IMG/VR virus record: IMGVR_UViG_3300001485_000179
Location: 1,501-65,500 of that record
Length of the DNA stretch: 64,000 nt
Source: a virus
Direction: 5' to 3' (one strand)
Every line of letters starts with the position of its first letter. The stretch's first letter is position 1. The notes beneath the pieces were generated by a model. The model made no database searches, had not been told where the DNA came from, and was given only the letters and a program-made list of their open reading frames with translations. The position numbers and the translations under genes were made by a program. Below, in pieces: positions 1-64,000 of this stretch.

Positions 1-248
1 AAGTTATTTTAGATGAAGACAATTGTTTATTTAATACTAACTATTTTGGAAAAGATATTATAGAAACAATATATTCTAAGAAAAATGTAGACTCTTCTAT
101 ATTTGTAAGAGATGACAATGACAAAATAGATTATGAAATCATAAAAGAAAAAATATCATTTGAAGATTTTACTAAATTAACAGAATCCGAAAAAGAAAAA
201 ATATCATTTGAAGATTTTACTAAATTAACAGAATCCGACGATAAGTAG
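1..248 (+). CDS. 3' part of hypothetical phage protein (truncated by window start)
   Basis: Open frame from nt 3 (VILDEDNC...IFVRDDNDKIDYEII...) to TAG at 246-248, directly followed by the RBS of the next gene. Confidence 0.75.
   Translation, partial: VILDEDNCLFNTNYFGKDIIETIYSKKNVDSSIFVRDDNDKIDYEIIKEKISFEDFTKLTESEKEKISFEDFTKLTESDDK
143..238 (+). repeat. Perfect 48-bp tandem duplication, in frame (KEKISFEDFTKLTES x2)
   Basis: aaaagaaaaaatatcatttgaagattttactaaattaacagaatccga at 143-190 and 191-238. Confidence 0.95.
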
Positions 249-260
249 GAGGTGTAGCTA

Positions 261-806
261 ATGAATAACAGCAGCGTAGAAGAAAATTATTTTAATTGGC
301 TATATGATAAAATATGTTCTAAAAGAGCTCATGATGATATATCATATTTTAAAATATTAGGTTTGCTATATCATAGGGATTTTTATTATACAATTAAAAT
401 GGATGCGAACAGAGCAGTAGATGGAATTTGTTTGAGATATTATTTTGATACGGAAACAAATCCGGATACTTTATTAGCCGCTAATACTATTGTAAAGACG
501 TGTAGTATATTAGAAATGATGTATGCATTAGCTATAAAAATTGAATGCGAATATATGGATGATCCTAGATACGGAGACAGAACTGCACAATGGTTTTGGG
601 AAATGATGAAAAATTTAGGATTAAGTATGATGACTGATGATAATTATGACGAAAATATAGCTAATGAAATAATTGATAAATTTTTAAATAGAGACTACGA
701 TCGCGATGGAAAGGGTAATATATTTTATGTCAGAGACTCATATGAAGATCAAAGAGATTTAGAAATATGGATTCAAGCGGAATGTTATTTAGCAAATATG
801 ATTTAA
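261..806 (+). CDS. Conserved phage hypothetical protein upstream of primase-polymerase
   Basis: 181-aa ORF with AGGAGGT RBS; motifs MDANRAVDG..LR, CSILEMM, WFWEMMKNLGL. Confidence 0.8.
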   Translation: MNNSSVEENYFNWLYDKICSKRAHDDISYFKILGLLYHRDFYYTIKMDANRAVDGICLRYYFDTETNPDTLLAANTIVKTCSILEMMYALAIKIECEYMDDPRYGDRTAQWFWEMMKNLGLSMMTDDNYDENIANEIIDKFLNRDYDRDGKGNIFYVRDSYEDQRDLEIWIQAECYLANMI

Positions 807-833
807 AATATATTAAGTAAAGGAGTGGTATAA

Positions 834-3800
834 ATGGCTGATTTTTTAATCGTATCTGAACATTATTGTAAAAATAATATTATAGAAATAGTTCCCAAAT
901 TTAAAGTATATCCTAAATCCACTGACTTAATGATACGAGGCGGCGATTTTTATGCAGTATGGTTAGAAGATAAAAAAATATGGTCTACGAATGAGGACGA
1001 TGCTTTAGCCATAATTGATAGTGAAATATATAAAGTTGCAGAGAAAGCTAATAAAGAAAATCCTGAGTGTACTATTGTTCCTAAGTATACTTGGGATTCT
1101 TCAAGTGGTTCTATTGATTCTTGGCATAAGTATTGTCAAAAACAAAAAAGAGATTCATTTGAAATGCTTGACGAACATATAGTTTTTTCAAATACAGATA
1201 TTAAAAAAGAAGATTATGCTAGTAAGAAACTACCTTATCCGTTAGAACCTGGTAATATAGATGCTTATGATAAATTAATATCTACTTTGTATTCACCAGA
1301 AGAAAGAAGAAAATTAGAATGGGCTATAGGTTCTATAGTTACTGGCGATTCTAAAAATATACAGAAATTTTTAGTGTTATATGGTGCTGCAGGTACTGGT
1401 AAATCTACAATATTAAATATAATACAACAATTATTTGATGGTTATTATTCTGTATTTGATGCCAAAGCATTAGGCTCTGCTAATAATTCATTTGCACTTG
1501 AATCTTTTAAGAGTAACCCATTAGTTGCTATTCAACACGATGGAGATTTATCAAGAATTGAAGATAATACTAGATTAAACAGTTTAGTATCTCATGAGTT
1601 AATGACAGTTAATGAAAAATTTAAATCTACATATTCTAATAGGTTTAAATGTTTTTTATTTATGGGGACTAATAAACCGGTAAAAATCACAGATGGTAAA
1701 TCAGGTTTAATAAGACGTTTGATAGATGTGCATCCTACTGGCGATAAAGTAAGTTCTAAAGAATATAAGACATTAACTAGTCAAATTAAATTTGAATTAG
1801 GTGCTATAGCATATCATTGTATGGAAGTATATAAAGAAAATCCAGGAGCATATGACCATTATATTCCTACATCAATGATGAGTGCATCAAATGATTTTTA
1901 TAACTTTGTACTTGATTCTTATCATATATTTAAGAGGGAAGATGGTGTTACTTTAAAATCAGCTTGGGAAATGTATAAAACATATTGTGATGAAGCTAAA
2001 GTAGGATACCCATTTTCTCAAAGAGCATTCAAGGAGGAACTTAAGAATTATTTTAAAGAGTATAACGATCGTTTCAATATTGATGGTGAAAGAGTTAGGA
2101 GTTATTATAGTGGTTTTAAAAAGGATATATTTAATTCTGAAGAACGTGAAAATATTGTAGAGATTCAACCAGAACAATATGTTATTGATTTTAAAGAGCA
2201 AGATTCTATATTTGATAAAGAATGTTTTGATTGTTTAGCTCAATATGCGAATGTAAATGAGATACCTAATAAAAAATGGGATGATGTAACAACAACTCTT
2301 AAAGAATTAGATACTCATAAAGTTCATTATGTTAAAATACCAGAAAATCATATAGTTATCGATTTTGATATAAAGGATGAGAACGGTAATAAATCTTATG
2401 AAAAGAATTTAGAAGCTGCTAGCAAATGGCCAAAGACATATGCCGAACTATCAAAAAGCGGTTCCGGAATACATCTACATTATATTTATACTGGAGACGT
2501 TACTAAATTAAGTAGAGTATACGCTGATAGTATAGAAATAAAAGTATTTACTGGCAAAAGTTCGTTAAGAAGAAAATTAACAAAGTGTAATAATTTACCA
2601 ATTTCTACTATAAATTCAGGGTTACCTATCAAGGAGGTTAAACGAGTGGTAAGTGATAATGTTATAAAAAGTGAGAAAAGTTTACGACAATTGATTGAAA
2701 GAAATTTAAATAAAGAGATTCATCCAGGTACTAAACCTAGTGTAGATTTTATATATAAAATATTAGAGGATTCATATGAACAAGGATTAACTTATGATGT
2801 TAGTAATATGAAGAACGATATTATTTCATTTGCTATGAATAGTACAAATCATTCTGATTATTGTTTAAAGCTTGTTAATAAAATGCATTTTAAATCTGAT
2901 GAACCGTCTATTAGTGTAGATAGTAAAAAAGATAAACTGGTATTTTATGATATTGAAGTATTTCCAAATTTATTTATAGTAAACTGGAAAATACGAGGTA
3001 AAGAAAATCCGATTATAAGAATGATAAATCCATTAGCAAAAGATATTGAAGATATGTTGCAGTATAAGATTATTGGATTTAATAATAGAAGGTATGATAA
3101 TCATATTATATATGCTAGATTATTAGGATATTCAAATGACCAATTATATAATCTGTCTCAAAGGATAATTGCTGGTGATAAGAACGCTTTCTTTGGCGAG
3201 GCTTATAATTTATCATATACTGATATTTATGATTTTGCATCTTCTGGAAATAAGAAATCTTTAAAGAAACTAGAAATCGAGATGGGTATCCACCATCAAG
3301 AATTAGGATTACCTTGGGACCAACCAGTTCCAGAAGAGTTATGGGCTAAGGTTGCAGAATATTGCGATAACGATGTAATTGCTACAGAAGCAGCATTTGA
3401 TTATTTAGAAGCTGATTGGACAGCAAGACAAATTCTAGCAGATTTAGCTGGAATGACAGTTAATGATACAACAAATACATTAACAACTAAAATTATATTT
3501 GGTAATAATAAGAAACCTCAAAGTGAATTCTGTTATAGAGATTTATCAAAGCCAGTATTTGAAATAGATGATGATGTCAAAGAATTCTTAGAAGAAGCTT
3601 GTCCTGAGATGATGGCTCAAGCACATGGACCAGAGCATAGTTTACTACCATATTTTCCAGGTTATGAATATAAAGCGGGAGTATCAACTTATAAAGGTGA
3701 AGAAGTTGGTGAAGGCGGCTTTGTATTTGCTGTACCTGGAATGTATAATAAAGTAGCACTATTGGATATAGCATCAATGCATCCACATAGTATAATTGCT

Positions 3801-4886
3801 GAGTGTTTATTTGGTCCTAAATTCACTAAGTATTTTAGGGAAATTGTAGAAGGTAGAGTTAGTATAAAGCACGAAGCTTGGGATGAGGTAAATAAAATGC
3901 TAGATGGCAAATTAACACCATATATTCAAAAGGTTAAAGATGGGGAAATGACATCTAAATCACTAGCAAATGCTTTGAAGACTGCTATAAATTCAGTATA
4001 TGGTTTAACTGCTGCTAACTTCGAGAATGCATTTAGAGATAATCGAAATAAAGATAATATTGTTGCTAAACGTGGTGCATTATTTATGGTTGATTTAAAA
4101 GAAGAAGTTCAAAAACGAGGATTCACAGTTGCTCATATCAAAACTGATTCTATAAAGATACCTAATGCAACACCAGAAATAATTAAATTTGTTATGGAAT
4201 TTGGTGAAAAGTACGGATATACATTTGAACATGAGGCTACATACGAGAAAATGTGTTTAGTAAATGATGCGGTATATATTGCTAAATATAGCGATTCTGA
4301 ATTATGTGAAAAAGAATATGGTTATGTTCCAAGCGATTGTATTAAACATGGTGGCGAATGGACCGCTACTGGTGCTCAATTTCAAGTTCCATATGTATTT
4401 AAGACATTATTTACTAAAGAACCAATTAAATTTGAAGATATGTGTGAAACTAAATCAGTTAAGTCAGCATTATATTTGGATTTGAACGAGAGTTTACCAG
4501 ATGTATCAGAAGCTGAAAAAGAAATGGATAAATTAAAGAAAAATCATAAACTTGGAAAAATATCTGACGGTGAATATGAAACTACTAAAATGGAATTAGA
4601 ATCTGAAATAAAAGAAGGTCATGATTATAAATTTGTCGGAAAAGTCGGTAACTTTTGTCCTATTTTACCAGGAAATGGCGGCGGATTATTAATGCGTGAC
4701 CAGGATGGAAAATATAATTCTGTTGGTGGTAGTAAAGGATATCGTTGGGTTGAATCAGAACTTATAAGAGATGATTTTGAAAAAGGAAACGATATAATCG
4801 ATAGGGGTTATTATAACGAATTAGTTGATGAAGCTGTCGAAACTATTTCACAATATGGTGATTTTGAAATGTTTGCTGATAGCTAA
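834..4886 (+). CDS. Fused SF3 (D5-like) helicase / AEP-type primase / 3'-5' exonuclease / family-B-like DNA polymerase
   Basis: Walker A GAAGTGKST; primase-like VIDFDIK and GIHLHY; exonuclease FYDIE, GFNNRRYD, YCDND; polymerase LLDIASMHPH, KTAINSVYG, KTDSI. Confidence 0.9.
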   Translation: MADFLIVSEHYCKNNIIEIVPKFKVYPKSTDLMIRGGDFYAVWLEDKKIWSTNEDDALAIIDSEIYKVAEKANKENPECTIVPKYTWDSSSGSIDSWHKYCQKQKRDSFEMLDEHIVFSNTDIKKEDYASKKLPYPLEPGNIDAYDKLISTLYSPEERRKLEWAIGSIVTGDSKNIQKFLVLYGAAGTGKSTILNIIQQLFDGYYSVFDAKALGSANNSFALESFKSNPLVAIQHDGDLSRIEDNTRLNSLVSHELMTVNEKFKSTYSNRFKCFLFMGTNKPVKITDGKSGLIRRLIDVHPTGDKVSSKEYKTLTSQIKFELGAIAYHCMEVYKENPGAYDHYIPTSMMSASNDFYNFVLDSYHIFKREDGVTLKSAWEMYKTYCDEAKVGYPFSQRAFKEELKNYFKEYNDRFNIDGERVRSYYSGFKKDIFNSEERENIVEIQPEQYVIDFKEQDSIFDKECFDCLAQYANVNEIPNKKWDDVTTTLKELDTHKVHYVKIPENHIVIDFDIKDENGNKSYEKNLEAASKWPKTYAELSKSGSGIHLHYIYTGDVTKLSRVYADSIEIKVFTGKSSLRRKLTKCNNLPISTINSGLPIKEVKRVVSDNVIKSEKSLRQLIERNLNKEIHPGTKPSVDFIYKILEDSYEQGLTYDVSNMKNDIISFAMNSTNHSDYCLKLVNKMHFKSDEPSISVDSKKDKLVFYDIEVFPNLFIVNWKIRGKENPIIRMINPLAKDIEDMLQYKIIGFNNRRYDNHIIYARLLGYSNDQLYNLSQRIIAGDKNAFFGEAYNLSYTDIYDFASSGNKKSLKKLEIEMGIHHQELGLPWDQPVPEELWAKVAEYCDNDVIATEAAFDYLEADWTARQILADLAGMTVNDTTNTLTTKIIFGNNKKPQSEFCYRDLSKPVFEIDDDVKEFLEEACPEMMAQAHGPEHSLLPYFPGYEYKAGVSTYKGEEVGEGGFVFAVPGMYNKVALLDIASMHPHSIIAECLFGPKFTKYFREIVEGRVSIKHEAWDEVNKMLDGKLTPYIQKVKDGEMTSKSLANALKTAINSVYGLTAANFENAFRDNRNKDNIVAKRGALFMVDLKEEVQKRGFTVAHIKTDSIKIPNATPEIIKFVMEFGEKYGYTFEHEATYEKMCLVNDAVYIAKYSDSELCEKEYGYVPSDCIKHGGEWTATGAQFQVPYVFKTLFTKEPIKFEDMCETKSVKSALYLDLNESLPDVSEAEKEMDKLKKNHKLGKISDGEYETTKMELESEIKEGHDYKFVGKVGNFCPILPGNGGGLLMRDQDGKYNSVGGSKGYRWVESELIRDDFEKGNDIIDRGYYNELVDEAVETISQYGDFEMFADS

Positions 4887-4914
4887 TTCGCGTAAAAAAC
4901 ATATGATATAATGA
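4887..4914 (+). promoter_or_regulatory. Phage promoter motif TTCGCG-N7-CA-N5-TATAATGA (copy 1)
   Basis: ttcgcgtaaaaaacatatgatataatga; same motif and spacing recur at 11 other sites, nearly all intergenic. Confidence 0.85.
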
Positions 4915-4915
4915 G

Positions 4916-5030
4916 AAGAATAGACGGATATACCAATCCGAATTATATATAGAATGGGAACGATTTAGAAGACTCATAGTGGTAGGTTAGAAAAGTATAA
5001 ATCGATATATAATTTACTATTCTTTTTTAT
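4916..5030 (+). ncRNA. Candidate structured small RNA (~110 nt)
   Basis: Directly after a promoter; nested complementary pairs 4916-4923/5017-5024, 4925-4929/4936-4940, 4941-4950/5005-5014, 4961-4967/4998-5004; ends in T-run; no RBS-led ORF. Confidence 0.6.
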
Positions 5031-5071
5031 TTTTTATATAATTTTCAAGGAAAGAAAAGGAGAGATGAATA

Positions 5072-5575
5072 ATGGAAATTAATAGAAAAGGTGAAAATTT
5101 AGAGTTTAATGGAGCAAGAATAGTTTACAGAAATTTTACAGGAGAAATAAGTAAATTTAATCAAAACGGAGAAAGAAGTTTCTCAATAGTCATTGGTAAT
5201 GGAACTCTTGATGGAAAAAAAATGAGTTCTGATGAAATATGTGATGTATTGGAAAAAGATGGATGGCATATAAAAAGAAAGCCTGCTGTAGAAGAAGGTG
5301 AAGATCCTTTTAATTATTTGAACGTTAAAGTCAAATTTGGAGGACCTGGTAGAAATCCATCAGTTTATATCAACGATAGTGTTAACGCAAGAAAGATCGG
5401 AGAAGATTTAGTAAGCATGATTGATGACTTAAATGTCAGTAATGTTGACGCTATTATTAGACCATATAATTGGACTATGGGTAATAAAAGTGGCACTACA
5501 GCATATTTACAATCAATATGGGTTGATTTTATACCTGATAGATTTGCTGCTAGATTAAATAATATGGGAGAATAA
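5072..5575 (+). CDS. Putative single-stranded DNA-binding protein
   Basis: RIVYRNFTG, GERSF, IIRPYNW, TAYLQ motifs; sits between polymerase and helicase. Confidence 0.7.
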   Translation: MEINRKGENLEFNGARIVYRNFTGEISKFNQNGERSFSIVIGNGTLDGKKMSSDEICDVLEKDGWHIKRKPAVEEGEDPFNYLNVKVKFGGPGRNPSVYINDSVNARKIGEDLVSMIDDLNVSNVDAIIRPYNWTMGNKSGTTAYLQSIWVDFIPDRFAARLNNMGE

Positions 5576-5588
5576 AGGAGAAATAAAT

Positions 5589-5876
5589 ATGGTATTAAGT
5601 AAAAGTGATTTAATAAATTTATCAAAGAATATGGTAGTTAAATACTGCAATGATAACTATTTTAAAGGTTTTAAAAAGATTACAAGTGATGATATAGAGA
5701 TAACAAAATGTTCTAGAAATTGGAATATTAGAATTATCAAATTAGCCGTTAAAGACGGTAAGAAAATAAGAAAATTTAGAGTTAAGTATAATTATTATAC
5801 AAAAGAAATAACTTCTTATGAATATAAAACAATCGGAAGGATTAAGAAAGATGATATAAATGAGTTTAAACAATAA
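5589..5876 (+). CDS. Hypothetical basic protein
   Basis: 95-aa ORF with AAGGAG RBS. Confidence 0.6.
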   Translation: MVLSKSDLINLSKNMVVKYCNDNYFKGFKKITSDDIEITKCSRNWNIRIIKLAVKDGKKIRKFRVKYNYYTKEITSYEYKTIGRIKKDDINEFKQ

Positions 5877-7083
5877 ACAATTTTTATATCCTTATCAAAT
5901 GGACGCAGTAAATAAAATGTGTAACGGTTGTATACTTAATGGTGGGGTTGGTTCTGGTAAATCTAGAACCGCCCTTTACTATTATTTTAAAGAGCATGGT
6001 GGTAGCATTAATCCAGATTATGTTCCAATGAAAGTACCTGTACGAGATTTATATATTATAACAACAGCTAGAAAGAGAGATACTCTTGAATGGGAAGGCG
6101 AACTTACTCATTTTCTATTATCAACTGATGAAGAACAATATAAAAGATATGGTAATCATATATATGTTGATAGTTGGAATAATATTAAAAAATATCAGAA
6201 TGTATACGGGTCCTTTTTTATTTTTGATGAGCAAAGACTTGTTGGTTCTGGTGCTTGGGTAAAAGCTTTTTATAAAATAGCTAAGAAAAATAAGTGGATT
6301 ATATTATCAGCTACTCCAGGAGATTGCTGGTCTGATTATATTCCTGTTTTCGTTGCAAATGGTTTCTATAAAAATAAAACAGAATTTGTAGCAGAACATG
6401 TAGTATTCTCTAGATTTGCAAAGTATCCTAAAATAGAAAAATATATAAATGTGCAACCTTTGATAGAATATAAGAATAAGATATTAATAAATATGGATTT
6501 TAAAAGAGATACTATTAGACATCATGAAAGTATATATACTAACTATGATAAAGAATTATATAATGTTACTATGAAGAAAAAATGGAATCCATTTACAAAT
6601 GAACCAGTTAAACAAATTAGTGAGTTATGTTATGTTCTTAGAAAAATAGTAAATGATGATTCTGATAGAATAGTTAAAGTTTGCGAGATATTAGAGAATT
6701 GTAAAAAAGCTATAATATTTTATAATTTTGATTATGAATTAGAGGCTCTTTTAAATATTAAAATGCCTGGTTATGAGGTAAAACAATGGAATGGGCATAA
6801 ACATGAACCATTACCATCTGGTGATAATTGGATGTATTTAGTACAGTATTCAGCTGGAGCAGAAGGTTGGAACTGTATATATTGTGATACTATTATATTT
6901 TATAGTCAAAACTATAGTTATAAAATAATGGAACAAGCATCCGGACGAATTGATAGGTTAAACACACCATATAAAGATTTATATTATTATCATTTGAAGA
7001 GTAAATCCGGAATAGATTTAGCTATATCAAGAGCTTTATCACTAAAGAAAAATTTTAATGAAAATAATTATATAGTCTGGTAA
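5860..7083 (+). CDS. SF2 (SNF2-like) DNA helicase
   Basis: LYPYQ, GVGSGKS (Walker A), IFDE (Walker B), LSATP, GAEGWN, QASGRIDR. Confidence 0.9.
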   Translation: MSLNNKQFLYPYQMDAVNKMCNGCILNGGVGSGKSRTALYYYFKEHGGSINPDYVPMKVPVRDLYIITTARKRDTLEWEGELTHFLLSTDEEQYKRYGNHIYVDSWNNIKKYQNVYGSFFIFDEQRLVGSGAWVKAFYKIAKKNKWIILSATPGDCWSDYIPVFVANGFYKNKTEFVAEHVVFSRFAKYPKIEKYINVQPLIEYKNKILINMDFKRDTIRHHESIYTNYDKELYNVTMKKKWNPFTNEPVKQISELCYVLRKIVNDDSDRIVKVCEILENCKKAIIFYNFDYELEALLNIKMPGYEVKQWNGHKHEPLPSGDNWMYLVQYSAGAEGWNCIYCDTIIFYSQNYSYKIMEQASGRIDRLNTPYKDLYYYHLKSKSGIDLAISRALSLKKNFNENNYIVW

Positions 7084-7095
7084 GGAGGGCTAATT

Positions 7096-7272
7096 ATGGA
7101 AAATGAAGAAAAAGAAGTGGATTTTTATAAATATTGTCCAATATGTAAGCATATGAAAAAGGCTGGTACTAGTGAACCATGTAATACCTGTTTAGATAAT
7201 CCAGTTAATATTAATAGTCGAAAGCCTGTTAAATTTGAAGAAAATAACGATAAGGAAAAGAAAGGAAAATAA
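7096..7272 (+). CDS. Small Cys-rich (putative Zn-binding) protein, 58 aa; absent from ORF track
   Basis: AAGGAGG RBS; MENEEKEVDFYKYCPICKH...EPCNTCLDNP... Confidence 0.75.
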   Translation: MENEEKEVDFYKYCPICKHMKKAGTSEPCNTCLDNPVNINSRKPVKFEENNDKEKKGK

Positions 7273-7697
7273 TATGGGTACTGAAAATAGAAAAAATAGT
7301 AAGTGGACTAAAACCGATTATGAAAGAGTTGTAGATAGTAATATAAAATTAGTGGATCAAAACAAACAATTACGATTAGATATTGATTTAATAATTAGAT
7401 ATTTTACAAATAAAAATCGTTTAAATCCGGAGGAAATAAGAATAGCAGAAGTAGTTATTAAAAGCTATTCTAGAGTAGATGAAGGGAAGATGAGAGATGC
7501 GAGTGCTTAAAGCAACTTATGCTAATAACGATAAAGATGTTGAATATATTAAGCGAAACAGATTTAAATTATTCAATAATATAATTATTGCACCATCTAA
7601 TATTATGGATAAAATAACTTTAGATGATAAATTATATAAACAATTAATAATTCAACAAAATAGATTTGCTATTAATAACTATAGGGACATAAAATAA

Positions 7698-7725
7698 TTC
7701 GCGTAAAAAACACTTCTTATAATGA
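7698..7725 (+). promoter_or_regulatory. Phage promoter motif (copy 2), upstream of membrane-anchored ORF 7744-7986
   Basis: ttcgcgtaaaaaacacttcttataatga. Confidence 0.85.
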
Positions 7726-7984
7726 GAAGGAGATGAATTATATATGTTAAAAAAATTAGATATGATAGGTAGTACTGAGGAGGATTTAAAGATGAATGAA
7801 ATCATCAAAAATAATCAAATTAAAACTAGAATGCTTAATAATGAAAGAAATAAAAAAAATAAATTAAAAGCAAAATGGGATAGATTTGAAAATGCGATGA
7901 TTTATGCAATTTTTGGATTATTAAGTGCTGGAACTATGATTGGAGTAATGTTTTTAATATCAATAATTGAAAATTTGAAATTTT

Positions 7985-8019
7985 AAGAGTTTAGGCGATT
8001 GACCTAGACTCTTATTTTT
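7985..8019 (+). terminator. Intrinsic terminator closing the 7698 cassette
   Basis: AAGAGTTTAGG/CCTAGACTCTT stem followed by atttttt-like run. Confidence 0.7.
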
Positions 8020-9449
8020 AAATAATTAGGAGTGATTTGTGATGAGTGAAATAAATATTAAAAATAAATATATTAGAACATCACGAGGTTATATAGGAAA
8101 AATTGATGCTGAGAGGTTGTCAAAAAATCAATTTCAATTTCATTTAGATAGTAATGAAGGGGATATTAACGATGAACATAATATATCTATAATGAATAAA
8201 TCTATAAAATGGAATGGATACAATGAAATAATTAAAGGTGCTGGACCTACAAATAATATATTAAAGTTATTAATAACTGGAGATATTGTAGTTATCGAAT
8301 ATTTTAATGGTGTTGAGACAGTTAGAGATACAGCTATAGTAAAAAGAAAAGATGATGAAAATAATATCATTTTATATTTCGATACTGGAACAGATCAATT
8401 ATTTAGATATTCTGATAATAGATTAGAATATGTTAGAAAGTTAAATTTATTAAAAAATGATGATTTATATACCACAGTAGGACCGAATAAAATAAAACCT
8501 AAAATAATAAGAATATTAACTGTTGAAAAAGTATTTATTGAAGGGTACAAATTATGATAAAAATAGAGGATTTGGAGTGTAAGTATTGTAAACCTGGCTC
8601 AATAATAGATATAAGTGGTGATTTACCGATAAGAATTGAAGTGGATCCAGACGGATATATAATATCTATTTACAATGGTATACATGAAGCAATTAAAATA
8701 AATTATTGTCCTATTTGCGGTAAAAAATTAAAAAAGGAGATTAAAAATGTCAGATGATAAAATAGATGATATTTTAAAAAAATTAAAGGTTATATTTCTC
8801 ACAGTATTGATAACTTTTATAATATTTATTGTGATATATTGTGAAATTTCAGGCGGTTGGTTTTAATTTAAATAATATTTTAAGAGGTGATTTATAATGG
8901 ATAAAAAAGAAATGATTTATAATATGTATAAAGATAGTGTTATAGTTAGTAAAAAATTTAAAAATATGTTAAAAGAAAAATATGGATTTAATGCCGTAGA
9001 AGCTGATGATTTATTTGTTAGAATAAATAATTATCAAATAAAGAAATATGGTGGTCGATTAGATGTTGATACACAAATCGGATTGACTAAAGAAGAATTG
9101 AAACATATAAATAAAATGGCTAGACAACGAGAAAATTCTAGAAAATATAGATAGGTGATATTTATGGCAGAATATATAATAGATAAAAGTACAAATGAAA
9201 AGTATGAATATGTTGTTTGGCGAATGAGTAGTACTGGAAACGGTAGTTGTTCTAAAAGTGTATTTCATAGCAATGATGAATCAGAATGCAAAAAGTTTAT
9301 TAGTAAACAACGTAGAAAAGATTCTTATAGAGCTAAGAAATTATTAAAACAACAAGAAAGTATCTCAGAAAAAAGACGTGTTTTACAAGAAGAGTATAAC
9401 GAAAGAATGCAATGTGTTAAAGGATACAGAAAAGATACGGAGGTTATTT

Positions 9450-10085
9450 ATGACTGATTTTGAACAATGGTATTGTGAGCATGATATATTAACAACTTAC
9501 AAAGCAGTTGTCGAGCATGAACATTTTATGAAAAGATATCATAAATTAGTATTAGATAATGAAAAACTTGTTTATTATGTTATTAAAAAATTAGGCATAA
9601 ATAAAGACAAAGATAATTTTTATGATATTGGTATGATTGGATTGTGTAAAGCTGCTAGAAGTTTTGATAGTAAATCTGATACGAAATTTAGTACTTATGC
9701 AATATCTTGTATTAAACATGAGATATATAATTATGGTAATAAAAAAGTGAATAAGCAATGGTTCAATATGCTTAGTTTAAATACTGATGCAACTGGATAC
9801 GGTGCAGATGTTATAGAATTAATACCAGACAATATAGATGTAGAAAATAGTGTTATAGAAAAAGAAACATATAAAGAATTGTATAATGCTATTAATCAAT
9901 TATCAGATATTGAGCAATTTGTTATAAACCACACATATGGTTTGAATGGGTGTAGTGTATTAACACAGAAAACTATTTTAAAAATGATATATAAAAAATT
10001 TGGTATTCAATATTGTCAATGCCAAGTTTCAAGAATTAAAACAAAAGCTATTAAAAAGTTAAAAAAGTTATTAAAAAATTTATAA
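9450..10085 (+). CDS. Sigma-70 family sigma factor (SigF/G/K-like regions 2 and 4)
   Basis: LVYYVIKK..FYDIGMIGLCKAARSFD..KFSTYAISCIKHEI; C-terminal LTQ..QVSRIKTKAIKKLK; GGAGG RBS supports ATG 9450. Confidence 0.85.
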   Translation: MTDFEQWYCEHDILTTYKAVVEHEHFMKRYHKLVLDNEKLVYYVIKKLGINKDKDNFYDIGMIGLCKAARSFDSKSDTKFSTYAISCIKHEIYNYGNKKVNKQWFNMLSLNTDATGYGADVIELIPDNIDVENSVIEKETYKELYNAINQLSDIEQFVINHTYGLNGCSVLTQKTILKMIYKKFGIQYCQCQVSRIKTKAIKKLKKLLKNL

Positions 10086-12283
10086 AATATTTTGGAGGAT
10101 TAATATGATAGATTTAAAAATTAAATATAAAAATAGAAAAAGAGGTCAATTTAAAGATGCTAGTAAAGAAGAAAGAGCTAAAGCTTTAGGTAATGTTATA
10201 TGCCCTAGATGTAAATATCAAAATCACAATATTCATGTTAAGAAATATGGGACTTGTAATTTATGTGGCGCAACATTAGATAAGGATTATTTCAAAAAGA
10301 TGATGTTAAGAAAGATGGAGGGCAAATAATTGTGGTTAAATATTGGGGTACTTCTGTTATGGGAATTACAGATTATGAGATTAAATCAGATATCGATTTA
10401 AATATATTGGTTGATAAGTATGGTTTTAAAGAATATAAATATTATTATAAAAGAAAAACTAATGGTACGTGGATTAAGGTATATAAAGATGGTAGATATG
10501 TATGGAATCCCACAGGTGAATTATCTGAGATAGAAGATTTATATAAAGACGGTTTATTACAGGAGATTGACTGGGTTCCGTTCTTTTGGAACAGGTAAAG
10601 GAGGGTTTATATGTGTATTGAGGATTTATTTATACCTAATGCATTTGATGGTGAGTCTAGAATTGATATATTAGTGGATACTAAAAAGAGATTAATAGAT
10701 GATCAAAAGTCTTTTAAACATACGGTATCTACTAATTTAGATTCTAATAAATATATAGAGGAAGCTGAATTGGATTTATCTATATTTGAGCCTACTGATT
10801 TGCAAAAGGTTATACACGAATGTATTTTATATGAATGGGATTTAAAGGAGGTTCCGTATCATGATCACATTAGAGCTTATAGATATTACGACCATGAAGA
10901 TATTTACTAAGAAATTTGAAACAGAATACGAACGTGATAAATTTGTAAGGAAATTAAAATATTCTAAAAAGATAAAAGTGGTTAATAAGGATTATAAGGA
11001 GGATTATAAATGAGTCAATTAATTAAAACTTGGGATGAATTAGATGGTTTAAAAAATGATAAATATCAGATTGTCGTTAATAAGGAATTTTGTTGCGGTT
11101 GGATTATACCAATAACCGATGAACGAATAGAACCTGATAGTGATGATTTTATTTGTAATTGCAAGCATTATACATTTGACGCATATTATGATTATCATAA
11201 GTATTTAAGTACTCATACATTTTACGGTAGTCAGTATAAACATTCTACAGAATTATTACAGAAATTTGGATTTGATGTAGAGATTGATAACTGGGATAAG
11301 GATGACATAGATGATTGAAAAATATTATGGTGATGCATGTGATGCCCTGATTCAACAGTGTATGGAATGGCTTGGTCGCAAGGGTTATATATTCGGTTGG
11401 AGTAATGTTTTAGATTATATGCATGTTGAAGGGCGTGGTAGAGAATTCGATATTAGTTATGAGGTATTTTTAGATTATGCTACTAAAAAATATGGTGATG
11501 CTTATTATTGCGAAGAAAAAACATGGATTAATGATACACGATATATTTCAACTGGTTGGCGATTTAATGTTGACGACTTTTTCCGTAATGAAATAGACTT
11601 AAATCATATATAAGGAGTGGTGCTGATGGATGAAAAATATATAAAATTACTTGAAGATAGACGTGATGAATATTTTGAGGAACGTAATAGACTAGTTAAA
11701 ATAAAAGAAAGGTATACAAAAAATGGTAAAGATGTTCCAAAAAATTTAAACAAACGAATTAGGGAATGTTGTGCATTATATGACTATTATGATGGTTTAC
11801 TAAAACAAAAAATAGAATACAAATTAAATATGGCACGAAAAAGACAAGAAGCTGAATTAAGGAAGTCTTTGGGTTATAATGTGCCATTTGGATTTAATTA
11901 TTTTTACGGAATGAGTCCATTTATTAGATAGTGAAGGAGGATTAGTATGGAAGAAATAAAATTAAAAGTAGAATATAATGATGAATCAGCATATATCACA
12001 TTTGACAGTATGATTTATAATTTATATTTAAATAAAAAAGATTATGGATGTTTTACTATTAAAGAGATAATATACGATTCAATAGATACATACGTTATTA
12101 TCGAGACTAATGATATTGTAATTTCTTATGATGAATATATGAAATTTAAGAAACAAGAGCATATGCTAGATACAATTAAAGGTTTTGTAAATAAATATGA
12201 TATTGATTATTTAACTGAAGTAGGCGAAAATGATTTCGTTGAGTTTTTAGAAGCTATATCAGATATAATGAAGGAGGATTAAT

Positions 12284-12457
12284 ATGGAAATGTTAGATTT
12301 AACAGGTTATTTATCTAGTATGGTTGATAGTTTAGACCATTTTATTGAATATTTAGATGCTTGTTGTGAGAGAAGTAAAGAACAACAAATAGCTAGTCAA
12401 AAATTGAAAGAAGCTGTGTTTTGGTTGACGTATAGTATACCAGAAGAGGAGGATTAG
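12284..12457 (+). CDS. 57-aa protein with Acb2/Tad1-like helical-hairpin motif; absent from ORF track
   Basis: AAGGAGG RBS; CCERSKEQQIASQKLKEAVFWL resembles the S-R-E-x-S-L-A-x-T-K-L-E-E-A-x-x-W pattern. Confidence 0.5.
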   Translation: MEMLDLTGYLSSMVDSLDHFIEYLDACCERSKEQQIASQKLKEAVFWLTYSIPEEED

Positions 12458-15400
12458 TATGCGATTAATAGATTTATTTAATAGGATAGTTAATGGAGAA
12501 AAATTACCAAATAAAATTAAGATACGAAATAATATTTTAATTCATAATAAAGATTTTCATTTACCATGTTTACAAGATTATTACTACATGGAGAATAACG
12601 AAGCTGCAACTTGGAGAATATGGTACTATGATTTAACTGATGAAGTAGAAATAATAGAAGTGGATAATACAAATAAAACAGAGGATTAGTATGGATAAAG
12701 AATCATTATTAAAAGCTAGAGAATTTTTATTAAATATAGACAATATTGATATGCCTATACAAGATAAATTAGAGATAATTAATAACTTATGGTTATATTT
12801 AGATCCTGAGAATTATGAGAAACATACTAAAATTCTTATGAAAGAATGTAATGAGGAGTTGAAATGGAAAAGAAAAATATAGTAGAGAAAATCGAGGATG
12901 ATAGGTCTAAACTTATAGAATACTATAATATCCTAATAAAAGGATATATTGATGAGGTAAAAGATTTAAGGAAACTTATAAATTTTGAAGAGACTTTTGG
13001 GGCTGATTCGGAAAAAGATAGACTAGATAGATTACATAAAAGGTTATTTGAGTGCGAAACATTAGTTGACTGTTTTAAAAATAATATAGAGTTATTAGTT
13101 AATGAAGAAAACATAAGACATTGTGTTAGTATTTTAAATAATAGTTATGATAAGATAAAGAAGATGAATAATTATGATAAGATAAAGAGGAGGAATGGTT
13201 ATGGATTTATGGATAAGAAGTCAAAATAAAGAAAAATTAATTAAGGTCAATGAATTAAGTTTGTATGATGGTAATATTTTAAAAAATGATTTTGTTTTAA
13301 ATGATAGACCATATTATTCTAATATTAGTATTATTGCAAATGATAATTGTAATCTAGGTTCTTATGAATCTAAAGAAAGAGCGTTAGACGTACTAGATGA
13401 AATACGATGTCACTTAGTAAATATAAATGATAGTCGAGATAGTTATTTTTACGTTTACGAAATGCCGGTGAAATAGTTATGAATGAAGAAATAATAATGA
13501 TAATTATGTTTATTATTTTTGGAGCATTTTTTATTGTTTGGGGTATACTTGAAATATTGTGGTTTATAAAATGTTTCTTGGAGGATGATGATTAATGTTA
13601 TTTCGTATTACAATATATTATAAAAACGGTGATGTTTATCCTGGCGGTGTTTATTGTAAGGAGATATTAGTTGATCCTAATAAAAGATTATTAGAACAAG
13701 AAAAGAAGAATTCTTATATCATAGGAATAGGCGATAACAAAAATAATTTTGAAGAAATTTTATATGATATTAAGAAGAAAGATGTTAGAAAAGAAAAGGC
13801 TTTTGAAATAGAGAGATTAGATGGTTATCTAAATGATCTTTTTAAAAATGAATATTAAATAAGGAGTGGTGAGTATGAAAAATACTATGACTGTAATAGA
13901 ATTATTAAATGATGTAGCCAATGGAAAAGAAGTTCCTGATTATATAATTTGGGATGGGGTTATTTTTGAAAAAGATTTAGAAACAGATTATGTACATTAC
14001 GCACCTGAAGGAGAACCAATGTATTTTTTAAACATGGTGTGTTTTAATGAATTAAATGATGTAGTTACGATACCGAGTATTAAATTGGCAAAAAAGGATG
14101 AAGAAATAACAAAAGAATCTATTAATAAACCTTTAAAAGGATTGAAAGACCTTGATGAAGTTGGCATGTTACAAATTGATTTTCTTCAAGTACCGGGTAC
14201 AGGTTCAGAATATATACAAATTGATTATGATTTAAGAACATTAAAATATAGTTTAAATGATTGTATTAGAAGAGTTAATTTATTAACTAAAGAAATAAAT
14301 AAGGAGGAATAAGCATGAAAGATACTATGATTGTAATAGAATTATTAAATAAGATATCTAATAAAGAAGAAGTTCCTAAGAGGATTAAATATGGAATTTA
14401 TGAATACGAGTGGGTTTTTGGAGCAATTGATAACAAATGGAGTTATGCAAGACGAGTTGTAGGAAGTTGTGTTGAGCCTTTCGAAAAAGATTTAAATTTA
14501 TGCGATTGGGAGACATTAAACAGTACAGTTACTATATTGGAATACGATGAACCATTAAAAGGATTAAAGATGTTAAATTGCACTGATATTGATATTTGTG
14601 ATCCATTTGAAGTAACGGGTGTTACAAAAGATTGTGTAATAGCAGATATTCAAACACTACAAAAATGGGTAAATAAAATAATTAAAGAAATAAATAAGGA
14701 GGACAAATAGATGGATTTTATTGAAGAGCATGGTGTTGCAATTAGTGTAATAATAATTATATTAATAGCAATTTGTGTTATTGTAACAAATATTGAGTGT
14801 GAGAAAAACGGTGGAACAATCGTTGGTGGTGGTAAATCACCTATGTATTGTGTTAAGAAAGATGCTATAATTAGCGATTAATAAGGAGGATAAATAAAAT
14901 GACTAAAGAACAATCACGAAAAGAACTTGAAAATTATAAAAGATTATATGAGGCTTTAAAAATTGAGCATGAAAATTTATTAAAAGAAACGGAAAATATT
15001 GAAGCATATAGAGAATTAAATTTAGAATTACAATTAAAAGTAAAAAAGTTAGAAAAAGAAAAAGGAGACCTTGAGGTAATAAGCGATAATTTAAGAACAG
15101 AACGTGATACTTATAGAGAAACATATGATATTTTAACAAGAATTGTAGGTGATAAACATTGCTATTAAAAAATAAAAACACTATTTGCGTTATTGGTTTT
15201 ATTTTGTTTATAATAGGTGTTATGCTTATTAATACAATTTTAGAAAGTAATTGTGAGAAATCAGGTGGCGTTTATGTTAGAGGTTTTAGAGAATCTTTTT
15301 GTATAAGGGGTGTAAATAATGATAAATAATATAAATCATTATATTAATGGAGGTGTAAATAAAAGATGTTAACGCTTATATTAGTTATTTGTATAATTGG

Positions 15401-17136
15401 TTATATATTAATAGAGGTGTTCGGTGATAAGTTGAATGATATAGTTTTTAATATTCAAATTGTATGTATGTTTGTAGGTTTAGTGGTTGCCTTTTTTGAT
15501 TTTTTTATGCTTATTGCTTATCTAGATACTAGACACATCGATGAAGAAATCAAATTATATGAAGATGCTTTGCAAGAATCAGTAGAGACTTATGGTGTTG
15601 ATTCGTATTATTATACAAAAAATCATCAAACTCTTATGCAATTAAAACAAGATAAAATACATATTAAAGATTATAAATGGTTATTATATTTTGGAAAGTA
15701 GGTGCAAATGATGTCTGAAGAAGATGAAAAACGAGCAAGACAGGATTTAGAAAATAATCTTCCATATGATTATTGTAGAAGTTGCGATTCTCCAGATGGT
15801 TTATATCACGAATGGATAGATGAGGACAGTTGGCAATATAAAATTAAAATGCTATTAGAAGAAAAAGATAAAGAAATAGACTGTCAAAATAAATTAAGTG
15901 AAAAGGTAGAAAGACTAAATAATATCATGGATGAATTAGCAAAAGATTTGGCAAAGTGGTTAAATAAAATACAAGAATTAAAAGGAGATGATGTCGATGA
16001 ATAATGAAGATGAATCTAAAAGACGATTAAATAATATTATGCAATTTGTAGAAAATACAGTTATTATAGGTGGGTATGGATATGATTATAGAAAAGCTAT
16101 AAGAATGTTATACGAAGGTTGTGAATATGATGATGTATTAAATTGGTATAGCACACAGATAGGAGCTGAATAATAGAATGAGTGAGGGAGCAATAAAACA
16201 TTATATTAATGAGTATTTTGAAAAATATTGGGGTGTATCTTTTGATAAATTTCTTGAAAATAAAGAAGAGTCTGATGAAATTAGGGAATGGGCTTTGAAA
16301 GAGGTTAAAAGATTAAAAAATAAAAATGAAGAATTAAAAGGCCAATTAGAATTTTCAAAGTTGAGTAATCCTGAAATGAATTTGAGATATTCTAAATTGG
16401 TTAATTCTAATAGACGAAAAATAAATTGTTTACGAGAGGAAAACAAAAAATTAAAAGAACAATTGAGACAAAAGAAAAATATATTAAAAGCAATTGAAAT
16501 AATTTTAAAGGCTGATTATAGTTCATCTATTGATATTTTGAAATATATAAATGAATTAGGAGGTACAGATGAAGAAATTATTTAAAGTGAATGGTGACGA
16601 TTATGTTGTTGCTGGTAATTATCAAGAGGCTATAGAAACATGGCTAAAGTATTATAATAAATCCTGCTATATGAATCAAAATGATATAAAATCAATAGAA
16701 TTAGTAAAGAATGAAGTTATAGTGGAGGAATAATAGAATGATTTGGTTATTGACAATTATTATAGCATGTATTATAATCTGGAATATATTTGCCATATAT
16801 GCATTATATAATCTAGATGGTATAATGTTCGATATATGCGCAATTTATTTTAAAGCTATATATGCACTATTTTTAATAGGAATATTATTAGGAATTAGTT
16901 ATGGGATAAGTTATGGCATATTAGATGCTATGTGTGAAACAAAAGGTAATGATGCTAAATATTGTGAGGTGATTAAATGATAGGATGGATTGTTGGAATT
17001 ATATTGATGGCAATATTAGGATTATTTTTATATTGTTGTCTAAACATTAGTGATAAATATTATGAAAGAGAACTACATGAGATTTACGACGAAGCTTATA
17101 GGAATTATAGAAAGAGAGAAAAGGAGGAAGATAAAA

Positions 17137-17808
17137 ATGAGTCGGCTGAAAAGGAATAAAATTAGGGGTGCGATATTAGCTTTATTTTGTGTATTTGTGT
17201 TAGGTTTGGCGGTTATTTTTATAGGTAACCATCTAATTTATCATTATTATACAAACAACGCTGAGAAGGCCGTTTCTAGGGCTTACAGAGGGTGTTTTAC
17301 AAGGGTTGAAAATAGTGATGTTAGCAAAAATATTGAGAGTTTGGAGGAAGAAGAGTATGTTGGAGAAGATATTGAACAAGATAATCAATTGGTATTGGAT
17401 AACTTACGCGAAGGTAATGAGTATAGTTACGAAACGATAAACTATAGTGACACTTATGAAACTAGAATGACTAGCTATTGGGCTAATGATGGTTATGGTA
17501 CTGGCGATTGTACTGGAAGTGGTTTATGCAGTTGGGATTTCGGAGTTAATGAGCATGGGTGGTATACTTATAATGGTAAGTTAGTTGTTGCTACAGCTAC
17601 AACATATTTGACTAAGTATGGTTGGAGTTTAGCTAACGGGGTACGTACGTATAATTATTATGATGAAATTACTTTGGTAATAGATGGTGTTGATTATCCC
17701 GCTATCGTTTTAGATTCATGTGGGTCTAGTATGAGTAATGGTAGGATTGATTTATTTGTTAGTGGGGGTTGGGCTGTAAAAGATACGACTATATTAGTGA
17801 AAGAATAA
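17137..17808 (+). CDS. Membrane-anchored 3D-domain (DPBB, lytic-transglycosylase-like) protein
   Basis: AAGGAGG RBS before MSRLKRNK; N-terminal TM; RMTSYW, IVLDSCG, RIDLFV motifs. Confidence 0.65.
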   Translation: MSRLKRNKIRGAILALFCVFVLGLAVIFIGNHLIYHYYTNNAEKAVSRAYRGCFTRVENSDVSKNIESLEEEEYVGEDIEQDNQLVLDNLREGNEYSYETINYSDTYETRMTSYWANDGYGTGDCTGSGLCSWDFGVNEHGWYTYNGKLVVATATTYLTKYGWSLANGVRTYNYYDEITLVIDGVDYPAIVLDSCGSSMSNGRIDLFVSGGWAVKDTTILVKE

Positions 17809-17822
17809 TAGTGAGGTAACAG

Positions 17823-18203
17823 ATGAACGTAACACATTCATTAATAAGACAATTTAAATTAACTAAATTTGATTTTATGGGTTATCATTTGAATAAAAGT
17901 GATGCTACATATCATCATATTACTAAAAAAGAACATGGTGGAGATAAATCTTTTGAGAATGGGGCTGTTTTGATGCCTTATAATCATGAGTATTTGCACT
18001 TGATAGAGTATATAGACTTCGAAAAGTATGAGATAATTAACAATATGTTTAGGATTATGCATGCTAAAGGTAGGGTTGATGAGGAAGATTATATACTTAT
18101 TGGACAGATTTTAAGCTGTTTCGAACGTGAACATGAAGGGCAAAGACGAGCTAAAGGTAAATTATTGATAAAAAATGAGTTTTTAAGGAGGAAATTTAAA
18201 TGA
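17823..18203 (+). CDS. HNH-like endonuclease
   Basis: TYHHITKKEHGG..ENGAVL...HEYLH. Confidence 0.6.
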   Translation: MNVTHSLIRQFKLTKFDFMGYHLNKSDATYHHITKKEHGGDKSFENGAVLMPYNHEYLHLIEYIDFEKYEIINNMFRIMHAKGRVDEEDYILIGQILSCFEREHEGQRRAKGKLLIKNEFLRRKFK

Positions 18204-18436
18204 AAAATGTTAAAAATTATATTGAAAAGGTAAAAAATGTGGTTGAAAAAGAGGAAAATAAGAAGAAAATTAAGGCTTGTGGAGCTGGTTTAGCTCTTGG
18301 AATGGCTGGATTTATTGGGTATAAAGTAGGTTGTATGAGAGCAATTGGCAAGATTACTAATGAATTTTATATCATTTTAGAGGGTAAAAATGACCTAAAA
18401 AATGCTCTAAAAGAGGCTGTTGAAGAGTCAATTTAG

Positions 18437-18750
18437 GGTCAAAATTAGTGGACACTTTTGATTTTAAAAGTGGGCAAATGGTCAAAAAAAGTGGGCAAAT
18501 TGAAAAGTGAGTTAAGAGAGTTAATTGACAAAATGGCAAGAGAAGCCAAAATGGCCAAAAAAAGTGGGCAAATGGCCAAAAATTTTTACAAAAGTGGCCA
18601 GCGGAAACCGTTGATATATAAGGATTTTAGCTCAAAATGGTCAAAAACCCACTTTTTTTTTAAAACCGGACGAAAAATAACTTCAAATTGACAAAATGGC
18701 AATTTAAAGGTTTTATATTAATATATACATTTTTTGCAAAAAGTGGCCAC
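18437..18750. repeat. Cluster of short direct and inverted repeats; candidate replication origin
   Basis: AAAAGTGGGCAAAT at 18466, 18487, 18560; AAAAGTGGCCA at 18590, 18739; inverted CCCACTTTT at 18648; several AAATGG(C/T)CAAAA. Confidence 0.7.
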
Positions 18751-18783
18751 AAAGGATATTTACAAGGTGAAAGGAGTGATGAT

Positions 18784-19215
18784 GTGCATAGTACATTAGA
18801 AGGTCTTACAGATAATGAATTATATTTGTACGAATCTATGTTAAGAATTACATTTCCAATTTATAGAGATGAAAATGTAAAATCCGTTAAAGAATTAACG
18901 TCCGATCATTTATTGGTAGAATTCAAAAGTGGATTAAGAACTATATTTTGTAGAAGGGGACAAGAGTTTCTTAATGTCAGAGATCCCGAAGGTTATCATA
19001 GTGATGCACAAATACTTTATGAGTTTAAACACATGGTTATATATTGGATGCGACGTAGAGGCATGACTCAACAACAATTAGCTAAAATGACTGGTTATTC
19101 AGAATCAGCTATATCCAGATACATTAATCATAATCGTATGCCAGATATATTAGTATTGTCAAAATTAGCAAATGCACTAGATGTAACTATCGATGCATTC
19201 TTTTTATATTATTAA
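18784..19215 (+). CDS. XRE/Cro-type HTH transcriptional regulator
   Basis: RGMTQQQLAKMTGYSESAISRY..P..LSKLANALDV; AAAGGAG RBS supports GTG 18784. Confidence 0.85.
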   Translation: MHSTLEGLTDNELYLYESMLRITFPIYRDENVKSVKELTSDHLLVEFKSGLRTIFCRRGQEFLNVRDPEGYHSDAQILYEFKHMVIYWMRRRGMTQQQLAKMTGYSESAISRYINHNRMPDILVLSKLANALDVTIDAFFLYY

Positions 19216-19232
19216 AATTAGGAGGATATTTT

Positions 19233-19361
19233 ATGTATGGATTAATTAGTCTTATATTTGCGATAGCCGGACTAATGTCAAAAAATTTAGAAGCTTTAAA
19301 AATAGCTGGACTATTTGCAATAGCCGATGCTATAGTAGCTTTAAAATTTTTTAAAAAATAG
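19233..19361 (+). CDS. 42-aa hydrophobic protein
   Basis: AGGAGG RBS; MYGLISLIFAIAGL... Confidence 0.6.
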   Translation: MYGLISLIFAIAGLMSKNLEALKIAGLFAIADAIVALKFFKK

Positions 19362-19363
19362 TA

Positions 19364-19392
19364 CTCGCGTAAAAATCACGTCCTTTTATAGG
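19364..19392 (+). promoter_or_regulatory. Variant phage promoter motif with degenerate -10 (TTTTAT)
   Basis: ctcgcgtaaaaatcacgtccttttatagg keeps TCGCG and the CA at the conserved position. Confidence 0.6.
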
Positions 19393-19469
19393 AGAGAGAT
19401 GGAATATCGCTTACTTATTGTAACTTATTCTGTCTTCCTCTTTTCTTTTTTATTTAGGAGTGATTAAAA

Positions 19470-19763
19470 ATGAAATTGGAAAGTGAGTTTCAACATAATT
19501 TGAAAAAAGAGTTGAAAGAATTGCTTCCGGGTTGTATGATACTTAAGCTAGACCCGAATGATACTCAAGGTATTCCAGACTTATTAATTCTATATGAAAA
19601 TAAATGGGCTACTTTGGAAAACAAAAAATCAGCAAAAGCAAAACATCGACCTAATCAAGATTATTATGTTGAAAAAATGGATAATATGTCATTTTCAAGA
19701 TTTATATATCCAGAGAACAAAGAAGAGGTTGTTGAGAAACTCACTTCCTTTTTCAATAAATAG
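19470..19763 (+). CDS. VRR-NUC domain nuclease (putative Holliday-junction resolvase)
   Basis: LESEFQ, QGIPDLLIL, LENK, RPNQ motifs. Confidence 0.85.
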   Translation: MKLESEFQHNLKKELKELLPGCMILKLDPNDTQGIPDLLILYENKWATLENKKSAKAKHRPNQDYYVEKMDNMSFSRFIYPENKEEVVEKLTSFFNK

Positions 19764-19778
19764 AAAGGAGCGATATAA

Positions 19779-20336
19779 ATGATATTTAAAAATCATTCTA
19801 ATCTCGAAGGTACTCATGCACCATTCTCAGCAAGTAAATCAAGTTGGTTAAGATATACCGATGAGAAAATAGTAGAGGTTAGAGATAACATGAAAGCAAA
19901 AGAGCTAGGAACTCGTTTGCATGAATGGGCTGCAGAAACTATAAAGCTAGGTATTAAAATGCCTAGAACAAAGAAAACTATAAATGCATATGTTAATGAT
20001 GCTATTGGTTTTAATATGACTCCAGAAGTGGTTTTATTTTATTCTATGTATTTTTATGGTACAGCAGATACTATAAACTACAATGAAAAAACAAAGGTGT
20101 TAAGAATACATGATTTAAAGACTGGTAAAATTCCAGCGCATATGGATCAATTGATTGTGTATGCTGCATTATTTTGTTTGGAATATAAAGTTGACCCTAA
20201 GGAGTTAACATCAATAATATTAAGAATATATCAATGTGACGATATTATAGAGTATTTACCAACTGCTGAAGAAGTAATTGATGTTATGAATATAATTGTT
20301 CATTTTGATAATGTGTTAAGAGAGGGTGATAATTAG
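19779..20336 (+). CDS. PD-(D/E)XK exonuclease-like protein
   Basis: SASKSSWL, GTRLH, YGTAD, IHDLKTG, QLIVYA. Confidence 0.8.
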   Translation: MIFKNHSNLEGTHAPFSASKSSWLRYTDEKIVEVRDNMKAKELGTRLHEWAAETIKLGIKMPRTKKTINAYVNDAIGFNMTPEVVLFYSMYFYGTADTINYNEKTKVLRIHDLKTGKIPAHMDQLIVYAALFCLEYKVDPKELTSIILRIYQCDDIIEYLPTAEEVIDVMNIIVHFDNVLREGDN

Positions 20337-20337
20337 A

Positions 20338-23300
20338 ATGAGTCAAAAATTAGCTGATGAAATAATTAGTTATTTGGGTTCTTCTAAATGGTCTGAAGAG
20401 GAATTTCTAGAACATGTCGGATTAGACCATATTGAATCTAAAGTTGGTCCAGGTTCTGGAAGATATCATTATGGTTCTGGTGATAAACCAATTCAAAGAC
20501 CTAAAGATTTCCTGCAAGAAGTTGAACGATTAAAATTAGGTGGTTGGAAAGAGACTCCTGAAAATATTAAAAATACTTTTGGATTATCTATAAATGATTA
20601 CAGAGCAGAAAAAAGAATCTGTAAAGAAGACAGACAAGCAGTTATATTTTCTAGAGTAAGAAAAATAATGGAAGAACATCCTACTTGGGGAGATACTCAA
20701 ATAGGTAGAGAATTAGGAAATGTTAGTGAATCTACAGTTAGAGGCTATAAACTACAGATGGCTAAAACTAAAGAAAATCAAACTAGAGATTTGGCAGCTT
20801 CTCTAAAGAAAAGAATAGATGAATCTAAATATGGAATGATTGATGTTGGTAAAGGTGTAGAAAAAGAAATAAATGTATCTAGAGAAAAATTAGATGCTGC
20901 TTTATATTTACTAGAAAAAGAAGGCTACGGAACATATAGTAACCGTATTCCACAACCAACAAATAAAAATAACCAAACCATTCAAAAAGTATTATGTAAA
21001 CCAGAAATAAAACCATCAAAAGGAAAAAGTACACCTGCTGAATTATATAATTATGACCAGATTGAAACACTAACAAAATATATTTCTAGAGATAATGGTA
21101 AAACATTAGAAAAGAAATTTAATTACCCAGAGTCATTAGATTCTAAGAGATTGAAAATAAGATATGCTGAAGATAAAGATTCTGATGGTATTAAAGGTGT
21201 TGATAAAGATGGTGTTATTGAATTAAGAAGAGGTGTTAAAGATTTAAGTCTTAATGGCGACCATTATTCTCAAGTTCGTATATTAGTTGATGGAACACAT
21301 TATTTAAAAGGTATGGCTGTTTATGGCGACGACAAAGACTTTCCACCAGGAGTAGATGTTATATTCAATACTAATAAACCTAGAGGAACTCCAGTTATGG
21401 ACCCTGATAAAAATGTAAAACAAGTATTGAAAAATATTAAGAACGATCCAGAAAACCCTTTTGGTTCTACAATAAAAGATGCAGACCAAGGTGGACAATA
21501 TTGGTATACTGATGAAAAAGGTAAAAAGAAATTAGGTTTAATTAATAAGAAATCAGCTGAAGGTGATTGGACTGAATGGTCTGATGCATTACCTTCACAA
21601 TTCTTATCTAAGCAAAGTATTACATTGATTAAGAAACAGTTAGGTTTAGCAAAAGCAAACAAAACAGAAGAGTTCGAGGAAATAAATAATTTAACAAATC
21701 CAGTTATAAAGAAATACTATCTTCAAAAGTTTGCTGATGGTTGTGATAAGGCTGCTGTAGATTTAAAAGCCGCTGCTTTACCAGGACAAAAATATCATGT
21801 TATTATACCTAATAATACATTAAAAGAAGACGAAGTTTATGCTCCTGGGTATGCTGATGGTACTAAATTAGCATTAATAAGATATCCACATTCTGGAACA
21901 TTCGAAATTCCAGTATGTACTGTTAACAATAAAAATAAATTAGGACAAAAATTAATTGGCAAATCGGATACTATTGATGCTGTATGTATTAATAAAAAAG
22001 TAGCAGACCAATTATCAGGCGCTGATTTTGATGGCGATACTGTAATGTGTATTCCAACTGACGATCCTAAAGGCAGAGTAAAAGTTTCTAGAAGACCATA
22101 TTTACAGGATTTGAAAGACTTTGATCCTGGAATGTATGAAGGTGAACCAGTTTACGATTCTAATGGTAAAATAAAAACAGATAATAAAGGTAACAAAATA
22201 TATAAATATGACGGTCATGAATTTACAGCTATGTCAAACAGAACTAAACAAAGAGAAATGGGTGTAGTTTCAAATCTTATAACTGATATGACATTACAAG
22301 GTGCTAATGACAAAGATTTAGCAATGGCTGTTAAACATTCTATGGTTGTTATTGATGCTGAAAAACATAAATATGATTATAAAGCAAGTGAAATAGATAA
22401 TGAAATATCTAGATTAAAAGCAAAGTATCAAATAAAGAGAGATGCTGATGGAAATGTTATAGGTTATGGTGGAGCAGGAACTATTGTTTCTAGAGCTAAA
22501 GGAGAAGAAAGAATAGACAAAAGACAAGGACAACCTAAAGTAAATATTAAAGGTAAATCCTATTATGACCCAAATAAACCAGAAGGTTCTCTAATATACA
22601 CTCAAGCAGACCCTAGTAAACTATACTTTGCTGTAAGTAGCATCGACCAAACTACTGGTATAAGGACTATGACTACTATAGATGGTAAAAAGATATCCTA
22701 TGATACAAGGGATCCTAAGGCTAAAGATAAATATGCCCCAGTATTACATGTAGCTAAAGATGGTACTGGATATTATACAAATAAAAAAGGTGACATAATT
22801 TATAGAACCACTAAAAGAACTGATACAAGTACAAGAATGGCTGAAGCAGACGATGCTAGAACCCTAATAGGAGACCCTCATAATGCTAAGGAGATAGCCT
22901 ATGCTGACTATGCTAATAGTCTAAAATCACTAGCTAATAATGCTAGACTAGAGATATATAATACTAAGAACTTACAATATAACCCTACCGCTGCTAGACA
23001 GTATGCTAAACAGGTTAGCTCACTAGAAGCTAAGCTAAATGACGCACAGAAGAACGCATGGAGGGAGAGGGAAGCATTACGTAAATCTAATGTAGAATTA
23101 AGTAAACGTATATCTGAGGACCCTTCATTATCAGGAGAAGACCTTAAAAAGCTTGGCCAACGTTCTCTAAGCAAGAATAGAGAAGAGATAGGGTCTGTTT
23201 CTAGAAGAAAACGTAATATAACAATTGATGACGAAGAATGGGAAGCTATACAAGCAGGCGCTATAAGTAACAATAAATTAAAGCAAATACTTGACAATTC

Positions 23301-23475
23301 AGATCCTGATTCTTTAAGACAAAGAGCAATGCCTAAACCACAAGTTTCACTTTCGCCAGCACAAATAGAAAGAGCTAAGCGAATGGCTGATTCTAACTTT
23401 ACTATAGAACAAATAGCTAAAAAGATGGGCGTTTCTAAGTCTACACTTTATAAGTATTTGAAAGGAGTTGAATAA
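20338..23475 (+). CDS. Single-chain double-psi-beta-barrel RNA polymerase (YonO/RdRP-like) with HTH domains
   Basis: LIRYPHSG (R-x-P) and LSGADFDGD catalytic motifs; C-terminal HTH FTIEQIAKKMGVSKSTLYKYL; N-terminal HTH-like DTQIGRELGNVSESTVR. Confidence 0.75.
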   Translation: MSQKLADEIISYLGSSKWSEEEFLEHVGLDHIESKVGPGSGRYHYGSGDKPIQRPKDFLQEVERLKLGGWKETPENIKNTFGLSINDYRAEKRICKEDRQAVIFSRVRKIMEEHPTWGDTQIGRELGNVSESTVRGYKLQMAKTKENQTRDLAASLKKRIDESKYGMIDVGKGVEKEINVSREKLDAALYLLEKEGYGTYSNRIPQPTNKNNQTIQKVLCKPEIKPSKGKSTPAELYNYDQIETLTKYISRDNGKTLEKKFNYPESLDSKRLKIRYAEDKDSDGIKGVDKDGVIELRRGVKDLSLNGDHYSQVRILVDGTHYLKGMAVYGDDKDFPPGVDVIFNTNKPRGTPVMDPDKNVKQVLKNIKNDPENPFGSTIKDADQGGQYWYTDEKGKKKLGLINKKSAEGDWTEWSDALPSQFLSKQSITLIKKQLGLAKANKTEEFEEINNLTNPVIKKYYLQKFADGCDKAAVDLKAAALPGQKYHVIIPNNTLKEDEVYAPGYADGTKLALIRYPHSGTFEIPVCTVNNKNKLGQKLIGKSDTIDAVCINKKVADQLSGADFDGDTVMCIPTDDPKGRVKVSRRPYLQDLKDFDPGMYEGEPVYDSNGKIKTDNKGNKIYKYDGHEFTAMSNRTKQREMGVVSNLITDMTLQGANDKDLAMAVKHSMVVIDAEKHKYDYKASEIDNEISRLKAKYQIKRDADGNVIGYGGAGTIVSRAKGEERIDKRQGQPKVNIKGKSYYDPNKPEGSLIYTQADPSKLYFAVSSIDQTTGIRTMTTIDGKKISYDTRDPKAKDKYAPVLHVAKDGTGYYTNKKGDIIYRTTKRTDTSTRMAEADDARTLIGDPHNAKEIAYADYANSLKSLANNARLEIYNTKNLQYNPTAARQYAKQVSSLEAKLNDAQKNAWREREALRKSNVELSKRISEDPSLSGEDLKKLGQRSLSKNREEIGSVSRRKRNITIDDEEWEAIQAGAISNNKLKQILDNSDPDSLRQRAMPKPQVSLSPAQIERAKRMADSNFTIEQIAKKMGVSKSTLYKYLKGVE

Positions 23476-23478
23476 TCT

Positions 23479-23757
23479 ATGAATAATGAAGAAGAAACAA
23501 AAGAATTCATGTTAACGACAATTGATAATCCTTATAATCCTTTCACACAATTTGATGAATGGTTTCAGTTTGATGTTGACAATAATTATTCAACTTGTTC
23601 AAAGATTGCAAGACTTGCAAACATTAAAGATTACATGTCAAATGCTCAAAAAGATGAAGAAACAGCAAAAGCTATTGATAGATTAATTGAAATTGATCCT
23701 TTTGATGTGTATGTAAAGGTATATAGTACCGAAAAAGACATAGGGGAGGGGGTCTAA
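23479..23757 (+). CDS. Conserved hypothetical protein preceding the genome end
   Basis: 92 aa, MLTTIDNPYNPFTQFDEW motif, AAGGAG RBS. Confidence 0.8.
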   Translation: MNNEEETKEFMLTTIDNPYNPFTQFDEWFQFDVDNNYSTCSKIARLANIKDYMSNAQKDEETAKAIDRLIEIDPFDVYVKVYSTEKDIGEGV

Positions 23758-23815
23758 AAACATACCCCCCGTCCTTTATCGCGCCCCTCTTTAAAAATTC
23801 TCCGGAAAGGATTTT
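23742..23815. other. Probable cos/genome-terminus region (candidate 9-nt overhang CGCGCCCCT at 23780-23788)
   Basis: GC-rich island (GGGGAGGGGG...CCCCCC...CGCGCCCCT...TCTCCGGA) just upstream of terS candidate, HNH and terL. Confidence 0.6.
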
Positions 23816-23828
23816 TGAAAAAACATTT

Positions 23829-24002
23829 TAGCATAGGTAGTGCTTAGTGTGACTTATAAGTTGAAATGACATTTTATCGCAGCTCACTCCTAATTATTTA
23901 AACGTATAAAAAGACATCATTTATATCGCTCCTTTCCTTGTAAACCACCATAAAAACTATACATAAAGTCCTTATAAGTCACGCTAAGCATTATCTATAC
24001 TA
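23829..24002 (+). ncRNA. Candidate multi-target antisense RNA: 32-bp stem with anti-RBS loop
   Basis: Arms 23829-23860 and 23971-24002 (28 WC, 3 G.U, 1 mismatch); loop 23884-23902 is the reverse complement of 8017-8035; loop 23916-23936 is the reverse complement of 19763-19783. Confidence 0.7.
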
Positions 24003-24034
24003 TTATAAAAAGCTAGATAAATAGTTAGAAAGGA

Positions 24035-24373
24035 GTGATGACTATTACAAAAGTATCTAACGATATGAAACCTGCTCTAACTCCAGAAGCTAAAGAGAAT
24101 CAAATGATATACTTAGCGACCTCACTAGCCGAAAAACAATTAAAAGATGGTACTGCATCTTCTCAAGTAATAACACATTATTTAAAATTAGCAACTGAAG
24201 AGACACGAAGAAAAAATAAATTACTAGAAATGCAAACTAAGTTAGCCGCTGCTAAAACAGAATCATTAGAATCTGCTAAAGAAATAGAAGAACTATATAA
24301 AGAGGCTATAAAAGCAATGAACCACTATAAAGGTCTTGATGAGGAGAATGAATTAGAGAATGGTCAACAATAA
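24035..24373 (+). CDS. Putative terminase small subunit
   Basis: First gene after the cos candidate; PALTPEAKENQMI, GTASSQVITHYLKL, coiled coil. Confidence 0.55.
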   Translation: MMTITKVSNDMKPALTPEAKENQMIYLATSLAEKQLKDGTASSQVITHYLKLATEETRRKNKLLEMQTKLAAAKTESLESAKEIEELYKEAIKAMNHYKGLDEENELENGQQ

Positions 24374-24791
24374 AAATATTAAAACTTATTCAGAATTAAG
24401 TAAGTTAAAAACTTTTGAAGAGCGATTTGATTACCTTAATCTAAACGGAGTAGTTTGTGAAGAGACTTTTGGTTTTGATAGATATTTAAACCAAAAATTT
24501 TATAATTCAACTGAATGGAGAAATATTAGAAATAGAGTAATAGCTAGAGATAAAGGTTGTGACTTGGGATGTGATGGTTATGAAATAAATTATGACAAAA
24601 TATTAATTCACCACATGAATCCAATAACTCAAGATGATATAATAAATAAATCAAAATATTTATTAGATCCTGAGTATCTTATAACAACTGTTAAAAAAAC
24701 TCATGATGCTATACATTATGGTGATAGGAGTGAATTATATCCAGAACCAGTTGAAAGATTTAAAAATGATATGTGTCCATGGATACATTAA
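24360..24791 (+). CDS. HNH endonuclease (packaging-associated)
   Basis: W..IRNRVIARDKGCD, LIHHMNP, THDAIHYG. Confidence 0.85.
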   Translation: MVNNKNIKTYSELSKLKTFEERFDYLNLNGVVCEETFGFDRYLNQKFYNSTEWRNIRNRVIARDKGCDLGCDGYEINYDKILIHHMNPITQDDIINKSKYLLDPEYLITTVKKTHDAIHYGDRSELYPEPVERFKNDMCPWIH

Positions 24792-24804
24792 GGAGGAATA
24801 AAAA

Positions 24805-25251
24805 ATGAGTAGAAGTAACTATAGAAGTTATTATAAAGAAAAAGAAAATAATGAAGATATTAAAGATAATATCGTAGATAATGTTGAAGATGATGTTAAA
24901 GATGATATCGTAGAAGACATTAACGATGATGTTAAAGATGACGTTGTAGATAATGTTGAAGATGATGTTAAAGATGATATCGTAGAAGACATTAACGATG
25001 ATGTTAAAGATGACGTTGTAGATAATGTCGAAGATGATGTTAAAGATGATGAAATAACAGTAGGTGTTGTTGTTAATTGTACAAGATTAAATGTTAGAAG
25101 AACTGCTAATAGATTATCAAAAGTTTTAACAGTAATAGAAAAAGGAACTAGTGTAATTATAGAAAACGCAAAACCATCTAATGGATTTTACAAAGTAAAA
25201 GTAGATGATATAGAAGGTTATTGTGTAAAAGATTATATAGAAATTAGATAA
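24805..25251 (+). CDS. Acidic-repeat protein with C-terminal SH3b domain
   Basis: Asp/Val repeats, then LNVRRTAN..VLTVIEKG..GFYKV..EGYCVKDYI. Confidence 0.8.
   Translation: MSRSNYRSYYKEKENNEDIKDNIVDNVEDDVKDDIVEDINDDVKDDVVDNVEDDVKDDIVEDINDDVKDDVVDNVEDDVKDDEITVGVVVNCTRLNVRRTANRLSKVLTVIEKGTSVIIENAKPSNGFYKVKVDDIEGYCVKDYIEIR
24874..25050 (+). repeat. 72-bp tandem repeat (~2.5 copies, 12-bp subperiod)
   Basis: Units start at 24874, 24946 and 25018. Confidence 0.9.
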
Positions 25252-25262
25252 GGTGATTGCTT

Positions 25263-25601
25263 ATGTTTGATGAAAGCATATTAGACTCTATAAAGAAAAT
25301 GCTAGGTATAGAACCATCTTGTGAAGATTTCGATTCAAGTATAATAAGTCACATCAACACTGCTTTCATGACATTAAATCAGTTAGGTGTTGGTCCTGAA
25401 AAAGGATACCGAATAAAAAATAATTCTAATGAATGGAAAGAATTCATAAATGAAGATATGCAGTTAGATGATGTTAAAGACTATATTTATTTAAAAGTTA
25501 AAATGATATTTGACCCACCTATAAATGGTTCAATTATAGAATCTTACAAACAAACTATTCAAGAATTAGAATGGCGATTAATGATAAAAGGAGATGAGTA
25601 A
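25263..25601 (+). CDS. Head-tail adaptor/connector protein
   Basis: SILDSIKKMLG, HINTAF..L.QLGVGP, FDPP, ELEWRL. Confidence 0.7.
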   Translation: MFDESILDSIKKMLGIEPSCEDFDSSIISHINTAFMTLNQLGVGPEKGYRIKNNSNEWKEFINEDMQLDDVKDYIYLKVKMIFDPPINGSIIESYKQTIQELEWRLMIKGDE

Positions 25602-25603
25602 TA

Positions 25604-26197
25604 ATGGATAATCAACAAAATAACTCAGATGAATTATATCATTATGGTAGAATAGGAATGAAATGGGGTCAACATATATTTGGTGATATTAAAAAAACAG
25701 CCCTAGCATATGTTAAAAGAAAAAATAAAGAAAAGAACATAAATGAAAATACCAAAATGCAAATAAAGAAATTAAAAAAGCTTGCTAAAGAAGAAGCAAG
25801 AAAAAGAAAATTTCAGAAAAAGCAAAATAAAAAAATAGCAAACGCTAAAAAACATATATTAGATAAATATGGTATAGATTATGGTAAAGACAATGTCCCA
25901 AATAAAGAAAAACCAGTTACAAAAAGTAACCAATTATCTAAAAAACAAATAAAAAATCTATCAGATACAGATTTAAGTGAACGTTTAAAAAGATTAGAAA
26001 ATGAGAAAAAACTTATAGAATTACAGAGTTACCATGCTACACTAGGTCAAAAATTTATACGATCAGCCATGAAAGATCTGCTTATTCCAGGTGCTATCAA
26101 AGCCGGAAAAGAACTAACAGCTAAGTATTTACAAAAATATGGCGATATGGGACTTGAAGCCCTTGGTGAAGAATTAAATAAAAAGAGGAAAAAGTAA
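25604..26197 (+). CDS. Basic protein with ELYHYG..GMKWG N-terminal motif
   Basis: DELYHYGRIGMKWGQH, Lys-rich body. Confidence 0.75.
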   Translation: MDNQQNNSDELYHYGRIGMKWGQHIFGDIKKTALAYVKRKNKEKNINENTKMQIKKLKKLAKEEARKRKFQKKQNKKIANAKKHILDKYGIDYGKDNVPNKEKPVTKSNQLSKKQIKNLSDTDLSERLKRLENEKKLIELQSYHATLGQKFIRSAMKDLLIPGAIKAGKELTAKYLQKYGDMGLEALGEELNKKRKK

Positions 26198-27942
26198 TGG
26201 CATTATCTAATACAGCTACACCTAAGTATTACGCTATGTTTAGGGATGCTGTAATAAAGGGTGAGATAGCGATAAATGAAAACATCGAAATGGAAATGAA
26301 CCGAATCGATGAATTAATAAAAAATCCTGGCTTTTATTATGACGATAAAGCTATGGATGGTTGGATAGATTTTTGTGAAAACGAATTAACACTAACAGAC
26401 GGTAGTGATTTGAAATTACTCGACTCATTTAAATTATGGGCCGAAGAATTGTTTTGTTGGTATTATTTTGTAGAACGTAGTGTATATATGCCATCTAAAG
26501 ATGGATATGGTGGTTATTATGTTAGAAAAAAGATTAAAAAGAGATTAATAAATAAACAATATCTTATAGTAGCGAGAGGAGCCGCTAAATCGCAATATCA
26601 ATCATATATTCATCAATATTTTTTAAATGTAGATACATCAACCACACATCAAGTTCACATAGCACCAACAATGTATCAAGCAGAGCAAGTATTAGCGCCA
26701 ATGAGAACCTCTATAGCCAGAGCTAAAGGCCCACTGTTTAAATTTTTAACAGAAGGTTCTATAAATAACACAACTGGTAATAGAGCGAAAAGACCAAAAT
26801 TGGCTCCTACAAAAAAGGGTATTGAAAATTTCTTAACTAATTCATTAGTAGAAATAAAACCAATGTCCATAGATAAAGTTCAAGGACTAAATAGTAGAAT
26901 AAATACTGTTGATGAATGGTTATCAGGCGATATAAGAGAAGATGTTATAGGTGCACTTGAACAAGGAGCTTCTAAAAACGATGATTATCTTATAGTTGCT
27001 GTTAGCTCAGAGGGTACCGTAAGAAATGGTCCTGGTGATACAATCAAAATGGAGCTTATGGATATTCTAAAAGGCGAATATTACAATCCACATGTGTCTA
27101 TATGGTGGTATAAATTAGATAGTATAGATGAAGTAGGTCAACCTGATAAATGGATAAAAGCAAATCCAAATTTAGGTAAAACGGTTTCTTATGAAACATA
27201 CCAGCTCGACGTAGAAAGAGCCGAAAAAGCCCCTTCTAATAGAAATGATATTTTAGCTAAACGTTTTGGAATACCAATGGAAGGTTATACTTATTTCTTT
27301 ACCTATGAAGAAACATTACCACATAGAAAATCTGAATATTTCGGTATGCCATGTTCTTTAGGGGCCGATTTATCTCAAGGTGACGACTTTTGTTCATTTA
27401 CTTTCTTGTTTCCACTTCGCGATGGAGCTTTTGGTATAAAAACAAGAAATTATATAACTGAAAGAACCTTAAATAGATTACCGGGAGCCATGAGATTAAA
27501 GTATGATGAATTTATAAATGAGGGTACTTTAATAATAATGGATGGTACTATATTAGACCCTATGGAGATATATGATGATCTTACTCAATATATAGAGGAT
27601 GTCCAATATGATGTTAGATCATTTGGATATGACCCATATAATGCAAAAGATTTTGTAGAAAGATGGGAAAGAGAAAACGGACCATATGGAATAGAGAAAG
27701 TAATACAAGGAGCTAAGACTGAATCGGTTCCATTAGGAGAAATAAAAATGTTAGCCGAAGACAGATTACTACTATTCGATGAATTAATAATGAAATTCAC
27801 TATGGGTAACTGTATAATATTACAAGATACTAATGGTAATAAAAAGTTATATAAGAAAAGATCAGACCAGAAAATCGATTCAGTAGCTGCTATGATGGAT
27901 GCTTATGTAGCTTATAAAAATAATAGAGAAGCTTTTGAATAA
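26197..27942 (+). CDS. terL: Terminase large subunit
   Basis: VARGAAKS Walker A, TVDEW Walker B, GADLSQGDD nuclease, YDPYN, KIDSVAA. Confidence 0.95.
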   Translation: MALSNTATPKYYAMFRDAVIKGEIAINENIEMEMNRIDELIKNPGFYYDDKAMDGWIDFCENELTLTDGSDLKLLDSFKLWAEELFCWYYFVERSVYMPSKDGYGGYYVRKKIKKRLINKQYLIVARGAAKSQYQSYIHQYFLNVDTSTTHQVHIAPTMYQAEQVLAPMRTSIARAKGPLFKFLTEGSINNTTGNRAKRPKLAPTKKGIENFLTNSLVEIKPMSIDKVQGLNSRINTVDEWLSGDIREDVIGALEQGASKNDDYLIVAVSSEGTVRNGPGDTIKMELMDILKGEYYNPHVSIWWYKLDSIDEVGQPDKWIKANPNLGKTVSYETYQLDVERAEKAPSNRNDILAKRFGIPMEGYTYFFTYEETLPHRKSEYFGMPCSLGADLSQGDDFCSFTFLFPLRDGAFGIKTRNYITERTLNRLPGAMRLKYDEFINEGTLIIMDGTILDPMEIYDDLTQYIEDVQYDVRSFGYDPYNAKDFVERWERENGPYGIEKVIQGAKTESVPLGEIKMLAEDRLLLFDELIMKFTMGNCIILQDTNGNKKLYKKRSDQKIDSVAAMMDAYVAYKNNREAFE

Positions 27943-27954
27943 GGAGGAAACAGA

Positions 27955-28362
27955 ATGGAATTATACCACAGTGATAAATATCTAGGAACTGATTATTCTG
28001 ATGGAATTAAGCATTGGAAATATGTAAAGAGAGAAATGAAAAATGGACGATGGGTTTACTATTACGATACAACACCTTTGGCTAACGAAAAAGAAGGATT
28101 GAAAAGAAATATAAAAACCGATAAATATATGTTAAAATATCAATTACGAGATATTACACCACAGAGGGATGGTAGGTTATATGGGCCATCGTATTATAAA
28201 AGAGCCCTACGTCAAGATCGTATCGATTTAGCAAAAACAAATGCTAAAATGAAAGGTATAAAAATAGCTACTAAATCACTAAATGAAATTTCCAAATATC
28301 GTGATATTGGTAAAAAGAAAATAAATAAAATATTTAATAAATTAAAGAATAAAAGAAGGTGA
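27955..28362 (+). CDS. Basic hypothetical protein (ELYHS / IKHWKY..NGRWVYYY)
   Basis: AAGGAGG RBS, 135 aa. Confidence 0.7.
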   Translation: MELYHSDKYLGTDYSDGIKHWKYVKREMKNGRWVYYYDTTPLANEKEGLKRNIKTDKYMLKYQLRDITPQRDGRLYGPSYYKRALRQDRIDLAKTNAKMKGIKIATKSLNEISKYRDIGKKKINKIFNKLKNKRR

Positions 28363-28367
28363 TATTA

Positions 28368-28574
28368 ATGTATGTTTTAACTATAACCGAAAATAATGAA
28401 TTAAAATATTTTTCTAATCTATCATATAATGGTATTTTTACTGATTCTGATATACATAGGTCTGTTATATTTACTAGTTCGTCATCAGCTGCTAGTCAAA
28501 GTGCTATATTACATGAAATCGATGCTAATAGAACATTTACTGTAAAACAAATAACATTACAAGATATTAGTTAG
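28368..28574 (+). CDS. Hypothetical protein
   Basis: AGGTGA RBS before ATG 28368. Confidence 0.55.
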   Translation: MYVLTITENNELKYFSNLSYNGIFTDSDIHRSVIFTSSSSAASQSAILHEIDANRTFTVKQITLQDIS

Positions 28575-28585
28575 GAGGTGATATA

Positions 28586-29143
28586 GTGAATGATGATCAA
28601 AATAACAGCCTAAAACATTTTGGTGTACCTGGAATGCGATGGGGTGTAAGGAGAACATCTGAACAATTAGGTTATAAAATTGATAAATATCGTAATAAAA
28701 ATGCTAAATTAAGTGATTATGCTAAACAGCAACGTAGTAAATCAGAAGAATTAGCTAAAAAAGCTTTAAAATTTAGAAATAAACAATCTAAATGGCAAAA
28801 GAAATTAGATAAAGCGACTGCTAAAAAAGCAAAATTTGATTATGCTGTATATAAACAATCTAATAAACGTATCGGTAAGCCAAATATTGAGAAAATAGCA
28901 AAATATACAGCTAAAGCTATACAGCAACAGCATAAAATAGAAAAAGCACAAAAGCATATTAAATTTAATAAATACCAATTAAAATCAGACAAGGCTAAAG
29001 CAAAAGCTTTAAAAGCCGAAAAATATATAAAGAAAAATGAAAGAATGATATCTATGTATAAAAACACTATACGAGATATTGATTCTGGAACTATTAATAC
29101 TGGTAAAAGTTTTATAATGAAATATTCTAAACCAGATAAATAA
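28586..29143 (+). CDS. Basic coiled-coil protein with SLKHFG.PGMRWG motif
   Basis: N-terminus paralogous to ORF 25604. Confidence 0.75.
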   Translation: MNDDQNNSLKHFGVPGMRWGVRRTSEQLGYKIDKYRNKNAKLSDYAKQQRSKSEELAKKALKFRNKQSKWQKKLDKATAKKAKFDYAVYKQSNKRIGKPNIEKIAKYTAKAIQQQHKIEKAQKHIKFNKYQLKSDKAKAKALKAEKYIKKNERMISMYKNTIRDIDSGTINTGKSFIMKYSKPDK

Positions 29144-29163
29144 AATAATAAGGAGGATTTAGA

Positions 29164-30552
29164 ATGGACACAACAATCGGGTCTAGACTAAAAAAAGCAG
29201 TAAATGTTTTTTTAAATAGGGACCCTACAGAATATAGAACTAATGTTATAACATATAGTAATGGAGGATATAGACCCGATAGAAGACGATTAACAAGAGG
29301 TAAAGACCGAACTATAGTAAATACTATATTTAATCGTATAGCATTGGATGTTGCTTCTGTAAATATATCACATTGTAAAACAACAGACGGTAAATTCGAA
29401 TCAGAAATTAAATCTGGTTTAAATGAATGTTTGAAACTTGATGCTAATCTGGACCAAACAAGTAGAGCCTTTATACAAGATGTTGTAGTATCAATGTTTG
29501 ATGAAGGATGTGTTGCTGTAGTTCCAGTAGATACTGATATAAATCCAAATAATTCTACATCTTTTGATATACTTAGTATGCGAACTGGAAAAATAACAGA
29601 ATGGTATCCTGATAGTGTAAAAGTTAATGTATATAATCAGAAGACTATGAAAAGAGAAAATGTTATAATATCTAAATCTAAAGTAGCTATAATCGAAAAT
29701 CCATTTTATTCAGTAATGAATGAGCCAAACTCTACGTTATCAAGATTATTGAATAAATTGGCATTACTCGATATGGTTGACGACCAAACATGTTCTGGTA
29801 AATTAGATTTAATAATTCAATTACCATATAGTGTTAAATCAGCTACAAGAAGATCTCAAGCTAATGATAGAGTAGTAGATATTGAGGATCAATTGAAAAA
29901 TTCGAAATATGGAATAGCTTATATTGATGGTACTGAAAAAGTAACACAATTGAATAGACCTCTAGAAAATAATCTAATGAAACAAGTCGAATATTGGACG
30001 AGCATGCTTTTCAGCCAGTTGAATATGACACAAGGGATATTAGACGGTACTGCAGATGAAGCTACAATGACGAATTACTATGCTAGAACCATAGAACCAA
30101 TAATTGCTGGTATAACTGATGAGATGAAACGAAAATTCTTATCTAAGACAGCAAGAACTCAAGGTCAAAGTATAGAATATTTCATTGACCCATTCAGATT
30201 AATACCGCCTAAAGATTTAGCAGAGATTGCTGATAAATTCACTAGAAATGAAATTATGACATCTAATGAATTTAGACAAATAATAGGTCGAAAACCATCC
30301 AATGATCCGAAAGCTGACCAATTGATAAACAGTAACTTAAATCACCCAGAAGAATCAAATAACACGTTACCAGATAATCAAAATGAGCCAACTAACGATC
30401 AAGAAAACGAACCAATTAATGGTCAAGAAAATGAGCCTGTATCTGGCGAAATGTCAGAAGAAGAAGCTCAAGCAATATTTGAATCACTCGATGAAAAACA
30501 ACAACAAGCTATGTATGTTATCATCGGTGAAATATTAAATGATGAAACATAG
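29164..30552 (+). CDS. Portal protein
   Basis: Position between terL and capsid; NRIALDVA, NEIMTSNEFRQIIG motifs. Confidence 0.9.
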   Translation: MDTTIGSRLKKAVNVFLNRDPTEYRTNVITYSNGGYRPDRRRLTRGKDRTIVNTIFNRIALDVASVNISHCKTTDGKFESEIKSGLNECLKLDANLDQTSRAFIQDVVVSMFDEGCVAVVPVDTDINPNNSTSFDILSMRTGKITEWYPDSVKVNVYNQKTMKRENVIISKSKVAIIENPFYSVMNEPNSTLSRLLNKLALLDMVDDQTCSGKLDLIIQLPYSVKSATRRSQANDRVVDIEDQLKNSKYGIAYIDGTEKVTQLNRPLENNLMKQVEYWTSMLFSQLNMTQGILDGTADEATMTNYYARTIEPIIAGITDEMKRKFLSKTARTQGQSIEYFIDPFRLIPPKDLAEIADKFTRNEIMTSNEFRQIIGRKPSNDPKADQLINSNLNHPEESNNTLPDNQNEPTNDQENEPINGQENEPVSGEMSEEEAQAIFESLDEKQQQAMYVIIGEILNDET

Positions 30553-30566
30553 AAAGGAGAAATAAC

Positions 30567-32465
30567 ATGAGTGAACAATATGATTTTAGTGGTTGGGCTA
30601 CAAGAAACGATATTCAATGTTCCGATGGTAGAACAATTAAAAAGAATGCGTTCAAAGATAATGATGGTCAAAAAGTACCTTTAGTATGGAACCATAATCA
30701 TGACGATGTTAACGAAGTATTAGGTCATGCTCTATTAGAAAATCGTGATGAAGGTGTATATGCATATTGCAAATTCAATACGACAGAAAATGGAGAGAAT
30801 GCCAAAAAATTAGTTGTTAATGGCGATATCGATAAATTATCTATTTATGCTAATCGACTAAAATCACAAAATAATAATGTAATACACGGATGTATTAGGG
30901 AAGTTAGCCTTGTTCTAGCTGGAGCTAATCCAGGAGCTTATATAGATACTGTTATATGCCATAACGATGAATCTGGCGAAGAAGAGGAAGAGGGAACTAT
31001 CTATACTGACTCTGTTATTAATGTTATTGATACTGATAACAATGATGAAGAAGAAACACCATCAGAAGAAGTAGCACATTCAGATGAAGGAGGTAAAAAT
31101 ATGGAAGATGAAAAAGAAACAAGCGAAAAGACTATCGAAGATGTTTTCAACACATTAACTGACGAACAAAAACAAGCTGTTTATGCAATCGTTGGTGAAG
31201 CACTAGAACATGGTGATGACGAAGAAGACAATGACGATAAAGAAGATAATGATGAAGAAGGAGAAGAAAATAGTATGAAACATAATTTATTTGAAAAAGA
31301 TAATCCAGTAGAAACAACTCTACAACATAGTGATGAAGAAAACATTATTAAATTAGCTAAAGATTGTGGAAGCTTTAAGAAAGCTTTAGAAATTTATATG
31401 AATGATAACGAAAGTTTAAAACATAGTTTTGAAGATATCACTCAACTATTCCCAGAATATAAATTATTAAATCCAGGAGCACCTGAGAAACTAGATGAAA
31501 ATTGGGAATGGGTAAATAGAGTATTATCTAGAGCTAAGAAATCACCAATTTCTCGTGTAAAAACTAGATACACAGATCTTAAAGAAGCTGATATCAGAGC
31601 TATGGGATATACAAAAGCTGAAGAAAAGAAATTAATTGGTCAATGGAAATTAAAAGGACGTTCTCATGACCCTCAAACTGTTTATGTTAAAGATAAATTA
31701 GACAGAGATGATATAATTGATATCACTGACTTTGACGTAGTTGCATATCAAAAAGGAATCATGGAAGATGCTCTTAAAAGAGAAATCGCCAGAGCTGCAT
31801 TAATCGGTGACGGTCGTGATCCTGAAGATGAAGACAAAATCAAATCAGCTCATATCCAAGATATTTGGCATGATGCAGAATTATATACAATTCACCAAGA
31901 TGTAGATGTTGACGCAGCAGCAGAAACACTTCAAGGAACTGAAACTGGAGCTCATTTCGGTGAAAACTATATTTATGCAGAAGCTATCATTCAATCAGCA
32001 TTATATGCTCGTGAAAAATATAAAGGTAGCGGTTCTTTAGATTTCTATTGTACACCACATTTATTAAATGTAATGTTACTAGCTAGAGATTTAAATGGTC
32101 GTAGAATTTATAACTCTAAGAATGATTTAGCACAAGCACTAAATGTTAATGATATTTATACAATTGAACAATTCGAAAATAAGACACGTTCTTATGAAGA
32201 TGCTACAACTCATGAAACAGTTACTAAGAAACTATTAGGTTTATTTGTAAATATGTCTGATTATCAATTTGGTTCAACTAAAGGTGGAGAAATCACAAGT
32301 TTCGAAGATTTTGATATTGACTTCAACCAATATAAATATTTAATGGAAACTCGTTTATCAGGAGCTTTAATTAGACCATTCTCAGCTATCGCTCTTGAAC
32401 AACCAGTAACAACTAACGCAGATAACACTGACGCAGATAACACTGACGAACAACCAGCTGGGTAG
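30567..32465 (+). CDS. Prohead protease / scaffold / major capsid fusion (HK97-type)
   Basis: FSGWAT, VPLVWNH, LSIYA, EVSLV..GANP (protease); acidic linker; capsid C-terminus DIDFNQYKYLMETRLSG. Confidence 0.9.
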   Translation: MSEQYDFSGWATRNDIQCSDGRTIKKNAFKDNDGQKVPLVWNHNHDDVNEVLGHALLENRDEGVYAYCKFNTTENGENAKKLVVNGDIDKLSIYANRLKSQNNNVIHGCIREVSLVLAGANPGAYIDTVICHNDESGEEEEEGTIYTDSVINVIDTDNNDEEETPSEEVAHSDEGGKNMEDEKETSEKTIEDVFNTLTDEQKQAVYAIVGEALEHGDDEEDNDDKEDNDEEGEENSMKHNLFEKDNPVETTLQHSDEENIIKLAKDCGSFKKALEIYMNDNESLKHSFEDITQLFPEYKLLNPGAPEKLDENWEWVNRVLSRAKKSPISRVKTRYTDLKEADIRAMGYTKAEEKKLIGQWKLKGRSHDPQTVYVKDKLDRDDIIDITDFDVVAYQKGIMEDALKREIARAALIGDGRDPEDEDKIKSAHIQDIWHDAELYTIHQDVDVDAAAETLQGTETGAHFGENYIYAEAIIQSALYAREKYKGSGSLDFYCTPHLLNVMLLARDLNGRRIYNSKNDLAQALNVNDIYTIEQFENKTRSYEDATTHETVTKKLLGLFVNMSDYQFGSTKGGEITSFEDFDIDFNQYKYLMETRLSGALIRPFSAIALEQPVTTNADNTDADNTDEQPAG

Positions 32466-32490
32466 AATAAATTAAAAGGAGAAATTCAAA

Positions 32491-32805
32491 ATGGCTAAAT
32501 ATTATGGGAAAATAGGCTTTCTTGATACATATCAACAATCGCCTGGTGTATGGACAGAGCATATCGTTGAAAAACCATATTATGGCGAATTAACAAGAGA
32601 TACTAAACGTTACCAACATTCTGAATCAACTAATGATAATATAATGATTTCTAACGTTTTAAGTATAATAGCCGATCCATATGCCAATCAAAATTTCCAA
32701 AAAATTTATTATGTAACTTTTATGGGAGCTAAATGGAAAGTAGAATCTGCTGAAGTTCAGTTCCCTAGAATTACATTAATTTTAGGAGGCTTGTATAATG
32801 AATAG
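32491..32805 (+). CDS. Head closure (stopper) protein
   Basis: Position after capsid; PGVWTE, ISIIADP-like, KWKV..PRI. Confidence 0.65.
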   Translation: MAKYYGKIGFLDTYQQSPGVWTEHIVEKPYYGELTRDTKRYQHSESTNDNIMISNVLSIIADPYANQNFQKIYYVTFMGAKWKVESAEVQFPRITLILGGLYNE

Positions 32806-33103
32806 AAGAGAAGAACTACAAAGTTTGCTAGAAGAGCTTTTAGGAAATAAAAATGTTTATTATCAAGCTCCTGAAAATTTAAAAATAGAATATCCATGTA
32901 TAAGATATAGTACTGATGATATAGAATTAATGTTTGCTGATAATAAAAACTATAATAAACGTAAACGATACGAATTAATTATAATTGATAAATTACCAGA
33001 TAATGAAGTTATTAATAAAATATTAGATTTACCATTATCGTCATATGATCGTCATTATACATCGAATAATCTAAATCATGATGTAATAACATTATATTAT
33101 TAA
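32798..33103 (+). CDS. Tail terminator protein
   Basis: NVYYQAP..YPCIRY; precedes major tail protein. Confidence 0.7.
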   Translation: MNRREELQSLLEELLGNKNVYYQAPENLKIEYPCIRYSTDDIELMFADNKNYNKRKRYELIIIDKLPDNEVINKILDLPLSSYDRHYTSNNLNHDVITLYY

Positions 33104-33118
33104 GGAGGAATTTAAACT

Positions 33119-33805
33119 ATGGGAAAACTTGTATGGGATCAAACAGGTGAAAAATTTTATGAAACAGGTGTGCAAGATGGAGTTCTTTATCCATATAATA
33201 ATAACGCATACCAAACAGGTGTAGCTTGGAATGGTTTAACTAACGTAAGCCAATCACCAGAAGGTGCTGAAGCTACTAAATTATGGGCTGATAATAGAGA
33301 ATATTTAAACTTATTATCAAATGAAACATTTAAAGCAACAATCGAAGCTTATATGTATCCAGATGAATTCAAAGCTTGTAATGGTGAAAAGACTATCGCT
33401 ACAGGTGTAACAATTGGTCAACAAGCTCGTATGCCATTCGGATTTAGTTACAAAACTAAAGTTGGTAGTGATGCTGATCCAGAAGCAGGATATAAAATCC
33501 ATATTGTATATGGTTGCCAAGCAGCACCAAGTGAAAAATCTTATGCTACTGTAAATGATAGTCCAGAAGCTATGACATTATCTTGGGAAATTAATACTAC
33601 ACCAGTAAATGTAACAGGTTCTAAACCAACTGCATATCTAGAAATTGACTCTAGAGATTTCAATACTTCAGCTTTAAAAGAAAAATTAACAGCTTTAGAA
33701 AATATTTTATATGGAACAAATGCTAGTGGTGATGACCAAGCAACAGATCCAAGATTACCATTACCTGATGAAATAGCTACATTAATTGGCGTTACTCAAG
33801 GTTAA
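33119..33805 (+). CDS. Major tail protein
   Basis: LVWDQTGE..YETGV, AWNGLT, GYKIHIVY, PRLPLPDE. Confidence 0.9.
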   Translation: MGKLVWDQTGEKFYETGVQDGVLYPYNNNAYQTGVAWNGLTNVSQSPEGAEATKLWADNREYLNLLSNETFKATIEAYMYPDEFKACNGEKTIATGVTIGQQARMPFGFSYKTKVGSDADPEAGYKIHIVYGCQAAPSEKSYATVNDSPEAMTLSWEINTTPVNVTGSKPTAYLEIDSRDFNTSALKEKLTALENILYGTNASGDDQATDPRLPLPDEIATLIGVTQG

Positions 33806-33831
33806 TTTTTAAATAGGAGAGGAGAATAAAT

Positions 33832-34278
33832 ATGTTAAAAAAAACAATTAAATACGAAGATTACAATGGAGTTGAAAGAAACGAGGATTTCTATTTCAAT
33901 CTAACACAAGCAGAGTTATACCAAATGGAATTAGGTGTTGATGGTGGACTTGAAGAATATATTATGAAAATAATAAAAGCTCAAGACCTTAAAACTATTA
34001 TTAATTTATTTAAAAAAATAATACTAGAATCATATGGTGAAAAGACAGATGATGGAAGACGCTTTGTTAAAGTTGATGATAATGGAATAAATTTAGCTAA
34101 TAGATTTGCTCAAACTGAAGCATTTTCACAATTATATATGGAATTAGCAACAAGCGATACAGCAGCTGCGGACTTTATTAAAGGTATAATGCCTAAAGGT
34201 ATAGACGTTTCAGATGCTAAATTAAATGAAACAGCAAAAGAATTAGGAATTGAAGTTCCTAAATTAAATGAAAAATAA
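33832..34278 (+). CDS. Tail assembly chaperone
   Basis: Position; YEDYNG..EDFYFNL, AFSQLYMEL. Confidence 0.7.
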   Translation: MLKKTIKYEDYNGVERNEDFYFNLTQAELYQMELGVDGGLEEYIMKIIKAQDLKTIINLFKKIILESYGEKTDDGRRFVKVDDNGINLANRFAQTEAFSQLYMELATSDTAAADFIKGIMPKGIDVSDAKLNETAKELGIEVPKLNEK

Positions 34279-34300
34279 AATATAAAAAGGAGATGAGAGA

Positions 34301-34843
34301 ATGCTTAAGTTGAAAATTTCAGAAAAAGAATTATGGGATGAAAGTAAACAAGAATTTATACAAGTTCCAGCATGTGAGATTCAATTAGAGCATTCTCTAG
34401 TGTCTCTATCAAAATGGGAATCAAAATGGCATAAATCTTTTATAAAGGAAAAAATAAGCGGTTCTACTGAAGAAGGTTTAGACTATATAAGATGTATGAC
34501 AATAACACAAAATGTTAATCCAAATGTATATAAGTACTTAACAGCAGAAGAAATAGAAACAATTTCCAATTATATAAACGATCCAATGACAGCTACGACA
34601 TTCACAGAAAACAGTACAAGTAAATCAAATGAGTCTATTACAAGTGAACTTATCTATTATTGGATGATTGCGTATAACATACCATCAGAATATCAAAAAT
34701 GGCATTTAAATAGATTGATAACTTTAATAAGAATCTGTCAAATTAAGAATTCACCTTCTAAGAAAATGAGTAGAAATGATGTAATTAATAGATATGCTGC
34801 ATTAAATGCTGCTAGAAGAAAACAATTACATTCAAGAGGATAG
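34301..34843 (+). CDS. Second tail assembly chaperone-like protein
   Basis: LEHSLVSLSKWESKWHK, WHLNRL; has its own RBS. Confidence 0.65.
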   Translation: MLKLKISEKELWDESKQEFIQVPACEIQLEHSLVSLSKWESKWHKSFIKEKISGSTEEGLDYIRCMTITQNVNPNVYKYLTAEEIETISNYINDPMTATTFTENSTSKSNESITSELIYYWMIAYNIPSEYQKWHLNRLITLIRICQIKNSPSKKMSRNDVINRYAALNAARRKQLHSRG

Positions 34844-34845
34844 TT

Positions 34846-35232
34846 ATGATACAATTTAAACAAAAAGGCGATTTCGGAAAATTAGACAACTTTTTTAGGA
34901 AAGCTACTAATGTTATTAATATGCGAACTATAAAACAATATTGTGATGAAGGTATAAAACGATTGGAAAAAGCAACACCAAAAGATACAGGATTAACTTC
35001 TGAATCATGGTCTTATGACATAAAAAACCAAAACGGTTTGATAACAATATCCTTTTTAAATTCTAATATAAATAAAGGTGTCCCAATAGCTATAATATTA
35101 CAATATGGACATGCGACTAGAAATGGCGGTTGGGTAGAAGGTATTGATTATATAAACCCGGCTATTAAACCAATTTTCGAGAAAATAGCGGACGATTCGT
35201 GGGATTATATAATTAATACAAAAAGACAATAA
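34846..35232 (+). CDS. HK97-gp10-like tail completion protein
   Basis: ATPKDTG, LQYGH, YINPA. Confidence 0.7.
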   Translation: MIQFKQKGDFGKLDNFFRKATNVINMRTIKQYCDEGIKRLEKATPKDTGLTSESWSYDIKNQNGLITISFLNSNINKGVPIAIILQYGHATRNGGWVEGIDYINPAIKPIFEKIADDSWDYIINTKRQ

Positions 35233-35250
35233 AATAAAGGAGAGATTTAT

Positions 35251-38200
35251 ATGAGCAAAACAGTCGACAAAAAAGTCGTCGAGATGAGTTTCGATAACCG
35301 AAACTTTGAAAGAAATGTTAAAACATCATTATCTACTATAGATAAATTGAAATCTAGTTTAAATTTCTCAGGAATGACAAAAGGACTTGATGAGTTATCA
35401 GCATCTGCAAACCGTGTAAGTTTTAATCCATTAACAAAAGGAATAGAACAAGTTGGATTACAATTTAATGCTTTGTATTCTATAGCAGACCAGTCTATGA
35501 GACGAATAACTAATTCTGTTATGGATTTTGGATTAAATTTAGGAAGAAAATTAATAATAGACCCTAAAAAATCTGGATTTGAAGAATATGAACTCAAAAT
35601 GGGCTCAATTCAAACAATTATGGCCAGTACAGGTGAGAGTCTAGAAAAAGTTAATGAATATTTAGAGGAATTAAACGAATATTCTGATAAGACAATATAT
35701 TCTTTTCAAGATATGACATCTAATATCGGTAAATTTACTAATGCTGGAGTTGACCTTAAAGATGCAGTTGATGCTATAAAAGGAGTTAGTAACGAAGCCG
35801 CTTTAGCCGGTGCAAATGCAAATGAGGCATCGCATGCTATGTATAATTTTGCACAAGCCTTATCTTCTGGCTATGTAAAATTAACTGATTGGAAATCTAT
35901 AGAAATAGCAAATATGGCAACTAAAGATTTCAAAAATGAATTAATACAAACCGCTGTCGAGGTTGGTACTCTTACCGATATCGGCGACAATATGTATAAA
36001 ACTTTAGAAGGAAAAACATTAAACGCAGTACGTGGTTTTAATGAAAGTCTCCAAGATCAATGGTTAACAACAGCTGTTTTGACAGGTACATTAAAAAAAT
36101 ATTCTTCAGAAGAAACAATACTTGGTCAAAAAGCTATAGCAGCAGCCCAAGATGTTAAAACTTTTTCAATGTTAATTGATACTCTAACAGAAGCAGTTCA
36201 ATCTGGTTGGGCTCAATCTTTTCAAATAATATTTGGAGATTTTAACCAAGCTAAAAAATTATGGACCGGAGCTAGCAATGCATTAGGAGCTGTAATAGAT
36301 GGTGTTGCTACTATAAGAAATAAATACTTAAATAGTTTCTTAGGTAAAACATTTACTAAAACTTTTGATGCTATGTCAGAAGCGTTTTCTTCTGTAAAAG
36401 AATCAACAGATGGATTAAAAGATGCTGTTAAAACGGTAGCTGATTATGCTAATGTCGTAGATGAAATTATTAATGGCATATGGGGTAATGGACAAGCCAG
36501 ATGGGATAAATTGTCTGAAGCTGGATATGATTGGGCTCATGCTCAAAATCTAGTTAACGAACGACTTGGGGTTAGTTTACGAAGGGAAACTAGTTATGTA
36601 GAATCTACTAATTCTGTAGCAGAAGCAACTGGAAAGCTAGATGAGGCTACTAAAGATTGGATTTCTAATATGGCTGAGGTCATTAAGAAACGAGATGAAG
36701 GACAAGAATTAAATGAATCAGAACTTATATTCTTAGAAGAGTATAATCAATTATCTGAAAAACAAAAAGAAGCCATTAATCAAATTGTAAGATTATCAAA
36801 AAGATTAGCTATGCCTGTTAAAGAATTACTTCATAACATGGACGATATAAATGGTCGTTGGTTATTAATGGAGTCTTTTGGTAATATTGGAAAAACTATT
36901 ATAACAATATTTCATGCAATAGGAAAAGCATGGGTTGAAGTATTTCCTCCAAAAGATGCTGGAGCAGCACTATTCAATTTAACCACTGGTTTTTATAGAT
37001 TAACTAGAATCATAAGAGATTATTTAGGTGAAATAAATGATCATGACGGTGTTGTATCTAATGCCGAAAATCTAGTAAAGATATTTAAAGGTTTATTTGG
37101 TGTAATAGGAGTTGTTTCTGACTCCATAAAAGGAGTATTAACAATAGCCCTACAAAGTCTTGGAAAAATCTTAGGTTTAGTAATAGATCCAAGTGCTACA
37201 TTCCTAGACATATTAGGAAGTTGGGGAAATGTACTATATGAAGCTACAAGTGCTGCTAGGAAATGGATAAAAGAAAATGTAACATTTAAAAAAGTTACAG
37301 ATACTATTATACCAGCTATTATAAATTTGGTTAAGAAAACAAAAGAATTTATAACTACTAACGAAACTGTTCAAAAAGTTTTAGAAATTATAAAGAGATT
37401 ATTTGATGATTTAAAAACAAGTCTTGTTGACTTTGCAAAGCAACTTATTAGTTCAGATAGTATAATAAGAAAAGTATTTGGTAACTTATTTACCAGATTA
37501 AATACCTGGATGAACGGTATGAAAAACGTAGACAATATACCTATGTATATTATAACTGGTTTACTAAAAGGAATAACACAAGAAGGTTCCAAAGTAATAG
37601 ATTACATGATAAATCTAGGTACTAATATGATAATGTCATTCCGAAAAATACTACATATAGAATCTCCATCTAAAGAATTCTTTAAGATTGGTAAATTTAT
37701 AATGTTAGGTTTAATATTAGGTATTGCTTCACAAGCTGGACCATTAAAGAATCTTGAAGGTGATGTATTAGGTGGAATATTAAATTTTGGAACATCTATA
37801 AAAGATTCTATAACAGGTGGTTTTAAAGGTATAGCAGATACATTAAGTGGCATAGACTATAGTAAAATGTTTGCTGTAGGACTTGCTGGCGGAATGATGT
37901 ATTTAACTAAACAAATAAATGATACTGTTAATAATGTTATAAAATTAGCTGAAGGTGTAATATCACCACTAAAATCATTCTCTAAAATGTTAGATAGTGT
38001 ATCAGCATCTGTTAAAACATTAACTGCCGATATAGGAGCAGCTAAAAAAATGGATGCTAAAACATCATTGATAAAAGGAATTGCTTTAAGTATGTTAATG
38101 ATAGCTGGAGCAATGTATATAATATCAAAGATTGAACCAGATAGATTATTATCAGCTGCTACGGTATGTGGTATAATGATTGTTGTATTAACAGCTTTAT

Positions 38201-41200
38201 ATGCTTTAATTGATAAACTATCTGGAGCAGGCGGTGGCATAAGCGGAAGCGTGGACGCAAATGCTAAAAAAGCTACTTTAAACATAGGACCTATTATAGG
38301 AATGTCTATAGCATTATTAGCGATGGCTATTGCATTGAAAAAGTTATCTGTAATAGATTCTTATTCATTACTTAACGCCATCTGGTCATTAATTGTAGTA
38401 ATAGGTGCAATGTCTGTATTGTTAGCTGCTATAGGTGGTTTGTCTAAATGGTTAAAAATAAGTGGTGAAGAATTATCTAGTGTATCTAAATCATTAAAGA
38501 AAGTAGCATCTTCTTTATTATTGATGTTAATAGTTGTTAAATTAGCTTCTAAAATATCCATAGAAGAAGTTAAACAAGCAATGTATTCAATAGGATTAAT
38601 AACAGCTATGTTTGCAGCATTTATATTATTCACTAAAACAGCTGGTAATAATGCTGATAAAGCGGCTTGGTTATTAGGTTCTTTATCTTTGTCATTATTA
38701 CTTATGGTCGGTGTTATAAAAGTAGCATCCATGCTCGATAAAAAATCTATCACAAGAGGAATGGGTGTAGTTGCTGGTGTAACTGCTATAATGGGAATAT
38801 TAATAGCATTCTCTGCAAAATCAGGAGAGCATGCCGCTAAAGCAGCTGCATTAGTTGGATCATTTAGTTTGGCAATGTTTGGTTTAGTTATATCTATGAA
38901 AATATTATCTACCATCCCATCATCAGGTATTAAGAAAAGCCGAGATGTAATAGTTGGAATTGGTATAATATTTGGATTATTAATAGGTATGTCGCATTTT
39001 TCAGGTGAAAACGCTACTAAGGCAGGAGTTATGTTATTAATGGTTGCTGGAGCTTTAGCTATGTTAACAGCTGTTATATACATACTTTCAACAATGAGTG
39101 TTGAATCACTAGCTAAAGGAACTGCTGTAATAACTATTATAGGTATTATGTTTGCTGGACTTATAAAATCCACTGAAAAATCAAAAGATGCCGCTAAAAC
39201 TATAACTGGATTATTAATAGCTATGGGTATATTATTAGGTTTTGTAATAGCACTAAGTACAGTAGACCCGATGTCTTTATTATCAGCTACTTCAGCAATA
39301 GCTGCTATAATGTTATCATTAGCTGCATTACTAAAATCAGTTGATAAAATAGATAAAGGATCTATAAAATCATTAGCTATAGTATCTGGTATATTATTAA
39401 CTACTTTGGGTATTATGGCTTTTATAATTATGCAATTAGCTAAGTTAGACCCGGAAAGAGCGTTAGCTTCTGCTGGAGCATTATCTATGCTATTAGTAAC
39501 TTTATCCGGAGCATTAGCTACCGTAGCATTAGTTTCTAAAGTAGGAACAAAGAATGCAGCAACAGGTGTAGCATTACTTACGATAATGTCAGCTACAATA
39601 TTACCTATATTAACATTATTATTATCACAACTTGTTAAATTAGATCCTGAAAAGTCTATGAAAATGGTACAATCATTATCACTAATGTTATTAAGTATGA
39701 CTGCTGTATTAGGTGCTTTAACATTAATAGGATTAGGTGGACCGGCAGCTACGACTGGGATAAAAGCATTATTAGTTTTAATCGCAGCATTCGGCATATT
39801 ATTAGTAGCTTTTGGTGTAATAAATAAAAGATGGAAAGAAGCTTCTAAATTCTTAGAATCAGGGATACCTATGTTGACTGCTATAGGAAATGCCATAGGT
39901 TCATTTGTAGGTTCGATAATAAAAGGATTCAGTAATCAAACAATAGCTTTATTGCCAAAATTAGGAAAATCATTATCATCATTTATGAAAGAAGCATCGT
40001 CATTCTTTGAAGGTTCTGGAAAGATACCAAAAGACTTAGCTATTAGATTAGGCAGTCTATCCGCTGGAGTAATAGCATTAACAGTTGCCGAGTTTGTATC
40101 TTCTATGGGTAGTATATTATCTTTAAGATTTAGTTTAGCCGTATTCGGAAAAGAATTATCTTCTTTCATGACTAATCTAGATCCTTTCTTAAAAGGTGCT
40201 GCTAATATAAAACCAGGAGTATCAAAATCTATAAAAGCCCTTTCTGAGGGAATATTAGCATTAACAACTGCCAAATTTTTAGATAATATACCAATATTAG
40301 GACGTTCATCTATTGCTAAATTTGGAGAACATATATCTGAATTAGGTGATGGTTTAACTAAATTTAGTAAAAGTGTTTCTAGTATATCAAATATAAAAAC
40401 AGTAAAAGCAGGAGCACAAGCTTTAAAATATATAGCTGATGCAGCTGCCGAAATACCTAATTCAAAAGGTATGATATCATGGTTTACTGGTGATAATGAT
40501 GCTAGGACATTCGCCGCTGGCTTAGGTTCTATAGCATCTGGTATAGTAGGTTTCTGGGATAACCTAAATCAAGCTGGATTTACAGAAGATAGTTATAAAT
40601 TAGTAAAAGCTGGAGCTAAATCTATAAAACAATTAGCATTAGTATCTGCTGAAGTTCCTAATAGCGGAGGATTATTAGCTGGAATTGTTGGTGATAATAA
40701 ATTATCACTATTCTCAGAAGGATTCATTAAAATCGCCAGAGGTATATCAGGATTTGTTACTATATTTAATAAAAATGGTACCACTGCAGAAAGTTTAAAT
40801 ATAGTTGGACCAGCGTGTACTGCAATAAAACAATTAGCAAATGTATCCAAAGAAGTACCTAATGCTGGCGGATTATTGTCTGGAATTGTCGGTGATAATG
40901 ATTTATCTGCTTTTGCAGAAAATTTACCTGAATTAGCATCTGGACTTACTGGTTTTATCCAAGGATTGAATGATGAAGGTTTAGATAATACTAGTATGCC
41001 TATAGTTACGAATTTAATTAAAGGTATGTCAAGTTTATTAAAAACATTAAAAGGTGCTGGTCTTAAAGATACAGTATCTATGGCTGAACAATTGAAAAAA
41101 ATGTCATCAGCTATTTCTGATTTTATGTCTAATATAGCAACTATTCCGGATGATACACTTACTAAATCTATTGATAAAATCGGACAAGTCATAAATTTTG

Positions 41201-42030
41201 TAAAAGGTTTCGAAAATTTAAAAATAGAACCAATTACTAATTTATCAAGTGCGTTGAAAAAACTAGGTAATAGTGGAATAAAAGGGCTTGTTGCAAGTTT
41301 TGAAGACCAAGACTATAAAGATAAACTTCACAAAGCTGCCAAAGCGATGGGAAATTCTGCTATAAAAGGTGTCAAAGCAAAAATGAGCAAAAGTGCGGGA
41401 TATGATTTAGGAGAATATTTTGTTCGTGGATTAGCAAATGGTATAACAGATAATCAATATATAGCTACAAACGCAAGTTCTAAATTAGGTAAAGCTGCAT
41501 TGCAAGCTGCTAAAGATGCATTAAAGGAAGAATCACCATCTAAAGCAACTTATGAAATGGGTAAATTCTTTGATTTAGGATTAGTTAATGGTATTGTAGA
41601 ATATGCTAGACATGTATATAATGCTTCTGATAATGTTGGAGAAACAGCTAAGTCTGGAATGTCCGACGCATTAAGTAAAATAACAGATGTTATAAATGCC
41701 GATTCAGCAATGACTCCTACTATTACACCTGTGCTAGATTTAAGCAATATAGAGTCTGGTGCTAATAGGATAGGTTCTATATTTGATGGTCAAAATGTTG
41801 GAATTAATACAAATATAAATGCTATAAGTTCTGGATTGAATTTAAGAAATCAAAATGCGGCAACTAATGGTGATATTGTAAATGCTATTGATAAACTTAA
41901 AACCACAATGTCTGAACAAACGCCTGGAAATACTTATAATTTAAATGGTATTTCTTACAATGATGACACACCTATAGCAAACGCTGTTGGTGATTTAATA
42001 AGAGCAATAGAAATTGAAGGGAGAGTATAA
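35251..42030 (+). CDS. Tape measure protein (2259 aa, many hydrophobic segments)
   Basis: Length, tape-measure N-domain (LNEYSDKTIYSF..MT), Ala/Gly/Leu-rich repeats, SPS motifs. Confidence 0.95.
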   Translation: MSKTVDKKVVEMSFDNRNFERNVKTSLSTIDKLKSSLNFSGMTKGLDELSASANRVSFNPLTKGIEQVGLQFNALYSIADQSMRRITNSVMDFGLNLGRKLIIDPKKSGFEEYELKMGSIQTIMASTGESLEKVNEYLEELNEYSDKTIYSFQDMTSNIGKFTNAGVDLKDAVDAIKGVSNEAALAGANANEASHAMYNFAQALSSGYVKLTDWKSIEIANMATKDFKNELIQTAVEVGTLTDIGDNMYKTLEGKTLNAVRGFNESLQDQWLTTAVLTGTLKKYSSEETILGQKAIAAAQDVKTFSMLIDTLTEAVQSGWAQSFQIIFGDFNQAKKLWTGASNALGAVIDGVATIRNKYLNSFLGKTFTKTFDAMSEAFSSVKESTDGLKDAVKTVADYANVVDEIINGIWGNGQARWDKLSEAGYDWAHAQNLVNERLGVSLRRETSYVESTNSVAEATGKLDEATKDWISNMAEVIKKRDEGQELNESELIFLEEYNQLSEKQKEAINQIVRLSKRLAMPVKELLHNMDDINGRWLLMESFGNIGKTIITIFHAIGKAWVEVFPPKDAGAALFNLTTGFYRLTRIIRDYLGEINDHDGVVSNAENLVKIFKGLFGVIGVVSDSIKGVLTIALQSLGKILGLVIDPSATFLDILGSWGNVLYEATSAARKWIKENVTFKKVTDTIIPAIINLVKKTKEFITTNETVQKVLEIIKRLFDDLKTSLVDFAKQLISSDSIIRKVFGNLFTRLNTWMNGMKNVDNIPMYIITGLLKGITQEGSKVIDYMINLGTNMIMSFRKILHIESPSKEFFKIGKFIMLGLILGIASQAGPLKNLEGDVLGGILNFGTSIKDSITGGFKGIADTLSGIDYSKMFAVGLAGGMMYLTKQINDTVNNVIKLAEGVISPLKSFSKMLDSVSASVKTLTADIGAAKKMDAKTSLIKGIALSMLMIAGAMYIISKIEPDRLLSAATVCGIMIVVLTALYALIDKLSGAGGGISGSVDANAKKATLNIGPIIGMSIALLAMAIALKKLSVIDSYSLLNAIWSLIVVIGAMSVLLAAIGGLSKWLKISGEELSSVSKSLKKVASSLLLMLIVVKLASKISIEEVKQAMYSIGLITAMFAAFILFTKTAGNNADKAAWLLGSLSLSLLLMVGVIKVASMLDKKSITRGMGVVAGVTAIMGILIAFSAKSGEHAAKAAALVGSFSLAMFGLVISMKILSTIPSSGIKKSRDVIVGIGIIFGLLIGMSHFSGENATKAGVMLLMVAGALAMLTAVIYILSTMSVESLAKGTAVITIIGIMFAGLIKSTEKSKDAAKTITGLLIAMGILLGFVIALSTVDPMSLLSATSAIAAIMLSLAALLKSVDKIDKGSIKSLAIVSGILLTTLGIMAFIIMQLAKLDPERALASAGALSMLLVTLSGALATVALVSKVGTKNAATGVALLTIMSATILPILTLLLSQLVKLDPEKSMKMVQSLSLMLLSMTAVLGALTLIGLGGPAATTGIKALLVLIAAFGILLVAFGVINKRWKEASKFLESGIPMLTAIGNAIGSFVGSIIKGFSNQTIALLPKLGKSLSSFMKEASSFFEGSGKIPKDLAIRLGSLSAGVIALTVAEFVSSMGSILSLRFSLAVFGKELSSFMTNLDPFLKGAANIKPGVSKSIKALSEGILALTTAKFLDNIPILGRSSIAKFGEHISELGDGLTKFSKSVSSISNIKTVKAGAQALKYIADAAAEIPNSKGMISWFTGDNDARTFAAGLGSIASGIVGFWDNLNQAGFTEDSYKLVKAGAKSIKQLALVSAEVPNSGGLLAGIVGDNKLSLFSEGFIKIARGISGFVTIFNKNGTTAESLNIVGPACTAIKQLANVSKEVPNAGGLLSGIVGDNDLSAFAENLPELASGLTGFIQGLNDEGLDNTSMPIVTNLIKGMSSLLKTLKGAGLKDTVSMAEQLKKMSSAISDFMSNIATIPDDTLTKSIDKIGQVINFVKGFENLKIEPITNLSSALKKLGNSGIKGLVASFEDQDYKDKLHKAAKAMGNSAIKGVKAKMSKSAGYDLGEYFVRGLANGITDNQYIATNASSKLGKAALQAAKDALKEESPSKATYEMGKFFDLGLVNGIVEYARHVYNASDNVGETAKSGMSDALSKITDVINADSAMTPTITPVLDLSNIESGANRIGSIFDGQNVGINTNINAISSGLNLRNQNAATNGDIVNAIDKLKTTMSEQTPGNTYNLNGISYNDDTPIANAVGDLIRAIEIEGRV

Positions 42031-42033
42031 TAT

Positions 42034-44637
42034 ATGGGTTTAGAAAATAATAGATGGCATGTATATGCTGGAGACTGTCTTTGGAATATCGCCAAATCAG
42101 TTTATAACAATCCTTATAGATGGAGAGAAATAGCAGATGCTAATGGAATTTCACAAAGCACAGCTCTAATTTACCCACATCAATTGTTAGCTCTTCCTGG
42201 AATTACGCCTGGTTATGGAGGTGGAGGTAATCCTTATGCTTCTCCTCCTGCACCAGCACCAAATCGTCCAAGAATAGATTGGTTTAAATTGCAGGCTGGT
42301 TCTGATAGAACAATGGAAGCTATTTGGACTGACAATAATTCATATGTTTTCTGGTATAGATGGGAACAGTGGGATAATGCTGACCATTTATGGCTATTAG
42401 AAGAAAATAAAACTTATAGTACACCAACAATTAAATCATCTGTATATACTATGAATTCAACAGAAGGTTGGAATGTATGTCGATTTAGTGTTAGACCGGT
42501 TGATAATGATGGTAACCCTCTTCCTAATACTGATTGGGCTGTTGTAGAATATGATTTTAGAAACAACCCACCTTTATTACCACCTGATCCAAATTTTGAT
42601 ATAGACGCAAATAATAAATTAACTGTCACAATGGACAATATTGACCCTAATATTAACGGTACCGAAATAGAGATAGCAATATATCAAGATGACACTGTTA
42701 AATTTAATTCGCCAATAGTTCCTATAAATTTTGAAACTCTATCTTTATCATATACATGTGATGTAGACTCAGGTCACACATATCGAATAAGATGTAGAGC
42801 GATAAGAGGTAATATATACGGTGGATGGACTAACTTTACAGAAAATCAAAAGTCAACCCCTGTAGCACCTGAAGAAATAATAAGCCTAGAATCAAAAGTA
42901 ATAGTTGAACAAGGTTCTAGAAATTATGGAATTTATATAGAATGGTCTCCAGTTGACACAGCAGATAGTTATACTATCGAGTATACTACAAACCCTGAAT
43001 ATTTTGACAGTGGTTCTGGAGTAACTTCTGTAACAGTAGATAAAAGTAGTGGTGAACACACTTTATTAACTGATATAGAGTTAGGACACGAATACTTTTT
43101 CCGTGTTTGTGCTGTAAATGAAAAAGGACAATCAAAATGGACCGAAATAAAATCAACTAATATAGGTACAAGACCTTCTGCGCCAACTACTTGGACCACT
43201 ACAACATCTGTAATAATAGGAAACAGTATTAATTTATACTGGACACATAATTCAACTGATGGGTCTATAGAATCAGTAGCTAGATTACATGTGGAAGCAA
43301 TCGATACTACTGATCCTTCATCAGTTCCTATGGTTATCGAAAAGATAATAAGACATGAAGTTGTCGAGAATGAAGCTTCTAATCGTACTAGTTCATATAC
43401 TATTGATAGCACAGACCCTGAATGGACATTCCTTCAACAAGGATTTAAGTTAAAATGGAAAGTTCAAACAGCTGGAGTAACTAGCGAATATAGTGACTAT
43501 TCTACAGAAAGAGAAGTTAATTTCTACGCTCAACCAACTGTTACATTGGATTTAAAAAATAGTATAGACGAATCAATTGATGAGATTTCTAGTTTTCCTT
43601 TTTATTTGTCAGTATTAGCAACACCACCTGCACAAACTCCTATAAGTTATTATGTAGAAGTTGTAGCAAATGATGGTTACGTTGCATTAGACGATGTTGG
43701 TAATCAAAAGGTTATAAATCCTGGAGATATAGTTTATTCTAAAACATATGATCCATCATCAAATGCATGGCGCTTTCTTGTAGAATTTACACCAGGTAAT
43801 ATAGATTTACAATCAGGTGTTGAATATACTATACGATGTACAGTTGCCATGGACTCTGGTTTAAATGGTTATAATGAAATGACATTCAGTGTATTCTTCG
43901 ATGAGAAATACTATGATGTCAGAGCCAATGTAAATTTAAACAAAGAAACTTATGAGGCAACTATTAATCCTTTATGCTATGAATATGTAAATTTAGGAGA
44001 AGACATAACTGAAGAATTAGTTACAGATTGTTTAATGTCTGTATACAGAATAAATTATGATGGAACATTCACAGAAATAGCCAAAGATATAAATAATCAA
44101 GAAGGATTATATATAACTGACCCACATCCAACATTAGATTATGCACGTTATAGAATTGTAGCAAAAGAATCTAATACTGGAGCTATGTCATTTGCTGATA
44201 TAGAACCTGTTAAATTTGGAGAATTTGCTATAATAATACAATGGGCTGAAAAATGGGTTAATTTCGATGAAAGTGATGATTCAGCTGTAGAAAAACCATG
44301 GTCCGGTTCACTTTTAAGATTACCATATAACATAACAGTAAGTGACAACAATACATTGGATACAACTCTTGTTGAATATGTTGGAAGGTCACATCCAGTT
44401 AGTTATTATGGTACACAATTAGGTGAATCATCAACTTGGACTACTGCAATTCCTAAATATGACAAAGAAACATTGTATGCTATAAGAAGATTATCAAAAT
44501 GGACAGGAGATGTATACGTTAGAGAACCATCTGGTACTGGATATTGGGCTAATGTTAGTTTAAATTATAATATTAATTACGATAGTTTAATAATACCAGT
44601 ATCAATAAATGTTACAAGAGTTGAAGGAGGAATCTAA
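42034..44637 (+). CDS. LysM + Fn3 distal tail/baseplate protein
   Basis: GDCLWNIAK..WREIADANG (LysM); Fn3 motifs YRIRCRA, YFFRVCAVN. Confidence 0.8.
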   Translation: MGLENNRWHVYAGDCLWNIAKSVYNNPYRWREIADANGISQSTALIYPHQLLALPGITPGYGGGGNPYASPPAPAPNRPRIDWFKLQAGSDRTMEAIWTDNNSYVFWYRWEQWDNADHLWLLEENKTYSTPTIKSSVYTMNSTEGWNVCRFSVRPVDNDGNPLPNTDWAVVEYDFRNNPPLLPPDPNFDIDANNKLTVTMDNIDPNINGTEIEIAIYQDDTVKFNSPIVPINFETLSLSYTCDVDSGHTYRIRCRAIRGNIYGGWTNFTENQKSTPVAPEEIISLESKVIVEQGSRNYGIYIEWSPVDTADSYTIEYTTNPEYFDSGSGVTSVTVDKSSGEHTLLTDIELGHEYFFRVCAVNEKGQSKWTEIKSTNIGTRPSAPTTWTTTTSVIIGNSINLYWTHNSTDGSIESVARLHVEAIDTTDPSSVPMVIEKIIRHEVVENEASNRTSSYTIDSTDPEWTFLQQGFKLKWKVQTAGVTSEYSDYSTEREVNFYAQPTVTLDLKNSIDESIDEISSFPFYLSVLATPPAQTPISYYVEVVANDGYVALDDVGNQKVINPGDIVYSKTYDPSSNAWRFLVEFTPGNIDLQSGVEYTIRCTVAMDSGLNGYNEMTFSVFFDEKYYDVRANVNLNKETYEATINPLCYEYVNLGEDITEELVTDCLMSVYRINYDGTFTEIAKDINNQEGLYITDPHPTLDYARYRIVAKESNTGAMSFADIEPVKFGEFAIIIQWAEKWVNFDESDDSAVEKPWSGSLLRLPYNITVSDNNTLDTTLVEYVGRSHPVSYYGTQLGESSTWTTAIPKYDKETLYAIRRLSKWTGDVYVREPSGTGYWANVSLNYNINYDSLIIPVSINVTRVEGGI

Positions 44638-44638
44638 T

Positions 44639-46321
44639 ATGGCTAATTCTTTACCTAGTATGTATATAGAGTTGGAATATATTGAAAGCTCAAGAACTCA
44701 GTATATTGATACTGGAGTAAATGCCGATAGTAATTTGCAAGTTGTATTAGATATGGCTTATTCTAGTGTAACTAATAATAACTATACAAATATTGGAGCT
44801 ATTAAATATGATGATACAGTAACAACTGGTGATAAATATAGACGTTACCATATGTTACAGCAAGGTGGTAATTTACGTCAATATACAAATACTAGTTCTA
44901 CAAATATAGGTCAAGCTGATACTAATAGACACATTTTTAATTTCGATGTACCAAATAATAAATATTATGTAGACCAAGAAGAAACTACTTTAGTAACAAG
45001 TGCTTTCGATACACATTTGAATTATTGGTTATTCGGTAGAAACTCAGATAGAACTAACTTAAGATATCTATCATCTATGAAAATTTATAATTGTAAAATG
45101 TACTATAATAATGAGTTAGTAAGAAATTTTATACCTTGTTATAGAAAATCTGATAATGAAATCGGTTTATATGATATAGTAAATGGTTTGTTTTATTCAA
45201 ATCAAGGATCTGGTACATTTATAAAAGGTCCTGAGATTGTCGAAAATATCCCTAAGATAAAGACAATTGATTGGACTAAAAGTATGAAACAACGATTTGA
45301 ATATTACGAAGTTGATCCGAATACTTGGAAAGATAAAAAAATGATAGATAGTGTTATATCAGCTACTATAGACAAAGATCGCGAATCGGCCACTATCGAA
45401 ACAGCTAATATAGAGGTTATAAATACACTTGGAGAATGCTATATAAGAATATACTTAATAGCTACACAAGATGATATAACTGAAAAGATTCCACTAGCGA
45501 CATGTTTAGTCCAAACACCTTCATCTGATTTCGATGGTAAAGTAAAAAATGTATCAATGACTGCATATTCACCATTAACTGAATTAAAAGAGAATCCTGT
45601 ACCATTAGGATTTACTTTATTAAAAAATGATAATGTAATGGAAAATGCATATCAAATGACAAAAGATCATTGTAGAGCCCCGGTTGTAAAGACAAGTCAT
45701 AATAAAACATTGACTGAAAATTTTGTAGCGAATACAGAGGATACTTATTTAGACTATGTATCTGATTTGATATCACAAGCCAAATTTGAATTTGATTTAG
45801 ACGAATTGGGTCAAATTTTATTCTCACCAATACAAAATTTTGAGACTTTGCAACCGGTATTTACTTTTAATGATGATGATAATTCTATATTATTACCAGA
45901 AGTTTCTTTGAAACATGATATATATGGTATACCAAATGTTGTTGAAGTAATTACAACAATAGATAATGAAATATACACATCAGTTGTTAAAAATGAAGAC
46001 CCTAATAGTCCAACATCTATACAAAATAGAGGACGTGTAATAACGCATAGAGTTACGAATCCAGAACTATATGGAATACCAACAAAAGCTCAAGTTGATG
46101 AATATGCAACACAATTATTATCATCTTTATCGTCTGTTGAATATACAGTAAATATTTCTCATGGTTATTATCCATTAAGAGTTGGTGACTGTATACGATT
46201 AAATTATAAAAAAGCTGAATTAAATAATATAAAAGCACGAATAATTTCACAATCTATAAAATGTGGAACAGGATGTACTGTTAGTACGACAGCTACATTT
46301 ACTAAAAAACTTTGGAAATAG
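44639..46321 (+). CDS. Tail hub/minor tail protein with N-terminal lectin-like module
   Basis: GGAGG RBS before ATG 44639; LEYIES..QYIDTG..RNFIPCYR..GLYD module, then tail domain. Confidence 0.75.
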   Translation: MANSLPSMYIELEYIESSRTQYIDTGVNADSNLQVVLDMAYSSVTNNNYTNIGAIKYDDTVTTGDKYRRYHMLQQGGNLRQYTNTSSTNIGQADTNRHIFNFDVPNNKYYVDQEETTLVTSAFDTHLNYWLFGRNSDRTNLRYLSSMKIYNCKMYYNNELVRNFIPCYRKSDNEIGLYDIVNGLFYSNQGSGTFIKGPEIVENIPKIKTIDWTKSMKQRFEYYEVDPNTWKDKKMIDSVISATIDKDRESATIETANIEVINTLGECYIRIYLIATQDDITEKIPLATCLVQTPSSDFDGKVKNVSMTAYSPLTELKENPVPLGFTLLKNDNVMENAYQMTKDHCRAPVVKTSHNKTLTENFVANTEDTYLDYVSDLISQAKFEFDLDELGQILFSPIQNFETLQPVFTFNDDDNSILLPEVSLKHDIYGIPNVVEVITTIDNEIYTSVVKNEDPNSPTSIQNRGRVITHRVTNPELYGIPTKAQVDEYATQLLSSLSSVEYTVNISHGYYPLRVGDCIRLNYKKAELNNIKARIISQSIKCGTGCTVSTTATFTKKLWK

Positions 46322-46333
46322 GAGGAGATAATT

Positions 46334-48916
46334 ATGGCTTTATCAAGTTCTTTAGTAAAGCAATTTGCTAAATTAGCAACACCTAAAGAAACTAAAAAGG
46401 AAGAAACATTAAAAGGAACTGTAAAAATAGTTAATAATACTGAATATGTACAACTTGATGGCTCTGATATATTAACTCCTGTTTCTACCACTGTTGAAAT
46501 AAAGAATGATGAACGTGTAGAAGTTCTTATAAAAGACCATACAGCAACTGTCACGGACAATATTTCTTCACCAATGGCTAGAACAGCTACTGTTACTGAT
46601 TTGTCTCAAACAGTTGATCAAAATGGCAATAGTATTAGACAATTGGATAACTCGATTACTCAACAAGGTAATTCAATTATTCAAATAAATAACTCAATAC
46701 AAGAACAGAATAATATAATAAATTCATACAATAATGTTATTGATGCGCAGAATAACAAAATACAAGTTCATGATTCTGAAATACGTTCAATAAATTCCGA
46801 TATAACATCTATAAATAGCTCAATATCTGTACAAGGAAGTCAAATATCATCTCTTAACGATACAATAGTATCCCAAAATAATAATATTACAACTATTAAT
46901 AATAGTGTAACAAGTATTAATAATACTGTAACTGCTCAGGGAAATACTATTGCTGCTCACGGAACTAGTATTCAAACATTTGACTCTGATATTAAAATTT
47001 TAAATACTGGATTCACAATTCAAGATGGTGTATTAACTGGCTTGAGTTCTATTGTTGTAGATGATTTAAAAACAAATACTTTAGAAACCGAATATGCACA
47101 AATAGATTTTGCTAATATTAAAACAGCAGCTGTTGAAAAGTTATTTGCTGATTCTGGTATTATCGATGATTTGGTAGTTAAAGAAGGTCATATAACTGGT
47201 GAATTAGTAGGTGTTACTATTAAAGGTGATTTAATAGAAGGTAACACTATTAAAGCTGATAAATTAGTAGTATTAGGTTCTGATGGATTATATTATAAAT
47301 TAAATACCGACGGTCAATCTGTAACCTCTGAACAAACTCAGTATAACAGTTTAAATGGTAGTATAATAACTGCAAAATCTATCACGGCAGATAGAGTTAA
47401 TGTAACTGATTTAGTTGCTTTTGGAGCTACTATAGGTGGTTTCCATATAACTGCTAATTCAATATATTCTGGTGTTAAAAATTCGATAGATGCTAACTCT
47501 AGAGGATTATTTATGGACTCATCAGGACAACTAGTATTTGGAGATTCAAATAATTATATTAAATATTATTTGGATACAACAGATAATACTTGGAAACTAG
47601 ACATTAATGCTGATAGATTTATAGATTTAATGAGATCTGTATCTGGAGAAAATAATGTAACTGTTCCTAACTGTGCTGAGGGACCATTACAAACATTACG
47701 TTTAACTGGTGAAATAATACCAACATTCCCACATAAACATCAATACCCTAGTCAAAATTTATATCCATCAACTTACCCTTATTTAACAATAACATATACT
47801 AAAAATGGCATACAACAACAAGATAAAATCAGATTACCATTCAATTATTTAGGTAAAGTTGGAGATGTGTATGACGAATTTAACTTAAATAATTTAGGTG
47901 AAGCTACATTAACTAGACGTATAGGTTTGAATGAATACGGAGAGCAATATGTACTTCAAAATGAGCAAGTTATTGATTGTGGATTATTAGTAATACCTTT
48001 ACATAAAGGAGATAATATTTTATCATGTTCACCTTATAATTCATCTATGGATATAACTTATGCTATATCAAATGAATTTACTGATATGTTTGCAACACAA
48101 TTAGACTTAACTAGCAAAATTGAACAGAGTGCTAGCGAGATCGAGTTGAGTGTTAACAATAATGTAATGACCGCTACATCTAGCGAAAACATTATATCTA
48201 AAATAAATTTAAAACCTGGACAAATATTGTTAGAAGGTACTGTAACCGCTAATGGTAACTTTAAAGTACTTAAAGATGGTTCTATAGAGGCTAACAATGG
48301 TAAATTTACAGGCGATATTTATTTAGGAGAAGGTAAAAAAGTAATAGGCGGACAAGGTTTATTTACAAATCTACAATATAACAGTAATGGTTCTTTCAGT
48401 GGTTGGGATACTTTAGGTTTCTCATCTGCTATTGATTATACTGGGCTTTTAAAGAAAGCATTGGCAGTTGACTATTACATTCCCGATAATTTCACGCCAA
48501 CTAGTGCTTATCTAGTATTACAAACAACACCAGTATATAGTAGTGTATCAGGTACTGACACAATAGGTATATGTCGAGATTTAAAATTATATAAGGGAAA
48601 TTCAGATGAAACATTTTCATTATTTCATGTTATTGACAGTGATGTGATGGGTATGTACTCTGATTATCATGGAACTGAAATAATAAATGGATTAGACCCT
48701 AACAGACAACAACCAATATATACACCTGGTAATAGCGAAGTAGGACATGTTGATACGAGAATAGTAACAGTAGACTTAGAAAATATTGTGAGCCAAGGTA
48801 GAGGTCAATTATTTGTTCAAACATCAATGACTACACCATCTAACATACAAGAAGGTAATAGATATAGTGGAGCTGGACGATTAACATTAAATATATTCGG
48901 TTATATGAGTATGTAA
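46334..48916 (+). CDS. Minor tail / tail-spike protein with long heptad coiled coil
   Basis: Ile/Asn/Ser heptads, ITAKSITAD and IGGF motifs. Confidence 0.75.
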   Translation: MALSSSLVKQFAKLATPKETKKEETLKGTVKIVNNTEYVQLDGSDILTPVSTTVEIKNDERVEVLIKDHTATVTDNISSPMARTATVTDLSQTVDQNGNSIRQLDNSITQQGNSIIQINNSIQEQNNIINSYNNVIDAQNNKIQVHDSEIRSINSDITSINSSISVQGSQISSLNDTIVSQNNNITTINNSVTSINNTVTAQGNTIAAHGTSIQTFDSDIKILNTGFTIQDGVLTGLSSIVVDDLKTNTLETEYAQIDFANIKTAAVEKLFADSGIIDDLVVKEGHITGELVGVTIKGDLIEGNTIKADKLVVLGSDGLYYKLNTDGQSVTSEQTQYNSLNGSIITAKSITADRVNVTDLVAFGATIGGFHITANSIYSGVKNSIDANSRGLFMDSSGQLVFGDSNNYIKYYLDTTDNTWKLDINADRFIDLMRSVSGENNVTVPNCAEGPLQTLRLTGEIIPTFPHKHQYPSQNLYPSTYPYLTITYTKNGIQQQDKIRLPFNYLGKVGDVYDEFNLNNLGEATLTRRIGLNEYGEQYVLQNEQVIDCGLLVIPLHKGDNILSCSPYNSSMDITYAISNEFTDMFATQLDLTSKIEQSASEIELSVNNNVMTATSSENIISKINLKPGQILLEGTVTANGNFKVLKDGSIEANNGKFTGDIYLGEGKKVIGGQGLFTNLQYNSNGSFSGWDTLGFSSAIDYTGLLKKALAVDYYIPDNFTPTSAYLVLQTTPVYSSVSGTDTIGICRDLKLYKGNSDETFSLFHVIDSDVMGMYSDYHGTEIINGLDPNRQQPIYTPGNSEVGHVDTRIVTVDLENIVSQGRGQLFVQTSMTTPSNIQEGNRYSGAGRLTLNIFGYMSM

Positions 48917-48925
48917 TAAAGGAGG

Positions 48926-49738
48926 ATGATTAATATGCAAAAAATACCATTCGAAGATTTGCCTAGTACAGATACGCCAATAGATGCTACAAATTTAAAT
49001 ACTATGCAAAGTTATATAGAGCAAGCAGTTAATGATAAAATAGGTTTAATAACATTACTTGAAGTGAGCAGTACAGCACCAGAAGAGTGTCAATCAGGCG
49101 ATTTATATTATAATACTGATACAGCATTAATTTATGAGGCTACTGGAACTAATACTTGGGGTTCAGTAGGTAATACTCCTAATGACGATTATTTATATTT
49201 AGATAAAACAAATAAAGCTATATATTATTATAATGGGACTGGACTTGATGTATTTGGAGCAGCTGTTGTGGACAATTTAACATCTAGTTCTACAGTCAAC
49301 CCTCCTAGTATAGATGCAGTTAATAGTGCAATAAGTGATATTGATAATAGTATAGATAATATTAATATTGAAGTAAATTCATTAAAACCTATTATATTAT
49401 GGACTAATCCTAGTCCTAATAGTAATTTTGGGGCACAGAATATAACATTTTCAAGTAGTAAATATAGATATTCAGAAATATATTACTATGATTGGAATGA
49501 TTCAAGTGTCGATTATAAAAACGTATCTTGTCAAAAAGTACCGAAAGGTTATAATACAACTTTAAGCTGTATGTTCAATTACTCAGGTCAAGTATATGCT
49601 GGTTTAAGAAGACTTACACGTGTTAGTGATACTGTTTATAGTATACAAGGTTGCTATACAATGATTGATGGTAATAGATATGCTGTAAATGAGAATAATG
49701 CTTGGTGTGTTCCTATAATAATAATAGGATATGAATAA
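48926..49738 (+). CDS. Tail fibre/baseplate protein
   Basis: DLPSTDTPIDATNLN N-terminus; ILWTNPSP..F.AQ.I C-terminal domain. Confidence 0.65.
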   Translation: MINMQKIPFEDLPSTDTPIDATNLNTMQSYIEQAVNDKIGLITLLEVSSTAPEECQSGDLYYNTDTALIYEATGTNTWGSVGNTPNDDYLYLDKTNKAIYYYNGTGLDVFGAAVVDNLTSSSTVNPPSIDAVNSAISDIDNSIDNINIEVNSLKPIILWTNPSPNSNFGAQNITFSSSKYRYSEIYYYDWNDSSVDYKNVSCQKVPKGYNTTLSCMFNYSGQVYAGLRRLTRVSDTVYSIQGCYTMIDGNRYAVNENNAWCVPIIIIGYE

Positions 49739-49751
49739 GGTAGGTGATTAA

Positions 49752-51668
49752 ATGAGAGTTAACGTAACAGCAAACACATGTACGATAGACAATGATGTTT
49801 ATTTAAATGCTGGAGAATATAATATAAATAAATTTCATTTCACATTCTCTGAAGAATATCTCGATGAATATGTTAAGAAAGCTTTATTTATCGATAAAGA
49901 TGGAACTCCTATAAAAATGGTTATTGCTAACAATGAATGTGATATACCATATGATATATTAAAGAATCCAGGAACTTATACATTCGGTGTTTATGCATAT
50001 GAAATGGAGGGTACTAAATTAGTATTAAGATATTCTCCTGAACCTACCCATTTCTATGTAAATAAAGGTAGTTATATAGAAGGCGGAACAAGTCCTACTG
50101 ACCCAACACCTGATGAATTTGCACAATACTATCAAGCTATGCAGGATTTGATAGCCAATGCTAAACCAGAATTAATAGATTATATAGAAGATAACCTACC
50201 TACAATACGTGTAGGAGACACTTCAACTTTGACACCTAATTCGCCAGCAACCGTTACTAATATTGGTACTGACAGAAATCCTATATTCAATTTTGGAATA
50301 CCACAAGGAGTACCTGGTACAACTGATTATAATGAATTAGTAAATAAACCAGATTTAACAGTATTTGCATTAATAACAGAATCTGCTAATAAAATAGCAT
50401 TAGAAATGGACCCAACAGAATTCAAAATAAAGGCAAAAATATTCGATAAAAAGAACAAATTAATATCTGAATCTAACGTTATAGATTTACCATTAGAAAG
50501 TGTTGTGGTTAGCGGTAGATATGATGCTGCTAATAAGAAAATAATATTAACTTTAGAAAATGGTAACGTTATAGAAATACCAGTAGAAGATTTAATAGAT
50601 GGATTAGCAACTAAGACAGAACTTGAAGAAGGATTAGCTACAAAAGATGCTAATATAATTGAGAGTATTTCTAAAAATGGTACTGCATTACCAGTAGATA
50701 ATAATAAAAATGTTAATATAACAGTCCCTACTAAGACCAGTGAAGTTATAAACGATAGTGGTTTCATTACAAACGATACTAATGGATTATCACATTATTA
50801 TAACAAAACAGCTGCTGATACTAGATTTTCATTAGTAACTGAGACAGGTTCAAATTTTGTTTTATCAATAGATCCTACAACATTTGTTATGACTGCTACT
50901 CTTAAGGATAAGAATGGTAGAGCATTAAGTACTCAAACAGTTGATTTACCACTTGAGAGTGTTGTTGTAGGTGGTAGATATGATAGCGAAACACGAGAAG
51001 TTGTATTAACTTTAGAAAATGGTAGTGTTGTAAGATTTAGTGTAGCTGATTTAGTTAGCGGATTACAGAGTGAAATAACTGATAACAATAAGTTATCTAG
51101 CGATTTAGTAGATGATACTAATAGTATAAATAAATTTGTTACAACTACTGATAAGACTAACTGGGATGCTAAACTGGATACGGACGATTTAACTGATTAT
51201 GTAAAGAACACTGACTATGCTACTTCTGATAAAGGCGGAGTTGTTAAAAGTAATATATTTTATGGTGCCTTAATATCAAGTTCTAGTGGAACTATATATA
51301 GTACAACAAAATCATATAGTGGATACTTGACAATAGATAACAATCATTTTATCAGCAAAGGAACACTAGAAAACGTAATAGAAGGTAAAGGTTTGGTTAG
51401 TAACACTGATTACGCTAGTTCTAGTAAAGGTGGCGTTATTAAAATAGATAATTCATATGGAGTTAATGTTGGAACATATGGTGCTTTAACATCATACACC
51501 AGAACATATCAAGATTATCAATCATCTGGAAACGCTTTGATAATAGGTAAAGGTACACTGGAAAACGTAATAACAGGAAAAGACCTAACAACAAAAGCCT
51601 ATGTGGACGGTCTTGTTGGTGATATTGAAAGTTTATTAGAAACATTAGATGTTGGGAGTGGTGTATAA
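49752..51668 (+). CDS. BppU-like baseplate/fibre protein with internal repeats
   Basis: BppU-like N-terminus; DLPLESVVV.GRYD x2; TDYA.S.KGGV.K x2; KGTLENVI x2. Confidence 0.7.
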   Translation: MRVNVTANTCTIDNDVYLNAGEYNINKFHFTFSEEYLDEYVKKALFIDKDGTPIKMVIANNECDIPYDILKNPGTYTFGVYAYEMEGTKLVLRYSPEPTHFYVNKGSYIEGGTSPTDPTPDEFAQYYQAMQDLIANAKPELIDYIEDNLPTIRVGDTSTLTPNSPATVTNIGTDRNPIFNFGIPQGVPGTTDYNELVNKPDLTVFALITESANKIALEMDPTEFKIKAKIFDKKNKLISESNVIDLPLESVVVSGRYDAANKKIILTLENGNVIEIPVEDLIDGLATKTELEEGLATKDANIIESISKNGTALPVDNNKNVNITVPTKTSEVINDSGFITNDTNGLSHYYNKTAADTRFSLVTETGSNFVLSIDPTTFVMTATLKDKNGRALSTQTVDLPLESVVVGGRYDSETREVVLTLENGSVVRFSVADLVSGLQSEITDNNKLSSDLVDDTNSINKFVTTTDKTNWDAKLDTDDLTDYVKNTDYATSDKGGVVKSNIFYGALISSSSGTIYSTTKSYSGYLTIDNNHFISKGTLENVIEGKGLVSNTDYASSSKGGVIKIDNSYGVNVGTYGALTSYTRTYQDYQSSGNALIIGKGTLENVITGKDLTTKAYVDGLVGDIESLLETLDVGSGV

Positions 51669-54286
51669 TGTCAATAGCTAGTAGAATTGAATCAATGACT
51701 GAACATTTGACAAATGCTTGGAATAATGTTGACAGTCTAGAATTACATACAAAGAAACTCCCAAAAGAATATACCCAAGTTGATTACATAGAAAGTCATG
51801 GAGAAGAATATATTGATACAGGTGTTAATGCTGATAATAATTTAAGAGTTGTTTTAGATTTTGCTTATACTAGTATATCGTTATCAAATCAAAATATAGG
51901 TGCAATAAGACTAGAATCTGGAAATAATGCACGATATCATATATTATTAGGTGGAAGTCCTACAACTAATAGAACAAGAGTATTTGTTAATGATAATGGA
52001 TATTGGGCTATTGACGATGATACTAATAGGCATTTATATGATATTAACCCATTGATTGGGCAAGTGTTAATTGATAATACTAGTTACACTATACCATCTA
52101 ATATTAAAGATGTAGGTTTAAACTTTTGGTTATTTGGTAGAAATTCAACAAGTACAATATATTTATCAAGAGTAAAACAATGGGCTTGTCAAATGTATTA
52201 TGAAAATGAGTTAGTAAGAGATTTTATACCTTGTTATAGAAATTCAGATAACGAAGTAGGTTTATATGATTTAGTAAATGATACATTCTATACTAATCAA
52301 GGTACTGGTGCATTTACTTACGGACAAATACAAGAAGAACATATGGATAGAAACCTAGAAAATCTAAAACTACCACTAAATAGATTTTATAACGAAGTCA
52401 GTGATAAAACCGATATATCTCAAAATGGAGTAGTTGGTAGAACTAGTCAAGAGAGTACTACTGGAGCTAATATAGTTCCTTGTCTAAACATTGAAAGAAC
52501 AATTAACGGTGTCACTTGTACACCACAATCGGATGGTACAATAATCTTAAACGGGACAGCTACAGCACAAATTGTATATCCAATTACAAACAATAGCAGC
52601 ACATCAACTGGTCATGCAATTAGTGTAGAAGCAAATTCGTACAAATTTATATTATATGGAGATACTAATGTATCAAATAATACTTATTTTTTACAAGTTG
52701 GATATTACGCAAGTGATGGTAAAACGGCAAAATTTTATAATTCTATAAATGATACTCCATTAGAAATACCAACAAACCAACAGATTGGGGTAGGTTTAAT
52801 TATAAGACAAGGTCAAAGTTTTAATAACCATATAATCAAACCAATGGGAGTATTATCAACATATACAGGAGGTTTTGAACCATATACAAATGGAGCAAGT
52901 CCTAACCCCGACTACCCACAACCAATTAACAATTTAAGTGATGATGTTCCTTATAAAGTTAGTGGAAAGAATATGTTCGATAAAAATAGTGAAGATATAG
53001 GGCATGTTTATAGTTCAACGGGAAGTTATGACACAAGTGCATTATGGAACACTAGTGATTGGATAAAAGCAAGTAACTATATAACAATTTCTGCTAGTAC
53101 AACTGGAAGTATGAATATATTATTAAGTGAGTTTGATAATTCAAAAACATTTATACAACGTACACAACAACTTGGTACATTAAAAACATACAATTTGAAT
53201 ACAAATACGAAATATGTAAGATTATCGTATAAAAATGATATTGGGATAACTAATATTCAAATAGAACAAGGTTCAACTGCTACAACATATGAACCATACA
53301 TAGAACCACAAACATTTGATATACCATTAAAGAGTAAGAATGTAGTATTAACAAATATTAATGATTGGGAAAGTGGCCAATATAATATTAATGGTCCAAA
53401 ACAAGATATGGCTTCAAGAATAAGACTGAAAGACTTATTGCCTATTAAACCTAATACAAAATATTATTTTGATACATTTGATACAACTGAATTTAGCTTA
53501 ATACATAATTTCTTTATTAGAGAATGTAATAAAAATGGAGATTTTATTAATAATGCAGGAACTATAAATAATCAAGGAACTTTTACAACAAGAAATGACA
53601 CTTATTATTTAATGGTTACAATAGGTACATCTAATACTACAAGTGGAGAAATATTTGAAAACTATCAAACTTATTTTAATGAAGGAAAAATAAAACCATT
53701 TATTTGTTTAGATAGTGAAATAGATAAATCATATGAACCATACTATGATATAGAACTATGCAACATAGATACATACGAAGATAAAATTTATTCTAGTAAT
53801 GGTAGGTTTTATTTGAATAAAAACATTAAAAAACATTTATTTACCACTAGTGATAATATTGCAAAAGGGGGTTCATCAACTGATGGTTATGCTAGATGCG
53901 GATGGGGTTCAAGTTCTGAAATAGCTACTTCTGATTTTGATAAAATACTTGTTAAATGTAATAAATTTTTAGGAATGTCTCAAAACAATAACGGTCAATC
54001 ATTAACTGGAGAACATTGGTATTGTTCATTAAGTAATACCGATAAATACAACATTATGTTTAGATGTGGAGATACTGAATACACGAGAGATACTTTTCCT
54101 GAATTTATTAAAAACAATGAAATTATAGTATATTATCCATTAAAAGAACCAACAACAACTGAAATAGCACAAGAAAACTACCCATCATTATATAATGCAC
54201 TTAAGCAAATCCAAGATTACTTAACTGCTTACAAAATAAACAAAGAATTTATATTAGGATATAGTAGTCCTGAGATTGAATATTAG
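51668..54286 (+). CDS. Putative receptor-binding/tail fibre protein
   Basis: Lectin-like YIES..YIDTG module; SPNPDYPQPI; repeated YEPY motifs. Confidence 0.7.
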   Translation: MSIASRIESMTEHLTNAWNNVDSLELHTKKLPKEYTQVDYIESHGEEYIDTGVNADNNLRVVLDFAYTSISLSNQNIGAIRLESGNNARYHILLGGSPTTNRTRVFVNDNGYWAIDDDTNRHLYDINPLIGQVLIDNTSYTIPSNIKDVGLNFWLFGRNSTSTIYLSRVKQWACQMYYENELVRDFIPCYRNSDNEVGLYDLVNDTFYTNQGTGAFTYGQIQEEHMDRNLENLKLPLNRFYNEVSDKTDISQNGVVGRTSQESTTGANIVPCLNIERTINGVTCTPQSDGTIILNGTATAQIVYPITNNSSTSTGHAISVEANSYKFILYGDTNVSNNTYFLQVGYYASDGKTAKFYNSINDTPLEIPTNQQIGVGLIIRQGQSFNNHIIKPMGVLSTYTGGFEPYTNGASPNPDYPQPINNLSDDVPYKVSGKNMFDKNSEDIGHVYSSTGSYDTSALWNTSDWIKASNYITISASTTGSMNILLSEFDNSKTFIQRTQQLGTLKTYNLNTNTKYVRLSYKNDIGITNIQIEQGSTATTYEPYIEPQTFDIPLKSKNVVLTNINDWESGQYNINGPKQDMASRIRLKDLLPIKPNTKYYFDTFDTTEFSLIHNFFIRECNKNGDFINNAGTINNQGTFTTRNDTYYLMVTIGTSNTTSGEIFENYQTYFNEGKIKPFICLDSEIDKSYEPYYDIELCNIDTYEDKIYSSNGRFYLNKNIKKHLFTTSDNIAKGGSSTDGYARCGWGSSSEIATSDFDKILVKCNKFLGMSQNNNGQSLTGEHWYCSLSNTDKYNIMFRCGDTEYTRDTFPEFIKNNEIIVYYPLKEPTTTEIAQENYPSLYNALKQIQDYLTAYKINKEFILGYSSPEIEY

Positions 54287-54301
54287 GAGGAGGTGATAAA
54301 T

Positions 54302-54562
54302 ATGAATGAAGATAATAAAAGCATGATGAATGAAATACAAGATGTTATAAATAAATATAAAGACGCCTCTTCTAAAAAAGATGAGGTAAAACTCGATGCT
54401 CAGTTATTTAATGGTTTTCAACCAATTTATGATGATCATAGTTGGACATTAATTATATTAGCTTTAGCATTACTTAACAATGAACCTGAAAAACAGGAAC
54501 AACCTGTAATTAATATTTATTTAAATACTGATAGTAAACAGGAGGTTAAAAATGGAAACTAA
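54302..54562 (+). CDS. Hypothetical protein with one hydrophobic stretch
   Basis: GGAGG RBS; WTLIILALALL. Confidence 0.55.
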   Translation: MNEDNKSMMNEIQDVINKYKDASSKKDEVKLDAQLFNGFQPIYDDHSWTLIILALALLNNEPEKQEQPVINIYLNTDSKQEVKNGN

Positions 54563-54842
54563 AGATTTCGAAATAAAAGTATTAACCGAACTAGCCAGTA
54601 TTAAAGAAATGATTAAAGATTATGGTAGAGTAAAAGATGACGCTAGCGAGGCACTGACTTTATCAAGACAAAATAAAGAAGATATATCTGAAATGAAGCA
54701 ACAAATGGAAATAATAAAAGCAAATCAATCAGCTCAAACAGAGAAGAAAGGTGCTAAATGGGATAAACTTATAGATTATATATTTTATGCTTTCATAGCA
54801 ATACTTCTCGGTTTGTTAGTTGCTAAATTAGGATTAAAATAA
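54552..54842 (+). CDS. Coiled-coil protein with C-terminal TM (XhlA/holin-associated type)
   Basis: Coiled coil followed by YIFYAFIAILLGLLV; in lysis region. Confidence 0.6.
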   Translation: METKDFEIKVLTELASIKEMIKDYGRVKDDASEALTLSRQNKEDISEMKQQMEIIKANQSAQTEKKGAKWDKLIDYIFYAFIAILLGLLVAKLGLK

Positions 54843-54854
54843 GGAGATGATTAA

Positions 54855-55109
54855 ATGACAACTGAATATTTAGTTGCTCTAGTTACAGTTATTGTAGAAA
54901 TAGCAATGGGTTATATAACTAAAAAGAACCCTAAAATAAAAAATGAATTAATACCTATTCAAAATTTATTAATAGGTGCTATTGTAGCAACAATTGAATT
55001 TATCATCACAAAAGATTTCAAAATAGCTATAGCTGCTAGTGGTTTATTAGCAGGTGGAATATACGATATAGTTCATAATTTAAGAAAAATTAAGGAAGGA
55101 GGAAAATAA
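54855..55109 (+). CDS. Holin
   Basis: 84 aa, 2-3 TM segments, KNELIP, GLLAGGIYD; upstream of endolysin. Confidence 0.8.
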   Translation: MTTEYLVALVTVIVEIAMGYITKKNPKIKNELIPIQNLLIGAIVATIEFIITKDFKIAIAASGLLAGGIYDIVHNLRKIKEGGK

Positions 55110-55110
55110 T

Positions 55111-55269
55111 ATGACTACATTAACTAAAGAAGAAATGGAACAATTAGAAAAAGAATGTCCTATGGTTGATGTTGGATTTGATCCAGAAGAAATCGATGGT
55201 AGAGGCGTTATCGAAGAAGATGATACTGAAACAGTAGAAGTAGAAGAAACAGAAGAAGAGGCTGAGTAA
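55111..55269 (+). CDS. 52-aa very acidic protein between holin and endolysin; absent from ORF track
   Basis: GGAGG RBS; MTTLTKEEMEQLEKECPMVDVGFDPEE...EEEAE. Confidence 0.7.
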   Translation: MTTLTKEEMEQLEKECPMVDVGFDPEEIDGRGVIEEDDTETVEVEETEEEAE

Positions 55270-55270
55270 T

Positions 55271-56149
55271 ATGAAAGTTATAGAAAGATTAGCCCCTGCG
55301 GATGGGTACGGAAGAACTGGAGGACCTTTATGGGGATTCCGAGGTATTACCGTTCATAATACATCAAATTGGAGTAAGGGTGCAGATGCTATGGCCCATG
55401 CTAATCTATTAAGAAATGGATGGAAATACAAATATATTTCTTGGCATTATGTAGTAGATGAAAATTATGCTATACGATGTGTACCAGAAAATGAAACAGC
55501 ATGGTGTGCTGGAGATGGTAATGGTGACGGTAATAGAAAGACTATAAACATCGAAATTTGTGATAATGCAGATGGTGATAGTTTTAGAGCTACTGAAAAT
55601 GCTGCTCAATTATGTGCAGATATTCTAAAAAGAAGAGGAATTACAGATGCTTCAAAATACCTATTCCAACATTATAATTGGACAAAAAAAGATTGTCCTT
55701 GGGATATTAGAAGAAATAATCCATACGATTGGAATACGTTTGTAGACAGTGTTCAAAGAAAACTTAATGGTGAATCTGTTATTGCAGTTGACCAAGTTCT
55801 TGAAGCTGGTTCAAAATGTGTATTAAATGGTATATTTAATGTTGATGAGATACTTACACCAAATGATAAGTATAAGAATGGAGCATTAGGATGCTATGCA
55901 TTATGTTATGGAAGCCCAGTTGGTAACAATGATTGGATTCCTCTTGACTTTATTGCTAAATTAGATAGAAATAAAGACAGAGCTGACTATGACGCTGTTA
56001 TTAAAGTAAATGATAAATTTATGTGCGATAAAATATTTACTGTTAAAGCAGTTGAAGCTCCTACTAAATTTACACCAAACGGAGTAGCAATAATCGAAAA
56101 TGATGGTGTAGAATTTAGAATTGATTGTGGACCTTTATACGAAATTTAA
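55271..56149 (+). CDS. Endolysin, N-acetylmuramoyl-L-alanine amidase (Amidase_2)
   Basis: ITVHNT, SWHYVVD, AWCAGDG, INIEIC, QHY..K.CP. Confidence 0.9.
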   Translation: MKVIERLAPADGYGRTGGPLWGFRGITVHNTSNWSKGADAMAHANLLRNGWKYKYISWHYVVDENYAIRCVPENETAWCAGDGNGDGNRKTINIEICDNADGDSFRATENAAQLCADILKRRGITDASKYLFQHYNWTKKDCPWDIRRNNPYDWNTFVDSVQRKLNGESVIAVDQVLEAGSKCVLNGIFNVDEILTPNDKYKNGALGCYALCYGSPVGNNDWIPLDFIAKLDRNKDRADYDAVIKVNDKFMCDKIFTVKAVEAPTKFTPNGVAIIENDGVEFRIDCGPLYEI

Positions 56150-56170
56150 CAACGAAAGGAGTTGATGTGT

Positions 56171-56677
56171 ATGTATAATGGATACAACCCTAACTATAAC
56201 AATCCATACTACAACCCCAATTATAACATACAACCTTCATACGGACCTCAGTCCTATGGAACAACTAAACCAACCGATAACCAACTAGGTCAACAATCTA
56301 TGAATGCTTTTCAACAACCTCAAATATTACAAGGTAAACAAGTTGAGAGTATTGATATTGTAAAAAATATTGAAATACCTATGGACGGATCTATCAGTTA
56401 TTTTCCAGTAGCTGATGGGTCTGCCATTGTTTCTAAACAATTACAAACAGACGGTACTTCAAAAATACAAATTTATAAATTATCGAAAGATACAAAAGAA
56501 GATTTAAAATATGTAACTCAAGAAGAATTGAGAACCATATTATCAGACAATCTTAGAAACGATGCAGAATACATAACTCATGATGATTTAAAAGACGCTT
56601 TAAAAGGATTGCATTTAAATGATATTGAAGACGAACTAAAAGATATCAAAAAGCAACTTAAGAAAAAGGGTGATTAA
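56171..56677 (+). CDS. Module gene 1: Asn/Tyr/Pro/Gln-rich N-terminus plus conserved domain
   Basis: YNPNY repeats; IPMDGS.SYFP..SKQLQTDG; YVTQEEL. Confidence 0.75.
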   Translation: MYNGYNPNYNNPYYNPNYNIQPSYGPQSYGTTKPTDNQLGQQSMNAFQQPQILQGKQVESIDIVKNIEIPMDGSISYFPVADGSAIVSKQLQTDGTSKIQIYKLSKDTKEDLKYVTQEELRTILSDNLRNDAEYITHDDLKDALKGLHLNDIEDELKDIKKQLKKKGD

Positions 56678-56679
56678 TT

Positions 56680-56907
56680 TTGAACAGCATGATGGACTTT
56701 ATCAAGGGTATGCTTGGTAAGATGAACCCACAACAAATTGTAATGAATATGATAAAAAATAATTCTAATCCAATTATAGCAAATCTAATATCTATGGCTC
56801 AGCAAGGTAACACTGCTGGTGTAGAGAATTTTGCTAGAAATTATTTAAAAGAAAACGGTAAGGATTATGATAGCGAGTTTTCTAATTTCATGAATAACTT
56901 CAAGTAA
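56680..56907 (+). CDS. Module gene 2: small helical Met/Asn-rich protein
   Basis: NPQQIVMNM..NPIIANLISMAQQG..ARN. Confidence 0.7.
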   Translation: MNSMMDFIKGMLGKMNPQQIVMNMIKNNSNPIIANLISMAQQGNTAGVENFARNYLKENGKDYDSEFSNFMNNFK

Positions 56908-56975
56908 AAAATATTTGGTTTTTAATGTAATTCGCGATTCCAAAGAAAAATATATATTTTTTGAAGGGAGTCAAC

Positions 56976-57836
56976 ATGAGAATGGAAGGATACTCATTAA
57001 GTGATATCGCAGCCGCAACAGGAAATAACGGAAATAATAACGGCTTCGGTAATGGAGACGGTGCATGGTTAATTATACTATTCTTAATATTTGCCATGGG
57101 CTTTGGCCGTAACGGAAACGGCGGATTCTTTGGTGGAAATGGAGGTAACGGATACCCAACACCACTTTACATCAACAATTCCGACACAAATAGTTACGGA
57201 GGTGGAAACGCTTGTCAAAGAGGTTTCGACCAATTAGCTATTACTAGCGGTATTACAAATTTAGGTAATGCTATTACTACAGGTTTTAACAACCAAGCTG
57301 TATCACAATGTAATCAAACAACAGAATTATTAGGAGCAATTAACAACGACAGATTTGATACTGTAAATGCTATAACATCTACTGGATATGCTCTAAATAA
57401 TACTATGATGGCTAATGAAATGGCTAGACAACAATGTTGCTGTGATACAAAACAATCTATCGCTGATTTAAGAGCAACAATAATCAGTGAAAATTGTGCT
57501 GACAGACAAGCATTAAACGAAGGTGTTAGAGATATATTAGCAAATCAAACAGCTTCAGTACAACGCATATTAGATCAAATGTGCTCTGACAAAATCGATT
57601 CTAAAAATGAGAAGATTGCAGAACTACAACGAGAAATATCAATGAAAGATTTTCAAGCATCTCAAAATGCTCAAAATGCATATATTGCACAAGGCTTCGC
57701 AAGTGAAGTAGATGCATTATATAATAGATTGAACAATTGTCCTGTTCCATCAACTCCAGTGTACGGTAGAACACCAATCTTTACATGCAATGGTGGTTGT
57801 GGATGCAACAACGGTTATAACGGATTTATCCAATAA
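56976..57836 (+). CDS. Module gene 3: Gly/Asn-rich, TM-bearing, coiled-coil, Cys-tailed protein
   Basis: YSLSDIAAAT, GDGAWLIILFLIFAMG, QQCCCDT, coiled coil, CNGGCGC. Confidence 0.8.
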   Translation: MRMEGYSLSDIAAATGNNGNNNGFGNGDGAWLIILFLIFAMGFGRNGNGGFFGGNGGNGYPTPLYINNSDTNSYGGGNACQRGFDQLAITSGITNLGNAITTGFNNQAVSQCNQTTELLGAINNDRFDTVNAITSTGYALNNTMMANEMARQQCCCDTKQSIADLRATIISENCADRQALNEGVRDILANQTASVQRILDQMCSDKIDSKNEKIAELQREISMKDFQASQNAQNAYIAQGFASEVDALYNRLNNCPVPSTPVYGRTPIFTCNGGCGCNNGYNGFIQ

Positions 57837-57852
57837 TATAACCAAAATATGT

Positions 57853-57878
57853 AGAGGTAATTAATTTTACCTCTTTTT
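57853..57878 (+). terminator. Intrinsic terminator
   Basis: AGAGGTAA/TTACCTCT plus T-run. Confidence 0.75.
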
Positions 57879-57905
57879 ATATTTTAATAGAAAGGACGAA
57901 GATAC

Positions 57906-58409
57906 ATGATTCAATCAATACAAGAAGCACCTATTACTTTAGCTAGTAATACTGCTAAAATTGTCTTTGACGAAGTCGATGAGCGTAGCGAGAGTGCATC
58001 TCCCTGCGGATGGCTATGTCATCAAGTAGGTAGCCCTTTATATCAATTATTAGGGAATGGCGGATGTCCTTGCAACAGTAATAATGTAAAGAAATTTGAA
58101 GTAAGCTTTAATGCAAATGTTAGTGGAGCTACAGCTGGAACACCAGTTGCTATCGCATTATATGAAGACGGTGTAGTAGTACCAGGAACAACTTGCATAG
58201 CTACTATAACTGCTGCAAACGATATCTATAATGTTTCTTTTAATAAAGTTATTTCAGTATGTCCAAGAACAAATACAACAATAAGTGTTGGAAGTGTTGA
58301 TTCTATACCAAATTTAGCTGATCCTACAGCTGCTGGTATTGAAACACAAGCTCCAACATTATTAAATGCAAACTTTGTTATTTTGGAGTACAAAAATGCA
58401 AGAAGATAA
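57906..58409 (+). CDS. Module gene 4: beta-rich protein (C1q/BclA-CTD-like fold suspected)
   Basis: FEVSFNANV, VAIALYEDG, NVSF, NANFVI. Confidence 0.7.
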   Translation: MIQSIQEAPITLASNTAKIVFDEVDERSESASPCGWLCHQVGSPLYQLLGNGGCPCNSNNVKKFEVSFNANVSGATAGTPVAIALYEDGVVVPGTTCIATITAANDIYNVSFNKVISVCPRTNTTISVGSVDSIPNLADPTAAGIETQAPTLLNANFVILEYKNARR

Positions 58410-58905
58410 TAAAGAAGAAAAGAACATACTAGAAACAATATCTTGTGATCTTGAAAAAATAATGACAGGCTTACAAGAACAGAAGATAAGTAAAGAAAAT
58501 GTCGACTATTTGTATAAATTAGAAGACATTCACAAAGATATAGCTAATGAATTTTATTGGAAGGAGAAAATGGATAATATGAGATATATGAATTTCAGTA
58601 GTGGAAGTCGCTATAACGACGGTTATGGAAGACGAAGCAGAGACAGCAGAGGAAGATACATGGAATCAAGCGGATACGGACGTCAATACCGTGGTGAAGA
58701 ATATCTAATGGATATGCAAGACCAATACGGTGATTATTCTTACGGACGTGAAAAGTATGGACACGACAGTTCAAAAACATTAGACAGTCTTGACGCTATG
58801 TTAGAATCAGCAAAAGACTTCTTCAAACATCTTATGCGTAATGCTAAGAGCCAAGAAGAAGCTGAAATGATTAAAGAAACAGCAAGAGAAATATCTGAAA
58901 TGTAA
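58396..58905 (+). CDS. Module gene 5: helical protein with RRSRDSRGRY motif
   Basis: LYKLEDIHKDI, Arg/Tyr/Gly-rich linker. Confidence 0.75.
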   Translation: MQEDNKEEKNILETISCDLEKIMTGLQEQKISKENVDYLYKLEDIHKDIANEFYWKEKMDNMRYMNFSSGSRYNDGYGRRSRDSRGRYMESSGYGRQYRGEEYLMDMQDQYGDYSYGREKYGHDSSKTLDSLDAMLESAKDFFKHLMRNAKSQEEAEMIKETAREISEM

Positions 58906-58907
58906 TT

Positions 58908-59267
58908 ATGGGATACCGATATTTAAACAAAAATGTCCTAGGCAGATTTGAAGAGGACTGTACTGTTAGGGCTATTTCATGTGCAACTAATAGAAGTTGG
59001 GATTATGTTTATGAATATCTCAGCGATGCTGCACAAGCAAATGGCACTATGATGGATAATAGGGAATTTATTATAGACTTCTTAGATTCACGATACGAAC
59101 GAGTTCCTGATATCTATGGTACAGTCGGAGAAGTATCAAAAGAATTTCTAAATAATGTTATTCTTATAACTATGAATGGTCATATAACTTGTTCTAAATA
59201 TGGTATAATTTATGATACTTTTGACCCTAGAGATAGGGAAGCTGAATTTGTCTGGATAGTTGAATGA
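58908..59267 (+). CDS. Module gene 6: possible Cys-His-Asp (papain/C39-like) fold protein
   Basis: DCTVRAIS, GHITC, IYDTFD. Confidence 0.6.
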   Translation: MGYRYLNKNVLGRFEEDCTVRAISCATNRSWDYVYEYLSDAAQANGTMMDNREFIIDFLDSRYERVPDIYGTVGEVSKEFLNNVILITMNGHITCSKYGIIYDTFDPRDREAEFVWIVE

Positions 59268-59274
59268 TATTATT

Positions 59275-59305
59275 GAGGGTGGTATAGAAATATATCACTC
59301 TCTTT
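59275..59305 (+). terminator. Intrinsic terminator ending the late region
   Basis: GAGGGTGGTATA-GAAA-TATATCACTCTC hairpin followed by ttt. Confidence 0.75.
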
Positions 59306-59374
59306 ATATTATTAACATATCCTTTTATTTTTCGCGTTAATTACAGGGCTTATAATGAGAGGAGAGATAAATAT

Positions 59375-59635
59375 ATGTTATTTATAATATTAAGAACAAT
59401 AATTAGTTTTATATTAGGATTTGAATGGTGTGTAGCTATAAAAAATTGTAAGGAGTTGTTAAATGCTAAAACTTGGGATGAATATAATGAATTAATAGAT
59501 CAAGGAGAGTTAGAAGCAAAAGAAACAAATATTCTTGTGATTATATTTAGAGTTATCACTAGATTACCTATATCGCTAATTATGATGCCAATATTAGGTG
59601 TTCATGTATTTAAATTAAAAAGAGAATCTAAATAA
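59375..59635 (+). CDS. Small membrane protein (cassette)
   Basis: Two hydrophobic segments; own promoter and RBS. Confidence 0.75.
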   Translation: MLFIILRTIISFILGFEWCVAIKNCKELLNAKTWDEYNELIDQGELEAKETNILVIIFRVITRLPISLIMMPILGVHVFKLKRESK

Positions 59636-59691
59636 GGTTCTTTTCTTTTTTCGCTTAATAATCACGTCTTATAATGAGAGGAGAGATATAA

Positions 59692-59865
59692 ATGAAAGAT
59701 ACTAAATTATTAGTCATCGTTGAGGCTAGTTGTTTATATTTAGCTACTAAATCAATAATTAGTTTATGTAAAAGTTATTACAATAAAGGCTATAGAGATG
59801 GAGCTAAAGATATGACTATCGAGTCTATCAAAATAATGACTAAAGATGATAAAGTTGAAGATTAA
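59692..59865 (+). CDS. 57-aa membrane-anchored protein (cassette); absent from ORF track
   Basis: MKDTKLLVIVEASCLYLATK...KVED; own promoter, RBS and terminator. Confidence 0.75.
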   Translation: MKDTKLLVIVEASCLYLATKSIISLCKSYYNKGYRDGAKDMTIESIKIMTKDDKVED

Positions 59866-59925
59866 TAAATCTTCTTTTTATTTTTCGCGTTATTTACAGG
59901 GCTTATAATGAGAGGAGAGATATAA

Positions 59926-60120
59926 ATGGAAATTGGATATTTAGGTAATATATTAATGGAAATTGGAGGTTTGCTACTTGTAGCATCTGGTTGTATAGGC
60001 ATATATTATATAGGCTTATCAACAGGTAAACAAAGAGCAACTGACAATATAAAAGATTTATTACGCAAAAATTCTGATGAAAATGGAATATGTAAAATCC
60101 AAACAAATATTGAGGGTTAA
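59926..60120 (+). CDS. 64-aa membrane protein (cassette)
   Basis: TM IGGLLLVASGCIGIYYIGL. Confidence 0.75.
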   Translation: MEIGYLGNILMEIGGLLLVASGCIGIYYIGLSTGKQRATDNIKDLLRKNSDENGICKIQTNIEG

Positions 60121-60180
60121 ATACCCTTTATATTTTCGCGTAAAAAACATACGATATAATGAGAAAAAGGAGATGATTAT

Positions 60181-60273
60181 ATGTTAATAATTATAGCTTT
60201 AATAGCTGGAACAATTTTAGGAGAAGGATTAGTTCGTTTAGCAGACTTTATTGAAAAGAAAGCTAATAGATAA
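60181..60273 (+). CDS. 30-aa membrane peptide (cassette); absent from ORF track
   Basis: MLIIIALIAGTILGEGLVRLADFIEKKANR; AAGGAG RBS. Confidence 0.65.
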   Translation: MLIIIALIAGTILGEGLVRLADFIEKKANR

Positions 60274-60308
60274 GCCTTTTCTTTTTTATTTTTAAAGGAG
60301 GTGAGCAT

Positions 60309-60551
60309 ATGATATATTTTTTACTTTTCTCATTTGGTTTAATAGTTGGTATACTTGTAATGTCTTTCATGTATAAAAAGCAAACAACATATGGTGAAAT
60401 AAATATAGACCATTATTCAGAACTAATAAGTATATTTGCTGATAAAGACGAATTAAAGAAATTATACAAAAAGAGAGCAATATTCACTATAGACCACAAT
60501 GCAGTAATAGACTATAATGCAGTCGTTTCGCGTGACGAACATATCTTATAA
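60309..60551 (+). CDS. 80-aa membrane-anchored protein
   Basis: AAGGAGGT RBS; N-terminal TM. Confidence 0.75.
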   Translation: MIYFLLFSFGLIVGILVMSFMYKKQTTYGEINIDHYSELISIFADKDELKKLYKKRAIFTIDHNAVIDYNAVVSRDEHIL

Positions 60552-60586
60552 TGAGGAAACTCAAAAATATTTTTAAGGAGGATTAT

Positions 60587-60916
60587 ATGAAAGAAACTAG
60601 AGAAATCTTGCTTGCTGATTATGATGACATAACAGAAAGATTAAAATGTGTTAATAAGGATGATGACGCTTTTGTATCATTATTAAATGACCGAAAGTCA
60701 ATAAGGGACGAATTAGTTAAAATGGAGGAAATAAAATCTGAGAACAAAAGAGACAAAATTCGTAATATTATTACTGTAGGTACATTTACAATAACTAGTA
60801 CATTAAGTGTTTGGGGACTTTTAAGAACATTGAGATTTGATGAAAGTGCCACAATAACAAGCACAGCAGGACGAGGAATAGTATCAGATGTAGTACTTAA
60901 GATGTTCAAGAAGTAA
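60587..60916 (+). CDS. Coiled-coil plus TM protein (cassette)
   Basis: AAGGAGG RBS before MKETRE; FDESATITSTAGR motif. Confidence 0.75.
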   Translation: MKETREILLADYDDITERLKCVNKDDDAFVSLLNDRKSIRDELVKMEEIKSENKRDKIRNIITVGTFTITSTLSVWGLLRTLRFDESATITSTAGRGIVSDVVLKMFKK

Positions 60917-60986
60917 CTCGAATTAGAAGCTTATGCTTCTTTTTTTCGCGTAAAAAACATATGATATAATGAAAGGAGAGATAAAT

Positions 60987-61094
60987 ATGAAAAAAGTATT
61001 CGGAGGAGTTATTATCGGAGGAATTGTTGGTATAATTTTATCAATTATCGGAACAATATTCGGTAAGAAACACGACGATGAAATTGAAGATTAA
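60987..61094 (+). CDS. 35-aa membrane peptide (cassette); absent from ORF track
   Basis: MKKVFGGVIIGGIVGIILSIIGTIFGKKHDDEIED. Confidence 0.7.
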   Translation: MKKVFGGVIIGGIVGIILSIIGTIFGKKHDDEIED

Positions 61095-61150
61095 TAAATC
61101 TTCTTTTTATTTTTCGCGTTTAAAACATGTCATATAATGAGGTGATATGA

Positions 61151-61309
61151 ATGATTTTATTCGCAATTTTATTATTAATTATTATATTATTAGTCGTAGC
61201 TGTAGTAGTTGTAACTAGTATAATTGGAGCTGGTGCAATTATTATATTTGGCGATGTGATAGTATGTATTGTAATTATAGCGTTTTTAATCAAAAAGATA
61301 TTTTTCTAA
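61151..61309 (+). CDS. 52-aa two-TM protein (cassette); absent from ORF track
   Basis: MILFAILLLIIILLVVAVVVV...FGDVIVCIVIIAFLIKKIFF. Confidence 0.7.
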   Translation: MILFAILLLIIILLVVAVVVVTSIIGAGAIIIFGDVIVCIVIIAFLIKKIFF

Positions 61310-61351
61310 ATAGGAGTAACATCCTATTTAATTTTTAATTAAGGAGGTAAC

Positions 61352-62083
61352 ATGAATAAATTTGAAAATTTCATAAGTAGAAACTCGCCTACTATTTTAT
61401 CGATAATAGGTGCTACAGGGGTTATTATAACTTCTGGTTTAACAATAAAAGCGACAATAAAAGCTAATAATTTATACAATTCTCGAGAAGATAAGGAAAC
61501 ATTAACTAAAAAAGATATTGTTAAAACATATTGGAAAGAATATATACCATCTATATTAAGTGGAAGTATAACAATAGGATGCATATTTGGTTCTAATTAT
61601 ATTAACCAAAAGACTAAAGCTACATTAGTTTCAGCATATTGTTTGTTACAAAACTCATATATAGAATATAAAAACGCTGCAAACGAATTATATGATGGAG
61701 CTGATAATAAAATACGAAATAAAATTTGCGAAAATAAATATAATGAAAATGCAATAATTTATGATGAAAATACCACCTTATTTTATGATACTTTATCAGG
61801 AACATTCATAGAATCTACAATGGACGAGATGTTAAAGCATGAATCTGAATTTTTAGAATTATTATATACCAGAGGTAAAGTGACTGTTAACCAATGGGAG
61901 CGTATTATAGGTAATGAACAAAGTATAATAGGCAATGAGTTGGTATGGTATAGTAATGATTATCACGATGTCCAAGCTTATCCGGAAGTTCAAATAGAAA
62001 TTACTCCAGATAAATTATCAAATGGAATAAAAGTTAATATGATTACATTCACAATTGATCCAGAACTTGACTCTATGGTTTAG
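61352..62083 (+). CDS. DUF6353-like phage membrane protein
   Basis: NSPTILSIIGATGV, WKEYIP, TLFYD.LSG. Confidence 0.75.
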   Translation: MNKFENFISRNSPTILSIIGATGVIITSGLTIKATIKANNLYNSREDKETLTKKDIVKTYWKEYIPSILSGSITIGCIFGSNYINQKTKATLVSAYCLLQNSYIEYKNAANELYDGADNKIRNKICENKYNENAIIYDENTTLFYDTLSGTFIESTMDEMLKHESEFLELLYTRGKVTVNQWERIIGNEQSIIGNELVWYSNDYHDVQAYPEVQIEITPDKLSNGIKVNMITFTIDPELDSMV

Positions 62084-62127
62084 TTTTCGCGATAAAATCA
62101 TATCTTATAATGAAAGGAGAGATATAA

Positions 62128-62277
62128 ATGAAAGATAAAAAGTTGTTAATTGTAAAAATTGGAGGAATAATAGCATCAATAATTGGTATGATTATTAGTG
62201 CGTTTGTTTCAACAAAAGAAAATGAACGAAATATCAAGAAATTTGTAGATGAAAAAATGAATGAAAGCGGAAAATAA
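62128..62277 (+). CDS. 49-aa membrane peptide (cassette); absent from ORF track
   Basis: MKDKKLLIVKIGGIIASIIGMIISAFV... Confidence 0.7.
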   Translation: MKDKKLLIVKIGGIIASIIGMIISAFVSTKENERNIKKFVDEKMNESGK

Positions 62278-62308
62278 TCTGCTTTTATCTTTTTAGTTAG
62301 GAGGAAAT

Positions 62309-63073
62309 ATGAACAAATTAGAAAATGTTGCTAATAATGTTAAAAAGACTTTCATTAAACATAGTCCTGAAATTTTAACTGGAATTGGTATTGCCGGTAC
62401 TGTGGGGGCGACAGTTTTAGCGGTAACTACAACATCAAAGGTTACAATGAAAATTCAAGATATTGAAAAAGAAAGAAATTCTAAATTATCAAATAAAGAA
62501 TTAATAAAGATTTGTTGGAAAGACTATGCTCCTGTAGTTGCTTTAGAAGTATTTTCTATAGGATGTATAATTGGTGGTAACAGCATAAATCTTAAAAGAA
62601 ATGCGGCACTAGGAACAGCATGTGCTATATCAGAGAGGGCTTTATCAAAATATAAAGATAAGGTTATTGAAACAATTGGTGAAAAAGAAGAAAAGAAAAT
62701 AAGAGATAAAATACATGAAGACGAAATAAAAGAAAATCCACCAAAGAATAATACTATAATAGTTACATCAAACGGTAATACATTATTTAGAGATGAAATA
62801 TCTGGTAGATATTTTAGATCTGATATGAATAGTATAAATAAAGTTATAAATGAACTTAATGAAAAAATAAATCATCAAGATTATGTATCATTAAACGAAT
62901 TATATTCTGGGTATGGATTAGAACCATTGAAAGATGGTGATATGATTGGATGGAATATAGTTAATGGTATAATAAAATTAGATGTATCAACTTGCTTAGT
63001 AGATGGTACAGAGCCATGTATAGTATTGGATTATGAGAAATTACCAACTCATGATTTTAATACATGGTCATAA
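62309..63073 (+). CDS. DUF6353-like phage membrane protein (paralog of 61352)
   Basis: KHSPEILTGIGIAG, WKDYAP, SGRYFRS, VSLNELY, IGW. Confidence 0.8.
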   Translation: MNKLENVANNVKKTFIKHSPEILTGIGIAGTVGATVLAVTTTSKVTMKIQDIEKERNSKLSNKELIKICWKDYAPVVALEVFSIGCIIGGNSINLKRNAALGTACAISERALSKYKDKVIETIGEKEEKKIRDKIHEDEIKENPPKNNTIIVTSNGNTLFRDEISGRYFRSDMNSINKVINELNEKINHQDYVSLNELYSGYGLEPLKDGDMIGWNIVNGIIKLDVSTCLVDGTEPCIVLDYEKLPTHDFNTWS

Positions 63074-63144
63074 TTCGCGTAAAAAACATATGATATAATG
63101 AGAGGAATCTCATAAATTTTAGTAAGATTAGGAGGAATGATTAT

Positions 63145-63354
63145 ATGGAAAATACTAAAATGAATGAAATTGTTGAAGGAACAACATCTAAGAAAGGTTT
63201 AGGAATAGCAATTGGACTAGGTGTAGCTGGATTAGCTGCAGTTGGAGCAATCGTTACTAAGAAACTATTGAATAGAAATGTTCAAGAAGCAGATCAGGAT
63301 TGGGAAGTACATGAAGTAGAAATTAAAGACGACAAAAAATCTAAAACTAAATAG
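63145..63354 (+). CDS. 69-aa membrane protein (cassette)
   Basis: GLGIAIGLGVAGLAAVGAIV TM. Confidence 0.75.
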   Translation: MENTKMNEIVEGTTSKKGLGIAIGLGVAGLAAVGAIVTKKLLNRNVQEADQDWEVHEVEIKDDKKSKTK

Positions 63355-63373
63355 TTATGGATGTCTCTAGAGT

Positions 63374-63400
63374 GGAGTATCTACGGATACTCTTCTTTTT
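63374..63400 (+). terminator. Intrinsic terminator
   Basis: GAGTATC-TACG-GATACTC plus T-run. Confidence 0.8.
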
Positions 63401-63428
63401 ATTTTTAAAGAATTAGGAGGAATAAATT

Positions 63429-64000
63429 ATGGATATTAATGATTACAAATCAAATTCACATGCATCTAAAGAAGAAAAGCATATTGAAAAGATTGTATCG
63501 GAACCTGTTAATATTAAGAAGAAAAATGGTTTACAAAAATTTGCTGGTAATTTTGTATCAGAAGATGCTAAAAACATAAAAGATTATGTATTATTTGATG
63601 TATTAATACCAGCATTTAAAAAAGCAGTATCAGATATTGTTACAAACGGTATTGATATTATATTATATGGAGAGTCTAGAGGACGTTCAAATAGAACACC
63701 TGCTGATAGAGTATCTTATAGAAGTTATTATAATGATGATAGTAGAAGAGCTAATCCTGCACCAAGACCTATACAAAGAGCTCCTATGTTTTCATACGAT
63801 GATATAGTATTTAACAATAGACAAGATGCGCAAAATGTATTGAATCAAATGTATGATGTAATAAATTCATATGGATTTGTTAGAGTTGCTGATTTGATGG
63901 ATATGGCTGGTATAACAGGAAATTATACAGATAATTATTATGGATGGAATAGTATAAATACTGCAGAAGTATTAAGAACTAGGGATGGTTGGATAATTAA
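63429..64000 (+). CDS. Conserved phage hypothetical protein (truncated by window end)
   Basis: AGGAGG RBS; MDINDYKSNSHASKEE..DVLIPAFKK..YGFVRVADL..YGW; open to window end. Confidence 0.8.
   Translation, partial: MDINDYKSNSHASKEEKHIEKIVSEPVNIKKKNGLQKFAGNFVSEDAKNIKDYVLFDVLIPAFKKAVSDIVTNGIDIILYGESRGRSNRTPADRVSYRSYYNDDSRRANPAPRPIQRAPMFSYDDIVFNNRQDAQNVLNQMYDVINSYGFVRVADLMDMAGITGNYTDNYYGWNSINTAEVLRTRDGWII

Follow-up and report, generated by a model that had tools for sequence, protein, structure and literature searches.

Organisation of the polymerase locus

The window, i.e. the whole stretch of 64,000 nt of viral DNA that was analysed, carries on its plus strand at 20338..23475 a gene that we annotate as a single-chain two-barrel RNA polymerase (P0001; 1045 aa, 117.6 kDa, pI 9.1). 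The ORF listing gives a longer frame (20326..23475, plus strand, 1049 aa) with a GTG start; since the ATG at 20338 follows closely behind the stop codon of the Cas4-like gene (by 1 nt) and a GAGGG run (by ~9-13 nt), it is the likelier start of the polymerase. Two studies (X3 and X18) include runs whose RNA-library contigs are identical to parts of the gene, a weak hint of expression. The short stretches FLEHVG (residues 23-28, window 20404-20421), GSGRYHYGSG (residues 39-48, 20452-20481), LIRYPHSG (residues 513-520, 21874-21897, with R515-x-P517 inside) and GADFDGD (residues 561-567, 22018-22038) are found in the translated protein. A preliminary description of this DNA had named the reading frame, the R-x-P and GADFDGD motifs, the N-terminal stretch and HTHs near both termini, and all of them are present, the C-terminal HTH being firm and the N-terminal one weaker. 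Across 107 aligned family members, which share 42-54% identity with P0001, residues R515, P517, S560, G561, A562, D563, D565, G566 and D567 are invariant; so are the N-terminal residues G28, S40, G41, R42 and G48, and the conservation of H26 reaches at least 90%. Because of this invariance at such a degree of divergence, the motifs of P0001 are more than chance.

The polymerase gene is preceded by genes for a VRR-Nuc-like endonuclease (19470-19763, plus strand; phrog_93, E 1.1e-15) and a Cas4/RecB-like exonuclease (19779-20336, plus strand; phrog_3953, E 1.5e-63), an order that is the same in phages Salk, FP_oengus, RosaAsantewaa, Tanis and 1706. It is followed by a gene for a small acidic protein (23479..23757, plus strand; 92 aa, pI 4.2; phrog_4303, E 3.8e-27). 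Every relative examined has a small-protein gene after the polymerase; those of similar size directly behind it are Salk gp87, FP_oengus AUV56549, 1706 orf76, RosaAsantewaa gp55 and Tanis gp93, and at this place a 'conserved hypothetical protein' is given by Koert et al. (bioRxiv 10.1101/842583). Next comes an unstranded non-coding stretch of 277 nt (23758..24034), recognised from the sequence and the gap list, with G/C-rich runs in a genome of 30% GC. This stretch is probably the cos site and thus the physical end of the genome. The actinophage records have the polymerase gene at the right genome end, and 1706-type phages possess G/C-rich 3' cos overhangs (Kot et al., PMC4110766). The surroundings of the gene comprise the two nucleases upstream, the small protein downstream and, adjoining these, the genome end and the packaging module.

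Family membership

P0001 is a full-length member of phrog_4291 (PHROG 4291, 'RNA-dependent RNA polymerase'; E 3.8e-297), with residues 39-1043 aligned to profile positions 20-907 of 909. Homologs are present in 250 phage records, in 249 of them with at least 80% query coverage, and the closest record in the phage collection is at most 52.8% identical to P0001. The number of matching clusters (50% identity) is at least 1756 at E<=1e-3 and 793 at E<=1e-30. Among 40 listed phage records the homolog is annotated as an HTH or DNA-binding protein in 29 and as a polymerase in 4, as had been anticipated when it was supposed that automatic annotation would see an HTH protein only.

The polymerase identity is sound, but the family is already known in print: Koert et al. 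(bioRxiv 10.1101/842583) predicted it as an HTH-flanked DxDGD RNA polymerase, with an HHpred match to RdRP (95.68%) and HTHs at the N- and C-termini of the family, and Ruprich-Robert & Thuriaux also described it in silico. For this reason we do not regard the polymerase call as new. The family is a signature protein of the '1706 / actinophage supercluster' siphoviruses. P0001 is 41.7% identical over its full length to FP_oengus AUV56548, and orf75 of phage 1706 is a full-length homolog as well (35% identity, E 2e-153). The polymerases of 1706, FP_oengus and the actinophages share with P0001 the DxDGD motif, the HTHs and the order VRR-Nuc, Cas4, polymerase, small protein, genome end, and nothing essential sets P0001 apart from them. 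The N-terminal motif of P0001 differs from that of its relatives in a longer spacer and in HVG instead of HYG, and its phage, a new low-GC (30%) representative from a gut metagenome, also carries a sigma factor.

Fold and catalytic core

The AlphaFold2 model of P0001 (pLDDT 88.1, pTM 0.85) was compared with the PDB by Foldseek, and the top ten matches were all QDE-1 (best E 1.3e-8), followed in the ranking by RDR2, P74 gp62 and P32 gp64. A VIA comparison aligned residues 263-873 of the predicted model with the catalytic core of QDE-1 (residues 681-1186; Z 14.5, 369 residues, rmsd 4.7), QDE-1 being one of the proteins with which the preliminary description had proposed a structural comparison. 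The other folds scored Z 14.0 (maize RDR2), 13.4 (P74-26 gp62) and 11.2 (P32 gp64), and residues 478-712 matched Rpb1 of Pol II with a VIA Z of ~10.6. At the level of sequence, the Pfam RdRP family PF05183 is matched weakly by residues 554-697 (15.9 bits, E 0.0056), short of the gathering cut-off of 23.8 bits, and by 19 of 48 relatives at E<=0.01 (best 5.2e-6); the relation of P0001 to PF05183 is distant and lies below membership by Pfam's rule.

The first beta-barrel region (residues ~263-410, window 21124..21567, plus strand; model strands 272-407) is proposed to be the beta/Rpb2-like double-psi barrel and falls within the stretch aligned to QDE-1 681-1186. Its invariant residues are D291, G292, R297, Q312, R314, K324, G325, D340, K365 and F375, and among these D291, D340, K324 and K365 may include counterparts of the invariant Asp and two Lys known from the beta/Rpb2-like barrel (Rpb2 D837, K979 and K987). 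The second, beta'-like region (residues ~478-575, 21769..22062, plus strand) contains R515-x-P517 and the metal-binding loop D563-F-D565-G-D567, of which D563, D565, G566 and D567 are unchanged in 107/107 sequences. An invariant R-x-P upstream of DxDGD was equated with Rpb1 R446/P448 by Ruprich-Robert & Thuriaux, and R515 and P517 presumably correspond to these residues, judging from order and spacing. The model predicts two double-psi barrels with one active site. Membership in phrog_4291, the invariant motifs, the model and the Foldseek and VIA results bear out the initial view of P0001 as a homolog of two-barrel polymerases that consists of a single chain and carries fused HTHs. We consider it highly probable that P0001 belongs to the two-barrel polymerase family, and it is likely that the protein is an active DNA-dependent transcriptase.

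HTH modules

The C-terminal HTH (residues 1004-1042, 23347..23463, plus strand) matches Pfam HTH_7 above the cut-off (E 9.9e-9). Near the N-terminus, the model predicts a helical DNA-binding region (residues ~58-142, 20509..20763, plus strand) with two HTH-like helix pairs, 58-67/74-81 and 119-125/131-142. Matches of P0001 are weak here (HTH_32, E 0.082, residues 50-165), and phrog_32138, a DNA-binding protein, matches residues 106-135 with E 2.7e-4. Among 48 relatives, 46 matched HTH_23 and 41 family members matched Sigma70_r4_2, to which P0001 itself reached only E 0.036. P0001 therefore appears to have HTHs at both ends, the N-terminal one being suggested by weak HMM matches and by the helices of the model.

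N-terminal motif and possible virion carriage

The conserved linear motif FLEHVG...GSGRYHYGSG (residues 23-48, 20404..20481, plus strand) is a candidate virion-targeting or processing peptide and is predicted to be disordered (pLDDT <50 over residues 15-48). It had been likened to the starts of two basic head-region proteins, which we located at 25604-26197 and 28586-29143 on the plus strand. The former, LYHYGRIGMKWG (197 aa, pI 10.0), is encoded immediately ahead of the large terminase gene and is of DUF7211 type (E 3.9e-5, 23.4 bits at a cut-off of 27; 25.9 bits in the genome scan); the latter, LKHFGVPGMRWG (185 aa, pI 10.2), is encoded between the terminase and portal genes and matches Pfam DUF7211 above the cut-off (E 1e-9, 38 bits). 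DUF7211 occurs in the head module of all four lineage genomes scanned, with two proteins in the present genome, four in Salk, one in FP_oengus and one protein with two matches in 1706. The likeness holds at the level of the family: the polymerase consensus LxHYG-x4-SGRYPWGSG resembles the DUF7211 N-termini (hhalign Prob 90.8%, P 1.2e-6, 17 columns), and a home-made HMM of 14 DUF7211 N-termini scored at least 6 bits in 55/107 polymerase N-termini as compared to 11/10,700 shuffled ones. It does not extend to P0001 itself, which was unmatched by the home-made HMM and, in residues 1-60, by the 25-position Pfam DUF7211 model (PF23847) at E<=10. Scans of Salk and FP_oengus for DUF7211 (E<=1) gave matches in head-module genes only and none in the polymerase gene.

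A short N-terminal peptide on otherwise unrelated proteins of the head interior is known from the capsid-targeting sequences of the T4 internal proteins, which are cut off by the prohead protease. The likeness to the present case consists in a short N-terminal peptide that is common to several proteins, and we claim no sequence similarity. The supposed packaging of the polymerase into virions is strengthened by the GenBank record of Lactococcus phage 1706 (EU081845.1), in which the depositors labelled orf75, the polymerase homolog, as 'structural protein' and did the same for orf7, a DUF7211 protein. In the RefSeq version the label of orf75 has been replaced, and DNA-binding proteins can co-purify with virions. 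We regard an association of P0001 with the virion as plausible, with a chance of about one half or a shade better.

A tripartite promoter and a phage sigma factor

The promoter TTCGCR-N6-(A/T)CA-N5-TATAAT-GAGA is present in 11 full copies in the window, at 4887..4918 (plus strand) and with starts at 7698, 59331, 59650, 59884, 60135, 60527, 60945, 61113, 62086 and 63074. The hexamer TTCGCG occurs 14 times (4.07 expected), and ten sites have the form TTCGCG-N14-TATAAT. With a PWM of the window, 12 plus-strand and 0 minus-strand sites exceeded the shuffled maximum, including 59650 and a variant, CTCGCG-N6-TCA-N5-TTTTAT-AGG (19364..19395, plus strand; score 18.4, shuffled maximum 18.2), that lies upstream of the VRR-Nuc/Cas4/polymerase operon. 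Sites are equivalently placed in Salk (50463), FP_oengus (27682) and MT835495 (607, 1195). PWM and pattern scans gave no copy of the TTCGCR promoter within 24-56 kb of the window.

When the PWM built from the window's 10 sites was applied to Arthrobacter phage Salk, 9 plus-strand and 0 minus-strand sites were found (up to 33.1 bits; shuffled maximum 14.2). A shared pattern, drawn up after the sites had been viewed, gave plus/minus counts of 11/1 in the window, 12/0 in Salk, 14/0 in Tanis (part of the genome), 7/0 in 1706 and 11/1 in FP_oengus at resample means of 0.14-0.31, and it was not enriched in MT835495 (1/1) and RosaAsantewaa (1/0). The form TTCGCR-N6-ACA-N5-TATAAT-GAGA recurs on the plus strand only in Arthrobacter and Gordonia phages, and variants of the same spacing recur in Lactococcus and Faecalibacterium phages. 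In the window the -10-like position is occupied by a perfect TATAAT, preceded in some copies by TG; FP_oengus has CTTTAT-GGA in its place, in our judgement a poor sigma-A -10 element. In Gordonia phage Vardy, the TATAAT motif was interpreted by Henson et al. as a sigma-70 -10. A sigma factor is also encoded by the phage of the window itself (9378-10085, plus strand; Pfam Sigma70_r2, E 2.1e-9; phrog_351, E 4e-27, residues 45-233), found in this genome alone among the four records searched and absent from the three relatives. This factor bears on the question of who reads which promoter.

It had been supposed that the HTHs of P0001 take the place of a sigma factor and read TTCGCG promoters. The replacement of a sigma factor is not supported as worded, since the phage has a sigma factor gene of its own. 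The promoter architecture itself is kept in relatives from two host phyla, and the spacing and the upstream hexamer conserved across these hosts therefore point to a phage-encoded reader. That this reader is P0001 is plausible, at about even chances: the poor -10 element of FP_oengus and the lack of a sigma factor gene in the three relatives searched speak for it, the perfect TATAAT and the phage's own sigma factor against it.

Comparison with known polymerases

Virion RNA polymerases are known with different folds: that of N4 has a T7-like fold, and gp66 of the crAss-like podovirus phi14:2 is a two-barrel domain of a protein of >2000 aa. P0001 would share with both the logic of an enzyme that is made late, packaged and injected and that transcribes early genes from promoters specific to the phage, if the virion reading is right; neither is among the listed fold matches of the model. 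QDE-1 of Neurospora and plant RDR2, RNA-dependent or dual enzymes, are the closest solved relatives of the P0001 core (360-369 residues aligned) and resemble it in the DxDGD loop and the weak Pfam RdRP matches, whereas the identity amounts to only 10-15%. P0001 lacks the N-terminal region of QDE-1, and QDE-1 lacks the HTH modules and the phage N-terminal motif.

P23-45 gp64 and P74-26 gp62 are, like P0001, single-chain two-barrel RNA polymerases of siphoviruses, with no detectable sequence relation between these proteins or gp96 and P0001. In the consulted part of Chaban et al. 2024 (PMC10770324), gp62/gp64 is a non-virion RNA polymerase of ~590 aa for which fused HTHs are not reported, and gp96, a virion RNA polymerase fused to the tape measure, sets a precedent for a siphovirus virion that delivers a polymerase. 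It is delivered within the tape measure protein and not by way of an N-terminal peptide. YonO of SPbeta, a single-chain DxDGD enzyme of ~100 kDa whose gene is located just ahead of the structural block, is the functional model of a sigma-independent phage enzyme with two barrels (Forrest et al. 2017, PMC5467207). No sequence similarity to YonO, with which a comparison had been proposed, was detected: hhalign of the family profile (107 sequences) gave a probability of 0.19% against YonO, a single-sequence target of low power, and we therefore assign no sequence-level membership with YonO to P0001.

Proposed function and alternatives

The explanation that we favour, and hold to be slightly more probable than its negation, is that P0001 is a self-contained two-double-psi-beta-barrel polymerase that is carried in the virion and reads the promoter of its lineage. 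A QDE-1/RDR-like core (residues ~260-870, with the Mg-binding D563/D565/D567) would be flanked by HTH modules that bind DNA. The polymerase would be made together with the late genes, its gene being the last large one before the cos end and the packaging module. It would then be carried in the virion, presumably by means of the disordered LxH(Y/V)G...SGRYxxGSG peptide that is akin to the DUF7211 proteins of the head module. Upon infection it would transcribe early and middle genes from TTCGCR-N6-ACA-N5-TATAAT-GAGA, and the promoter specificity would be supplied by its own HTH modules.

A different assignment of labour, which we consider rather unlikely yet far from negligible, is that P0001 acts outside the virion as a middle or late transcriptase in the manner of YonO. 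The host polymerase would use TATAAT to transcribe the polymerase operon as well as the early genes, possibly assisted by a phage activator that binds TTCGCR near -30 in the way of MotA, which acts at T4 middle promoters; the phage polymerase would make a long structural transcript across the joined cos, and the N-terminal motif would have a role other than packaging. YonO is reported to transcribe the late genes of SPbeta (Forrest et al. 2017, PMC5467207), and in that prophage yonO immediately precedes the terminase/portal block and is read in the same direction, just as the present gene adjoins cos and the 24-56 kb structural block without a TTCGCR promoter. The perfect TATAAT, taken by Henson et al. 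as a sigma-70 element, agrees with this division, and a promoter copy stands ahead of the polymerase operon in four phages, which fits a promoter read by the host. It is at odds with the conservation of spacing and hexamer between hosts of two phyla, with CTTTAT-GGA at the -10 place of FP_oengus and with the structural label given to the 1706 homolog, and a separate late promoter motif was not found.

That P0001 is instead a copier of single-stranded DNA or RNA like QDE-1 and the RDRs, with HTHs that tether it to phage DNA and no promoter-directed transcription, appears improbable. Such an enzyme could, for example, prime or support recombination-dependent replication or counter host defence. 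QDE-1 and RDR2 are the closest solved folds, the only polymerase match in Pfam is RdRP PF05183, and the gene ends a replication/recombination module (helicase, single-strand annealing protein, VRR-Nuc, Cas4). The phage, however, already has a primase-polymerase of 1350 aa (phrog_4210), and the four HTH-like units and the sigma region-4-like matches (41/48) suggest sequence-specific binding of duplex DNA; the solved single-chain phage relatives P23-45 gp64 and P74 gp62 are transcriptases according to Chaban et al. (PMC10770324). Least credible of all, in our view, is that P0001 derives from a polymerase but has lost catalysis and serves as a DNA-binding regulator or as a structural protein. The HTH/DNA-binding annotation of 29/40 listed records and the depositors' label in 1706 would suit it, but R-x-P and all three Asp residues of DxDGD are invariant across the 107 members, which is hard to explain without catalysis.

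If the favoured explanation of a virion-carried, promoter-reading polymerase is true, it concerns a very large lineage comprising phages of Lactococcus, Faecalibacterium, Arthrobacter, Gordonia and Streptomyces as well as gut phages. A short N-terminal LxHYG...G..WG peptide, shared with the basic DUF7211 internal head proteins, would target the polymerase to the particle, and the fixed-spacing promoter would have remained unchanged across host phyla because the phage and not the host reads it. We tentatively suggest, at somewhat less than even chances, that a siphovirus lineage spanning host phyla may start infection by itself from a tripartite promoter, by means of a peptide-targeted virion polymerase.

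Identity and distribution of the polymerase gene

The open reading frame at 20326/20338-23475 on the plus strand is the largest non-structural gene after that of a 1350-residue primase-polymerase. The window has 30% GC and almost every gene on the plus strand, and it covers 64,000 of the 65,500 bases of the source virus record, which has direct terminal repeats and is estimated to be complete. Since the ATG at 20338 stands one base after the stop of the upstream gene and a GAGGG run lies 9-13 nt 5' of it, the product (P0001) is taken as a protein of 1045 amino acids (117.6 kDa, pI 9.1). Residues 39-1043 match the PHROGs family phrog_4291, 'RNA-dependent RNA polymerase' (E 3.8e-297). The sole above-threshold Pfam match is a C-terminal HTH_7 (E 9.9e-9); the RdRP model PF05183 is sub-threshold on residues 554-697 (15.9 bits, cut-off 23.8). 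Each of the motifs quoted in the preliminary description is found in P0001 at its given position. Across an alignment of 107 members, relatives that are 42-54% identical to P0001, residues R515, P517, S560-G-A-D563, D565, G566, D567, K676 and H677 never vary, nor do D291, G292, R297, Q312, R314, K324, G325, D340 and K365 of the first barrel.

By tblastn, 250 phage records hold a P0001 homolog, none of which reaches 60% identity, with hosts including Arthrobacter (95), Gordonia (55), Streptomyces (54) and Lactococcus (13); Faecalibacterium and gut-virome records also occur. Megablast of window 15000-30000 against phages gave no match, and phmmer of P0001 against PDB sequences returned a chance match only (E 0.75). 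A word-indexed search yielded at least 8000 family matches. When representatives clustered at 50% identity were searched exhaustively with HMMER, at least 1756 clusters matched at E<=1e-3, of which 793 did so at E<=1e-30. It had been forecast that automatic annotation would see only an HTH protein; indeed, among 40 listed of the 250 records, 29 are labelled HTH or DNA-binding protein, five hypothetical, four polymerase and one 'transcription factor D5', and one is unannotated.

P0001 is one further member of a family already predicted in silico. Koert et al. (bioRxiv 10.1101/842583) present the same protein family as the signature of an 'actinobacteriophage supercluster' together with the group of Lactococcus phage 1706 and Faecalibacterium phage FP_oengus, and Ruprich-Robert & Thuriaux 2010 (PMC2919709) count phage 1706 among five YonO-like families. 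The P0001 family profile finds no similarity to YonO itself. No experimental study or biochemistry of the phrog_4291 polymerase family was found in the literature searched.

Predicted structure

An AlphaFold2 model of P0001 computed from the 107-member alignment was confident (pLDDT 88.1, pTM 0.85). In a Foldseek comparison with the PDB, QDE-1 fills the best ten matches (best E 1.3e-8), followed by plant RDR2, phage P74 gp62 and P32 gp64, and then by the largest subunits of Pol IV, Pol II, Pol III and the ASFV enzyme. VIA-align superimposed residues 263-873 of the model on 681-1186 of the QDE-1 chain (Z 14.5, rmsd 4.7, 369 residues) and gave Z 14.0 for maize RDR2, Z 13.4 for P74 gp62 and Z about 10.6 for Rpb1 over model residues 478-712. 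Matches in a library of predicted viral structures were phage proteins named RdRP and the P23-45 protein A7XX94. Judged by this predicted structure, P0001 has the double-psi barrel pair whose absence would have spoken against the preliminary description; its counterparts of individual Rpb2-like residues are putative. The core description of P0001, a prediction of which is already in print, is well supported: a two-barrel polymerase in a single chain, with HTHs fused to it.

Genomic context

The gene neighbourhood is the one kept in relatives: a VRR-Nuc-like endonuclease gene (19470-19763), then a Cas4-like exonuclease gene (19779-20336) directly 5' of the polymerase gene. The latter is followed on the plus strand by the gene of a small acidic protein (23479-23757; 92 aa, pI 4.2, phrog_4303, motif TIDNPYNPF), possibly a subunit or accessory factor that works with the polymerase. 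The polymerase gene is likewise followed by a similarly sized one in Salk (Arthrobacter), FP_oengus, 1706, RosaAsantewaa and Tanis (Gordonia). Next comes a 277-nt non-coding stretch (23758-24034) with G/C-rich runs, among them GGGGAGGGGG and CCCCCCG, which stand out in this 30% GC genome; located ahead of the HNH and terminase genes, it is probably the cos site and the physical genome end. The packaging and head module comprises HNH (24360-24791), large terminase (26197-27942), portal (29164-30552) and an S78 protease-capsid fusion (30567-32465, plus strand). A plus-strand gene (24805-25251) that separates the HNH gene from the head module encodes a protein in which a long acidic repeat (DNVEDDVKDDIVEDINDDVKDDVV) occurs twice and an SH3_3 domain (E 1e-6) forms the C-terminus. 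The same five phages keep this gene order, and in them too the polymerase gene is the last of the large genes, at the right end of the genome. Downstream of the 1350-aa primase/helicase-polymerase fusion (834-4886, plus strand; phrog_4210, 1972.7 bits; Pfam DUF5906) come genes for a single-strand annealing protein (5072-5575) and a helicase (5860-7083), and these three proteins are also present in 1706, RosaAsantewaa and Tanis.

N-terminal motif and virion association

Residues 15-48 of P0001 are predicted to be disordered in the AlphaFold2 model, and within the disordered N-terminus G28, S40, G41, R42 and G48 are invariant among the 107 members and H26 is nearly so. Such conservation inside a disordered stretch is typical of short linear motifs. 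Across the family the consensus reads acidic-x-L-x-H-Y-G-(4 to 12 residues)-S-G-R-Y-P-W-G-S-G-x-x-P-Y-Q-H, from which P0001 departs by HVG and a long spacer. Two Lys-rich, helical, very basic proteins encoded on the plus strand at 25604-26197 (pI 10.0) and 28586-29143 (pI 10.2) match Pfam DUF7211 and begin with acidic-L-x-H-[YF]-G-x-x-G-M-[KR]-W-G. Their genes flank that of the terminase, one of them in the place expected for the small terminase. All lineage genomes scanned have DUF7211 proteins next to their terminase and portal genes: Salk has four (genes 7, 9, 10 and 11), FP_oengus one, and orf7 of 1706 contains two matches. No mention of 'DUF7211' was found in the literature searched.

The Pfam DUF7211 model matches neither the N-terminus of P0001 nor the polymerases in the genomes scanned. 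An HMM of 14 DUF7211 N-termini scored at least 6 bits in 55 of the 107 polymerase N-termini versus 11 of 10,700 shuffled ones and gave no score for P0001 itself, and hhalign related the polymerase and DUF7211 N-terminal alignments with a probability of 90.8% (P 1.2e-6, 17 columns). The resemblance to head proteins noticed in the preliminary description is therefore real at the level of the family, but weakest in P0001. A complex prediction of the 632-aa protease-capsid fusion with polymerase residues 1-60 scored 0.00, where the mark was 0.32, and counts neither for nor against an interaction. The acidic linker of this fusion has three sites, M237-K-H239, L252-x-H254 and L284-x-H286, that do not vary among 36 close relatives, and a three-way alignment with FP_oengus and Salk keeps only L252/H254. 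The L-x-H of the capsid precursor was considered as a shared protease site; it might mark cleavage during maturation and be of one kind with the L-x-H of the N-terminal tags, and is too short a motif for this to be claimed.

A lead to the virion comes from phage 1706. Its depositors (EU081845.1) used 'putative ...' for homology, 'unknown' where there was no information, and plain 'structural protein' for a specific set that takes in genes far from the morphogenesis module. To this set belong the polymerase homolog orf75 (35% full-length identity to P0001 at E 2e-153, with DDSLQHYGTKRHSGRYPWGSG as its N-terminus) and the DUF7211 protein orf7 upstream of the terminase, i.e. both motif-bearing proteins of the phage. 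RefSeq (NC_010576.1) renames orf75 'RNA-dependent RNA polymerase' in place of the depositors' 'structural protein', which conceals the sole hint of virion association for the polymerase family. The orf75 label is a lead, and the best available evidence for packaging of the polymerase. The 'structural protein' labels are said to come from mass spectrometry of virions by Garneau and colleagues in 2008. No virion proteome of any relative was found in the literature searched.

Promoter architecture and transcription

TTCGCG occurs 14 times in the window (4.07 expected), and ten plus-strand copies of TTCGCG-N14-TATAAT lie in intergenic positions (4887, 7698 and 59331-63074). A position weight matrix (PWM) built from these ten sites also picks out 59650 and, upstream of the VRR-Nuc/Cas4/polymerase operon, a variant site at 19364; it finds no minus-strand match and none in the structural block at 24-56 kb. 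The region 59331-63400, downstream of the tail and lysis genes, is an array of promoter and small-gene cassettes; three reports describe arrays of small membrane-protein genes at the same place in Arthrobacter clusters AM/AU, Rhodococcus phages Pepy6/Poco6 and Gordonia cluster DJ (PMC5513430, PMC13313380, PMC9671010).

Applied to Salk, the same PWM finds nine plus-strand and no minus-strand sites, reaching 33.1 bits versus a shuffled maximum of 14.2; in MT835495 it finds only two sites, both just upstream of the polymerase operon, in FP_oengus one at the same relative place, and in 1706 none. The layout TTCGCR-N6-ACA-N5-TATAAT-GAGA is common to the window and Salk; Tanis has 12 clean copies of it and RosaAsantewaa one. 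Variants with the spacing kept are TyCrCA-N6-ACA-N5-TATAGT-AGA in 1706 (12 copies, detected by a de novo look) and GACGCG-N6-rCA-N5-CTTTAT-GGA in FP_oengus (11 copies). One shared pattern gave plus/minus counts of 11/1 in the window, 12/0 in Salk, 14/0 in Tanis (part of the genome), 7/0 in 1706, 11/1 in FP_oengus, 1/1 in MT835495, 1/0 in RosaAsantewaa and 1/0 in a 20-kb SPbeta control, at Markov-resample means of 0.08-0.34; this pattern was composed after the sites had been seen, so that only the PWM result is independent. The frequent TCAAAATGG of MT835495 was dismissed as start-codon context, and neither TATAAT-anchored k-mers nor 9-mer counts revealed a repeated promoter motif there. The promoter architecture is conserved across the lineage. 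A copy, usually weaker or variant, stands directly 5' of the VRR-Nuc/Cas4/polymerase operon in four phages (window 19364, Salk 50463, FP_oengus 27682, MT835495 607 and 1195), which indicates that the polymerase gene itself is under this promoter class. A separate late promoter was searched for in the window and not found, and a generic sigma-70 and terminator scan of 8000-26500 did not rise above shuffles (137 vs 128.7).

Which protein reads this promoter can be answered in two ways. Boxes and spacing are kept in phages of Actinomycetota and Bacillota, and FP_oengus has CTTTAT at the -10 place, both of which argue for a phage-encoded reader; among the group-conserved genes listed by Koert et al., it would seem that only the polymerase and the adjoining small protein could act in transcription. 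The main alternative is that a MotA-like activator together with host sigma-A reads the lineage promoter. Henson et al. 2022 (PMC9671010) report that a 50-bp motif containing TATAAT occurs five times in phage Vardy of cluster DJ, and they read it as a sigma-70 -10 element. Two features weigh against both virion carriage and promoter reading by the polymerase: the TATAAT is perfect, and the phage has a sigma factor of its own. This sigma factor is encoded at 9378-10085 on the plus strand, downstream of the promoter copy at 7698 (Sigma70_r2, E 2.1e-9; phrog_351, E 4e-27), and its gene was found in one of four records searched, FP_oengus, Salk and MT835495 being without a match.

Contigs of two RNA libraries match the polymerase gene, those of X3, from the source's own sample, in five stretches without difference and those of X18, from another study, in two. 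Both runs had been found by using the polymerase gene, RNA libraries can hold DNA, and contigs do not allow transcript starts, strand or levels to be read; in X3 there is almost no listed cover over 8000-19300, and the uncovered part is not counted as a finding. The matches are at most a weak hint that the polymerase gene is transcribed.

Implications

The polymerase assignment corrects the customary label "HTH DNA-binding protein" in a very common family, and many of the 250 records are student-isolated, easily grown actinophages. The proposals in the preliminary description that the polymerase is carried in the virion and reads the TTCGCG promoter are unproven guesses that now have some independent support, namely the family-wide DUF7211-related motif, the structural label in 1706 and the cross-phylum promoter. 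If both were true, the polymerase would constitute a two-barrel transcription system that is compact, at about 118 kDa, promoter-specific and independent of sigma, and a promoter of roughly 30 bp would function in hosts of two phyla, possibly offering orthogonal expression tools for Gram-positive bacteria. DUF7211 would obtain its first function as a virion-targeting peptide, and the system would bear on the evolution of cellular RNA polymerases and on the escape of phages from dependence on host transcription.

Follow-up and report, generated by a model that had tools for sequence, protein, structure and literature searches.

A long inverted repeat lies just inside the putative left cohesive end of an uncultured gut phage (IMG/VR record IMGVR_UViG_3300001485_000179, a 65.5-kb record with a 93-nt terminal repeat left by assembly), and its loop reads as the reverse complement of ribosome-binding sites (RBS) of the phage's own genes. 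What is this element, is it read as RNA, and could its loop control translation? We examined bases 1501-65500 of the record (64,000 nt, hereafter the window), which has a G+C content of 29.8% and is tiled by long reading frames that all lie on the + strand. As shown below, the element probably controls translation, although this is inferred from sequence and the RNA itself has not been seen. A preliminary description had proposed a hairpin-framed late transcript, possibly cut out of its stem by RNase III, whose loop is a string of antisense guides that shut off translation of several early and middle operons at once. All of the sequence statements in that description were confirmed, whereas its interpretation is only partly supported. 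The parts of the element and its surroundings are as follows.

23781-23790 (no strand): approximate cos cleavage zone, the left physical end of the virion DNA
23829-23860 (+): 5' arm of the stem, pairing with 23971-24002
23861-23970 (+): 110-nt loop, predicted to be mostly unpaired in both the minimum-free-energy and the centroid fold
23884-23902 (+): guide segment 1, exact antisense of 8017-8035
23916-23936 (+): guide segment 2, exact antisense of 19763-19783, including the conserved anti-Shine-Dalgarno (anti-SD) core
23929-23936 (+): anti-SD core CTCCTTTC, the family-wide conserved motif
23971-24002 (+): 3' arm of the stem, with the core CTTATAAGTCAC
24035-24373 (+): first gene of the left arm, matching phrog_4259 of unknown function; its RBS at 24028-24039 can pair with 23925-23936
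24360-24791 (+): HNH endonuclease gene

The two arms are 32 nt long, are complementary at 28 of 32 positions and are separated by 110 nt. Of the four non-Watson-Crick positions, three are G.T on the + strand and one is A.C, as had been claimed. With 28 Watson-Crick and 3 G.U pairs over 32 positions the stem forms a continuous predicted duplex of about two helical turns or more, as would be required of an RNase III processing stalk. The loop contains the exact reverse complements of two translation-start regions, a near-match to a third site and a bulged match to a fourth.

19763-19783 (+): 21 nt, RBS and ATG of the exonuclease-like gene 19779-20336 (phrog_3953), whose end overlaps the start of the RNA polymerase gene 20326-23475
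8017-8035 (+): 19 nt, RBS region just before ORF 8039-8557
62112-62131 (+): match to the 21-mer at 19 of 20 positions (pattern with one N), a member of the early promoter-leader cassette family
18759-18780 (+): RBS of the XRE/HTH regulator gene (HTH_3 domain), pairing across a 2-nt bulge

The window holds only eight inverted exact repeats of 16 nt or more; the 21-nt and 19-nt matches are the two longest, and the next is 17 nt. As a control that preserves RBS composition, 85 real translation-start regions of the genome were compared with everything else. Their best direct exact match elsewhere had a median of 12 nt and reached 19 nt in four and 21 nt in two cases, which, taken together with the repeat analysis, suggests that these latter belong to the duplicated promoter-leader cassettes. 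Two such matches within one 110-nt loop are therefore far from chance. The 21-mer itself belongs to a leader family (GAAAGGAG-N-GATATAAATGA) that heads several early promoter cassettes in direct orientation, and the loop copy is the only inverted one. CTCCTTT occurs once on the + strand of the whole 65.5-kb genome, in this loop, whereas its complement occurs 29 times.

The position of the element was determined from its neighbors and from the ends of related contigs. The 1049-aa protein encoded before it is the YonO-like polymerase, with a weak PF05183 hit, a match to phrog_4291 and a C-terminal HTH, in agreement with bioRxiv 10.1101/842583. The gene after it had been called terS in the preliminary description, but it matches phrog_4259, has no Pfam hit, and its designation as terS is a guess. 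Among the related contigs retrieved (numbered here with the prefix L), those of relatives L085 and L086 end at the position matching 23780 and L001 begins at the position matching 23788. In 35 of 80 related contigs the end lies 200 to 340 nt before the first gene. The record of Lactococcus phage 1706 begins with a similar sequence, and phages like 1706 have 9-10 nt 3' cohesive ends (PMC4110766). The left end of the virion DNA is thus at about 23781-23790, and the element starts about 40 nt inside it, before the first left-arm gene. No terminator-like site was found in 23400-24400, and none lies between the polymerase gene and the first late gene, so that read-through across the joined cos site is possible. 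No promoter was found between cos and the 5' arm, with only 9-of-12 consensus matches elsewhere in the region, and the transcript is assumed to come from read-through or from an unknown promoter of the phage polymerase.

The conservation of the element was investigated using the first-gene protein, which has 524 confirmed relatives in IMG/VR, of which 80 loci were kept. A gapless inverted repeat scoring 13 or more, with arms of 19-39 nt closing loops of 49-196 nt, stands before the gene in 58 of these 80 loci; of the other 22, 15 have under 240 nt of upstream sequence. Faecalibacterium phage FP_oengus, isolated on Faecalibacterium prausnitzii, has the same gene order (polymerase, small ORF, gap, first gene) and the same element, with 23-nt arms and a 129-nt loop. 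Lactococcus phage 1706 has the anti-SD motifs but only a weak 9-nt repeat, and Streptomyces phage Bing has CCTCC motifs in its 157-nt left leader but only a 10-nt repeat; neither was counted as a member. In the distant relatives L091 and L096, a gapless scan of 1.1 kb after the polymerase gene found no repeat (scores 9 and 8). A nucleotide search of 23700-24100 against the GenBank phage collection returned nothing. The analyses of arm pairs, loop motifs, SD type, accessibility, micro-ORFs and first-gene pairing described below used 39-49 hand-listed loci out of the 80, namely those with a repeat score of 13 or more plus L008 at score 11, without L046 and with exact duplicates left out or collapsed.

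Arm sequences differ completely between sub-lineages but stay complementary. In an alignment of 20 sequences of one sub-family, chosen because their arms align, RNAalifold found 29 consensus pairs, 23 of which have changes on both sides. In this alignment 97.3% of cells are paired, against 83.3 ± 0.8 in 500 shuffles, none of which reached the observed value, and 32-49% when the partner is slid by 1-3 columns. Covariation alone cannot separate an RNA helix from two inverted protein sites, but the mismatches can. Over 50 distinct arm pairs there are 1281 Watson-Crick pairs, 101 G.U pairs on the + strand and 29 positions that would be G.U only on the − strand (binomial p 1.6e-10), whereas base composition alone predicts about 1.2 to 1. 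As the loci are related and the counts are not independent, the p-value overstates the case; even so, 38 arm pairs lean to +, 8 lean to − and 4 tie. In the aligned sub-family the core of the 3' arm is nearly invariant, and the 5' arm varies mainly by A>G and C>T, exactly the changes that keep pairing in RNA. We therefore consider the + strand RNA helix well supported.

The loop carries CTCCTT on the + strand in 42 of 44 distinct loops of relatives and its complement in 0 of 44, and the motif usually sits 23-46 nt before the 3' arm. In six complete or near-complete genomes CTCCTTT occurs only 1-4 times on the + strand, with one or two of those copies in the loop every time; its near absence elsewhere on the + strand led us to reject the motif as a general promoter motif. 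The motif is predicted to be more accessible than the rest of the loop, with an unpaired probability of 0.70 against 0.50 and a higher value in 39 of 48 motifs, although for a pyrimidine motif this is partly expected from composition.

To see which genes the loop might address, duplex energies between the loop and 85 translation-start regions were calculated. They average −17.7 kcal/mol, against −12.9 ± 0.74 for shuffled loops, so that the loop is globally antisense to the phage's start regions, albeit any anti-SD stretch will score well against any RBS. The seven best targets, given by gene start, are all early or middle genes, and the first late gene ranks 23rd of 85, at −19.4 kcal/mol. This favors action in trans but does not prove it.

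8039, unknown ORF: −35.5 kcal/mol
19779, exonuclease-like: −33.0 kcal/mol
59692, cassette gene: −29.9 kcal/mol
18784, HTH regulator: −29.5 kcal/mol
59926, cassette gene: −28.7 kcal/mol
834, DNA polymerase: −28.3 kcal/mol
11010, unknown ORF: −28.1 kcal/mol

The same two orthologous targets are kept in close relatives, with two mirrored substitutions and one further mirrored change. On single contigs, the 96% relative (L123) keeps 18 exact nt to its own exonuclease start region, followed by a G.U and two more pairs, and the 88% relative (L124) keeps 13 nt to the same region. In the latter, C>T and T>C changes of the loop are mirrored in the target, as was also seen on separate contigs. Guide segment 1 keeps a 15-nt match to the orthologous site in the 88% relative. 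Each of the three exonuclease start regions pairs best with its own phage's loop, but the L124 loop pairs slightly better with the target of L123 than with its own. These co-changes come from three close lineages only and are statistically weak: by a rough estimate the two mirrored transitions alone have about a 0.08 chance of arising without selection, and TGA after the SD is a common variant, so that they are suggestive only. Relatives with 52-56% polymerase identity reach only 12-14 nt in the 16-23 kb available, and five complete relatives reach 17, 18, 14, 17 and 12 nt, which is within the upper range of what real start regions share with each other. Counting the window, the longest match of a loop is to its own genome in four of six genomes. 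In the relatives with 52-56% polymerase identity and in four of the five complete relatives only a generic anti-SD core remains. The family-wide feature is therefore a consensus-like anti-RBS, and the long gene-specific guides (21, 18 and 13 nt), presented as a string of guides in the preliminary description, are a lineage-specific elaboration found only in this phage and its close kin.

No RNA covering the element was seen. Three metatranscriptome runs share small parts of the window; over 22500-25500 their low-depth contigs (about 3x) cover parts of the polymerase gene and 24029-24289 or 24048-24207 of the first late gene, but not 23829-24002. As these are contigs, the absence of cover is uninformative and neither strand nor ends can be read from them. 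The DNA contig of the probable source sample spans 22500-24903 without a break at cos and with the element in one orientation, without any strand-changing joint, although a contig cannot show rare variants.

Our preferred explanation, which remains tentative, is a structured RNA read from the + strand in the untranslated stretch between the left cohesive end and the first left-arm gene, in which a helix of about 30 bp closes a largely unpaired loop that displays anti-SD sequence. The most likely mode of action would be base pairing of the loop in trans with translation-start regions of the phage's own mRNAs, which would lower translation of early and middle genes once the late region is transcribed. 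In this phage and its close kin two loop segments would have grown into 19-21 nt guides, one for the gene at 8039 and the other for the exonuclease gene, whose reading frame overlaps the start of the phage RNA polymerase gene, so that the RNA could feed back on polymerase synthesis. The long helix would be a substrate for RNase III, and cutting could separate the upstream transcript from the late mRNA and release the loop RNA with paired, protected ends. Of this picture, the conservation of the helix as + strand RNA-type pairing, that of the motif and its orientation, and the complementarity itself, with only suggestive co-evolution, rest on the sequence comparisons, whereas expression of the RNA, its cleavage by RNase III, pairing in trans and likewise any binding of terminase to the arms are inferred or conjectural.

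A role in cis remains possible, though less likely. Here the same + strand RNA would act only on its own transcript, either by pairing of the anti-SD with the RBS of the first left-arm gene to limit or time its translation, or with the helix serving only as a processing or stabilizing structure that defines the 5' end of the late mRNA. The RNA-type helix and the fixed strand and position of the motif fit this reading as well. In addition, 23925-23936 can pair with 24028-24039 over 12 positions (11 complementary and one G.U), the 3' arm ends 18-167 nt, mostly 30-80 nt, before the start codon in 45 loci, and an SD/anti-SD pairing of 5-11 nt is possible in every relative. Yet across 45 loci loops match their own first-gene start region no better than those of other phages (mean longest match 7.76 against 7.63 nt), so that we rejected this reading as the main explanation. 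Duplex energies with that region show no own-phage preference, and loops still carry TTCTCCTTTC where that gene uses a GAGAGGAGGC-type SD. The low rank of the first late gene among the targets also speaks against it, and the 19-21 nt matches to distant genes would remain unexplained. A DNA-level packaging site, with the arms as inverted binding sites for the small terminase or the HNH partner and the spacer bent between them, is unlikely as the sole function but is not excluded as an added role. The element does lie between the cos cut and the first gene, where lambda carries cosB, the arms differ between sub-lineages as binding specificities do, and the nearly invariant 3' arm core within a sub-family suggests sequence-specific recognition; the anti-SD content of the spacer would then be incidental or serve another purpose. 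A protein site on duplex DNA, however, gives no reason for a 101:29 excess of + strand G.U over A.C mismatches, for near-complete pairing over 19-39 consecutive positions or for a strand-fixed motif in 42 of 44 spacers, and spacer lengths varying from 49 to 196 nt would change the helical phasing of the two sites.

The remaining readings are very unlikely. The excised RNA might imitate the 3' end of 16S rRNA and soak up a factor acting on that tail, such as a host defense nuclease or a maturation enzyme, rather than pairing with mRNAs; the conserved motif is the anti-SD itself, held before the 3' strand of a long stalk in a layout that recalls the precursor of 16S rRNA, but such a decoy does not explain the gene-specific extensions or their suggestive co-evolution. 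Alternatively, the RBS-like sequences could be true ribosome-binding sites of an antisense transcript, driving micro-ORFs or acting as a ribosome-bound stabilizer. Both micro-ORFs named in the preliminary description (MMSFYTFK and MSFQLISHTKHYLC) exist, the first with plausible spacing, and the minus strand also folds strongly (−56.5 kcal/mol, z −6.9). The minus-strand ORFs were rejected, as 18 of 40 elements have no start codon 4-13 nt after any SD in the loop, the peptides that do exist share neither length nor sequence and the ATG is lost in the closest 88% relative. The wobble bias also points to the + strand; moreover, all genes of the genome are on the + strand and a minus transcript would run off the genome end within 200 nt. 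Least likely is an invertible DNA switch, with the 32-bp repeats as recombination sites flanking a segment that flips, or a scar of recombination, in which the antisense copies would be functionless leftovers of an inverted duplication of gene starts. The size and layout resemble gut invertons, and the membership of the 21-mer in a repeated leader family makes copying by recombination conceivable. None of the 44 distinct loops is in the reverse orientation, however, no strand-changing joint was seen in the DNA contig and no recombinase gene is adjacent, and a scar would not be conserved with covariation in a majority of related contigs.

Among known systems, the closest by mechanism is the c4 antisense RNA of phages P1 and P7 (RF01695), a phage-made, processed RNA whose exposed segments pair with short complementary sequences around an RBS of the phage's own mRNA (PMC12197685). 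The guide and target sequences of c4 differ in step between related phages. The element is not a c4 RNA by its covariance model: an Rfam scan of 23300-24500 at E up to 1 gave only a chance hit to a plant miRNA precursor (18.8 bits against a gathering score of 110), and nothing in the whole window reached the gathering score of any family. In addition, c4 is about 77 nt long, serves lysogenic immunity and controls one operon, whereas here a stalk of about 30 bp closes a 49-196 nt loop in the cos-proximal leader of a phage with all genes on one strand, with the generic anti-SD as its conserved core. The C/U-rich-loop sRNAs of Gram-positive bacteria (RsaE/RoxS, RNAIII hairpins) likewise expose unpaired pyrimidine motifs complementary to the SD that could act on several mRNAs, but they are chromosomal genes with their own promoter and terminator and carry the motif in small hairpin loops, while no terminator or convincing promoter flanks this element and its motif sits in a large loop closed by a long stalk. 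RNase III processing stalks, as in rRNA precursors and T7 early mRNAs, are long, nearly perfect duplexes between cistrons whose contents are released upon cutting; T7 sites are shorter hairpins with an internal bubble and carry no anti-SD cargo. Lambda cosB, the terminase-binding region between cosN and Nu1, occupies the same place in the genome, with repeated elements in inverted orientation around a spacer, but the wobble bias, full-length pairing and strand-fixed motif point here to RNA. T4 RegB shuts off early genes by attacking their Shine-Dalgarno sequences, yet it is a protein nuclease, whereas the agent proposed here is an antisense RNA. The statement in the preliminary description that no such element has been described holds for Rfam and for our literature searches, which extended neither to supplements nor to the texts of Garneau et al. 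2008 on phage 1706 and Cornuault et al. 2018 on FP_oengus.

A broader and doubtful, though not excluded, possibility is that a large lineage of cos phages of Bacillota, kin of Lactococcus phage 1706 and Faecalibacterium phage FP_oengus, makes a stalk-closed RNA from the very start of its late region, which RNase III would excise. Such an RNA would imitate the mRNA-docking sequence of the ribosome and act as a general shut-off of SD-led early and middle mRNAs, an RNA counterpart of T4 RegB, to which individual phages add gene-specific guides. In the present phage the guide against the exonuclease gene would close a negative feedback loop on the phage's own RNA polymerase.

The element is widespread among the related contigs retrieved and its presence in an isolate, FP_oengus, together with the anti-SD motifs of phage 1706, makes the idea accessible to study in a cultivable phage. 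It also offers a natural design for multi-target translational silencing in Gram-positive hosts and is a marker of the left genome end in this phage group. The timing of gene expression in phages that carry their own YonO-like RNA polymerase is poorly understood, and the element would add a post-transcriptional layer to it, in the form of a conserved non-coding RNA, made when the late region is read, that pairs with ribosome-binding sites.

A G/C-rich cos region with a small palindrome (23790-23801 with 23808-19) was found at 23737-23819. Contigs of relatives stop and start here, leaving about 7-10 nt (around 23781-23790), which are probably the cohesive overhang. The FP_oengus gap and the start of the phage 1706 record look alike.

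The early promoter cassettes form a family of direct repeats, at 4884-4916, 7694-7712, 59341-59369, 59668-59694, 59894-59928, 60133-60151, 60945-60983, 62106-62137 and 63071-63103, each of which holds an extended -10 promoter-like sequence followed by a nearly identical short leader with RBS and ATG. The polymerase protein encoded at 20326-23475 has a C-terminal helix-turn-helix that scores as resolvase-type HTH_7 (1e-08), and it also scores weakly against small-terminase and invertase PHROGs. This could be its promoter-recognition domain.

At 24035-24791, the first left-arm gene (phrog_4259, unknown function) is followed by an HNH endonuclease. One metatranscriptome contig of the source sample begins at 24029, the first base of the RBS of the first late gene, whereas the contig of a second run begins at 24048; the depth is too low for either to be read as a 5' end. 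Further along, ORF 24805-25251 contains a tandem repeat of 72 nt (24874-25050, with an 83-nt exact overlap), which encodes an acidic D/V-rich repeat ahead of an SH3_3 domain.

The pair formed by the phrog_4259 gene and the HNH endonuclease also makes up the first two genes of many actinobacteriophages (Streptomyces phage Bing and others), where it lies about 160-200 nt from their left ends. The large terminase (26197-27942) is 72-76% identical in protein to those of Gordonia, Streptomyces and Rhodococcus phages, which fits the reported shared ancestry of these Actinobacteria and Firmicutes phages.
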